A DNA stretch of 54,412 nucleotides, filler included, from Porpidia crustulata (GCA_964255105.1; 4 parts of 4 records of this genome joined end to end with filler, not necessarily neighbours in it), one strand, 5' to 3'. Counted from the whole stretch's first letter, positions 1-54,412 are shown. Program-made: numbers and translations. The notes: generated by a model from the letters alone, not told the origin.

Positions 1-2
1 GG

Positions 3-539
3 AAACGTGAGGGTGCAGGTTCCGCGGCTCGCCAGGGGGTAGCTGGAGATGCTGTAGCGGTAGGGATGGAGAGGGGAAAGCAGGGCGAGATAGGATGAGA
101 ACGGGAGGGGGATGGTAGCGTGTGCTTCTAAGAGATCGAGCACAGTGAATTTTGTGATGAGAGAGGAGGAGATGCAGAGGTCGCCAATGAGGCTTTCGAG
201 ACTGGCTTTGGTAACGGGATTCGAGCAGTGCCGCATTAGGATTTCCAGATCGCGGCAGCTAGCAGGCTCATCGAGCTTGACCTGGGAAGCGAGCACCTCC
301 CACACAGGAACGGTAGTACTGTCGTGACACCGATTGCCCGGGGGTTCGATAAGCATGAAGGTATCCCATGACAGATCGAAGTAGCTGAGTACTCTTTTGA
401 TGGTCTGATAAGGATTGAGAGGGAAGATGTTGAGATAGTCGCCGGCTCTATAAGATGACCCAGCTGGGAGTTGTAGCTCGAGATGCCTGACTGGGGGTTT
501 CGTGGTGGTGATGAGACTGTTCTGGAGGATGAGGGTTTT
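3..539 (-). CDS. FAD-binding region of a bifunctional cytochrome P450/NADPH-P450 reductase (CYP505/P450foxy-like); internal fragment running off the scaffold start
   Basis: Open minus-strand frame, absent from the ORF track because it has no start or stop: ...VRHLELQLPAGSSYRAGDYLNIFPLNP...VLDLLEAHATIPLPFSSYLALLSPLHPYRYSISSYPL...CTLTF. Matches CYP505/BM3 reductase motifs (RHxExxLP..Y.AGDYL; RxYSISS). Confidence 0.85.
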
Positions 540-549
540 NNNNNNNNNN

Positions 550-603
<54 letters not shown>
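550..603. repeat. 54-nt poly-C run abutting an N gap; probably a sequencing or assembly artefact
   Basis: Pure homopolymer next to Ns at 540-549; the pattern fits two-colour poly-G read tails. Confidence 0.7.
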
Positions 604-652
604 TATAGGTAGTTAGCGTGGGAGTGCCTGAGTTGTAGAGGAGGGATTCTAC

Positions 653-761
653 CGTAGAGTTCTTCCAAATACTTCGGAGTTTTCTTCGGGTCGAATGCGC
701 CTAGATCGAAGCAGTTCTCCACGTACGGGAACACGGCTAGAGAATTAGTCTGCCCTATCAT
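653..761 (-). CDS. Probable first exon of the same CYP505-like gene; heme and FMN domains presumably lost in the N gap at 540-549
   Basis: ATG at 761 gives MIGQTNSLAVFPYVENCFDLGAFDPKKTPKYLEELY(G), followed by a GTAGAA...GCTAAC...TAG intron. Loosely resembles the CYP505 N-terminus (P.xGN..D....P...L..YG). TATAAAA lies just upstream. Confidence 0.45.
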
Positions 762-1705
762 CGCCGTTTTATAAAAGAAATAGGAAGGGGAAGTATCTCC
801 AAGGTAAAGTACTGCTATTGTCTCAAGATGGATTTACTAGCAAGAAAACGAAAGCATATAGAGATATATTCCTTGGATGTAAGATATACGTCAGATCTGT
901 AATGACGCGTCTTCTATGTAACTGGACAAGAATTTCGTTGCTCTGTTTCTCCACCTAGGGTCGATCGTATCCACGGACTTTAATGGGGCGAATCCAGATA
1001 CCTGTCACAACCAGTACTTTACCATTTCGTTGGAAATGGTGTGTTCCACCCCACGGGTCTTGATCATCCGTGGGTAAGAGCAGATCCTATGTAGGCGTAT
1101 CTCGGTCGATGTCGCCGCTATCGTTTTGTTCCGAAAGGACATTCGGAGTTAAGGTCTAGGTGTAGCACGAAATCCTTATTATAGCGCGCTGCTCGCTTTG
1201 ACATGATCAGAGAATGTGCGTAGCAGATTGGCGCTTTGTGAGCTTGGGAAGACGACGTGTAAACGTAAACAATAATATTGATTTTATGATTTAGATAGGC
1301 TTGCAATTAATGTGTCATTGCCAGTGTAATCGCACGGGCCAAAAACATGAACCTGCGGAATTATATTTTCGACTATGTCGTCCAATAGTGATTCCATTTC
1401 ATAAACGTGTACTTGTGGATCTGATGGAAGCATGATTATGACGGCAAGACGAGCTAAAATCCCTACATCAGACGAATCTGTTGTTTAGTCCTAACAAAGA
1501 GTCGTCGGTAAACCTAAGATTATTATGATGGGAATACTCGAGGAATGCCGTAATTAAACACACTAACAGCAATAGAGACATGGCTCATTGCACTCATCTC
1601 ACAAGCTCAGGAACTGGCCGAGGGAGCATTGATGAGCCAGCAAGGGCAGTTGGTCTCAGGACCAAACTCCGTAATTTTAATAGCTGCTGTAAGGAGCAAT
1701 CTGCT

Positions 1706-3412
1706 CTAGGCTGAATAACCTGGATGTTTCTTATTCCATTCCCTGGCCCTCCGCTCTTCCCTCCACGCTGGTCCCCATCGGAGCTCAACCCACAACAGAG
1801 GAGTAGTGAAAAGGACAACTGCTGCAACGAAAGTGAAACACCAGCCTCTGCCCATTGCAGAGATCAATTGGATGATGACTGCAGTACCGGCAGCTCCCAT
1901 GAAGCAACGCACCAAATTGTTTGCGGCAGTGGCCGTTACTGGGCTGAGCGGGTATAGATCAATGCACATCGTGCTTGTGATATTAAACGTACTGGTAAGA
2001 CAGAGGCCGATGATGAAAGTAAAAACCAGTGGCACTGCAAAGTGAGTTTCGATCTCCAGCACCCAGCCGTAGCATACGAGAGCAATAAGACCCGGGAAGA
2101 TAAAGGGCCACATGACTTGAACACGAGCTTTCTCGAGAGGAAAATCTCGCATGTCGTCTCCCCTTTTGCGATCGACTGTGATGTTGGCAGCCTTGGCTAC
2201 CCGTTTATAGTTGAAATCCATAAATTTTCCGCACACAAGTGAGGCAGCAGTACAGCCCACTCCATAGGGAATGAATGCCAATCCGATTTGTAAATCAGTG
2301 AACCCATAAATTTTGCTGAAGAGACTAGGGAGGCTAGTAGTCACACAGTAGTAGGAGGTGTATACTATTGAGTTGAAAAAAAGAACAATAGCAACATCCT
2401 TTTCCATGAGGACGTGGAAAGCTTTGAGGGGGTTAGGGCATCTTAGCCGTCGTCGAGCACTGAGCTTCCCTCCCAGGGCCTTCTTTTCCTCGCTTATGGT
2501 TCCCTGATTTAGGGTCTGGGTGGATTTGCGCAATGCAAGGTAATTGAGCAAGCACATATTCCAGCCTTGGGGCGGTATAGAACCGTCGCCAACAATATTC
2601 CGCCCGGTCTCGGGAACAGTCGCAAGGAACGGTATCAAGAATGCCGCAGCCAGAATCGTCAGGAACCAGAAGATTGACCTCCATCCGAGATAATGACTTA
2701 GAATTCCCCCTAATATCGGACCAATTGCGGGCCCTAACATCGGTCCTGACATCACAAATCCCATGTACAAGCCGCGCTCGGCGCTGGTCGCAACGTCTGC
2801 TACCATACCAGCACCTAGTGCGATAGTGCCACTGCTTCCTGAGCTCTGCAGGCACCTGAATACGAGCAGAGCGGCATAATTGTTTTGCAAGGCCAATCCA
2901 ATATTGGCCAATATATAAACGGTAAATCCGATGCAGTAAGCAGGGCGGCGACCAGTCATATCTGCCAAATCCCCATATATCGTTGGCGCTAGAGCTTGGA
3001 ATATCATGTAAGAGGTCACCGTAAGATTGATGAGCTCGTCGGATACCTTGAAGTCTTTTGCAAGTGTGTTCAGCGCAGGGAAATATATGTTCGTGGAAAG
3101 GGTAGAGAAGAGGCCAGCTAAAGCGGCCATGAAGACGATGTATCGCTTTTGGCGTTGACTGAAGACAGAGTATCTAGGACCACGACTTGAATCAGAGTCT
3201 GCCGTTTCGAGGTCTTCCCCTTTCGCATCAAATTTCAAGCTACCTTCAGCTAAGGTTTCTTCATCGTACGCCGGTAGACGGCTAAAGATATTTCCAGGGT
3301 CCTCCTCTCGTGTCATAGCAGGATGAGGCAACGTGTCCGACTCATCTTTAAAGAATACAGGGGCTCGTGTGGGAATCGGCCGTCCTACTGATGGAGGTTC
3401 AGGGATTGACAT
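1706..3412 (-). CDS. MFS transporter, DHA1 family, QDR/AQR1/CexA/Itp1-type (organic-acid or drug exporter); intronless, ~568 aa
   Basis: Motifs YSVFS..QKR.IV, LSTNIYFPAL, DLADMTGRRP, GAGMVADVATSAERG, WRSIFWFL, PETGRNIVGDGS, TAANNLVRC; ~12 hydrophobic segments. First in-frame ATG is at 3412 (the track starts at a TTG). Confidence 0.9.
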   Translation of the reverse strand: MSIPEPPSVGRPIPTRAPVFFKDESDTLPHPAMTREEDPGNIFSRLPAYDEETLAEGSLKFDAKGEDLETADSDSSRGPRYSVFSQRQKRYIVFMAALAGLFSTLSTNIYFPALNTLAKDFKVSDELINLTVTSYMIFQALAPTIYGDLADMTGRRPAYCIGFTVYILANIGLALQNNYAALLVFRCLQSSGSSGTIALGAGMVADVATSAERGLYMGFVMSGPMLGPAIGPILGGILSHYLGWRSIFWFLTILAAAFLIPFLATVPETGRNIVGDGSIPPQGWNMCLLNYLALRKSTQTLNQGTISEEKKALGGKLSARRRLRCPNPLKAFHVLMEKDVAIVLFFNSIVYTSYYCVTTSLPSLFSKIYGFTDLQIGLAFIPYGVGCTAASLVCGKFMDFNYKRVAKAANITVDRKRGDDMRDFPLEKARVQVMWPFIFPGLIALVCYGWVLEIETHFAVPLVFTFIIGLCLTSTFNITSTMCIDLYPLSPVTATAANNLVRCFMGAAGTAVIIQLISAMGRGWCFTFVAAVVLFTTPLLWVELRWGPAWREERRAREWNKKHPGYSA

Positions 3413-4983
3413 CGCGAGTATGGCTGGAGCACCTTTGTACGGCCTGATTGTAAGATATGGTAGCAAGAGAAATGGTTGTCAGCTACAACTCCGACATCGG
3501 AGACAATCATTGCAACATATATAGTTCCCACTTTATGCCACCAACTGTTCTGGGCCCCAGCTCCTTCACACTCATCAATGGCAGCCATGGCGTGCCCAGT
3601 GCCTTGAGGGAAATTTCATGGCCCACGGACCGCCGGCTATGGAGCTTCAATCCCTCCAAAGTAAGATCCATTCTATGGGTGGCTCCCAATATGTGGGGAT
3701 CGACGACGGACACGGGTATAGAGCGATACAAGCGATTGACGCAACCGTATACGACAGACATCGATGCAGCGCTGCGTGGTCTGCTCTCGTCAAAGCATGA
3801 CGCTTGTCCTGAGAAGGTATTCATTCGAGGTCACTCGATGACTAAGCGGCGGAGCGGGAGGATTCCAATTTCCCGTGTTCCGTCCCGAGCACCCGCTTCC
3901 CGTGGCTTCTCACTCGATCTGATACCGTGATACGTCAATGTTTCGAGATGTGATCTTGTAGCGTCGATGATTGTTCGGGGTGGCCTAAATGGGTTTTCGA
4001 GTGGGACTGCCATCGTACATCCTGATATCCGTAGTGAATAGGATCATGTAAGCAATATGTCAGAGTACAACGAACCGTGATTAGCTATTTGATAGAAGCT
4101 TGCTCCGAAGCTTGTTGGTTTGCACGTTTTCCAACCAAGCACAGAAATTCTCATCAATTACCAAAAGAGCAATTGGGCACTAAGAGGCCGTCGGAAACCT
4201 CAGGCTTCGTGCTTTATGCTCCGTGCTTGATGCTCCTTGCTCTTGAATGAAGCACCGAAGGTTGGCCGATAGCGTACTCGATGTCAATGATCGAATTCTC
4301 TGGAATATTTCAAGAAGGGCGTAGATCGGGTCCGCGGTGACTCAATAACTTAGAAAGGCGAACTATCTTGATCTTCAAGTCCATCGAATATCACACGGTG
4401 AACACTTATCGTGGGGTCTGTAAGGGTAGCCTTGATGGTAGTAGCTGCCTGGAGCGTATTCGATTCGACCAGCTATACTCTGTACCGTAAGAGAAACCTC
4501 ATGCAGGTGTGGCTTGAAAGCTTGGTAGCACCTTTCTCCGCAACGCAATTTAATTGGTGGATAGGAGGCGGCATGATATCCGTCAGCAGCCTTCGATGCC
4601 AACTACTGCCAGAACCTGCATCTCAAGAGAAATTGTCCACTCGGATAGGTTGAAGTCCAAGTAAAATGCGCCATCACTAGCAGGCCGCTTATGACGCTGG
4701 CTATGGCTGTCAACTGCCAAAGTCTTGGCAAGGTCAAGGTGGCGAACCGACGTTCTGACCCCGATGCTGTCGACGCTGTCAGAGCTTCCCTCTCGGTGGT
4801 CGAGGAGCACGTTCTTTTTCTTACTAAAATATTGTACGACCCTTTCAATGCTTTCAGCCGAGTCTCCCATGCTGATCTAAATATTCCCAGCCGCGATCAT
4901 AGCCAAGGAATAGGTGGCCCTTTACCTACAAGAACCGCGTTCCGACTTTTCCGAACACTATATCCCACTGGTGAGCTGTCAAT

Positions 4984-7607
4984 ATGACATTCGCAGAAGC
5001 GTCGTCATCGAGCCAAGAGGGCCGACGTCGGGCGCAGACTGCCTGTACCTTTTGCCGGAGAAGAAAGGTCCGTGGGAGACATTTCCAGTCAAAGCCGTGG
5101 CGTCCTAAGCTTACATATGGCGATAGATGAGATGCAACAATGAGCAACCACGATGTATGAATTGTGTAGCGTTCGATCAAGCATGCAGTTACGAGGAGAT
5201 CCGCAAGAAAACGAGGTAATAGAAATCCCGTTACTGGGCGCTGTCACCCAGCATGACACGTTGGGGAGTCTTGGCTGATTGTTCAAGACCATCATCTGCA
5301 CGTTTATCAAATCTGGAGGAAGAGAACCGAAACCTCCGCATGCGTCTTGACACAGCGAGCAGAACGTCGTCTGCTAATGTCGGTCAAGACGTTGCATTAG
5401 CTGGGTTGCAATCCTCCGCCAAGGCCAATCTAGCGCTCGAACGCTCCAATGAGACTAGCACACCTAGCGCGTTCAATAAAGACCAAGATATTAGAAGCCA
5501 AGATACAAAGCCTAACGACGACGGAGATCCACAAAGCAGTAGTGGTGAATACATATATCATGGCCTTACAAGCCCTTCAGCACTTGAAGATACCTCATGG
5601 AGTCATGCAGCATCAGATACCAACCCCGGACCCCAGGCCTCGACTGAATGGATTCGCGGTCAGCTGGAGGCAGAAGCCTCGCAGCAGCGTGAGTCTCCTT
5701 GAGAATATAATAGCGGCTAATAACAATGTCTTACGCACAAGCAGGTCGACTCGAGGCTTTCAATTTCTATTCTAATACATTAGACTTCGATGGCGTAGAT
5801 CCAGAACTTGGAATGCATTTGTTGTCTCTCCATTGGAATCGTCAACATCATTCGTTCTTGATCACCTACAGACCTACCTTCATGAGAGATATGGCCTGTG
5901 CAGGGCCATACTATTCTAAGCTTCTTTTGAATGCCATCTACTTTGGTGCCTCTAAATTCAGCTCTAGGACTGAAACTCGATCTAATCCTGCGGACGCACG
6001 TACCGCTGGGTGGGTATATCGACAAAGAACCAAAGAATTGCTAGCTCTTGCTCTGGACCATAGTAAAATAACCACCATCCAAGCCTTGCTAGTGATGACG
6101 ACTTCTCTGTTTGCACTAGGTGAAGAGAAGAGCGTGGCATGGCTTTATGCTGGTCTAGCGTTCAGGATGATCATGGACTTGGGTATTCATATAGACGCTT
6201 CTTCTTCATCTACAACGCATCAATTCTCCCATGAGGATCTAGAAATCCGAAGGCGGGTCTTTTGGGCAGCGTTTGGTGAGTTCGATGGCTGTTCGATCCC
6301 AAAGCTAATGATCTAATTCATGTCCGCAGTCGTCGACAAAGTTCATTCACTCTACCAAGGAAGACCTGTTAATATGCAAGAAATAGAATGCCGAGTACCT
6401 ATGCTATTTCTGGATCAGTACGAAGAAAAGGAGAATTGGCAGCCTTTTGGCTTCTCTGGAAGCCGCCATTATGCTGGATGTCCAGCATATACAATCTCTA
6501 CCTTCATTAGCCTGTGTAAGCTCTGTGTCATTATGAATCGGATTTTAAATAAACTGTATATCGAGCAAAGCCCAAACCGAGGACCAGACGGACTTGGTAA
6601 GGATCTTGAATCTTTGCATAGCGAACTTGAAGAGTGGCATAACACACTGCCTATACACTTGAAACTCGATACTTCGGATTTCAACAATCCTATGCCACCA
6701 CCACACGTTATTTCCTTGTTGTGAGTATCATTTGCACGGTGAATCACAAGGGACTAGATTTGAGGCTAACGAATGTGTTTTCAGAGCTATGTACCATGTC
6801 CTTCTGATTCAGCTGCATCATCCGTTTATTACCACGGGCCACCTGTCTTCCGCGGCACCCTTGACTGCTCGGTATTCATTCACCACATGCGCAATAGCCG
6901 CTGACGAGATAGTGCGGTTGTTGATGGCCTACAACAGAACATTTTCCATACGCAAAGCACCATACTTGATCTCGTATGCGACATATGTGAGCGCAACGAT
7001 TCATGTGCGCATCGCTGCACAGAAACCTCTTGGCTCTGAAGCACATTCATGCTTGCAAATCTGTCTTGCCGTGCTCAATGAGAATCAAGCCACAAATTTG
7101 GTAGTCAGCAGTGCTAGGCTGACCTTGAGCAACTTGATGAAGCGAACAGGCGTTGTGTGTAGAGATGACCAGGATCTTTTGGAAATTGGACGAATGCAAG
7201 AACTGCCCATGGTCAGCCAATACTCTAGCGCAGGGCCGCAGTCAGCCACTCAAGCGCTGTCCGACTTGCAGGCGGAAGGCTACGCCGAGGCTGAACGTAC
7301 CATCCAGACAGCTGATCCGATCCTTATTCCGCCGGACTTTGATATTGAAATGATGCTTCAGAGCTTCGGAGGGGAGCAGATTGACGGAGCTCATTTGAAT
7401 ATCGAGGCAGGGCACGGACAATATCCTCTTCCTGTACAATCGTCTTCTGTTGATTATCAAGAGGCTGGAAACACCCCTGAGCTTGAAGCAATGCTGCTTG
7501 ATCCTGCTAATACCAGTTATGGGCCGGCAACGGGTTTCAATCCCCAGTACTTGGGCGTCTTTGATCCAACGGATACGAGCCGTTGGAATTACACACCAGA
7601 TCACTAG
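4984..7607 (+). CDS. Zn(II)2Cys6 fungal transcription factor with Fungal_trans middle domain (NirA-like), ~6 exons
   Basis: Spliced zinc cluster ACTFCRRRK|MRCNNEQPRCMNCVAFDQAC (exons ~4984-5067 and ~5127-5215), coiled coil LEEENRNLRMRL, and middle-homology motifs AFRMIMDLGIH, EIRRRVFWAAF, DKVHSLYQGRP. Stop at 7607. Confidence 0.92.
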
Positions 7608-8826
7608 GGAAATACAATTGTAAGACCGGGATATCTAGAAAGAAGAGGCCATCTTGGGTTGGCTGAATATGTCGGAGAATCTGTGAAGAGAGAATGTCAA
7701 AGGCAGAGCGAGTGTCAAACTGTCTCTATAAACAGAACGCCAGAAGAAAATATAAATTGCAGTCTACTTACAATTGATGGGGCATTGTGAGGTATATATC
7801 GTATTGTGAAGAAAATGCCGCGTCATCAAGTGATTAGCAAGACCGTCGAGCTAGTCCAGCCAAGTTAAACTTCCACCAGGGAAGGACGAAAGTCAGTGTT
7901 CAACAGCCGGTCTTCATAGGGACATTCAATAGGCCAATAGATTCTCGGCTTTCTTGGAATACCTTAGTATGATCGTTGACTGTTTCAATCGTAAGAAATG
8001 TGCAATCAGAAGAACCAAGCAAAGAAACGTATGGAATTGATCCAAATTGGCCCGATCACGTTTTGCTGTTTACTGACTTTCGACACCCCCCTGGTGTTCT
8101 ATCGGATCTTACATTGGGTTGACTTCTCGGCTTACTAACCTCAATTGATGCCGACTTCTATGCTAACAATATCCTTCCCAAAACCCAAGGTACCATATTT
8201 CGGGGCCAAGAACGTGGTCCTTAATGGTAGCGTTACTTGACAACGTCTATCACGCAGGTAATATTACATAGTGTACATTAGTAGAGTAATTGAAAACCAC
8301 ACCAGCCTTTTGTCTACAGAGCTACGCGAGACAGTTACATCAATCCCGCGGCAGCTTACTCCCATGGTAAATCTAGCCAATTATTGAGCTCGCAATACGA
8401 CCATGACTGCATTCTAGGGATGATCTTCAGATGACACTAAAGTGGCGACTGAGGTGTCTGCCCGATGAGAGACTCTACACATATTGTGATAAGTGGCTAA
8501 TGGCCTTTGGTCGGAACCCGGCCTGAACAAGAATGAAGGACGATGATGCATCTACTCAATTCAGGTCCAGTATTCTACGGGGTTGTACGGGAATGAATAT
8601 ACGGCCATGGGATGGCTTCAGCCACGGGCTCAAGAGCTGAGATCTGCTAGAACTCCCAGGAGTCACAACCCCCTGTCAGATACGTCTTTGGCGATGACGA
8701 CAAGCGATGCAGACCATTGACACCAGTCGAATTTGATTGCTTCTTAAGGTCGAAGTCGATCATCACAATGGTTTGGCTATATAAATAGATCTCTGGACCT
8801 CAAGAGCACTTGAATTTGAAGGAGAT

Positions 8827-10254
8827 ATGTCTATTCGCAGCGGGACCTTGATAAGGTTTGCAAGCTCTGTAAGCACATTTTCCAGATCTATTCAATTTCC
8901 CGTTCATTTACCTCGACTCTTTACGCCTCGCGCCATGCCTTTCGTCTGGGGAAGTCAGCCGGAACAACGTCGCCGAAGGGTTCTGAAGGCGGTCCTTATG
9001 AGGTCCGGTACTTCTAAGGGACTTTTCATCCATCGTGATCAACTTCCATCGTCCGAGGCTGAATGGAGCCCGATTCTTCTTTCAGCAATGGGCTCCGCGT
9101 CCGGAGACAAGCAACAACTCGATGGCGTTGGAGGCGCAACATCCACAACCTCGAAAGTTGCAATCATATCGAAATCGAAACGCCCAAACGTGGACGTTGA
9201 TTACACCTTCGCCCAAGTTGCGGTTGGCGACAAGAAGATTGATATGACCGGAAACTGTGGTAACATTGCTTCTGGCGTGGGGCCTTTCGCCTTAGATGAA
9301 GGCCTGGTCACAGCCAAACCAGGGCAAACAGAGGTTTGTGATTAAATTACATATGTTATGGTTTCAGACGAACTCTATCTGATCAAACAACACTGTTGTT
9401 AGCTGGAGATACGAGTTTTCAACACAAACACATGCCGAACCCTCGTCGAGACCGTTCAAGTTGATCCTAAAGGTAGATTCTTGGAAGAGGGCGACCACCG
9501 GATAAGCGGATTTACCGGATCAGGTAGCCGCATCAAGGTGAAATTTGTTGATCCTGGCGGCAGTATGACAGGAAAGCTATTCCCATCAGGCCAGCGCCAA
9601 AATAACATTACGGTCCGCTCACCGGGCATGAAGCCCATCGTCACCGTCCGAGTAACCTTGATTGACGCTGCAAATTCGTTCATCTTTGTCGATTCCTCTA
9701 CTCTACCCGAAGTGTATCATCAGCTTGGTCCCGAAGCGCCGGCATCTCTTGAGTTGATTGAAGCTATTCGACTGGAGGGTGCTGTGCTTTCTGGTTTAGC
9801 GCCAGACGTGGAAGCTGCAAAGCTTATTAGGGGTACTCCAAAAATCGCGGTTCTTTCACCACCCAGGCCGACTGAGGGGGTCTCTTCCAAGGAAAGGCAA
9901 TCGGACATAGATGTGACTGCTTTCAGTATGGGAAAGGTCCATCCATGTTTGCAACTGACAGGAGCTGTTTGCATAGGCGCGGCGACGAGCCTGCCCGGAA
10001 CCGTCGCTTTTGATTTGTCTCAAAAAGCGATAAGGCTGGGTAGCTTTCCCCGACACCCATTATCTCCGAGAGTTTCCATGAGCCCTATGCATCGTAAAGT
10101 GTGTATTGGGCAGCGAGGCGGGCAGATATTGGCAGATGTCAAGATCGGGGGCTCTGAAGGTGATGTGGAAGGTGTCAGCGTGTCTCGGACGGCTCAAAGA
10201 CTTTTCGAAGGCAATGTAATGCTCGCCGTCGAAGGAAAGCTCTTGTGGCACTAA
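8827..10254 (+). CDS. PrpF-family isomerase (aconitate delta-isomerase / methylitaconate isomerase / oxalomesaconate tautomerase superfamily), 2 exons, ~452 aa
   Basis: Motifs MRSGTSKGLF, DGVGGATSTTSKVAI, GNCGNIASG (catalytic Cys), FNTNT, DPGGSMTGKLFPSG, PKIA, SMGKVH, RTAQRLFEG. Intron 9334-9402 joins the exons in frame. TATA-like TATATAAA at ~8779. Confidence 0.92.
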
Positions 10255-10565
10255 AAGTCGGCCCGGACTCGTGCTGAAGAATCTGCAGCCTCTCTATGTA
10301 CCGATCAAAAGGCCTGTAACTGATTCAATAGGGGGCAAAACTAATCGGACTACCTTAACATTCATTCATCGTAAGGTATCATCACCGCTCAAGTGGCCAC
10401 GATGAGACTTTCAATGACAATGAAGTACTTTATATTCCAACGACGAGTAATCTGTGTGACTACAGGTCCCTTCAGATGCCCACTGCTCAAACAGCACTTT
10501 AAATACGCAGCCCATTGCTGTACGGAGAAAACGATTATACAGGCTGTGAGGTACTCTAAGGTTTG

Positions 10566-10586
10566 AGATAAGATAAGATAAGATAA
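10566..10586. repeat. (AGATA)4 microsatellite; also reads as tandem GATAA sites
   Basis: agataagataagataagataa seen directly. Confidence 0.8.
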
Positions 10587-11417
10587 TCCAAACCGCAATG
10601 GCGTAAATGTGGGTGTGTGGGAGTATAGAATATAATAAAAGCCGCGATAGCCTTTGAGTGCAGGTGGAATAAAACGTATTTTTCTCGTGCAAGAGGTAAG
10701 CTCCAGATACCTGACCTTACCCCAGACGTACCAGAGGGGCGACATGCGTGTACTATGCTGAACAGGGTGAGAGGGTATTCAGGACAATATGCCGCCCATG
10801 CCGCCTTCCCGTCCCGCAGGCGATTCTCATAAAGAAATCTCACTCTGTTCCACTGCCTTGTTGATCCTCATGCAGTGAGAAGGCTGGAAACAAGATACTC
10901 CACTGAAGATGCACGGTGACAACACTTGAGCTGCCGTCCGCCGCTGAAGGTCATGAACGTCGAAGGTCAAGCGAGCCTTTCAACCACTGGGAGCGAAAAT
11001 GACAATCGCTTCCGACGATCCTCACCTCCCTATCTTGCAATCATCTGTGCGGCCCGTTTCTCATGAGTATCATTCCCTTCTGCCTGCTGGTGACACAGTA
11101 TGTCTGGGACTCGTGTGTTGCCCAAGCTTCGCGTAGAGATGAGCGACAGTGCCGACAACCGGTCTTTTCTCGCCGCTCACCACAATTTTCACATCAGCAA
11201 TCAGTCTGGAGATCCGGCTCCGGAGTAATTGACCTTATGCCACTCTCTCGAGACTTTGGGCTCGATCACGCTATCGCTAATTGCACAAGAAATACTCTGC
11301 ACGGTGGCTGGCTTTGTTTTGCTGCAATTACTTGTACAGCGCCATTATCGGGCTTTCTCCGTCGGATTTTCTTGCTCTGATTTCTGAAAGTAACTGTTTT
11401 GCTCGACAATATCAACA

Positions 11418-12839
11418 ATGTCTCCTGGAAAATCGGGTGGGAAGACGCAGTTATCGCCACCCCTGAACCTGATAGGTATGCTCTTGAATATCGCAACGTT
11501 CTCTTCGTCTCGGCCGAGAGCCCTTAGTATCTAATGCGATCGCCATTGACAGCTGGAGGCGGAGCTGGTATGATGGAAGTACTTTTGTGTCATCCTCTTG
11601 GTATGCCGCTCTTTACTTTAGAGAAACTTGTGCACCATACTTACAGCTGAGCAGACACCATCAAAGTACGGATACAGCTCTCATGTGCAGCTCAAATGTT
11701 CATGTAAGCTCTACGTAATCTAGCTGAATCGCTGCTGTACATCTTAGAGACTTACTTCGCTTCTGACCGCTATCCCAGAGCACCAAAGCCTATAATGTAA
11801 ACATCTGACTAAATTATATGATAGGATCAAAGTAGAGGGCTCTCTAAGACTGTCAGGGATATTGTAAAGCAATCTCCACTTGGCTTCTACAAGGGGCTTG
11901 GGCCTGTCTTTGTAGGTATCATACCGAAGATGGGCATTCGATTTACGAGTTTTGAAGCATACAAGTCAATGCTAGCGGATCGAAGCACTGGAATCTTGAG
12001 CGATCGAGGGACATTTCTAGGTTAGTAGTTTCTGCTTAAAGGCTTGTCAAGCCACTCTATCCGACTCTGCTCACTAGGTATTTAATAAGTCATACAGCTG
12101 GTTTGACTGCTGGTATCACAGAGGCCGTAATGGTAGTAACCACCATGGAAGTGGTCAAAGTCCGTCTCCAAACTCAGAACAATCAAATAGGAGATGGGCT
12201 GAAGGTCCGGAAATATCGAAACACAGGGCACACCTTGTATACTATAGTTGCGGAAGAAGGATTAAGTGCTCTGTACAGCGGAGCGTCTCTGACTGCGATA
12301 CGGCAAGCATCGAACGTATCCGGTACGATTGACTAGAATTACTTTGTGTTTCGCTTTCCAACTCCGTCAGATCGTCTGGTCTCCAGCTCACTCCGCGACA
12401 GTGAACCTAACTGCATACATGAAAATGAAAAGATATCTTCAAGAGTGGCAACCCGCATACACGGGACAAGAGCTGCCGGGATACCAAACCGCAGGGATTG
12501 GCCTGATAGCCGGTTCAATGTGCCCGATTTCCAATGCTCCGATTGACACCATCAGTACGTTTTCTCGTCCCTCATCCTTGTCACTCCAAGCACGTCACCC
12601 TTCGAACTCTGGCTGATCACCAGCCCCATTTTTTAGAAACCCTCGTCCAGAAATCCCCAGCAAAACTTGGCCGGACCGGCATCGCACACATCACCGCCGT
12701 AACGCGAGATCTGTTCAAACGGGAAAGGTAGCGTGCGCTGTACAGGGGCATCACGCCTCGCATCATGCGCATCGGTCCCGGCCAGGCCGTCACATATACT
12801 TTGTACGAGTATTTCAAAGCGAAGCTAGGGCCGGCTTAG
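11418..12839 (+). pseudogene. Mitochondrial carrier, succinate/fumarate (SFC1/ACR1/AcuL) type; divergent, with an in-frame TAG at 12729-12731 (pseudogene, editing target or base error)
   Basis: Spliced reading: NLIAGGGAGMMEVLLCHPLDTIKVRIQLS; GFYKGLGPVFVGIIPKMGIRFTSFEAYK; AGITEAVMVVTTMEVVKVRLQ; LTAIRQASN; SNAPIDTIKT; FKRER*RALYRGITPRIMRIGPGQAVTYTLYEYFK. The exon 3/4 junction phase is uncertain. Confidence 0.75.
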
Positions 12840-13551
12840 GAAAAAATAACTCGCGCCGCGCTCGCCGGGTCGGTTCCCGTGCTTCGCCGCAAATCCGGGA
12901 GCGTTTGACCGCGTGCAATCCTTGCAAAGGAGGGGCCGAGAACTTGCGAGGGTGGAGGTGGGAGATGCATCTCTTCGTCGTGCGGAGGAAGGGAAACGCC
13001 GACAAGTTTGCGCCCGCGAGGGGCATCAAGCACAGCCAGACTTTTCCCTCGGAATCAGACGCGGGAGAGTAAATCAATGACCCGTCCCCGCCCCCCACGG
13101 AGTAGGTGGAGCGTTTTCATAACTTCATCAGATATTGTATCGACTTGCGTGAAGGCGGGGGCCCACGTGTATACCATCGAGTTAGTGCTATACAGTACAT
13201 AACCACAATAATCGAATACATCACCCAAAATAATCCTCTTTTGTATATATTTCCGAACGAAATTAAATCACCAGCCCCGGGCCAGATCAATCGGTAAGTG
13301 TACAAAGAACTCCTACGTAAAAACCGGGTCTCGTGCTTCTCTTGAGGTTGCGCGGGTTTTGACCCCCCGGTGTGGGACTCCCATGCCCCCTCCCCCCGGG
13401 GGGTTTTTTTTTTGGTGGTTCTCTCTCTCTCTTTCTGTTAATTTTTTTTTTTCATCGTGCCGTCAGAACAGGAAGAAGAGAATGGATGATTTTTTTGGAT
13501 CGTTGTTGGTGTGGTGATTTCGACCGGGTGGGTAGGGGGATGGAAATATTT

Positions 13552-13651
13552 NNNNNNNNNNNNNNNNNNNNNNNNNNNNNNNNNNNNNNNNNNNNTTAAT
13601 TAATTAANNNNNNNNNNNNNNNNNNNNNNNNNNNNNNNNNNNNNNNNNNNN
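13552..13651. other. Artificial scaffold linker (N44-TTAATTAATTAA-N44)
   Basis: Stop-in-all-frames linker flanked by Ns; the same linker occurs at 27183-27282 and 40802-40901. Confidence 0.97.
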
Positions 13652-14767
13652 GCGGGGAAAGACGCGCGGGAAGAGCTTCGTCAGGGGCTGCTTCAGCATT
13701 GGCAGGCAGGCGCAGATGATGCCGGCGTTGGCCTCGATCGTCGTCCAGATGGTGGAGCGCAGGGTTCCGTAGATTTGATCCGGTGAGGTCGAAGACGGCT
13801 CCAGCGTCGTGACGCGGAATACCGAGGTGATGCAGACGCTGGACTTTTTTGTCAGTGATGGAGGAACGAAAAGGGGGGGGTTGGAATTGGGGGACTTGCA
13901 ATAAGCCGAGCCCGAAGACCATGACGACGGCGATCTTTTCGTACTTGGGCATCTGCAGCTTCCAGACCACCCGGACTGGCAAGCAGCAGATGACCACGTC
14001 GCTGCCGATGTTGGCGACGGCGTTGGCGACCCAGAACGCCGTCAGGTTGATGCAGGTCCCCGCTATGCTCTTGTCGAACGTGCGGTCGATTGGCGTGCAC
14101 TGGAACGCGGTGACGAAGAAGCTCGCGGTTGCGTAACAAGCGACGAAGAAAAGGACCCCGTGGACGGCGTGCCGGAAGATTGGAGATGCCGTGCTTGACA
14201 CGGCAAAGACGCGGAGGTACAGCAGCAAGATTGAGATCTTGGTGCAGTTGATCGTTAACTTGTATAGTAATTGGCAGCTCCAGAACAACTGCCAGACCTC
14301 TTTAGTCGGTGGCGTGAGAAAGGTCAAGATCACGACTTACCCGCAAGGCAGCGTGCTGATCGTACAGCGACAACGTCGCTGCTGCAGAACCGTACCCAAA
14401 ATAGACACCTACCATCAGTCAAAATCGATCGTATATAGAAGTTCTGAGACCACCCATACCGACACAATTGGCTGCACCAAGACCGATAGCAAAGCACTGT
14501 CAGAATATTCGTTAGCATCTTTATTGTTGATATAGTCTCGCTAGAGCCATCTGATATCGATTAGATTGTAGATAGAGTGAGGGTAGTTACCGCGGAAATA
14601 GCAATAAAATAGTCATCCAGATGTAGTTTCCGTCCAGTCTTCTGTCTAGTACAAATACGATAAATCACCAACGCGACGGCGAGAGCTGTAAAGACCGCGG
14701 TTATGTAAATCAATTCCATGCCACGGCCCTGGAATCGTTCACCAGCTCGATTTTGGATAATACCCAT
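13652..14767 (-). CDS. Pth11-like (fungal rhodopsin-domain) integral membrane protein without CFEM; 3' end cut by the scaffold edge
   Basis: Exons encode RKLHLDDYFIAIS, LYKLTINCTKISILLLYLRVF, FQCTPI, NIGSDVVICCLPV, LQMPKYEKIAV and a WTTIEANAGIICACLP segment, all typical of the family. Confidence 0.85.
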
Positions 14768-16060
14768 TTCTGGAAATGATGATATTGGTCAAAAGGAGAA
14801 GGTTGATAAATAGAGAAGAACTTCAACAAAATCCAGAACATAAGACTGGACTAATGGAGCAGACGTGATTTTGAAAGAACAAATGTCAGAGTCAGTATTC
14901 ACAAGTCGGCGCAGTCGTCATACTGTTGTATCGACAACGACCTCCTTTCCCGAGCAAGGGCTGTTTCCTTAAACCATACCGTTCACCCCTTGCATGGGAA
15001 CTAGTCGGCATCTCAATTGAGTAATTTGACATGAAGGTTTGAACTGATACAAGACACTTCGCCTAGCGTTTGTCCCATCGGCAAGAAACAGCTCCCCGTC
15101 TTGGTGACCTTGGATATCGTCAAGGTGAGACATTCGGACTGCTCATCCAGACATGCGCATTTCACTACACAGGCCATGTATGTTAAGAATTGCGAGTCTC
15201 GCCTGCAGTGACGTACTTGCATGGCAGGATATCAGCAATGCAGTGTGGCGGGAATCGCACCTCGACCCTTGATACCTGAATGATCAGTGCCCTTAGACAT
15301 GTATTCTCAGCCGATGCAGCCAGCCGCTGTCACATAGCAAGACCAATCACATATACTCGGCCTTTTTTTCGAATTCTTGGATCTCGGAACCACCTTACAT
15401 AAGGCATGCACGAGCGGCTGCCGTGCAGTAGCATGGATTCACTTGAGACAGGGTTTCCCCATAATTGACATTTACGATACTCATGCATATATCGACTGCT
15501 TCCCCGCTGCAAGGTTGGCAAATCTATCTTGTACGTCAGTTGAGGCAGGGAATGGGCAATAGTGCAAGCACAGAGGAACGGAATAATGCGCAATAAGGAT
15601 TCTAGGCTTGATATATCCTACATAATCTATAGCTACCTGGCTTGAAAGTTCCCGGCTGTGAGCCACTCTTGTAGGCCAAAGTCCAACCAGGCGTTGGCTA
15701 CGGAAACTGACCATTGAATCTAGAAATCGTAATATGTGATGAGTTGAGGCTCTTACGTGTTGAGAAGTGGGTATCGTAGATATGTGGCGAAAATATGCGT
15801 GATGAAAGGTAGCTATGTTTTTGGGTAATCGTAATTTGGGTCATGCCATAAGCGGACCGTCAAAACTTGTCGTGGCAAGGAGTGCCCGGGAGAGTAGACC
15901 AAATATCAGGAGGAAGTAGGTCTCGTCGGCGGCGTTAGAAAGGAGATCGTGTAAACATTCGTGATGCATTCGTGATCATAAGCTATGCCGTTGTGAGGTG
16001 AACATTTTGCACCAGTAGTGGAAGTGGAAATTCGTGATTTCGTAGCTCGAGTTTTGGATG

Positions 16061-19000
16061 TCATAGAAAGCCGGATTCGGATAGAAGTCTGGAATTACAG
16101 CAGAGGTCAGCCAGATACATAGGGTTGTACCAAAGCTTTCTCCACACTGAGCAAGGGAACAACATAATTTTGAGAAGCCTCTCAAGTCTCAACCATGGTG
16201 ACAGCCGTCAAACATTATCAGGTCTTCAAAAGCTTATGGCACTTCTCAAGTACCGTTGAGCAAGTTTCTCACCTTGTGATTTTTTCGTCCTCCCTCTCCC
16301 TCGGTTCCACAGCCAAACTCTTCTCGTACATCTCATGTACGTCGCCTGCGGCTTGCATATTGCTCAAAATATAATCTTGAAGATCACCAACCGATTTCAG
16401 AGGGTACGGTACGCTTTGATACTGTTGTATATCGCGAATAACCTCGGCTGTCTTGGCGCGTTTAGTAAAATTGATAGAATTGGTCTTCTTAATGACGGAT
16501 GGAATCCCATCTTCGATGAAGGTCAGATCGGTAAGGTAGACACCTTCAGTGCTAATCAGTGATATGTCCCAAGATGAGATCTGGCAGAACGTACCAAAGA
16601 ACGGTATACACGGAGGGTTTGCACTATGAAGCGTTTCTCGATATTCTCCAAAGTTCTTGGTACTGCCCATGAGTCTTCGCATTTGCTCTAGAATTGTCAA
16701 GGTTCGAGCATTCACTTGAGTCCATGTACGATTCAGTCTATGAATTGGCGCTGTACCCAGAGCTGAGATGATTGAGGTTAACGTGGAGAAGTTGTTCATC
16801 GATCGACATTTCTGTACTGCTTAGCATTGGTTGGTAAAATCGTCATTGCTTGACTCACATCTGCAACTTGCACAAAGTGTTTTATTACAACCACTCTTTT
16901 CTTGACGTCTGACTGGTTCAAGATCATTTCCGCCACCCAGTTCGTTAGCTGATTTGAATGCAATATCAAAGCCTTGACATTAGCAGCTGGCTCAGGGTCC
17001 TCTGGAGACACCTTCTTCTGCCAAGTCTTGTTCAGGCATTCGGTAGGCTTAATTTTGCCATATAGACGTGACTCAATGATGGTAAGCTGTCTAGCAAATT
17101 CAGTGGCATCAATATCAAGAAACTTGAGTTTCTTCATATTCTTTGGCATTATGGGTGTTGGCGTTGAGGCGTTGGGCGTAGGTACTAATCTTCTTGCGTT
17201 GGTGTCCTGCCCTCGGAGCCTGAGCTCAACTGCAGCCATTAATGGCCCGGATCCTGGCGTGCTTGTTGTTGCAATGACATCTTTGGCAAATGAGTAAACC
17301 CTTCGAAGGAGTTGATCGCTGGCCTGGTCAGCATTCTCCATCCAGTAACTGTCGAACCAACTCTTCAGAATATTGACAACTCTGAACCGGATGGGCTTTT
17401 GCTTCTTTTCGGCCCAAGTCTTATGATCCTCGAGGGAGATCCCTCTTGGAGGTTGAATACTGAAGCGCTTGACCAACATTTCAAAGAATTCTGGGGCAGT
17501 TGTGAACGATTTGTAGGTCAGAAGGAAGGTGTTGTTGAAGCCAGGATCCAGTCGATCGTGTCTCGTCAACTGCTCTACAAGCGCGATCAAAGTACCTCCG
17601 CGCAGCTGGGGTGGGCTAGCTTTCAGATCGTAAGCAATCTCCCCTTCATACTCAAGCTTGAGGAAGTAAGGCGTTTCTTCGGCCTCACGATTGGGCATCA
17701 TGGGCGCCGGAACTTCACCAAAAAACTTCTTGACCTTCAAGTTACCTTTGTGGAAGTTTTCGGTCGCAGGGTCAACGCCTTGGGTGTACGATCTTGAATT
17801 TCCTGCATCTACAAGAGGGGGCCGCGCATGTCTTGAATGATCAGATGTATGCTGCGGTTTGTAGGAAGGACCACCATTCATCCGTCGGTTCTCATTGGCT
17901 GATGGTATGTCCCTCTGATGTTTGGTCGGTTCTTGAGGTATCAGGTCATGTAGTACCTGTAATGACAACCCAACTTGGGTTACAAGGGCTTCTAGCTGTC
18001 TTAAGGTTGTGCGGACTTCGTTGAGTCGATCATCTAGCGGGTCGCCTCTGGCCTCTGCCCATTCATCACTTAGGGGTGCAGCTACGGCTTGGCACGCTAT
18101 CAGAAGATGCATGATCACATCATATAATCTTTGTTTTTGGTTCGTGAAATCGTTGATTTGTGGGGTTTGAGAAGAGGACCCTAGTGGTGTGAGATCGATA
18201 GATTCGACGGTTGAAATCCACGGACGGAAGAAATCAATGACCTTGGCGGCTGCACCACAAACGGAATTTCCAATTCGCTCATGCCTAAACGGCGTGACAA
18301 GTTTCTCGGTAGTCGCTAATTGCTCCTCGAGCCGACGAACACTAGAGATGATCATTCTCTTGAGGTCATCTAACCGATCCAAAAGATTGACATCCAATTT
18401 CGCGGTCGGTTCAGTAGAAGGCTCATATTCGTCCTGATCCATAAATGAGGTAGACAGCATAGAATCCCGTATCGCTAGATTATTATTTTGCCAGCCGCCG
18501 CCGTTACTGCTGCCCAGTACAAAACCAGGAGTCAGGCGGGGGATCTCTTCGCCACGCTGAGATCTCGCCACTTCGACATAGCCATAGACGCCATGTAGGA
18601 CTCCTTCTGCCTCTTGGAGGCATTTGGAATACGAATCCGGGGCTGGCCAGTCTGCCGCAGCGATGTGGGAAGATAGTACGAGCTTCGAAAAGCGGGACAT
18701 CATGTCCCGGAAATGGGGATAGAGAGCTTTGTTGGTTGAGATGATTGAAGGGTTGCCTGAGTGATTGTCAGTTGTGCCCGATGCGGCTGCAAGGAGCATT
18801 CGAAGATGGTCGGAGATATCCTCCGCTCGGCGAACATATTCCGAGCGATCAGAATTGTTGATAGCCTGTCGGTAGAGCTCAATGGATCGGCGCATGTTGT
18901 CAACGAGTTTATTCCACGTCAAGGGCGCGGTGTCACCATCGTCGAAGAAGGACCGAGGTATAACAGCGGCGGACACTTGACCGAGCGGGTTGGTGAGGAA

Positions 19001-20038
19001 GGACGTCTGTGTTGTGCCAATTGCGGACATCGAAGAAGAAGACGGATGCATCGCAGAAGTCGAATTGGCCATATCGTATGAATCCCCACGACTACGGCCG
19101 TTTGGCGACATGTCTAGGGATTCAGTAGACGCAGATGGTGACACGCCATCTGATATGTAGGAGCTTCTCTTCCTTAAGCGAGAGTTCCGGGACGCATGTA
19201 CCAGAGAGTCGCCGTCGACTTCTGAAGCAGAGGTCTCGTCATCATAGTCGTAGTCCTCACGCTCGATACCCCCAATCACCATCTCTGGAGGTGCCCTTGT
19301 TTGACCAGGGACATGGATATTCAGCCCATCACGCGGGCCGCTTTCGTTTTCTAAGGTGGGCGTCTCGAGCGGGAGCTCCATGGTAGATACGCCAGTCAGA
19401 GTATTGAAATAGAAGAGCCGTCCATCTGGTGTAGCCTGCGGTATCCAAAACGCAGCTTCTTCTTGAACCTGATCCTCGGTTGCATCGCGCGACCTATCAT
19501 GCCTTGATGTTCCGTTTGCGACCAGTGCTTCCTCGTGTTCTTTCCCGTCATCCTCGGTGCCGGAATCGCCGAAAACATCTCCGCCATGTGTCGGCGGTTG
19601 TTCTCCTGCCACGATCGAGTCCCCTGGGCCATTTATAACCGCACAGTAATTGCTGGGGAACCAACCACGAACACCATGGATGATACCATCCCACCATCCG
19701 CTCGCCAATTGCGTAATGACTTGGATGGTGTCGCCTTGACGGAAGCTTAGGCTCGTCCTATCATCCGCCTCATAGTCATAAAGCGCGCGAACGTAGAGTA
19801 CCGTCGGTGGCGCGATACTGACAGCTTGAGGACTCATACCAGCGGCCTGAGAGCTTGATCGCTTCCTCGAGGGTGACCCGTTGGATCCGTACTGCTGCGA
19901 AGGTGTCTGGTCTGCGGTTGCTGCCCTTTGGAACGCTGGCTCTGTGTATTGAAATGCTGCCGCACTGAAAACCCCGGATTTACCATTGGTCGGTCTGGTG
20001 TTGATGGTCAACGGTGCGATGGTCTCCCTCGTGGTCAT
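16061..20038 (-). CDS. CDC25: Ras guanine-nucleotide exchange factor (SH3 - WW - RasGEF_N - RasGEF), 4 exons
   Basis: SH3 VRALYDY...SGWWDG...RGWFPSNY; WW FWIPQATPDGRLFYFNTLTG; REM GGTLIALVEQLT...FLLTYKSF; GEF EFARQLT, NNFSTLTSIISAL, PCIPFFGVYLTDLTFIEDG. A short last exon (~16061-16088) encodes RLLSESGFL*. Confidence 0.93.
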
Positions 20039-21323
20039 GGCGATCAATCATAAACGGGCAGGTTCTTTGAGGGGTGATTGAAGGGAGCTGTCCCACACGC
20101 ATTCGACTCCACACGCCAGAGGATGGGTCGAGAAAGCTTAAAGTCGGGGCCGAACGCTGGGTTCTCGTCAAGTCGACAGTCTTGATATGGGACGCGCTTG
20201 ATAGGCAGATGAAAGCGATAGCGTTAAAGTAGGCTGATAGATATACAATCGCGAGGGTGTGTCTTACTGGTGCCTCGGTCGCCAGCCCCAAGCGCCCGAT
20301 GTTTAGGGACAGGCTGTCAATAGAGATGACTGGCAGTAGAGAGTCGATGGGTTAGGTAGTACAAGGTCCCTGACACTTGCGCACACACAAACTCCGTGAG
20401 TAGGACCTAGAATAATACCAATTTGATGCCTGGTCTCTGGCAATGGACAAATTGGCGTTCTGACGGCAGACCAGTAGACTAGTAGAGGCTGACTTTTGAT
20501 GAAGGCAGCGGGTGCAGGTTCATTGGACAGAGGGGGATAGCCAAGAGAAAACACGACAAGAGAATAAGAGGTGCAGATGAGGCAAGTAAGGTGGTACGAT
20601 CACAATCCTTTGTTCATATGTACGTGGGTTCGCCCTTGATGCGGGCAGTGGGTCCCTGATGGCAGACACTGGCGAGACTCCTTCTCAGGGTCAAGCGAGG
20701 CCCCCAGATTTGTCACTTGTAATGTCTACGAGTATGGACTTAACAACGATTCCTATTTTCAAGACATGCTCCAGTTTTATCTACTAGCTACTTAAAAGCA
20801 GAATAATTCGCCAGTCAACCCACATTCAGCTCTTGAAGAGGATTGCCTCTAGTCTAATACAGACCCATTTATCGATCCCACGCCGCCCGGCCGGCTACAA
20901 GTTATACAATTCTACGAATCTTTCCAACGGCATTACTCTACATTGTCTTCCTCGCCGTCTTGACTGTAATCAATCGGATGTAGGATATTCGAGTGGATCG
21001 GAGATGCAGGGAGACCTCCATTCCCTTACTACTTACCTTACATGCATGATTTAAGCAGTGAGTGGTAGCTACGAAGTACCTTACCGGCATCGAATAAACC
21101 CTGTTAGTCAGCCCTCCCCTTCAGCCCAACAGCCTCCCATCCAGGGCGGGCTAGGAGAAGGCTTTTTCGTGCATTGCATCGCAGTAACGTGACCTCTACG
21201 TAAGGTGAAACTTTATGGGGGAGCTGCACTATAACCTTCTATAGGGTTTCCAATCCTAGTCACGATCACATCGTTGTACAGCGAGTAAGTACCATGTTGA
21301 CAAATTCGTAGACTTTCGAAAAT

Positions 21324-21331
21324 ATGACTCA
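21324..21331 (+). promoter_or_regulatory. Gcn4/CpcA response element upstream of LYS2
   Basis: ATGACTCA ~430 bp upstream of the LYS2 ATG; amino-acid biosynthesis genes are classic cross-pathway-control targets. Confidence 0.6.
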
Positions 21332-21756
21332 ATCAGAAGATTTCTTCTGTCATAAATCGCAATTCGAAGACTACCCACAAACTAGCTTAGTAAATTAAGC
21401 GAGCTATTCGCTAATTGTTCTGTTCGACACTTAGCGCCGTTCGCTCTCTGTGTAAATTATAATTTTAGATCCGAGTGATCGACACAATCTTTTGGTGTGA
21501 GTATTGAATTTAGATCGTTAATACGTGATGTGACTGATCGATGTAGCGATCCATGTAAATATTGCCTTAGAACGTACTACTAATAGACGGAAGCTCCGAA
21601 AGCTAGATGTTGTCGAGAGATCGATTGTAAGATATAGCGTTCTCGGTCTGCATGAAAGCAGAATCTCTAAAGATATTCACTTTTGGCTTCAAATCTATAT
21701 AGACGGGCGCTCTAAGAGCATGATTCCCACATTGTCTCCTACTAATACCGTTCAAT

Positions 21757-24700
21757 ATGGCGACGGCGGACCAGCTATCACGTTGGCGACAACGGCTATC
21801 GGATCTCACTGTCTCTCCACTGACTCGTAAGTACTCGATAGCAAGATAGCGACGTAGGATCGGCTGATCAAATCACAAGGCGACTACCCCGAGCCCCTGC
21901 AGTCAGCTCTAGAGTCAGCCAAACGACCCATCGAGGCCTGCGAAACACTTCAGCTCTCCGCCGAAACCGAGTGTGCGATACATCGACTTCGCAATATCGA
22001 GAATCAGCAACCTTCTAGCTTCGTTGTTCTACTCACGGCGCTCGTCGTGCTCGTGAGCCGCTTGACAGGCGATGAAGACATTGCTCTTGGATCAAATAAT
22101 GGCCAGGGGATTGCTTTTGTCCTACGTACAGCTTTGGATGCTAAGGAATCTTTTGTTCAGCTGCTGACTAGAGTGACAAGAGTTTTTTCCGAATGTGCCT
22201 CAGACGCAACGCCGATGGAGAAGTTGCTGCGCGATCTGGGCATATCGAGTCTTTATAGGGTAGCACTGTACTCCTGNNNNNNNNNNGTCCAGAGACCCCT
22301 GCCAATGCCTCGGATTCCATGGATCTTACGATCTTCTATACAGGAACATCTGGAGCGAATAACAGGTCCTCTGGGACTAACGGAACCGTTTGTAACCAAG
22401 CCCCAGAATTGCGCGCCATCTACAACCAGAGGTTCTTTGCCTCTTCTCGAGTAGCTATAATTCTGAGTCAATTGGTCCAGCTCGTTAGAAACGTATCCTT
22501 ATTTCCTCAACAATGCCTTAGTAAGGTCGATATTATGACCGAGGCTCAGTCAAGATTATTACCTGATCCGAGAAAGGATCTTAACTGGTCACAGTTTAGA
22601 GGCCCTATACACGAATTATTCGCTGCCAATGCAAATCGACGCCCGGAATTATTGTGTGTTAGAGAGACCGCATCAGGCTCATCTCCGCAACGAGATTTCA
22701 CTTACAAGCAGATCAATGAGGCTTCTAATATCGTGGCCCATCATCTCATTCAGTCCGGTATACAGAAAGGAGAGGTCGTAATGATTTATGCACATAGAGG
22801 TGCAGACTTGGTTGTAGCTGTCATGGGCGTTTTAAAAGCTGGGGCTACATTCTCTGTTCTTGATCCGTTGTATCCTCCGGAGCGCCAGACTATTTACTTG
22901 GACGTGGCAAAACCTCGGGCATTAATCAATCTTGAAAAGGCCACACTCGAGGCCGGAGAGTTGACCGATCATGTCAGATCGTTCATTAAAGGCAACCTGC
23001 AACTAAGGACGGAAATACCAGCCCTTGTGATCAAGGATGATGGGACTTTACTCGGAGGTCAGATGGAAGGGTTCGACGTGCTACAGAAGCAGCAGGCGTA
23101 TAAAGCCACGCTTGCCAACATCATTGTTGGGCCTGATGACATTCCAACCCTAAGCTTTACCTCTGGATCCGAAGGCATACCAAAAGGGGTACGAGGGCGC
23201 CACTTTTCACTGGCGTATTACTTTCCTTGGATGGCACGACGATTTAATCTTGGAGAAAATGATCGTTTCACAATGTTATCAGGTATAGCACATGATCCAA
23301 TACAAAGAGACATCTTCACACCTCTGTTCCTCGGTGCCGAGCTCCTAGTACCCTCAAAAGATGATATTCAGAACGAGAGACTCGCCGAATGGATGCAAGA
23401 TCATGGTGCTACCGTAACGCATCTAACCCCTGCGATGGGTCAAATTCTCGTCGGAAATGCCACGGTCGAATTTCCCAAGCTCCATCACGCATTCTTTGTT
23501 GGTGATATTTTAATCAAACGTGACTGTAAATCTTTGCAGAGATTGGCTCCTAATGTAAGGGTCGTTAATATGTATGGTACAACGGAGACACAGCGGGCTG
23601 TTAGCTATTACGAAATCCCAAGCTTCAATGACGACTCGACGTACCTTGACAGCATGAAGGATGTTATACCAGCTGGAAAAGGCATGTCGGAAGATGTTCA
23701 ACTTCTTGTGATCAACCGTGCAGACCCAACCAAAGTCTGTGGTATAGGTGAATTAGGTGAGATCTATGTACGGGCCGGGGGTTTGGCGGAAGGCTACCTA
23801 GGACTTCCGGACCTCACTGATAAGAAGTTTGTAAGGAATTGGTTCGTGGATCCCGAGAAATGGATTACAGAGGACAGCAAAAGTGTAGCGAGCAGTGTAA
23901 AACAACCTTGGAGAGACTACTACAAGGGACCACGTGATAGACTATACCGGTCTGGAGACTTGGGCCGCTATACTCCCTCAGGAGGTAAGTCAATCCTCTC
24001 GATATGTCTCGCTCGAACTAACGATCTGAATTATGCAGACGTTGAATGCTCTGGCCGTGCTGATGACCAAGTCAAGGTAGGCATTCGCTCTGAGTGGCAA
24101 AATAACGCTAACCTATCGAGCATTAGATACGAGGCTTCCGCATAGAGCTGGGAGAGATTGACACTCATTTATCAAAGCACCCTCTTGTCCGAGAGAACGT
24201 AACCCTTGTGCGCAGAGACAAGGATGAAGAACCTACTCTTGTCAGCTACGTTGTGCCACAGATGAACGCATGGTCATCATGGCTAGGAGAACGCGGTATA
24301 GAAGATCAAATAGACGCAGAAGGCATGGTCGGCCTCTTGCGACGGTTCCGTCCTCTAAGGGAAGACGTGAGAACCTACCTCAAAACCAAATTACCCGCTT
24401 ATGCTGTCCCTGCCACTGTCATACCACTGAGAAAAATGCCATTGAATCCGAATGGCAAGATATCGAAGCCTGCGTTACCTTTTCCTGATATTGTAGAGCT
24501 TTCTGCAGCGGCACCAAGAAGGCCGTCTACATCATTATCTGCGCTCTCAGAGACCGAAAGCAGTCTGGCGTCTATCTGGGCTGGTCTACTTGGACTGCCT
24601 CAAAAGATGATAGGAATTGAGGATTCCTTCTTTGACCTGGGTGGGGACAGCATTAAAGGCAATAGAATGGTTCTTGAAGTTAGGAGGACATGGCGAGGCG

Positions 24701-26625
24701 TAGACATCAGCATGAGTGCTGTCTTTCGCAGTCCGAAAATGAAAGAGTTCGCTATGGAAATCGACAGATTGCGAGATCCTGATGCTTTTGAAGCCGTTCA
24801 TCAAGGCCGGAGCGCTAGGATTAATGGCAATCAAAATGGCGAGTCGCAACATGGAAAGGAGTACGCTGCTGACAGCAGGAGGCTTGCAGCGAAACTTCCA
24901 AAGAGTTTCTCCTCCGCTGCAAATTTAGATGTGTCGCAACCAACCACAGTCTTTCTCACTGGTGCGACGGGTTTCCTTGGCGCCTATATTCTAAGGGAAC
25001 TTCTCATTCGGGAACCGCCTTTGAATGTTGTAGCGCATGTAAGGTCAGACTCACCAGAGTCGGCATTGTCGAGAGTAAAACAGACCTGCAAAGTGAGTCC
25101 TCGAGGTTGAGTCTTACCAACGCCAACTGACCATGGATCCGTAGGCTTACGGTGGTTGGTCTATGGATTGGGAATCTAGGCTTCGATGCGTGGTTGGCAA
25201 TCTCGGAGATCCTCATTTGGGTCTTGCCCACGAGGTCTGGGAAGAATTGACCAAATCGGTTGATATTGTGATTCACAACGGTGCGCTCGTGCATTGGGTG
25301 TAAGTCGCGCAATCCTGCCAGAGCTCCATTACTGAAGGCACCTAGGTACCCGTATTCGACGCTTAAAGCGCCGAATGTGCAAGGTACTCTTGATGCCATT
25401 GACTTCTGTGCCGTCGGCCGTCCCAAAGCCTTCATTTTTGTGAGTTCCACCGCTGTACTTGACAACGACCATTATGTGCAGCTTTCGGACCGTCTTTGTA
25501 GTGATGGAAAATCAGGAATACCAGAAGATGATGATTTGGAAGGAAGTAGCGTAGGGCTCGGTAGGTCTCGCACCATAGGTTTTCGATTCATAATCTGAGA
25601 ATTACAGATATTGGTTATGGACAGGTCAAGTGGGTTAGTGAATACCTGACAAGGGAGGCCGGGCGCAGGGGCCTGAGAGGCACCATTGTGAGGTAATTCT
25701 ATACCCTCATATTCAAGTCAAGGATCTCGCTCATTTGACGATCAAAAGGCCGGGTTACATCAGCGGAGACTCTCGAACAGGAGGTCAGTCTACGGTTCAT
25801 TACAATTTGAAAATCAAAGTTAAAGCCTTGTAGCAACCAACACTGACGACTTCTTGATACGAATGGTCAAAGGTATCGTTGAACTCCTGCTTGAGTAGCG
25901 ATCAGATGAGCTTTGACTGACCTGTTTCCAGGCTGCATACAACTATCTGCCCGACCGGATATTAACAATAGCATCAACATGTGCCCGGTAGACTTCGTGG
26001 CCCGCCTCGTAGTCGCATCGGCGCTGAACCCAGGTCCATCTCTCAAAGTCGTGCAATGCGCCAGCCACCCTCGACTTCGCTTCAACGAGTATCTTGGCAT
26101 GCTCCAAGCATGCGGCTACCAGGTGCCGAAGGTGAACGCCCTCTCATTCTGGCCCCCGGGATTTCTATAAATGTCGACCAGCTCTGACATCAGCAGGTGG
26201 ACTACATCCCCTGGCGCGCATCCCTTGAACGCTACGTCGCTCGCGGCGATTCCAATAAAGAAGCCCAGCACGCCTTGTAAGGGATCCCTCCACCCCACCA
26301 TCTCTCCCAACAAAAACTGACAGATTTCTCCCCCACCAGGTTGCCTCTCTACCACTTTGTCACCGCCGACCTTCCCTCCAGTACCAAATCCCCCGAACTT
26401 GACGACACCAACGCCGCCGCCGTCCTTCACGCCGACAATAGCACGACTGGGAACCCCCTCGACGGCAGCGGCGTCACCCTGGACATCATGAAACGCTACC
26501 TTGCGTACCTCGTCGCGGTGGGGTTCTTGGAAAGTCCGGGCGACGGAATATTGCCGACGGTGGAGTTGAGGGAGGGGCAGAGAGAGGCGTTGGGGATGGT
26601 AGGCGGGAGGGGAGGGATGGTTTGA
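21757..26625 (+). CDS. LYS2: L-2-aminoadipate reductase (A-PCP-R, NRPS-like), ~11 introns; 10-N gap at 22277-22286 inside the coding region
   Basis: N-terminus LTVSPLTRDYP; A domain LSFTSGSEGIPKGV, AHDPIQRDIFTPLF, NMYGTTETQR, RLYRSGDLGRY, QVKIRGFRIELGEID; PCP FFDLGGDS; reductase FLTGATGFLG, GYGQVKW. Confidence 0.96.
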
Positions 26626-27182
26626 CCGTGGGGGAAAGGGGGTGGGAGGTCGTAGGGAAGGGTACATAAAAGTTTATTTATAGAATTGGGGAGAACTTGG
26701 GATACGGTCATGCGGTCGATAGGACGTCGCTGTGAACGAACGTTCGGTCCCAAAGACGCGGCATGCCGGTTGTACTACTTTTTGCTTTACGGTAAAGATA
26801 TTAAAATCGCATTGCAGTGACAGCGGGGAGGACTGTGGCGGTTCTCACACTCCGATCAGTCTCAAATCCACATCATCGCCACACACACCTCGTTGAGACA
26901 GACCAGATACATGCGGGTCATACATAGTCTATGCTCGGAGAAACTGATTCTCCACGTCGCATCTGACATATACTAACAGAGATGTAGGTACGCTGTGGGC
27001 ATCTATCCGGTTGCGCCTACATGCATGGATTTCTGCACTCGTCCGCATCTCTATCAATCCATCCATCCATCCCTTACGGAACCACAGCAGGGGAGAGATA
27101 TCAATGAGGTGTGGGTCCCTGTGCGCCCGTCGACTGTGTCGTACGGCGAAAGAAATTTACGCTTGGATGGGGACTGTTGAAA

Positions 27183-27282
27183 NNNNNNNNNNNNNNNNNN
27201 NNNNNNNNNNNNNNNNNNNNNNNNNNTTAATTAATTAANNNNNNNNNNNNNNNNNNNNNNNNNNNNNNNNNNNNNNNNNNNN
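27183..27282. other. Artificial scaffold linker
   Basis: N/TTAATTAATTAA/N. Confidence 0.97.
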
Positions 27283-27336
27283 GGTGGGGCGCTGTCTCGT
27301 TTGAGGGTGTGTCTCGTTTGAGGGTAGACTACGTTA
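27283..27336 (-). mobile_element. Terminal inverted repeat of a pogo/Fot1-family DNA transposon at the scaffold edge
   Basis: Minus strand reads TA|ACGTAGTCT-ACCCTCAAACGAGACA-C-ACCCTCAAACGAGACA: TA target, ACGT terminus and two perfect 16-nt direct repeats with 17-nt period (27293-27308, 27310-27325), the Fot1/Tan1/Vader TIR layout. Confidence 0.75.
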
Positions 27337-27688
27337 CCAACTTACAGTCCCGATCCATTCGTATTCACTGTGCACGGTCCAGGATCTTGTCAGACCAATG
27401 GCATGTATAGCTATTTCTAGAATAAATCTGTGGTTCAAATGAACACGTTGATATCAAAGATGGCGACTGTAGTTGATGCTTGCAATTTGAATTGTAAATC
27501 GGAAGCCCTAATATTACCGCTAGCAAGGCCCTATCGTTAAATCCGCGTGTCCGCCTCCACAAAATCCGAGTACACTGCTACGTCCTACCAGGGTGCCAGG
27601 TTAAGCGAAAATTGCCCACGATGCCCGCAGGCTGCATATAACGAACTACATCACAGAATTGTTGCTGTCTATAGAGAACGCTCGCAAG

Positions 27689-28363
27689 ATGGCGCCACCA
27701 TCAAAGAGTACGAAGGCTCCCAAGAAAGGCAATACGCGTTCAGCGATTGCCGATGTCGTAGCGCGCGAGTACACAATCCACCTCCACAAACTCGTAAGTG
27801 GATAATTTCACATCACAGCTCGAAAGCATCAGATTTACAATATTTATTCTAAAGATCTACTTGCCGTTTCTTGAGTGAGGATATTGCAGGGCACGAAGCT
27901 GATAACAATATTCTACGGCAGGTCCATGGCACAAGCTTCAAGAAGCGCACGAACAAGGCCATCAAAGAGATTCGTAAATTCGCTACTATCTCAATGGTGA
28001 GTACCATTTTCTATAAAACTGTTAAGCATACATGAACTCTACATGCACCGCGCTGTCAAGCTCATTCTTGTCGCGGTCACCTCACTGCATCTCTTTCATT
28101 GCCCACCTCCCCGAGAAAACCCCCTCACCTAAACGCACCCAGCTAAAATGAAGCAGGGAACCTCAGACGTCCGCCTAGATCCTCAACTCAATAAAGCCGT
28201 CTGGAGCGAAGGTATCAAAAAAGTCCCGACCCGCCTCCGTGTCCGCATCTCCCGTAAACGCAACGATGAGGAAGGCGCCAAGGAAAAACTCTACAGCTAC
28301 GTGCAGGCCGTCAACGTCAAGAACTGCAAGGGCTTAACTACGGTCGTTGTCGAGGATGCCTAA
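27689..28363 (+). CDS. RPL31: 60S ribosomal protein eL31, 3 exons
   Basis: RSAIADVVAREYTIHLHK|VHGTSFKKR...AIKEIRKFA|GTSDVRLDPQLNKAVW...RLRVRISRKRNDEEGAKEKLYSYV. Confidence 0.95.
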
Positions 28364-28765
28364 GGTGGGGGGGGTTGTGTGGTTTTCACGGTTACGAGGG
28401 GGATGAGCTTCCACGGAAGGTCTCGTGTGCATAGCGTGAAGGATTTTTCCGGACTTGTTTTTTTTTCTGATATACTCGAGATGATTAGATGTAGGCTGCG
28501 TGAGACCTTCTCGCGCTGGATGCAAGTCATTGACAGCAGATGTTGTGCAAATATGGATCGTGATTGATTGAATGCGAGGTTCCTGCGGGTCTCGACCATA
28601 AATGTTGATTCTCGGTAGCAAATGACAGCATCGAGATCAAGTTTCTGGATCTGTTACAATAGGTATTTCTCGCTGGAACCAGGAAACGCCTAGACGAATG
28701 CTATGCTATGCCATGCCATGCTTGATGCCCACTCGCCTACGCCTAATTCCATCCTGCTAGACGTC

Positions 28766-30443
28766 CTAACCCCCCGGTTTGAATACAGCATCCTTGCACA
28801 ACACCACAACTTTCTTGAACAGCCGTCTCCACTCCACCGGGTCACCCTTTGATTTCACAAAGTTCACCTCGAATATATCCTGGTCAAATCCGGACATCTT
28901 CTCTATCATGATATTACCACTCAAAGGGCAATTCCTGCTATCTGACGCTCGCAGCTTGATCCAAGTCACCCCCTCACCAGCTCCGACTTCAGACCGTGGG
29001 GATGCGGGTGCGTGTATGCCTAGTCGGTGCAGTGCCTCGGAGATGGATTGGTGGAGGGTCGAGAGAGGCCAGTGCGAGAACAGCCGTGTCAGAGAGTGTG
29101 AGGGGACGATATCGCGGAACTGGCGGGCATATTGTGTCCTGCTCAGAGGTACTGACGGTGTGGCTGAGAATTGAGACATGGATGGCTCGTCCGCTAATCG
29201 CTCATCCCAGCTACTGCTGCGTATAATTGAGGGGACTGTTGGCTGGCTAGCCGAGATTTTATCATTGGCAACGACAGTGGGGGGTCTTTCGCAGTCGAAT
29301 TGGATATCATTCGAGGGTGTTTCTGGCTGCGTGGAGGCGAGGCTCGGTTTCCAGTCTTGGCTGTCAATATCCATGGGGTCCACGGAGCGCTGGCTGCGCT
29401 GCGAAGCCATAGGATCTTGGAAGAAGTCTATTTTCATGCTTTCAAACATTTGCGTTGCCAAAGCGATAGGATTCTCAAGCTTCCCTTGTGGGCTGAGATA
29501 TTGGTTTTTCCTTGTGTACCATGGGTGGCGACGGACATCTGCGAGTGAGAAGCGATCTTGAGGGCTTACTCGCATCATGCCTCGGAGAAGAGACAAGGTC
29601 TCGTGGGGTAAATTATGCCATAGCTCGTCGTCCGGTCGGCCGTTAGTCTTGACATACTCGTTGAACTCATAACTGCGGTCCAGCGGCTCATCCCAAGGCG
29701 TGTTTCCTACCAGTAAAACGAAGAGAACCACACCACAGGACCAGATATCAACACAGTCACCATAGTAGCCTCCGCCCTGCTTCTGAGCCATCCGTGTGTC
29801 ACAGGTCACTACCTCCGGCGCTGTGTACGGCGGACTTCCACAGCTCGCTTTACAAAGCTTTTTGACCCCGTTGTACTCGAATAGCGTTGCTAGCCCGAAG
29901 TCCGCCAACTTCAAGTTTCCCTCGGCAGATAACAAGATATTCTCAGGCTTGATATCTCGATGGCCCACACCCTTGGAGTGCATATGACTCACAGCGCTTA
30001 TCAGCTGCGTGAAATACAAATGTGCAATGTCCTCGCCAACGCCAACATCCGATTCGATTTTATCGAAGAGGTCTCCCCCCTCGGCAAGTTCCATGGCTAT
30101 CCATCTCCATGTCAGGTCTTCACCAGTATTAAAGAATTGTATGATGTTTGTATGGTGCTCGAGGCGGTGATGGAGAGTGATCTCCAGATGGAGTTGCTTA
30201 GGTGCGAGACGACCATGACGGACGGCGAACTCCTTATGGATGAACTTGACAGCGAAGATAGGTTTGGGTGTATCCAGTGGTGCTGCTTTTTTGATGCTGG
30301 AGACCCATGTTAGTTCTAGGTATTATGTATCAGGAGCCTGGCGTGACCTCTGACCATGCATATGCTCCTTGGCCAATGGTTTTTGAGATAATCCGAAAGG
30401 GGAGTTCGCTGGGCAGCGGCGCCAACTGCGAATGTGCTATCAT
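28766..30443 (-). CDS. CHK1: Checkpoint serine/threonine kinase Chk1, 2 exons
   Basis: MIAHSQLAPLPSELPFRIISKTIGQGAYA|...AVKFIHK...MELAEGGDLFDKIE, HRDIKPEN, DFG, CGSPPYTAPE; SQ/TQ cluster; C-terminal KA1-like KGDPVEWRRLFK. Confidence 0.92.
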
Positions 30444-30886
30444 TCTAGGTGTTGCCTCTTAAGCTTCATCTTCCACGCCAAACCCTTACACTCCGGGCAT
30501 TTCAGAGGTCAGACAGCTCGATACGTTGATGATGCATGTCGGAAGCCTATTGTCGCTCGCGTGCACAACGCGTTTTGGTTTCAGCGTTGCCAGCAAAAGT
30601 ATCGATCGTATCGATTAACAGGGATTATGAATAAATCGGCTAATCCTTGAACGGCTAACAATATCTGTTGCCGAGGCGCCCTGTTGTAGCTGTAAACAAA
30701 GACTGAACGCATGCCCAACACAACACCTGCTTCAAAACGACCCGCCTTTTATGACTACTTTGTGTGCTCGAAAATCATATTCATCCAGTATCACTAAAGT
30801 AACAAAAAGCGATCCAAAGAATCGAACCAGAACTCTTTCCATCAATATCCAAAAAACACACTCTCAAGCTCTCCTCTATAGCAAGA
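30444..30886. promoter_or_regulatory. Bidirectional promoter of CHK1 and the UBE2C-type E2, with MCB (ACGCGT, 30568-30573) and forkhead (GTAAACAAA, 30692-30700) motifs
   Basis: Head-to-head ATGs with a 443-bp interval; both motifs read directly. Confidence 0.55.
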
Positions 30887-31564
30887 ATGGAATACAGTGG
30901 GGAAGACACCCAGAACACGGCCCCAGGCGCTCCAACCATGCATGAAGCTACCAAGCTCTCGTCTACCACCCGTCGACAAGATACTCAGAGTGTCACCAAA
31001 CGGTACGAACTTCTTATTAGACCACTATTGTCTTATAACATCACCCATTAAAATTACAAACAGCCTGCAAACTGAGCTTATGCAACTGATGCTCTCGACC
31101 ACACCCGGAATTTCCGCTTTTCCTGATAATCCCAACAACCTCCTTGCCTGGACAGCGACTATCGCCGGGCCGACAGAGACGCCATACGCCGGCCTGACTT
31201 TCAAGCTCTTTTTTTCCTTTCCGACAAGCTACCCTTATGCTCCTCCTGCTGTGCTATTCAAGACACCCATCTATCATCCAAATGTGGACTTCTCGGGACG
31301 CATCTGCTTGGACATCCTTAAGGACAAATGGAGCGCAGTGTATAATGTGCAGAGCGTCCTATTAAGTTTGCAGAGTTTGCTTGGGGAGCCAAACAAGTAT
31401 GTTCTCCTGAATGTGACACGATGTCTTTCCAACATAGAAAACTTATTTATTCTTGTTGTAGTGCAAGTCCCTTAAACGGACAGGCAGCCGAATTGTGGGA
31501 TTCGGACCCGGCGGAGTTCAAGAAATTGGCTTTGGCTAGGCATCGAGATATTGACGAGGATTGA
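30887..31564 (+). CDS. UBC11: Ubiquitin-conjugating enzyme E2-C (UbcH10/Ubc11 type), 3 exons
   Basis: [15 protein letters not shown]...GISAFP...[26 protein letters not shown]...[17 protein letters not shown]. Confidence 0.9.
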
Positions 31565-32028
31565 TAGGTAGCACAGTTGTGTGGGTTTAGTGCGCTTGGG
31601 GGCCCAAAGTTCTCCATAGCATACGCTTAATGTCACTGATGTGTTCCTAGTGATCGGGTTCAAAATGGGTGGCGTTCGCTATATACGATAGGATGGTGCT
31701 CCTACTTATGTGTCTTGACAGTGGCGTGGAATCAGCAGCTACCTTGTACACCAGCGTAACCACGATGGGTCTTGTACGAAAAGCCCTGGATAGGGAGTCA
31801 AGTTCCTATTATTAATTATTACACCAATTTAGGAGGCTGCTCCTATGCATAAGATGGCTATGTCGACAGATAGTTGATATCCTGAGAGCATCGATTTCCC
31901 CTGGCCATCTGCATTACCTTGTCCAAAGAGTTGGAGCAGGAGTCCGAAAATCCAACAGTCTTATGCGGTCGGATAATATAACATGAGGTGATTTTTCCCA
32001 GGCACCAGGGGTGACTCATTTCAGTCCC

Positions 32029-32469
32029 TTATGTTTTCTTGAGGGCGTCCTCCACCGCGACTCCCTTGGATTCCAGTTCCCGAATGAGCATCTCCCTTTC
32101 CTTGACCAGCTCCGCCACATATGAATCGTAGGCATTAAACATCTTGATTTCGCTCTTGAAGTCATTTTCAGATCCTGGCATAATTCTCGCAAGCTCAATC
32201 ATTCCAGTCCGAACATTGAACCGCCGCTTCTTCTCGGATCGGATGTGATTTTCCTTTTTCTGCTTCTCGGTCAAGCGCTGTTTCTCGGAGCCGTACGCAA
32301 CTTCATTTCCAGATACAGGACTTCCAGATGCTACGAAGTAAGGCATATTAGTGGTCAGGTAAGCTCACGATACTGGACATAAGGCATATCTCAACTGGGA
32401 TATGAGTTAGGAATCGAGATAGTGAGATATCTACAACTTACCTCGTTGGCTTGAGCTCGATTGACTCAT
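32029..32469 (-). CDS. Small bHLH transcription factor (Ino4-like), 2 exons
   Basis: Exon 1 MSQSSSSQR (32442-32469, GTAAGT donor); exon 2 KQRLTEKQKKENHIRSEKKRR...ELARIMPG with the H-x3-E-x3-R basic region. Confidence 0.75.
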
Positions 32470-33056
32470 GTTCGCGCTGTACTATGAAAAATGTACCTCG
32501 GCGTAAGACCTTAGAAATGAGCTCGACGGGATGTTGTTAGGGCCGGTAGGAGTAGCTATTCCATGCGCGTTCCTACTTAATTTCGGATGAAAATAGGGTT
32601 TTACTACCGTTGTCTGCAGAGCAAATATAGTGCAACAAGAATAGGACTCGACTTATTTATTAGAATTTAAGTCAGGCGGGCGCTGAGCAGCATACGAGTT
32701 GAAGAGTGATGGGGGTAAGTGCTGGGAGGCTGACTTTAAAGTAGTTCCCTCGGTCCCACCATGTATTACACCAACAGTACTTAGGCTAAACTCATTTAGG
32801 CTAATTCTGTCCTTCGGCCAACAGTCCGACGACAATTTTATCCTGAACTGGAAAAATTCATGGTGAGATGACAACACAAAAATTCATTTGACCAGCCGCT
32901 GACTCGCGACGGCCGTAGAGTAAATATTTCAGCAGCTTCTATGTTAACTTGAGACAATGACAAGTCTGATAAATAGTATAACCTTGAATTATTCGTTGAA
33001 GCAACTTCTCAATCTCCGCCGTCCTGCTGGTGACCATCTCACTGTGCCCAGATAAT

Positions 33057-35942
33057 ATGGCGGAACATTTCTTAGTTTCTGTGGATCTCGACACTCTCCG
33101 GTCCACACAGGGTCTTGATCTGAAGACCGTTGCGTACCTGAACAGAGTACACACTACTGTCACTCCGCAAAATTATGAGGCTGCTACCTTTTTCTTACGA
33201 AAGCATTTCAATGATTTTACTACGTACTGCAATGTTACTGCCCTGGAGAATCTGCCTGACATAGTTTTGTTACTCGATAACGGGGCCGCCAAGGTTATTG
33301 TTCAGTTATGGCAACTGAATGCAATCGTTGAAGATAGGATCCTGGAGAAGGAGAGTTTCTCACGTCTCATTGTCTCTCTCGATCATTCCGTGTGCGTTGG
33401 CGACCCAGCCAAAGCAGCCAAGGAGATACAGAACGATGTTCAAACAGCCGTTCAAGATGAATCCGTGGGGATTCAAATTCATGACGTGCATGATTGGAAA
33501 CTTCTCGACATGATGAAAGTTAATTCGAAATCCCCCGGAGGCTATCCTTCTCGATATGTAACTCTGGCCTACAACACTTTGGACAACTATATTAAAGCTG
33601 TCAAAGATGGTCATATACCTATTGTGCCGGCGGAAGCGCTTACAACTGATGCTAAGAGGTATCCACACCTTCTGCCGGCGCAGCTCCTGATAACTTCCGC
33701 TATTCACACAGATAGACCTGACGGGTTGTATCCGACAGTGGTTACTGATGAGCACGGAATCTGCCTGGGTTTGGTCTATAGTAATGACAAGAGTTTGGAG
33801 ATTGCCCTGCAGTCTGGACAAGGGGTTTACCACAGTCGTTCGAGGAACGGGCTATGGATCAAGGGTGAAGAGAGTGGTGATACTCAAGAACTAATTAGCA
33901 TTGGGTGGGACTGCGACGCCGATGCATTGCGGTTTATGGTGAGGCAAAAGGGCGACGGTAAACCACCATTGAGAATAACGTAGGTAGAAAACCAATCAAC
34001 AAGTCGCTGACAAAAGTCCAGGATTTTGCCACTTAAAGAGCTCGACTTGCTTTGGTCCTTACGTTGGGCTAGCGCGCCTAGAGAGGACATTACAAACTCG
34101 AAGAACGTCGGCACCTGCCGGCTCTTACACTGCGAAGCTCTTTTCCAACCCTCAGTTGCTCCAGGCAAAGATCATGGAGGAAGCGAGTGAGCTGTGTGCG
34201 GCGAAGACCAAACAAGAAATTGCCTCTGAAGCCGCAGATCTTTTCTATTTCGCGTTAGCAAAGTGCGTGGCTGGGGAAGCAAACCTGGAAGACGTCGAAC
34301 GTAACCTCGACTTGAAGCACGCCAAGGCAACCAGAAGAAAGGGGGACGCCAAGCCTTATTGGGCCGAAAAGGTCGGCCTGAGAGATTCCAGCCAAGTCAC
34401 TTCTACAACAGTAAATGGCAACCAGGAGAACTATGTTCAGGAAACTGTTCTCTCCTCATGGCCTTCCCAGGAGAATGTAGTTCAGACCTCGGACCTGGAG
34501 AAGGAAGCGGCATCAGTACCTAAAAGCAGAGAAGATGATGCCGGAATCAAGAATGACAAGATAAAGATGAGAAGGTACCAAACCTCAACTACCGATCCTG
34601 CGGTATTAAAAGAGGTGCTCCAGCGCCCTTCCCAAAGATCGACAGATCATATTCTCAGCATTGTTCGCCCCATAATCGAAGACGTTCGTAATGGAGGTGA
34701 TACTGCACTTCTCAAGTACACTCACAAATTTGAGAGAGCTACATCTCTCAAGTCACCTGTTCTACGAGCACCATTCCCTGAAAAGCTCATGCAATTACCC
34801 TCGGAGACAATCGAAGCAATTAATATCAGCTTCAATAACATTGAGTCTTTTCACGCGGCGCAGGTCGAAGCAAAGCCATTGCAGAAGGAAACCATGCCAG
34901 GGGTTGTTTGCTCTCGTTTCTCTCGTCCCATTGAAAGTGTTGGACTCTATGTACCAGGTGGGACTGCTGTATTACCGTCGACAGCCATGATGCTTGGCGT
35001 TCCAGCGATGGTAGCAGGGTGCAAGAAGATCGTTATAGCTTCACCTCCGCGACACGACGGTACAATATCCCCGGAGATTGTTTATATAGCGCAAAAGGTG
35101 GGCGCAGAAAGCATAGTTCTTGCAGGTGGCGCCCAGGCCGTTGCTGCGATGGCATATGGCACAGAGAGCGTGACCAAAGTCGACAAAATTCTAGGTCCTG
35201 GGAACCAATTTGTCACCGCAGGCAAGATGCTAGTATCCAATGACACCACTGCGTGTGTCAGTATCGACATGCCAGCAGGACCTAGTGAGGTATTGGTCAT
35301 AGCGGACAAGACTTCCAACCCAGCCTTTGTAGCTTCGGACCTGCTGAGCCAAGCCGAGCATGGCGTTGACTCGCAGGTCATCTTGATTGCGGTCGGCCTC
35401 AATGAGTCGCAGCTAGCAGCCATTGAAGATGAGCTACATACCCAAGCGAAAGCTCTACCAAGAATGGATATCGTGAGAGGGGCCATCGAGCACTCGGTTA
35501 CGCTGATAGTCGAGGATATCAGAGAAGCAATGATTTGGAGCAATTATTGGGCGCCGGAGCATCTAATCCTTCAGGCCGACAACGCGGAAGCTGTATTGGC
35601 CAAGGTTGAGAATGCTGGCAGTGTGTTCGTGGGACCATGGACTCCGGAGAGTGTTGGAGACTATTCTGCTGGAGTCAATCACTCTCTACGTAGGTCCTAT
35701 TCATTCCTTTCATTATTCATAGACTGATCATCCTTCCTACAGCAACCTGTGGTTATGCCAAGCAATACTCCGGTGTCAACCTCGCCTCATTCACCAAGCA
35801 CATCACCAGCTCCCATCTCACCAAACAGGGGTTGAGGAACCTCGGCGGCGCTGTAATGCAATTAGCCAAGGTCGAACAGTTGGAGGCACATCGCCGAGCG
35901 GTCAGCATTAGGCTGGAGCAGATGGACGCAGCAAATGATTGA
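33057..35942 (+). CDS. HIS4: Histidine biosynthesis trifunctional protein (PR-AMP cyclohydrolase / PR-ATP pyrophosphohydrolase / histidinol dehydrogenase), 3 exons
   Basis: DRPDGLYPT, GLWIKGEESG, DCDADAL, GFCH, KIMEEASEL, GLYVPGGTAVLPST, GPGNQFV, DMPAGPSE, LSQAEHG, APEHL, GDYSAGVNHSL, LEAHRRAV. TGACTC at 32900-32905 upstream. Confidence 0.96.
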
Positions 35943-37230
35943 AGAATTAGCAGATGAGTGTACCCTTGTGCGCGCTGTATATACATTAAAAGCTTCTAAA
36001 GAAAGTGCACGAATTATACCATCAATGCATTCACGGGTAGAATCAGGGCTCAGAATAGAAGAAAATTGCGATCAACAGCAATGTAGCGATTGACACTCTT
36101 CAAACTGAGTACCCCCTATTTTCCATTTTGTTTCAATCACCAAGCGTCGAATCTCAGAGAACTCTCGCTCTGTCAATCGAAATTTCTTCCTCCGATTTTT
36201 TCCCCAAGATAAATTCCTCCCCACCGTCTCTTCCTGTCTTTACTACAATTCTACTGTACTTTGACTCTTCCCCATCAGTCCAACCAGTCACTCAATTTCG
36301 GCGTATGACTGCCCCAAATAAGCCCAAATCCTCCATCCAAACTAAACAGACAAAACACCCAAGTGGGTTCCAGGGATTCCGAATCAGGTGTCATCCACAC
36401 AGACGCACAGAGCCACAAAATACCAGACAGCAAAGCTGGTAGGGTCCTAGTCCCCCAACGACATGAAGCCCAGACAATGAAGCTAGAAAGGAGGGATTAA
36501 CAACCCCCCTGTAATTCACCCGCTGAACTCGATGTTTTCCAAATAGACATCTTTCCAACCGCATACTACCCCATCGAATCAGTCGCGGCCTTGGGTATCT
36601 ACACATGCATCCCAGGCACTTCGTGCTCCGCATTCTACCCACTTCATCTTTTTACCCCCTTCTAGTTTCTCCCATCCCTGCCACTCCGACAACCACACCG
36701 CCACCATTCCGAACATAGACATTGCTTTCTCGGCCCTCGAGACGCGGTATCGATGTCATAACCGAGGGGAGTGAATGCCAACGGGCGTAATGCTTGGGCT
36801 AGGGAAGCGGCAAAGCTTGCTGAGCATGACCGGGCGGATGAGGCTAGATACAAAATCAGGGTGCTAGGGAGAATGGTTCAGTTGCTACCTTGACTGATTT
36901 CCTACATTTTTATTGTTCTTCCCGTGATCATGTCTATGCAAGATGGGAGAGCGGGTGCTTGTGGGAAGTCACGGAGGAATGGGGAAGGTTGAGGTGGTGA
37001 AGACTTTCAATGGACCTGGCTTGTCAGAGTATGACGGGCCTTGTTTTGTGGTTGGAGATTTCCCGATAGCATAAGCGGTTCTACACAGAAAGGTTCCGGA
37101 TGTGATCTTGTCTAGGAGTGACGAATTCTGCCCCATCTCAAGAAGTCTAATATCAACCGCCGTCCTCCCCAGCAGCTAAATATACATCGATGCGAAATCC
37201 CATCGAAAAGAGGTACAGTCAACGCTTTCA

Positions 37231-39011
37231 CTATGCGTTCCGGCTCATGTCGTTGCGGATCCTATTGCAGATCAAGTATCAGTATTTTGAGTTGTTGGAA
37301 ATGATCAATGCCAGTACAAGCGCGAACCTGTTATAATCTAACAAACCCTCAATCGAGCCCACGGCGCTCACGGCTACATCTTGATCCCAGAGCTTCCTCC
37401 TTGCAAAGTCCATAACATCCTTTTCGGAAATTTGACCGACGACCTTTTCGACCTCGGCCGGGTTCATCCGGCGGCCGGTGGTGACGATTTGACGGCCTAT
37501 GTCTTCGGCTACGGCTGGAAGCTTATAGTCAGTATCCTACAGCTGGCCAAAAAGGTGCAGGTACTGATGGAGGTTTAAGTTACCAGTGGTACCGTCAAGC
37601 GATAGTAAGATTGATGCCTTGAGCTGCGCCTTTGCTCTTTCGGTCTCTGCCTCCGTGACGTTGTATGAAAGTCTACTCCATTCCCTAAGTGTGAAGTGAA
37701 CTAGATCATCAATCTGGGTCTTGTTCTCAGTAACAAGGTAGATACCCCACAGGCTTGTAGAAGTTAGCGGTCATGTTGTAGGGGTATCATTTTGGCGAAC
37801 ATTTACGGCTTACCCTGTGTCGCTGTAACTCGTTGAGAAGCTCATGAAGCTGTTTGCAAGTTTATTCTCGTGAATGAAGGTGCTGAGCTTACTACCCAGG
37901 TATGGAGAGTTGCCCATTGCCCGGTCCCAATTGCCAACAATTGCTTGTGTCACCAACCCGGTAAAATAGTCGTCGTCCTTCCAGCTGACACCCTCCACTG
38001 CAATGGCAATGTTGGCTGTGGGTATGGTGTCATCTCTTATACGCACTTCAGAGCCGACGAAATCAGGTTTGGCCTTCTGCTGTGCAGCAATCGCGGAGGA
38101 ATATGAATTGGGTGGCTCTGTAGGTAAATTTGAAAAGTATTTCTCTGCCAAGTCGACTAGCTGTTCATGTGGTACACCGCCTGCACCAACTAACACCATA
38201 CGATCGGCTGTGTAATTCTGCTTGATGTAACCAACCAGGTCATCCCTTTGGATGCTGGCGATGTTCTCCTTCGGACCAAGAATGGTACGGCCAAGGGGTT
38301 GGCCCTGGAAAGCGGTTGCATGTAAATGGTCAAATACAACCTCTTCCAGCTGCTTATCAACTTCTTCTTGTTCGCGTAGAATAACGTCTCGCTCCCGCTC
38401 GATGGCGGATGGTTCAAGCTTTGAGTTCTGGAGGATGTCGGAGAGGATGTTGACGGTAGCAGGGACGTCGGAATTGAACGATTTGGCGTAGTAGACAGTA
38501 TTTTCGCGCTGATCAAATTAGATACGAGTGTTGATAAACAATAGGAAATGAAATTACCGATGTGTAAGCATTAAGATGACCTCCCATGTTTTCTATCTCG
38601 AGCTCGAGTTGTTGCTGTGTTCGGTCTTTGGTACCCTAATGTAACCTTTAGCCCAAGTACTACCTTCAAAAAATCGAACTACCTTGAAAGCCAGGTGCTC
38701 CAAGAAGTGAGCGGTGCCATTGGTCTTATCCGTTTCTGCTCGCGAGCCCGCGTCAATCCATACACCGACAGTCGAAGTTTGCGCCCATGGCGAGTGTTCC
38801 GTAGCTATCTACACCAGAATGAGACATGACGATTTCAACGCTAGATTCAGCGTACCGTGAACCCGTTTGTCAATGTGGTGCTCTCGGTATTCACGCCGTA
38901 ATTTGTGGTGACTGGCGTTGCTAAACCTCTCCGCACTGGCTGTATTGACCTAAGCGCTGCTCGGCTCCGTATTGCCTGATTGAGGTTGAGAGCTAATCGC
39001 CGTGAGGCCAT
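37231..39011 (-). CDS. MAS1: Mitochondrial-processing peptidase beta subunit (M16), multi-exon
   Basis: [10 protein letters not shown] presequence; [26 protein letters not shown] (HxxEH), [42 protein letters not shown]. Confidence 0.94.
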
Positions 39012-39256
39012 GGCACTGACTTAAGGGATTGGAGATAATTAGTCGGGCGGAGCTCTGGGAAACTTGAAGTTGGTCTTGGGGTAAAACAGTCGGATGGTTT
39101 TGCGATTTCCATGTGGTCATTCTATCCAATGGCAGCATGCTTATGTAAGCCAAATATAGCGTATTGCTTGGGACCGTCAAAGGAGATCAATTCTATGTGA
39201 ACTCGCCGCTGCGACTGGTAGGAAAGGTTCAACAACGGCGATCAACCAGAGCAATA

Positions 39257-40090
39257 ATGGCGTCGATTGTGAAACCCGCGATAAGCGGGCAGCTATGCCT
39301 GTCATTTGGAGCACGTAGGACTATGACACAGCCCTCATATCTTCCCAAATCTACGAAATCAGCAACAACAGTTCCCCGCATTTGGCACAACTTTCATCGA
39401 TTACCATCGAATCGAGTCTCGCCGTTGCAGGAGAAATCTATTCAGGCGACTAAATTTGCAGCCTTCCATGTCAGCAGCCGGAAGAATATTCTTCCTGCAC
39501 TACCTCGTACGCTCCGAACTCCAGCGTTTGTCTTCGTATATTGGCTAATTGAATATCAGAGGTAATCCAGGGAACCGGTACGCACTCGTTTCTATCTTTA
39601 CAGGAGACTGACCTCTTGAGCTGACCTATCATTAGCGAATGATCCAGCCCCAGTACCTACGCCTTCTCCAACTCACGGGAGCTACCACTGGACTTTCGAA
39701 CGGTACGTGCCCACCGGGTAGACCGCCATCTACACACTGACTTGTTATGTACAGGCTACTATCAGTTGCCCTTGTTCCCCTGACCGTTGCCCCTTTTGCC
39801 TCTGGAAGCCTCAATCCTATAACCGACGCTCTACTATGCGCGACCATCCTCATCCACTCACATATTGGATTCCAGTATGTCAGCAAAAATTAGGCGATGA
39901 ACGAATAGCTAATTACCTTGACAGAGCTATCATCATTGATTACATTCCCAATAGGCGATTGCCTAAAACTAGGAAGCTATTCTGGTGGGGACTGCGAGCG
40001 GCAACTCTGACTGTGGCAGTGGGTCTGTACGAGTTCGAAACCACCGATGTGGGGTTAACAGAGGCCATCAAGAGAATCTGGACTGCATGA
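39257..40090 (+). CDS. SDH4: Succinate dehydrogenase cytochrome b small subunit (CybS, SDH4/TIM18 family), 5 exons including an ~18-nt micro-exon
   Basis: Presequence; ILPALP|..IQGT|ANDPAPVP..SPTHGSYHWTFER|...HSHIGFQ|AIIIDYIP...GLYEFETTDVGLTEAIKRIWTA*. Confidence 0.9.
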
Positions 40091-40748
40091 GCGAGAAAGC
40101 TTCAAAGAATTCATGTACATGATTTATACAATTGATCAAACAATGAGATCTTTTGGGGATAGCATGAAGCTCCCACGATGTGATGCCGCATATCATTTGT
40201 ATGCCTGTTAAGCCTAGTGGTATTTTTTTGTTTCGATGTCCCAACATTCAACATGCATGACCGCTCCTCCGACCGAAGAGCACCTTAGACGAATCAACGA
40301 GGACCCAGTTCCGGATCCAAAGTTCCTTCGAGCATTACGTTGGAGTGTAGGCTTCAATGCCCCCACGACAAGGACGAAAGTTGCATGAAAGACTGAATGT
40401 GCCCTCGTGACTAAATCATATGGATTATTTAATTGACCTAGAGCGAGAAGCATCTCCAGTGCTAAGACGTTCATATGCAATGGACGCAGGCAGTTGATAA
40501 AAATCGTTTTCTTCATCATATTGGCTGAGTTGAATTTCTAATCACCCTTGATCGATGTTTGAATGACAATCCAATCACGCTCCTTTCAACCCAATAAACC
40601 TGGAACGAAAAATGCGAGATGAGCTAGGCATGCATTGGCCTGGGCCACGAATCCAAGCAAGTAGTAGTTGCCGCATCAAAGTGGGCATTGAAAGGATATA
40701 TGTATTTCCAAGAATCTATATTTAAGGAATATCTAAGTAGTGTGATAG

Positions 40749-40801
40749 TAGGAGTATTCCCGGGCCCGTGCACGTTCCGGTCCCGTGCACACCCCAAACC
40801 C
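40749..40801 (+). mobile_element. Probable second pogo/Fot1-like TIR (different sequence family) at the scaffold edge
   Basis: TA|GGAGTATTC followed by CCGGGCCCGTGCAC (40760-40773) and CCGGTCCCGTGCAC (40777-40790), 17-nt period, immediately before the contig break. Confidence 0.5.
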
Positions 40802-40901
40802 NNNNNNNNNNNNNNNNNNNNNNNNNNNNNNNNNNNNNNNNNNNNTTAATTAATTAANNNNNNNNNNNNNNNNNNNNNNNNNNNNNNNNNNNNNNNNNNN
40901 N
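40802..40901. other. Artificial scaffold linker
   Basis: N/TTAATTAATTAA/N. Confidence 0.97.
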
Positions 40902-40926
40902 CCACTAACTTCCTCCACCCTCTCAG

Positions 40927-41284
40927 TATCGCCCGCACAGCCGGCGCCCTCATCCTCAACTCCGGTGGCGTCGTCCGCGGCATCACAAACTGGGGCACCT
41001 ACCTCCTGACCAAACCCGTGCGCAAGCACCAACTGCGCCACGACAGCGGCCACCACTTCCTCATGCGCTTCGACTGCTCGCCCGAAACGCAGGAGCTCGT
41101 GAGGAAGACGATTGCCATCGACCCGAGGATGATCAGGTGCGGGGTGGTGAAGATGGGCGGGACGTTGAAGGAGATTATGGACGTGAAGGGGACGGTGGAC
41201 TGGAAGCGGACGAGTGATAGGGTCAATCTGACGCCGACGAGGGAGAATTTTGGGACCGTCAGGTCGGTAAATTTGGAGAAATAG
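40927..41284 (+). CDS. MRP17: Mitochondrial ribosomal protein bS6m, last exon (5' end missing)
   Basis: CTAAC...CAG acceptor, then IARTAGALILNSGGVVRGITNWG...GHHFLMRFD...DPRMIRCGVVK. Confidence 0.85.
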
Positions 41285-41667
41285 AAGGTAGCATGGTCTC
41301 GGCGTTTCGGACGATGTGATGGAGGCCTTTGATGTGCACAGTCAAGTATACAGATTTAAGTGATTTCCATGGCTAGTATATCGAGCTGGGATATGAGATC
41401 ATCCAAGGCAATTACAGACTGATTAAGCAGAAGCGACTCTTCCCAGTCGAAAGTGGTACGTTGGTTCTATTCTACTGTTCAATGATGTCTTTCACAGTAT
41501 ATTGGAAAGGAAAAAACATGGAATGCTGAATGGCTTTGGGTATGGTTGAGGCTCATGAACCGCTTACTCCTGCCTTCATGTGAAACTTATCACGACGTAC
41601 TGAGGGACAACAAGCTGAAATGGAATCACGCCGTGAACGCCACCGCATCCCAAGGCAAAGAAGCATC

Positions 41668-44563
41668 CTAAAACAGTCGCCACCCTCGATCTCTTTCTTT
41701 CGCGGCGCCAGCTGCCTGCTGCAAACTTGCCTCTCTCCGCTTTTCCTTGCCCTCTAGCATTTTCAAACTCTCCATCTTCTCGAGGACTAGCTCGAGCAGC
41801 TCCTTGCGCTTGATGACATCGAGATGTTTCCTGATCTTTGGATCCTCTCGGGCGAATCGCTCGATTTCATCGTCACTCAAGTGTCGCCCGAGTCGCGCGT
41901 CCAATTCGCGCGGGAAATTATAGTAAAACTCGGAGAGTAATTCGACGTTCAAGAAGAGTACCGAAGTTGAAGTAAGTTTATCCGCAACGATGTCGAGAAA
42001 GATCTCGGGACACTGATACTTCGAACTCTTGGTAGAGCATTGTTTAGACCTCAGGGCCTGAAGGCGCATTTGAAGTATCGATGCTCGATCACGGAGAAAG
42101 ACTGCTTCTCGACCTGTCATCATGGTAAGTAGCTGTAAAAGATCAGTGACGGAGCATATACCATACCTTTCGCCAGCAGGGCGGCACTGAAACCGCCAGC
42201 GCCCCCAATACCGTCCCCTTCGAGAACAACTTCACCCTTACGCAATCGGTCAATGAAGGCCATAATATCTCTGAGTTTCTTTTTGCCGCCAGCATTAGCT
42301 TCCGCTGCCTGCACTGCGGCAGTACATGCTTTCAGCTCTTTTCTCAGAACATCGGATACATTTTGGCGTCCTTTCGCCCATTCGGCATCTTCTACTTCAA
42401 TCTCATACTTGTATGGTTTTATACAGTTCTCAACTTGATCACTAGTGCTGTAAAACCGCTCGTTCAAGATCCCAGCAGATGCACCAGTTATGGCTTGACG
42501 AGCGAAAGGGTGTGCGGCGAAAGTAGACTGCGCTATCAGACGATCAACCTCGGATTGCAGGGCGTTGGCGACTACCGTAGTAGCCAGGCGGCCAATGCCC
42601 GACTTCGTAAGAGATGACGTCGAAGCATCAAGCTTTCGAAGCCAGTACAATGATTCATTGTCAGCCCTGGGCAGATCTTGGAGGGAATCCGGTTCTAGTG
42701 GCGAAGGTGAGAGGTCACTAATAGGCTTGTTCCAGTACCTTTGAGCGAGTAAGTCCAAAACTCGTTGATCTAGTTCTTCCTTTAGCAGCTCTCGGACCTG
42801 TGCTCGGCCAAAAGATTGTGCGAATTCTTTAAAAGAGTGTTTGAATGCATCAAGGCTCTCGGCAAGATAGGACTCTGCACTTAAGGGTCGGTCGTTGTAC
42901 TGAACTTTAAACTCATACGTAGCTTCCTCCAGCTCCTGATGGATCGCATCACTGGTCCCTTGGAGACTGGACGCCATAGTCTGCTCGAGTACATGCATTA
43001 GCTTTTTGCGTAATGTGGTGGTACCAACAGCCAGCCCAGAGTCAGAGCCAAATTCCGCAGAGTGAGCCGAGAAAAACGTGGTTTCGTTCTTCGTCACCGC
43101 GTTCGTAATATTTCCACTTCCTCTTGAGAATAGTCCGGTACTCTGAGGTACACGACTGATAACTCCAACATAACCAAGACGCAAGGGATATTTCCTGTCA
43201 CTTAAGATACTGGCACCCCTTGCAGCATCGACAAGATCCATCTTGGTCACCACTCCGATAGTCCTTTCTCCCCGAGGATCTACTCGCCGGCTAGCACGGA
43301 GAGCGGTGGAATTTGCAAGATCAACATCTGCGGCCGATATGGCAAGGATTACGTTAGGAGGCTGAATATACTTATCACATGGATCGGCAATCTTCTGCTT
43401 TAATTCTGGGGGTTGGTCGGCTCCCGAGACCTGAATATATCCGGGTAGATCGATTAAGGAGAGGTCCGGTACATTGGGCGAATATATCGAAAGTTGGATT
43501 GGGTCATCTGAGACGCAGGCTGCTGCAGGTACAGCAAGATTGAGATCTGTGAGAGTTTTTTGTATATGCGAAAAGTCCGTGATCTTCCCTAATCCTAGTG
43601 CTGGAAATTCTCCATACTCAGCATGCGCGTCAGGGGTATTAACTAGCGTCAGCTCGATGGGTCGGCGCGTGATCATGTTTGAACCCTTCGGCAGAAACTC
43701 ATGGCCCACTACTGCCTCGAGCACCGAGCTTTTCCCTGATGATTGAGATCCGATAACAACAATCGATGGCAATACCAAGGCATCCGATTGTTCCACCACC
43801 TGCAGTATGCTCCTGATTTCAATCATTTTTTTGGTCAACATCATCATTTGGTCGTCCTTCGCAACCTCCGGTCCTGGCCTTTCGTCGTCTTCTGGCGATT
43901 GGGTATAGCCTAAAGCTGCAGCAGTACCCGCAGCACCTACCAAAACCCCCGACCCTCTGCTCTGCTTGGGTGGTTCTCCACCATTCTCTGAAGATCCGCC
44001 TTTTCCCAATGGTCCCTCGCCAACCTGCAATATTCGTTGAAGCCATATTGGGAGCTCGATGTTCTCTTTCGTTCTCTCCCAGCCAGTCTTTGTCTGGCCG
44101 GTTATATCTTTTGCTCCATCGAATATGCTTCCAGTGACCCCCGTCACCACCTCGCTAGCTCTCTGAAATACACTAACGGCGTAATTACCGGCCTCTAAGC
44201 ACGACAGACAATTAGCATTAAGTCAATTCTCCAAGCACTCGAGTCCTCACGTGTAGCTTGATATTGCAGATACGCCAGTCCACCAATAGTCGCAGCTCCA
44301 AACATAGCAGGTATCCTCACCAATTTCAGGGCCAAATTCGGTAAAACTCGAGCGAAGGAAATTGTCCGAACTGCAGGCACGTTGTGAACAGAGTATGCTC
44401 CAAACGGCCAGGCTCGTCTTCCATTTTGTCGCGAGCTTGGTAGGATTTGTCTCCTCAGTAACCCTCCAGCACCAGTGGCAGGTTGATGCATGTACCGACG
44501 AAGGCCACGCATTTGGGTAGGGCCCCAGCGCGCAAGTCGCGCAGCGATGTTGACTTGACTCAT
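41668..44563 (-). CDS. MGM1: Mitochondrial dynamin-related fusion GTPase, 3 exons
   Basis: Presequence plus TM (RIPAMFGAATIGGLAY); LPSIVVIGSQSSGKSSVLE, TRRPIEL, DLPG, TKMD; C-terminal FAREDPKIRKHLD. Confidence 0.95.
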
Positions 44564-45512
44564 AGCAGCAGAGGATTCAAGGGACACAGTGGGTCCTCTG
44601 ATGTATCCGAACCTGGTCCATGGTAGCAGCGCGCAAGCTTAAGAGGACCTAGAAGGCAGTGGGCAGATAAATGCGTTGGAAGCCGGCAAAGCGAAAAGAC
44701 GTCAATTCGGATCCCTGTCAGCCTTGCCTTATCAGCCCTACGCCAGTCAACGTCCTGAGATCCACTCAATTGAGCGAATCTGTAGTGTCGATTACAGTAA
44801 ACCCGTCGATATTGTTGCGGGTAAAGAATCAAGGCGTACATAGCTCCCATTGCTGTCTTCAGCTCGAATTGTAAACCATACTAAGACCTTGGGACTGCAG
44901 TCATTCGATCCCGGAGATAATGCGATGGTCAATGACATGTTTATAAAAGTCAAGCATGGTTTGACTACATCAATTCCTAGTATTCTGAAGACGTTGAACT
45001 TTTTCCGTATAATCAGTGTTCTCAATTCGTCATGAGACCTTTGCGATTTTTGGGACTACCTAACCTATCATGCTGTGCCTAGAAGTTGGTCAAAACTCGC
45101 AGAAAGTACACGTGGGTATTGTTTAGAGCCGTACCGAATTGCAGTAGACTGAACACCAAAAGGAATTCGTCACTCGTGAGGTGTCGCGGTGAAGAATGTC
45201 TACACAGTGAAATGACCGCTGCTTTTGTACGAGAAGACCGAATCGATATCCAGCTCGCCCGAGTTGCGTAGTAACATGCCTAAAAGGAACAGATCGAATT
45301 AAAAGGGGGGTTGGAGATACGGATAAAATGCATTCAAGACCAGATGCGGAGACTTCTTACACTACTCTGTACAGAAGTAGTAACTCGTTGACCGCACTGA
45401 AAAACCGACACATCTTCACCGCCACCACAGAAGAAAATAAAACGCGACATGAATGAGGTGTACACAAAGAATAGGTGCGTCCAAACCATATCAGATTACA
45501 AAACGTGCAGAA

Positions 45513-47505
45513 TCATCCTTGGTAGCCTCCATAATTACTGTGAGCGCTGGGTGGGAAGCCACCTGCACTGGGAGGCCCATAGCCACCGCTAGAGTGTTGA
45601 TCACGACCATAGCCACCAGCACTGCCAGGCATACCAGAATTACGAGGCATGGCCGCACCGCTAGGCATCTGAACATTACCATAACCCTGAGGGGCCATGT
45701 TTGGACCTCCATAGGCACCTTGAGGTTGGCCGTAGCCCCCGGGGCTTGGGCCACCCATAGGAGATTGATGGCTGGGCGGATATCCTGACATCGGGTTCGC
45801 CGAGCTAGAGGAGTGCGGTCCACCTTGCGGTGTCATTGGTCCAGGGCCGCCATATTGAGGGAATCCGTAAGCAGGCGAAGATTGAGGGAAGCCTGGAGTT
45901 TGTGGCTGTTGAGGAGAGTATCCGTCGAACTGTCCGGTTGGAGGACGGTCTTTACCCCACTATCCAGAATGTGGTTAGTAGATATATTGAGCAGCGATTT
46001 AGCTCACTTACACTACATTTAAGCGGTCGGCCATTGACGTTGTAGCCGCTGAGTTGACAGATTGCCATTGCCGCATTCTCATGAGTGTCCATCTTGACAA
46101 ACGCGAACCCGCGGTCTGACTGGAACCTCGTCTCGGCAACATAACCAAAATTCTGGAACAATGGTACAAGGTCATTCTGAGTAGTGTATGGAGTGAGGTT
46201 TCCGACATAGCAAGTGGTCTGCCATTGTGGTGTCTGAGCTACCACCATCTCATAGCTCTGAACGCCATGAGTAGGGAAGTGATGATGGCCGAACGGGGTG
46301 GTAGGAGTCATGCCCATCGCCGACATCGCTTGCTGCTGAGAGATAGATGGCTGGCCTTTCTGGTTGGCCCAGTTGCAGCGAATGGCGCGGGAGCCAAGCC
46401 ATTCTCCATCCATTGAGCTGAGGGCCTTTTCGGCATCGCCACGATCACGAAAAGCAACGAACCCATATCCGCGAGATCGACCAGTCTTCATGTCCCACAT
46501 AACGCGGGCTTCGGAAACGGAGCCGAAGGCCGAGAAAGCTTGAAGCAAAACCTCATCGTTCACTTCGTTGCTCAGATCGCCGACGAAAATATGGAAGTGA
46601 TTGGAGGTATCTTCCTTGCTGGAATTATTCGATTGGTACGCCCAATTCACGCGAATCTCCTACTTCGTGGATTAGGCACTTGCTCTAGAGTTTTTGTTCG
46701 AAACTATGGTGACCATCTGGACACAAGACTGACTTACCGCCTGGTGAACCCGTCTGCCATTTAACGTCTGCATGGCGCGTTCAGCTGCTCCTGGATCGTC
46801 GTATTCAATGAAACCGTAATTAAACCCTTTGCTCTAAAAGAATGCCAATCAGCGACGAAGTAATGAGTGGAAGCGCGAAACAGCGGTGAGTGAAAGAAAA
46901 AAAGATTGTGTTGTGCTTTTGTTTCGTGCGATGTCCGGCACAAGCAAACGTCGCCCTGCTCGACGAACACTACTCTAGCGCGTTCTTCGAGTCCTTCCAA
47001 CGCGAAGACAAACTTCTCGAACACATGCGATTACAAGAAACAAACGTGTTTTATGCTCGAAGGTGCGAACTTAAAGACGCTAGCTCTAACTTACCGCTCC
47101 GACATTCTTATCAGGAATTATTTTCACATTTTGGACGTGCCCAGTCGTCTCGAAAATCTGGCGAAGCACATCTTCAGTGACTCTTGGGTCAAGGCCCCCA
47201 ACGTACAAAGCTCGCTTATTTGGCTCAGGTGCAGCACGTCGTATGAAACTGCTGGTAGCTGACCCAGGCGACATCATTCCATTCGCGTCAATCGTTGGGG
47301 AGGTCATGGCTGTTGGAATAGGGTTATTGTTCTGGGGGATTACGACTGGCGGCAACGGTGGAGGCGGCATGTGGGCGGGATTTCCTTGTCCATTGCTTAC
47401 ACCATTGTCGTATTGCGGTTGCTGCCCAGGGGCTCCCGCAAAGGTCGGGGGTAGGGGAGGAAGCGACATCGAAGAAGAGGAAGACATAGGCTCTGTTTCA
47501 GCCAT
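45513..47505 (-). CDS. PUB1: Three-RRM poly(U)/poly(A)+ RNA-binding protein (Pub1/TIA-1), 4 exons, G/P/Q-rich tail
   Basis: APEPNKRALYVGGL, NYGFIEY, EIRVNWAYQS, HFHIFVGDLS, RSRGYGFVAF, AIRCNWANQK, TCYVGNL, RPLKCSWGK. Confidence 0.93.
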
Positions 47506-48453
47506 GCTAATAAATTGCTTGGGTATCTTGAGAAAATGAACGAGCCAAGAGTCTCAAAGCAGTGGAGTAAGAGCTCGATTTAGAGACAAAGCGTTGCAAA
47601 GACTGCAAGTTGTGAGTGACTTCTACCGAGATGTTAAAGTCACGGAATGGAGGGCAGGTAGGCTTGAGCCTCACCTGTAGGTGGTCAAGCTAGCTATTTA
47701 AATGGCGGATTTATAAGCTACAGCTATCTCGAAACTTGCGGACAAGAAGGGCGAAGCTGATGGTAAACGGAAAGCTATTGGCCGAGACAGCAAGAGATGT
47801 GATGAGCGCTTGCTGCAAGAGCACCGACGCAAAGCAAGACAAGAAGAGAGACGACTCAAAGAGAAATAAGAAAGACGAAGGGAAAAGAGAGGGGAGCCAC
47901 TCGAATCCCGGACGCCGTGTCTGATTGTAATATGTGCGAGGATGAGGGATGCGGGAGAGATGCGGAAAGTGGGAGAGAGTTTTTGAGCTCCAGCTAGGTT
48001 TCGATGCTAGTGGGTAAGGTAAGTTGCGAAGAGGATATATTACGCTCTCTCAGTTATGGGATTAAAGTGTTCATTTGCTGTGTCAGAGTAGGGGAAACGG
48101 ATGGCTGAGCATAGTGAAGCCCATAATTTGATTTGTGACTCTCTCTTCACTGAATTGGCGGCTCGTTTCCCGTGTTACTGTGAATCATCAAACTGATTCT
48201 CCCGTCTCTTCTATTCAGAGACTGCCATTTCCTCTTGCCATTAATACAGGCTTGCGAAAGCACTAACGAGGTATTGCTCAGGGATGCGCTTAGCGTCGGA
48301 CTGTACCATCGAATGCTTCCGACATCTTGAATTAAACCCAGCGTCTTCCATCTTGGGGTCCCTGGGTACCTGCCTTCACCCCAATCCTCCCTTCAGATCC
48401 TCCTACCTGAGGAGGCTGTCGGTCATCTAAATCGTTTCGATTCTGTCCTCGAT

Positions 48454-49837
48454 ATGGCGACGAATAATTCCCCGAAGGTGGCTCAGCCACATCCCCCGCA
48501 TGGTTCTATCGATACGCTGTATCCTTGTCTTGCAGTCGTGGTAGCTCTTCCTGAATACATAAGTTACACATTGCATGCTGATGGAGATGTAGCTTGGTGA
48601 AACAGGAAAATTCTTCCGAAACCCTGCCTTACATGATCCCAAGCACCTCGACTACACTAAAGGAAAGCTCGGCAAGCTCATCGCAGGCGCCAATCAAGAA
48701 TTTCAAGATGCGCTGGATGAATTGGAGATAGAAATCGTAAGTCCGCGTCTTACTCATTATAATTGATTCGAACGTCGTCTACACAACCTCGCCGTTATGA
48801 ATAGAGCCCAGAAATCGAAGTTCATGTCTAGTCGCGTCTATTGTTCAACAGGAGATACTCAGCTTACAAGGGCATAGGTTGAAGCGAAAGCAGTTATGGA
48901 ACGAGACCTTGCATTGATTCGAGCAAAGCGAGCGGAAAGGGAACGAGTAGCAGCCGGCTTGAAGCCGCAGAGCCCAGGAGACGGCGAGACCAGGGCTACT
49001 CCTCAAAATGAAAAGGTCGAGAATGCTCAGACCGAATCCGAGCAGAGCTTGAGGAAAGAACTTGCAAATTTGGATTCTGAAGACGTGATCATGGTCAACG
49101 GAGATTTAGATACAGGGGTGGGAGGAGTAGGAGCAGAAGATATGAAGATTCAACTTGCGCCAAAGATAGGGGATGAAGACGTAGCGAAGCAGAACGCAGA
49201 CGTGGATGCCAACCACAACGCAGGGCTGATAATCTCTGGCGAGCCGATGGAGTCCGCTGGTGATCAAATGAAGTCTAATAAAGAGAACGAACATGATGCC
49301 ACACGGCCGGTACAATCGTCAGGGACGCCACCAGTCAACGATTTCCAGGATATCAATTTCGAATCAATGTTCGATGACAACGGTACGACCGGCGATAACG
49401 ACCAGATAGACTTTGACCTCGGCTTCACCAATGACACGAATATGGATGAAGAATTTCTGAACGATTCTGCCTTTGAGAATATCACCATGAGCAACGAAGC
49501 CGCCAAGGACTTGAATTCTACTTCCAATGAAGATATCAATACTCTTCTCCCCGGCTTGGAGAATTATGTTAATGCCGGGGACGATTTTCCAATATCCGAT
49601 AACCCAGCCGCACACTCAGTCGTAACTCCCTACTCTGGTGGTATGAGTAAGCCAACAGATGCAGCTGCTGTGGCATCAGTGGAACAGGCGCCTCTTGAGT
49701 CCAACTTTGACGACTTCTTCGCTTCAGGAACTTATATGGATGGGGGTGGGGATGATGATATGGGTGAGGATGGTGGATTTGGAGACTTTGATGATTCGTG
49801 GTTTGGGACTGACGTCGGCAAGACGGATGGCTCTTGA
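48454..49837 (+). CDS. Conserved hypothetical protein with N-terminal coiled coil and long acidic D/F-rich tail; possible Mediator tail subunit Med2-like
   Basis: Spliced model MATNNSP...LAVV|LGETGKFF...QEFQDALDELEIEI|VEAKAVMERDLALIRAKRAERER, continuing into the 313-aa acidic ORF of the track. Confidence 0.7.
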
Positions 49838-50918
49838 TTGTTGTATCATAGGAAAAGAGTATTGATACTGTGTAACAGATCGACAAGTCCGGGGGCCGGG
49901 AGTTTCTTGATGGTTTTGTAAAAGGGAAGTCGGAGTTTTGGGGGCACCGAATGACAGGAGTTGGACGCATAGAATATTTGGATTCGTTGCCAATAGCTTA
50001 TAGGGAAAGAGAGGGAAACCTCGGAGCTGAGGCTCGGGATGACTTCAGGTCACGATGATAGACATCCAATCTGCTTATCGAGTACATGATGGATATAACA
50101 CTGGCAAGCTTTTTGCTTCGTTGCCAGGCGGGCAATTCCAACATTATGTATATTATCTCTCTGAAGCATCACAATTGCCAACAATCCCTCTCACGGACGC
50201 AATATGTTAGATTCTATTGCCCGCTCAATTTTAATCCCTTTCCTTGCAGTTCACGGATTGTAGTCGAAGGTTCTTACTACCTTCATACACGCAGTGTGGA
50301 AATATCCATGATTTTCCAATGGACGATATAAGAAATAAATCACTTGCTGCGAGTTCTAATACCCGGATTAATAGACATATGGACACATCAGTCTTCAATA
50401 ATGAAGATTAGGGCTAGATTACGTTGATATCTCCGTCAATTAGTGATATATGTCGTTAATGCGTCAGATGTAAACAGGGCTGAAAGCAGAACAGGGACAT
50501 TGACTCCACACGTGGCGCTAGACTAAATCAGGTGCCCAGACACAAGCCGCTAGAGTATGACGTAGAATCAGAGATCTCCAACGCGTGGGAACGCGATCTG
50601 GCTAAGGACCTATCTTTGACAGTAAGGACAGGCAGGCACGAAGCAAATAAGTGTAAGGTGTCAATCAGTTCGATGTGTTGCTTGCGCAATGCTTGCAATC
50701 ATGGACAGCGAAGAGGATTGGTTATAAGAGCAATGAGCAACCTCTGGCAATTTTTTGCTGGCCTCAAAATAGCACGGAGCTTTCCTCACGTCATGATTCA
50801 TTGAGGAAAATCCAAAACTCAATGTCATCATCAGCGCCATGTTGAAAGTAGCAGGGCAAGATCTTCAGGAATCCCTTTCATGATCTTCTCGTCGATCTGT
50901 CAATTAATCCACATATAC

Positions 50919-51804
50919 ATGGCATCAACACTGCTTCGGAGAAAACAGTGTCATATACCCACAATCCACATTAACGTCGCACACACACTCACTCCTTCGT
51001 CTTGGACTTTCTCTCGTCTAAATCAGTCCTACTTCCATACAAGTTCCATAGCAATGGATGGAAGCACGAGAAATCCGACCAAGGAGGGTGATAAGAACAA
51101 CGGTGACCACGGCAGCACAGACGGAGAGCTCAACCAATGGAAATTTCGAGCGCCATATAAAGTCCATGAAAACGACCCTAACTTCTACGTTCGGTATCAG
51201 GCTAGTTGCCATTGTGGCAAAGTGAAGTATCAATTGAGCCGAGAAAAGCCATTGGACTCGAAGTTCTGCCATTGTACAACGTGTCAGAAGCTACATGGTA
51301 CGGGCGACGTACAGTTCCCATTTCAAATCATGTCCTGACCAAATCTAGGTGCACCTTTCCAGTGGGCGGCCATCTTCCACAAGGAAGATATCAACTTCAC
51401 ACACGGCCACCATGATCTTGGCTGGTACGAGAGTGCAGAGAAAACCTGCGTCCATAAATTGCCTTGTAAGGTCAGCTGCGCATATTGCCGGACACCTATT
51501 ATGGATGAGGGTAGAAACATGATCCTGTTATTCCCTACATTGATAGACTTCAAATCAAAGGAAGATCAGAAGAACTTTGACCCTACGTAAGCTTCTCAGC
51601 TGAGTGACTTTACTGCAGGTCCTCAGTTAATATGTCAATCACAGATGCCACATGTTTTACCCGCGGCGAGTGGTAGATATTCCGGACGGAAAGCCGAAAT
51701 GGACGGGCATCAATAACCAAAGCGACCTCATTGAAGACAGCCCGAAACAAGCCAAGGAGGATTTGAAGAGAAAGCGTGAGGAAGAAAAAGATGAAAAGGA
51801 ATAA
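50919..51804 (+). CDS. GFA/CENP-V (Mss4-like) zinc-binding protein, 3 exons; alternative starts at 50880 and 51054
   Basis: ASCHCGKVKY, FCHCTTCQKLHG|APFQWAAIF, CAYCRTPIMDEGRNM, CHMFYPRRVVDIPDGKPKW. Confidence 0.88.
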
Positions 51805-52170
51805 AGTCGAGGTGTAGAGAGCCTTACTGTCATTCTATTGGAGCCGATCGGAACTCTCAGAGCCGCATGACTAAAGCTTGGGAATGGCCCATGGATATGC
51901 GCCTCAGCGATGGCCAAGATGGTAGCCCAGGTCTGCGCGGTAGATAATGTTTATAGAACCATTTCTTGAAAGAAATATATGGCAAAGAAATTAGCTTGTA
52001 CACAGAACTAAATATCAATTGTGATGATCAGATACAATTCTGCCCGTAAATTAAGTGTCAAAATGGGTGAGCGAACTCTCGCGAGTTCTGAGACTTGTCA
52101 GGGATAAAGGAAGAGTGTTGACGAACGGAGTCACGTGCACTGCCACATTACTCTACTCTAGCGCATAAGA

Positions 52171-52267
52171 TACCCGTATATACCCCTAGTTCGGCCATCA
52201 TACCAAGGATTAGGGTTACAGAATGAAGATCTGGCAAGCGTGGCCGAACTAGGGGTATCAACGGGTA
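52171..52267. mobile_element. 93-bp MITE (52173-52265) with 25-bp TIRs and TA target-site duplication, Tc1/mariner-pogo type
   Basis: TA|CCCGTATATACCCCTAGTTCGGCCA ... TGGCCGAACTAGGGGTATCAACGGG|TA; arms match at 23 of 25 positions; inserted within a (TAAGA)n tract. Confidence 0.8.
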
Positions 52268-52533
52268 AGATAAGATAAGATGAGATTGCACTAACCCATC
52301 GTGCATGTGAACCATGTCACCATGACATCGATAGCCGATGTGCCGATCAAATTAATATAGAATGAGATCCAAATAACTTATGATCTTCAGTGTCTATTTG
52401 GTTATCGTAAAGTCGAAATAATAAAGTGGTACTTCTTCGCGACTCGTGAATAGCGCTAAATCCAACAATGAATACGTAGAAGCACTTAATTGATACCTAA
52501 ATCTAGATACGTATTGCGATTACCTATCCCAGA

Positions 52534-54243
52534 ATGACGAACAGCAGAGATGAAACGAGTCCGCTGCTACGAGATCCTGAACATGAAGACACTCGAGAAG
52601 TAAAAGTTCCAATTCACAGAAGGCTATCAATGTTTGACGTTGAATAGGTCATTGAATTCTCCAAGGAAGACGATGAGAACCCTCGCCACTGGTCCCGGGC
52701 GAGGAAACTCGTCAATACGGCAGTCATAGCCTTCATGGCCGGTTCAGTTGTTCTTTTCGAGCAGAAACTATCCAAATTGTAGAACTAATTCTTCCAAGTC
52801 TTGAGCCCTCTTGCGAGTTCCATGTTCACCCCAGGCATCGAAGAAATGGCCTCAGACTTCAAGACCTCTCCCAACGTCATCATAGGGGCTACGACAGGCT
52901 TTGTGGTCTTCCTTGGAATTGGCCCATTGATCCTGGCTCCGCTGTCAGAGACCTTTGGAAGGAGAAGACTGTATCTTATTTGTTTCTCGATATTTGCGGC
53001 ACTACAGATTCCGACAGCGCTAAGTCCGAATATTGAGACTTTACTTGTATTGAGAACGTTTGCAGGATTCTTTGGCAGTACGTCGAGATCACACTGAGGA
53101 GAACTTTGTTTGACTGATTGGCTTAGGTGTTGGAATTGCCAACGGGGGCGGGACCATTAGTGACATGTTCGATCCAAGCGAGAGAGCGTAAGTCCAAAGA
53201 AAGTATTCTTCCAAACCTCAACATCACAGATAGCCAACTACATTCATTTTCGGCGCTTCTAATCCCCTTACCAGACGCCAAAACTGACCAAATATAGCTC
53301 TATCTTCGGCTGGTATCTCCTAGGTCCTCTCCTCGGACCCACGCTTGGTCCCCTGTTTGGTGGTTTGATAGTTGCAGACCTATCGTGGCGCTGGGTGTTC
53401 TGGGTTCTCGCCATTATCTGCACCACCAATACCATCGCCGGGTTCTTCTTCCTCCGGGAAACCTACTCCCCCGTGCTCCTCGAAAACCGCAGGCGAAAAC
53501 GCGAACAGGCCGACGGCGGCAACTACAAAATCGCCGACGAAGACGACCGATCCTTCACGACCAAACTCCTCTCCAGCATGAATAGACCCCTTCGTATCCT
53601 CTTTACCCAACCAATCGTCTTTACCATGTCCATCTACCAAGCCATCATCTTCACCACCAACTACAGCCTCTACACCAACTTCCAGGCCATCTTCGGCGAC
53701 GGCTACGGCTTCTCCACCACCCAAGTCGGCCTCCTCTACCTCGCCCCGGGCCTCGGCTTCCTCGTCTCCATCTGGTTTCTCGTCCCCCGCATCGACACCA
53801 TCTTCAACGCCCTCGCCGCCCGCAACAACAACAACACTCCCAAACCCGAATTCCGCCTCCCCCTCGCCAACATTGGCGCCGTCCTCGTGCCCCTATCCCT
53901 CTTCTGGTTCGCCTGGACAGTTCAATTCCACGCCCACTGGGCCGTCGTCATCCTCAGCACCGTCTTCTTCGGCCTCGGCCAGATCACCATCATGAATTGC
54001 GTGCAGAACTACTACATCGATTCTTTCTCGCAGTACGCGGCTTCGGCCATCGCGGCGGGCACGGTTTTTCGGTCAATAATCGGGGGCGTGGTGCCGTTGT
54101 TCGCGCCGACGCTGTTCGAGAAGGTTGGGTATGGGTGGGGGATTTCGATGTTTGGGTTCTGCGCGCTGGCGCTAACGCCGTCGCCGTTGCTGTTCTTCTA
54201 TTTCGGGGAGAGGGTGAGGAAGAGATTTGCCATCGAGCTCTAA
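52534..54243 (+). CDS. MFS transporter, DHA1 (TPO/FLR1-like) family, ~5 exons
   Basis: DDENPRHWS, SPLASSMFTPG, APLSETFGRR, GGGTISDMF...ER, GPTLGPLFGG, WRWVFW, ETYSP, PEFRL, YAASAIA, GYGWG. Confidence 0.92.
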
Positions 54244-54412
54244 TTGTATCTGATTTCTTGGTTTTGCATGGCAACGCACTCTTATTTGGAATATACAGCA
54301 TAGCCTGGCGTCACGTAGGGACGAAATACATATTTGGGAAATGAGCACAAGTCGCCAGCGCCCTCGGCTCCTGGTCTATCCATCTCCCGGCCACAATATA
54401 CCCCCTCCGCTC

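What the first reader, a model, noticed from the sequence alone, without database searches (positions are those of the whole stretch)
1706..12839. Candidate aconitate-isomer / organic-acid gene cluster: exporter + Zn2Cys6 regulator + PrpF isomerase + mitochondrial carboxylate carrier
Seen: four consecutive non-housekeeping genes on one scaffold, namely a CexA/Itp1-type DHA1 MFS divergent from a Zn2Cys6 TF, a PrpF-family isomerase with intact GNCGN, and an SFC1-type carrier. Established: the Ustilago maydis itaconate cluster combines a PrpF-type aconitate-delta-isomerase (Adi1), an MFS exporter (Itp1), a mitochondrial carrier (Mtt1), a regulator and a P450; Bacillus thuringiensis makes trans-aconitate with a PrpF-type isomerase plus a transporter. 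Inference: this ascomycete module follows the same logic but shows no decarboxylase (no Tad1 or CadA in the scaffold) and uses an SFC1-type rather than CTP1-type carrier. It may make and secrete trans-aconitate (an aconitase inhibitor and chelator), or assimilate/detoxify it or a related unsaturated acid. I do not recognise this combination as a described cluster.
Basis: partly seen in the sequence, partly recalled or inferred. Interest (0 to 1): 0.8.

Follow-up and report, generated by a model that had tools for sequence, protein, structure and literature searches.

The report
Conserved fungal aconitate-type isomerase gene cluster
Four neighbouring genes in this lichen-type fungus (a membrane transporter, a regulator, a mitochondrial isomerase and a mitochondrial carrier) belong to a gene cluster found in many fungi that probably moves an aconitate-like plant acid between the outside and the cell's central metabolism.

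Summary
All four genes are at the stated coordinates. They are a drug-efflux-like MFS (1706-3412, -), a Zn2Cys6 regulator (4984-7607, +), a PrpF-family isomerase with catalytic Lys and Cys (8827-10254, +) and an SFC1-like mitochondrial carrier (11418-12839, +).

The grouping is not chance. In 13 non-redundant fungal loci, the regulator sits beside the isomerase in 12, a mitochondrial carrier is present in 10, and all four gene kinds occur in 8, in shuffled order and orientation.

A CCGCGG site is enriched about five-fold in the cluster genes' promoters (P about 3e-8, with the promoters it was found in excluded).

The isomerase carries a conserved N-terminal extension that looks like a mitochondrial presequence.

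In most fungi the partners are an anion-symporter MFS and a CTP1-like tricarboxylate carrier, which points to uptake of an external tricarboxylate. Trans-aconitate is the best candidate, giving a eukaryotic analogue of bacterial tarRAB.

This window holds a variant with swapped transporter types, so direction here is open. There is no decarboxylase in the window, and the carrier has an in-frame TAG 36 codons before its stop. A relative's cluster also holds a PrpD/IRG1-like gene.

The enzyme's substrate is inferred, not shown. I found no published description.

The parts
1706..3412 (-). MFS transporter gene, single exon, 568 aa plus stop; drug-efflux-like (DHA1-like) type
   Evidence: Pfam MFS_1 at E 2.5e-48. 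NCBIfam best match Bcr/CflA at 131 bits, below the cut-off of 200.9. Atlas gives generic ascomycete MFS multidrug clusters. A 58% identical gene sits in the same cluster of L054/55/57, in the opposite orientation.
3413..4983 (.). Divergent promoter region of the MFS and regulator genes
   Evidence: It lies between the two start codons and holds one CCGCGG site.
4332..4337 (.). CCGCGG site, candidate binding site of the cluster regulator
   Evidence: The motif is enriched in promoters of cluster genes across 13 loci.
4984..7607 (+). Zn2Cys6 / Fungal_trans transcription factor gene (exon 1 4984-5067, intron 5068-5126, exon 2 5127-5215, further introns)
   Evidence: Six-cysteine pattern across the first intron. 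Pfam Fungal_trans at E 1.6e-20 and 2.5e-06. Collinear with the single-ORF regulator of L051. Orthologues lie next to PrpF in 12 of 13 loci.
8346..8351 (.). CCGCGG site 481 bases upstream of the PrpF start codon
8827..10254 (+). PrpF-family isomerase gene (exon 1 8827-9333, intron 9334-9402, exon 2 9403-10254 with stop), 452 aa
   Evidence: Pfam PrpF on both exons. Below the cut-offs of both NCBIfam equivalogs. PDB relatives are Mii, YbhH, LigU and PrpF. Falls in a fungal clade with support 97.
8827..8934 (+). First 36 codons of PrpF, before a second in-frame Met: presequence-like extension, basic and rich in Ser/Thr, no acidic residue
   Evidence: An open in-frame extension is present in all 31 distinct fungal N-termini. 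Mitochondrial targeting is inferred.
9250..9264 (+). GNCGN motif holding the catalytic Cys (codon 144, 9256-9258); the catalytic Lys is codon 110 (9154-9156)
   Evidence: Alignment to 3g7k; invariant columns in 16 fungal homologues.
11418..12839 (+). SFC1-like mitochondrial carrier gene, seven exons (11418-11475, 11553-11600, 11655-11703, 11833-12020, 12098-12322, 12402-12554, 12637-12839)
   Evidence: Pfam Mito_carr. Splice model with GT..AG introns. 52% identity over 307 aa to a named succinate-fumarate transporter. Orthologues in L001-3 and L054/55/57.
12729..12731 (+). In-frame TAG in the last carrier exon, 36 codons before the normal stop
   Evidence: Orthologues have Phe or Leu at this position. 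An independent contig of run X1 has the same letters, but X1 is probably the source data.

Best explanation
The window holds one copy of a gene cluster conserved across Pezizomycotina.

Its constant core is a Zn2Cys6 regulator beside a PrpF-family double-bond isomerase that is sent into mitochondria. A plasma-membrane MFS transporter and a mitochondrial carboxylate carrier join the core. The genes share CCGCGG promoter sites, so they probably form one regulon driven by the cluster's own regulator.

The most likely job is to link an external unsaturated tricarboxylate, most plausibly trans-aconitate, with the mitochondrial TCA cycle. The proposed route has four steps.
1. The MFS carries the acid across the plasma membrane.
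2. The carrier takes it across the inner mitochondrial membrane.
3. The isomerase interconverts trans- and cis-aconitate.
4. Aconitase takes over.

In most fungi the partner genes point to uptake. This makes the cluster a eukaryotic counterpart of the bacterial tarR-tarA-tarB system, with one added organelle transport step.

The copy in this window is a lineage-specific variant. The anion-symporter MFS is replaced by a drug-efflux-like MFS, and the CTP1-like carrier by an SFC1-like carrier. The carrier bears a premature stop. So direction and present function in this genome are uncertain.

Shown: the genes, their conservation and shuffling, the shared motif, and the open N-terminal extension.
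Inferred: mitochondrial location, regulation by this regulator, the substrate, and the direction.
For: Genes and families.

Conservation:
- A scan of metagenome contigs with 16 fungal PrpF homologues gave 80 loci. I treated 40 of them as fungal.
- Among 13 non-redundant loci with usable flanks, window included, the regulator is adjacent in 12, a carrier is present in 10, an ACS- or DHA1-type MFS in 8, and all four in 8.
- Order and strands differ between loci. The MFS and the carrier are inverted in L054 relative to the window. This argues for selection on the clustering rather than inherited synteny.

Named genomes:
- The Aureobasidium subglaciale PrpF and carrier carry locus tags three apart.
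- Six more species have both proteins listed with the same longest-contig length.

Partner types:
- The MFS of L022, L028 and L031 matches the ACS-family model TIGR00893 best (E 2e-09 to 7e-55). The MFS of L010/11, L013 and L076 is its orthologue.
- Their carrier is named citrate or tricarboxylate transporter by its sources and by Atlas clusters. It is 57-66% identical to such proteins.

SFC1-type carriers can move tricarboxylates:
- Arabidopsis SFC1 carries citrate, isocitrate and aconitate (PMC7408384 passage).
- Yeast Sfc1 also carries cis-aconitate (PMC5144973 passage).

Shared motif:
- CCGCGGC occurs in 15 of 22 PrpF upstream regions, against a shuffle mean of 1.9 and a maximum of 9 for any 7-mer.
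- CCGCGG occurs 24 times in 26.5 kb upstream of regulator, carrier and MFS genes, against 30 times in 171 kb elsewhere. The binomial P is 2.7e-8, and same-composition hexamers are not enriched.
- Window sites lie at 4332 and 8346.

Presequence: all 31 distinct fungal N-termini keep an open in-frame extension (minimum 37, median 63 codons). Of these, 26 have at most one acidic residue in the first 25.

Precedent: bacterial tarRAB combines a regulator, a PrpF-superfamily aconitate isomerase and an MFS importer (PMC11495376 passages).

Bacillaceae relatives sit beside a citrate:proton symporter and a CcpC-like LysR regulator.
Against: - No activity was measured, and the fungal clade has no specific bacterial sister of known function.
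- The protein is below the cut-offs of both the PrpF and the oxalomesaconate tautomerase equivalogs, so sequence does not fix the substrate.
- I could not compare it with Adi1, TbrA or TarA, because no sequence of these was at hand.
- In this window the MFS is of the efflux-like kind, which fits export better than uptake.
- No CCGCGG site lies upstream of the window's carrier or of L054's carrier.
- The carrier has an in-frame stop.
- A relative's cluster holds a PrpD/IRG1-like gene whose divergent promoter carries three CCGCGG sites. This suggests further chemistry in this lineage.
- L014 and L029 have PrpF without any transporter within about 10 kb, and L029 also lacks the regulator.
- Mitochondrial targeting rests on composition only; no predictor was run.
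- The motif was discovered in the same set of loci. I excluded the PrpF windows, but the loci are related to one another.
Confidence: 0.5

Rival explanations
1. In this lichen-type lineage the cluster is a production and secretion module. Aconitate made in mitochondria is isomerised, leaves through the SFC1-like carrier, may be processed further, and is exported by the efflux-type MFS. The further step could be done by the PrpD/IRG1-like enzyme seen in a relative. The product would be trans-aconitate, itaconate or a related acid.
For: - The window MFS matches drug-efflux models only. In the Ustilago paper's table the exporter Itp1 also has a drug-efflux protein (EmrD) as its best match (PMC4720413 passage).
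- L054/55/57 carry an MmgE/PrpD-family gene divergent from the orthologous MFS. Three CCGCGG sites lie between the two genes.
- Its nearest solved relatives are IRG1, IDS-epimerase and cis-aconitate decarboxylase.
- A P450 lies about 2 kb beyond the carrier in L054.
- The layout (enzyme, MFS, regulator, carrier) resembles the Aspergillus terreus itaconate cluster. That comparison is recalled from memory.
Against: - The window has no PrpD-like, Tad1-like or P450 gene in the cluster.
- Making trans-aconitate, an aconitase inhibitor (PMC11495376 passage), inside the matrix looks self-harming.
- The same regulator-isomerase core sits with importer-type partners in six other non-redundant loci.
- The carrier is broken in this genome.
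- The PrpD-like gene is seen in one relative group only.
Confidence: 0.2
2. The cluster is real, but the isomerase acts on another unsaturated acid.
- One candidate is 2-methylaconitate, in propionate breakdown.
- Another is a methylitaconate or mesaconate-type dicarboxylate.
- A third is a ring-cleavage tricarboxylate such as oxalomesaconate or carboxymuconate, from aromatic breakdown.
For: - The N-terminal half scores higher with the oxalomesaconate tautomerase model than with the PrpF model (145 against 107 bits).
- Its nearest solved relative is methylitaconate isomerase.
- Bacterial relatives sit in methylcitrate, nicotinate-fermentation and other contexts.
- In L031 the cluster abuts genes for a carboxymuconolactone decarboxylase family protein, a propeller lactonase and a hydrolase.
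- Yeast Sfc1 also carries methylfumarate (PMC7408384 passage).
Against: - A single enzyme with two transporters fits a substrate that is one step from central metabolism. The alternatives above need further enzymes, and these are not conserved in the cluster.
- The common carrier type is tricarboxylate-like.
- The aromatic-pathway neighbours occur in 1 of 13 loci.
- The protein is below both equivalog cut-offs.
Confidence: 0.2
3. The four genes are neighbours by chance or by inherited synteny alone, with no shared function.
For: - Only two other lichen-type contig groups share the SFC1-like carrier (L001-3 and L054/55/57). Only one shares the efflux-type MFS.
- The window's carrier promoter lacks the motif.
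Against: - The gene set recurs with shuffled order and strand in distant fungi.
- Motif enrichment in non-PrpF promoters has P 2.7e-8.
- The MFS and the carrier are inverted between the window and L054, yet both stay adjacent to the core.
Confidence: 0.05

Closest known systems
Bacterial trans-aconitate assimilation system tarR-tarA-tarB of Bacillus velezensis (PMC11495376; passages read)
   Same: - A pathway-specific regulator, a PrpF-superfamily isomerase and an MFS transporter are encoded together.
- One isomerisation feeds the acid into the TCA cycle.
   Different: - The regulator here is Zn2Cys6, not LysR.
- The fungal cluster adds a mitochondrial carrier and a predicted mitochondrial enzyme.
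- Relatedness of the fungal enzyme to TarA was not tested.
- The paper does not mention fungi: 0 occurrences of 'fungi', 'fungal' or 'eukaryot'.
Ustilago maydis itaconate cluster: Adi1, Tad1, Mtt1, Itp1, Ria1, Cyp3, Rdo1 (PMC4720413; passages read)
   Same: A PrpF-family isomerase is clustered with an MFS, a mitochondrial carrier and a regulator.
   Different: - No Tad1-like decarboxylase, P450 or Rdo1 in the window.
- The regulator is Zn2Cys6, not helix-loop-helix.
- The carrier is SFC1-like, not CTP1-like.
- Adi1 is cytosolic, while this enzyme has a presequence-like extension.
Aspergillus terreus itaconate cluster: CadA, MttA, MfsA and a regulator
   Same: One enzyme, a mitochondrial tricarboxylate carrier, an MFS and a regulator form a compact cluster.
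   Different: - The enzyme there is a PrpD-family decarboxylase.
- The window has none, though a PrpD/IRG1-like gene lies in the cluster of L054/55/57.
Bacillus thuringiensis tbrA-tbrB trans-aconitate production operon (known here only through PMC11495376 passages)
   Same: A PrpF-superfamily aconitate isomerase is paired with an exporter.
   Different: - That system is bacterial and has no organelle step.
- No sequence comparison with TbrA was done.
Solved PrpF-family enzymes: Mii 3g7k, YbhH 6otv, LigU 6p3h, PrpF 2pvz, 2h9f
   Same: - Same Pfam family, with the catalytic Lys and Cys kept.
- E-values run from 1e-30 to 1e-6 per half of the protein.
   Different: - Not an orthologue of any of them.
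- Below both NCBIfam equivalog cut-offs.
- The fungal clade stands apart in the tree.

Membership tests
PrpF superfamily (Pfam PF04303) | Match to the family model over its whole length | tested here: met
   Exon 1 covers profile positions 5-117 (157 bits). Exon 2 covers 118-370 (140 bits). The cut-off is 27.
PrpF superfamily (Pfam PF04303) | Catalytic Lys and Cys, the Cys lying in GNCGN | tested here: met
   The residues align with Lys62 and Cys96 of 3g7k (their catalytic role is recalled). Both columns are invariant in 16 fungal homologues.
2-methylaconitate isomerase PrpF proper (TIGR02334) | Score above the equivalog cut-off of 440.55 bits | tested here: not met
   107.4 plus 96.4 bits for the two exons. 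A true PrpF beside AcnD scores 608 bits (L145).
4-oxalomesaconate tautomerase (NF033377) | Score above the equivalog cut-off of 440 bits | tested here: not met
   145.3 plus 93.5 bits.
Aconitate isomerases of the PrpF superfamily (Adi1, TbrA, TarA) | Interconversion of cis- and trans-aconitate | not testable with these tools
   This needs an enzyme assay.
Aconitate isomerases of the PrpF superfamily (Adi1, TbrA, TarA) | Closer kinship to Adi1, TbrA or TarA than to other family members | not tested
   No sequence of the three was at hand. The plasmid search listed no Bacillus row among its top 40. The genome scan returned no B. velezensis locus.
Ustilago-type itaconate cluster | Trans-aconitate decarboxylase (Tad1-like lyase) in the cluster | tested here: not met
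   No such domain among the window's ORFs scanned with Pfam.
Aspergillus terreus-type itaconate cluster | PrpD-family cis-aconitate decarboxylase in the cluster | tested here: not met
   No MmgE/PrpD hit in the window by Pfam. tblastn with the L054 gene found nothing at E 1e-5. The gene is present in L054/55/57.
Succinate-fumarate carrier (SFC1) type of the mitochondrial carrier family | Closest named relatives are SFC1 proteins rather than CTP1-type proteins | tested here: met
   52% and 48% identity to two SFC references, against 28-30% to three CTP-named proteins. Top named hits of exon 5 are succinate-fumarate transporters.
Succinate-fumarate carrier (SFC1) type of the mitochondrial carrier family | Complete open reading frame with three repeats | tested here: not met
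   An in-frame TAG at 12729-12731 removes the last 36 residues.
DHA1-type drug:proton antiporter MFS (the group of CexA and Itp1) | Match to a DHA1 subfamily model above its cut-off; kinship to CexA or Itp1 | tested here: inconclusive
   The best model is Bcr/CflA at 131 bits, below the cut-off of 200.9, and it matches the N-terminal half only. Kinship to CexA or Itp1 was not tested.
Zn2Cys6 fungal transcription factors | Six-cysteine binuclear cluster plus the Fungal_trans middle domain | tested here: met
   Cysteine pattern found; PF04082 on two exons.

The most novel reading that the evidence does not exclude
Pezizomycotina carry a widespread regulon for taking up trans-aconitate, a major organic acid of grasses. 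I found no description of it in the five searches of the held library.

The regulon has five parts.
- An anion-symporter MFS.
- A CTP1-like mitochondrial carrier.
- A mitochondrial PrpF-family aconitate isomerase.
- A dedicated Zn2Cys6 regulator.
- A CCGCGG promoter element.

It would be the eukaryotic, compartmentalised counterpart of bacterial tarRAB. Lichen-forming fungi hold a rewired version, with an SFC1-like carrier, an efflux-type MFS and, in some, a PrpD/IRG1-like enzyme. That version may instead make and secrete an aconitate-derived acid.
Probability: 0.4. Interest if true: 0.8.

Novelty: new variant of a known kind. Interest (0 to 1): 0.65.

Why it matters
Trans-aconitate is abundant in grasses and root exudates, and it inhibits aconitase (PMC11495376 passage). 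How fungi cope with it or feed on it has not, as far as my searches show, been tied to genes.

- A conserved four-gene regulon with a mitochondrial isomerase would give a directly testable answer. It would matter for cereal pathogens and endophytes: named carriers of the cluster's PrpF or carrier genes include Rhynchosporium, Zymoseptoria, Parastagonospora and Exserohilum.
- It would supply new parts for engineering aconitate and itaconate production in fungi: an isomerase that works in the matrix, matching carriers, an inducible promoter element and its regulator.
- The swap of both transporter types around a fixed regulator-enzyme core is a clear case of non-orthologous replacement within a metabolic gene cluster.

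Tried and rejected
- Whole genome of the window: not held. A search for a second SFC1 copy, or for Tad1/CadA elsewhere in the genome, was therefore impossible.
- Earlier findings of this scan: nothing to show.
- RNA evidence: no RNA holder listed. Laying the three DNA runs showed only that a contig of X1 is identical over 1500-13000. X1 is probably the window's source. X2 and X3 gave short unlike pieces. So there is no expression, splice or start-site evidence, and no independent check of the TAG.
- Extending L054 leftwards: the record is not held for region fetching.
- Getting TbrA through the plasmid collection: 503 records matched, 25 of them Bacillus, but none was in the 40 rows listed. 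I did not pursue it.
- Getting TarA through a genome scan seeded with a Bacillaceae homologue: 79 loci came back, none from B. velezensis or B. subtilis.
- Tree of 66 PrpF-family rows (FastTree only): the fungal clade has no informative bacterial sister, so phylogeny does not assign the substrate. I used 51 of the 129 bacterial or metagenomic ORFs extracted: at most 6 per context label and 14 of the 64 without a label.
- A micro-exon model for the carrier (my first hand reading) was dropped. A one-intron model shared with L054 and L001 replaced it.
- My first exon coordinates for the carrier and the Zn-cluster exon were off by one or two bases. They were corrected.
- An 18-nt 'intron' that would skip the TAG was rejected. 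It is too short, and it would delete conserved residues.
- Atlas look-up of the MFS gave only generic names.
- The FAD-binding fragment at the left edge and the AMP-binding gene at 22 kb were considered as cluster members. I dropped them because they have no counterpart in the other loci.

Full report
**What is there**

The window is fungal. Genes have short GT..AG introns. The closest named relatives of the PrpF protein come from lichen-forming Lecanoromycetes: Lambiella, Pseudevernia, Xylographa and Letrouitia, at 58-65% identity over exon 2. Other Pezizomycotina follow at about 45-53% (571 proteins at E <= 1e-5 among 2408 candidates, 120 listed). No whole genome is held.

- **MFS** (1706-3412, minus strand). 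It is a single exon of 568 aa. It matches only drug-efflux-type models, all below their cut-offs (Bcr/CflA 131 bits against 200.9), and generic 'MFS multidrug transporter' clusters.
- **Regulator** (4984-7607, plus strand). It is divergent from the MFS. It has the six-cysteine pattern across a 59-base intron and the Fungal_trans domain.
- **PrpF gene**. Its exons are 8827-9333 and 9403-10254, giving 452 aa. GNCGN lies at 9250-9264. Both catalytic residues align with Lys62 and Cys96 of methylitaconate isomerase 3g7k (that these residues are catalytic is recalled).
- **Carrier** (11418-12839). It has seven exons with canonical splice sites.

Flanking genes were read.

- On the left is a FAD-binding fragment cut by an assembly gap.
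- On the right are a fungal-rhodopsin-domain gene and a RasGEF gene.
- Further right lie an AMP-binding/carrier/reductase gene and then housekeeping genes.
- No decarboxylase or P450 domain was found among the window ORFs scanned.

**Which subfamily the enzyme belongs to**

The PrpF protein is below the cut-offs of both curated equivalogs. Summed over the two exons it scores 204 bits for PrpF and 239 bits for oxalomesaconate tautomerase, against cut-offs of about 440. Its N-terminal half is nearest to Mii, YbhH and LigU. Its C-terminal half is nearest to 2h9f and PrpF.

I built a FastTree of 66 rows: 15 fungal, and 51 of the 129 bacterial or metagenomic ORFs extracted. The fungal proteins form one clade (support 97). 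They stand apart from three context-defined groups.

- True PrpF, found beside AcnD and PrpC.
- The Mii type, found beside a B12 mutase.
- A Bacillaceae type, found beside a citrate:proton symporter and a CcpC-like LysR regulator.

Sequence alone therefore does not fix the substrate.

**Is the grouping more than chance?**

I aligned 16 fungal homologues and scanned metagenome contigs (292 confirmed relatives, 80 loci kept). I treated 40 loci as fungal: L001-L035, L051, L054, L055, L057 and L076.

tblastn with the window's exons and Pfam or NCBIfam scans of the ORFs of 12 loci gave the picture below. It covers 13 non-redundant loci with usable flanks, window included.

| Feature | Loci with it (of 13) | Missing in |
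|---|---|---|
| Regulator beside PrpF | 12 | L029 |
| Mitochondrial carrier | 10 | L006, L014, L029 |
| ACS- or efflux-type MFS | 8 | the other five loci |
| All four genes | 8 | the other five loci |

The eight loci with all four genes are the window, L010, L013, L022, L028, L031, L054 and L076. Some contigs are short (L003, L006), so absences there are weak.

Gene order and strands differ from locus to locus. Relative to the window, L054 has both the MFS and the carrier inverted, yet both still flank the core.

Named genomes agree. In Aureobasidium subglaciale the PrpF and carrier proteins carry locus tags three apart. In six more species both proteins are listed with the same longest-contig length. 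The six are Rhynchosporium, Talaromyces proteolyticus, Leptodontidium, Rhexocercosporidium, Cadophora and Bisporella.

**Two configurations**

In L010/11, L013, L022, L028, L031 and L076 the MFS genes are orthologous to one another.

- NCBIfam, run on pieces from L022, L028 and L031, matches the anion:cation symporter model TIGR00893 best. E-values run from 2e-09 to 7e-55 on partial ORFs, below the cut-off.
- The carrier of these loci is called citrate or tricarboxylate transporter, or 'related to CTP1', by its sources and by Atlas clusters.
- That carrier is 57-66% identical to such proteins and 24-30% identical to SFC1 proteins.

The window, L001-3 and L054/55/57 have orthologous regulator and PrpF genes but different partners.

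- Their carrier is SFC1-like. The window's is 52% and 48% identical to two SFC references, which are themselves 52% identical to each other. It is 25-30% identical to the CTP type.
- The window and L054/55/57 have an efflux-type MFS, 58% identical between them.

So both transporters have been replaced around a fixed core.

A sugar-porter-type MFS lies divergently beside PrpF in a further subgroup.

**Shared promoter element**

In 22 non-redundant regions of up to 700 bases upstream of PrpF, the 7-mer CCGCGGC occurs in 15. The mean in 30 shuffles is 1.9, and the largest count for any 7-mer in shuffles is 9.

- The hexamer CCGCGG occurs 33 times in these 15.2 kb, against 55 times in the other 217.8 kb.
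- It is present in 18 of the 22 regions, often as two copies 20-55 bases apart.

The motif was found in PrpF promoters, so I tested the other genes apart from them.

- In windows from 1000 bases upstream to 150 bases inside the regulator, carrier and MFS genes it occurs 24 times in 26.5 kb.
- Elsewhere it occurs 30 times in 171 kb. The binomial P is 2.7e-8.
- Eleven hexamers of the same composition show no such bias.

The loci are related to one another, so this P is optimistic.

In the window the motif is not enriched overall: 9 sites against 9.6 expected.

- Two of the nine lie in cluster promoters: 4332 between the MFS and the regulator, and 8346 upstream of PrpF.
- None lies upstream of the carrier.
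- Two lie upstream of the neighbouring rhodopsin-domain gene (14590, 14695).

**Probable mitochondrial enzyme**

The window's PrpF starts 36 codons before a second Met, where many gene predictions begin. This stretch is basic, rich in Ser and Thr, and has no acidic residue.

All 31 distinct fungal N-termini keep an open in-frame extension before the first conserved motif, with a minimum of 37 and a median of 63 codons. In the first 25 residues, 26 of the 31 have at most one acidic residue, and all have at least two basic ones.

That the extension is coding is well supported. That it is a mitochondrial presequence is inferred, because no predictor was at hand. Ustilago Adi1 is cytosolic and nuclear (PMC4720413 passage).

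**A defect in this copy**

The last carrier exon has an in-frame TAG at 12729-12731, 36 codons before the normal stop. At this position the orthologues in L054 and L001 have Phe and Leu. The stop would remove the last transmembrane helix.

A Logan contig of run X1 has the same letters, but X1 is probably the source of the window. An error in the reads therefore cannot be excluded. The rest of the gene is intact.

**A further gene in a relative**

In L054/55/57 an MmgE/PrpD-family gene lies divergent from the efflux-type MFS. Its nearest solved relatives are IRG1, IDS-epimerase and cis-aconitate decarboxylase. Three CCGCGG sites lie between the two genes. A P450 lies about 2 kb beyond the carrier.

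The window has no such gene.

**Reading**

One enzyme sits with a plasma-membrane transporter, a mitochondrial carrier and a private regulator. This fits a substrate that is a single isomerisation away from central metabolism.

Several points make trans-aconitate the best candidate.

- The family chemistry is allylic shifts on unsaturated di- and tricarboxylates.
- The usual partner is a tricarboxylate-type carrier.
- The usual MFS is of the importer type.
- Bacteria offer a precedent in tarRAB (PMC11495376 passages).

SFC1-type carriers can also move aconitate (passages in PMC7408384 and PMC5144973).

For the lichen-type variant a secretory role remains a live rival. The MFS is efflux-like, and the relative's cluster holds a PrpD/IRG1-like gene.

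**Literature**

Five searches of the held library found no description of such a fungal cluster.

- The bacterial tar paper does not mention fungi.
- A 2026 paper on trans-aconitate production in Aspergillus niger uses heterologous TbrA, MttA and AexA. It has 0 occurrences of 'PrpF', 'degrad' or 'assimil' (PMC13755589 passages).

Subscription journals are not covered, so this is no proof of absence.

Noticed in passing
window 13596-14336 (-), with sites at 14590-14595 and 14695-14700: A fungal-rhodopsin-domain (PTH11-like) membrane protein gene lies next to the carrier and is cut by a run of N. Two CCGCGG sites 105 bases apart lie just upstream of it, so it may belong to the same regulon in this genome. 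A gene of this family also lies in the flank of L010 (278-1189), but with no motif nearby.
   Followed up: partly
window 3-602 (-): A fragment of a gene with an FAD_binding_1 domain (P450-reductase-like) runs off the left edge. It is interrupted by a poly-G stretch and N run at about 540-610, which is an assembly gap. No coding signal was seen between 700 and 1600.
   Followed up: partly
L054 135-1902 (-) and 15167-16783 (-); the same in L055 and L057: A PrpD/IRG1-like gene is divergent from the cluster's MFS, with three CCGCGG sites between the two genes. A cytochrome P450 gene lies about 2 kb beyond the carrier. Neither gene is present in the window.
   Followed up: partly
L031 11384-16066: Directly after PrpF come three genes: a carboxymuconolactone decarboxylase family protein, a seven-bladed propeller lactonase and an alpha/beta hydrolase. 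They resemble fungal oxoadipate-pathway steps. One CCGCGG site lies at 12192, just upstream of the first of them.
   Followed up: no
L004-L006, L017, L022, L023, L032, L033 (for example L006 3207-4367, L022 7585-9434); N-terminal hits only in L008, L009, L024: In one subgroup of fungal loci, a sugar-porter-type MFS (TIGR00879) lies divergently next to PrpF. In L022 it occurs in addition to the anion-symporter MFS.
   Followed up: partly
L090, L127, L143 and 10 further Bacillaceae loci: A conserved triad is present: a citrate:proton symporter (CitMHS), a CcpC-like LysR regulator and a PrpF-like gene. It looks like a tar-type system that uses a different transporter family.
   Followed up: partly
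L134 4997-9777 (Paracoccus): A HutC-like regulator, a PrpF-like gene, a lactonase-like gene and an anion-symporter MFS (TIGR00893, 333 bits) lie together. This is a bacterial parallel to the common fungal configuration.
   Followed up: no
window 22259-25110 (+): A gene with AMP-binding, phosphopantetheine-binding and NAD_binding_4 domains, either an alpha-aminoadipate reductase or a carboxylic acid reductase type. I did not judge it to be part of the cluster.
   Followed up: no
window 53263-54344 (+): A second MFS_1 transporter gene runs towards the right edge of the window.
   Followed up: no
window 8827 and 8935: The PrpF gene has two in-frame start codons 36 codons apart. Many database gene models of the orthologues start at the second. 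Use of both starts could give a mitochondrial and a cytosolic form.
   Followed up: no
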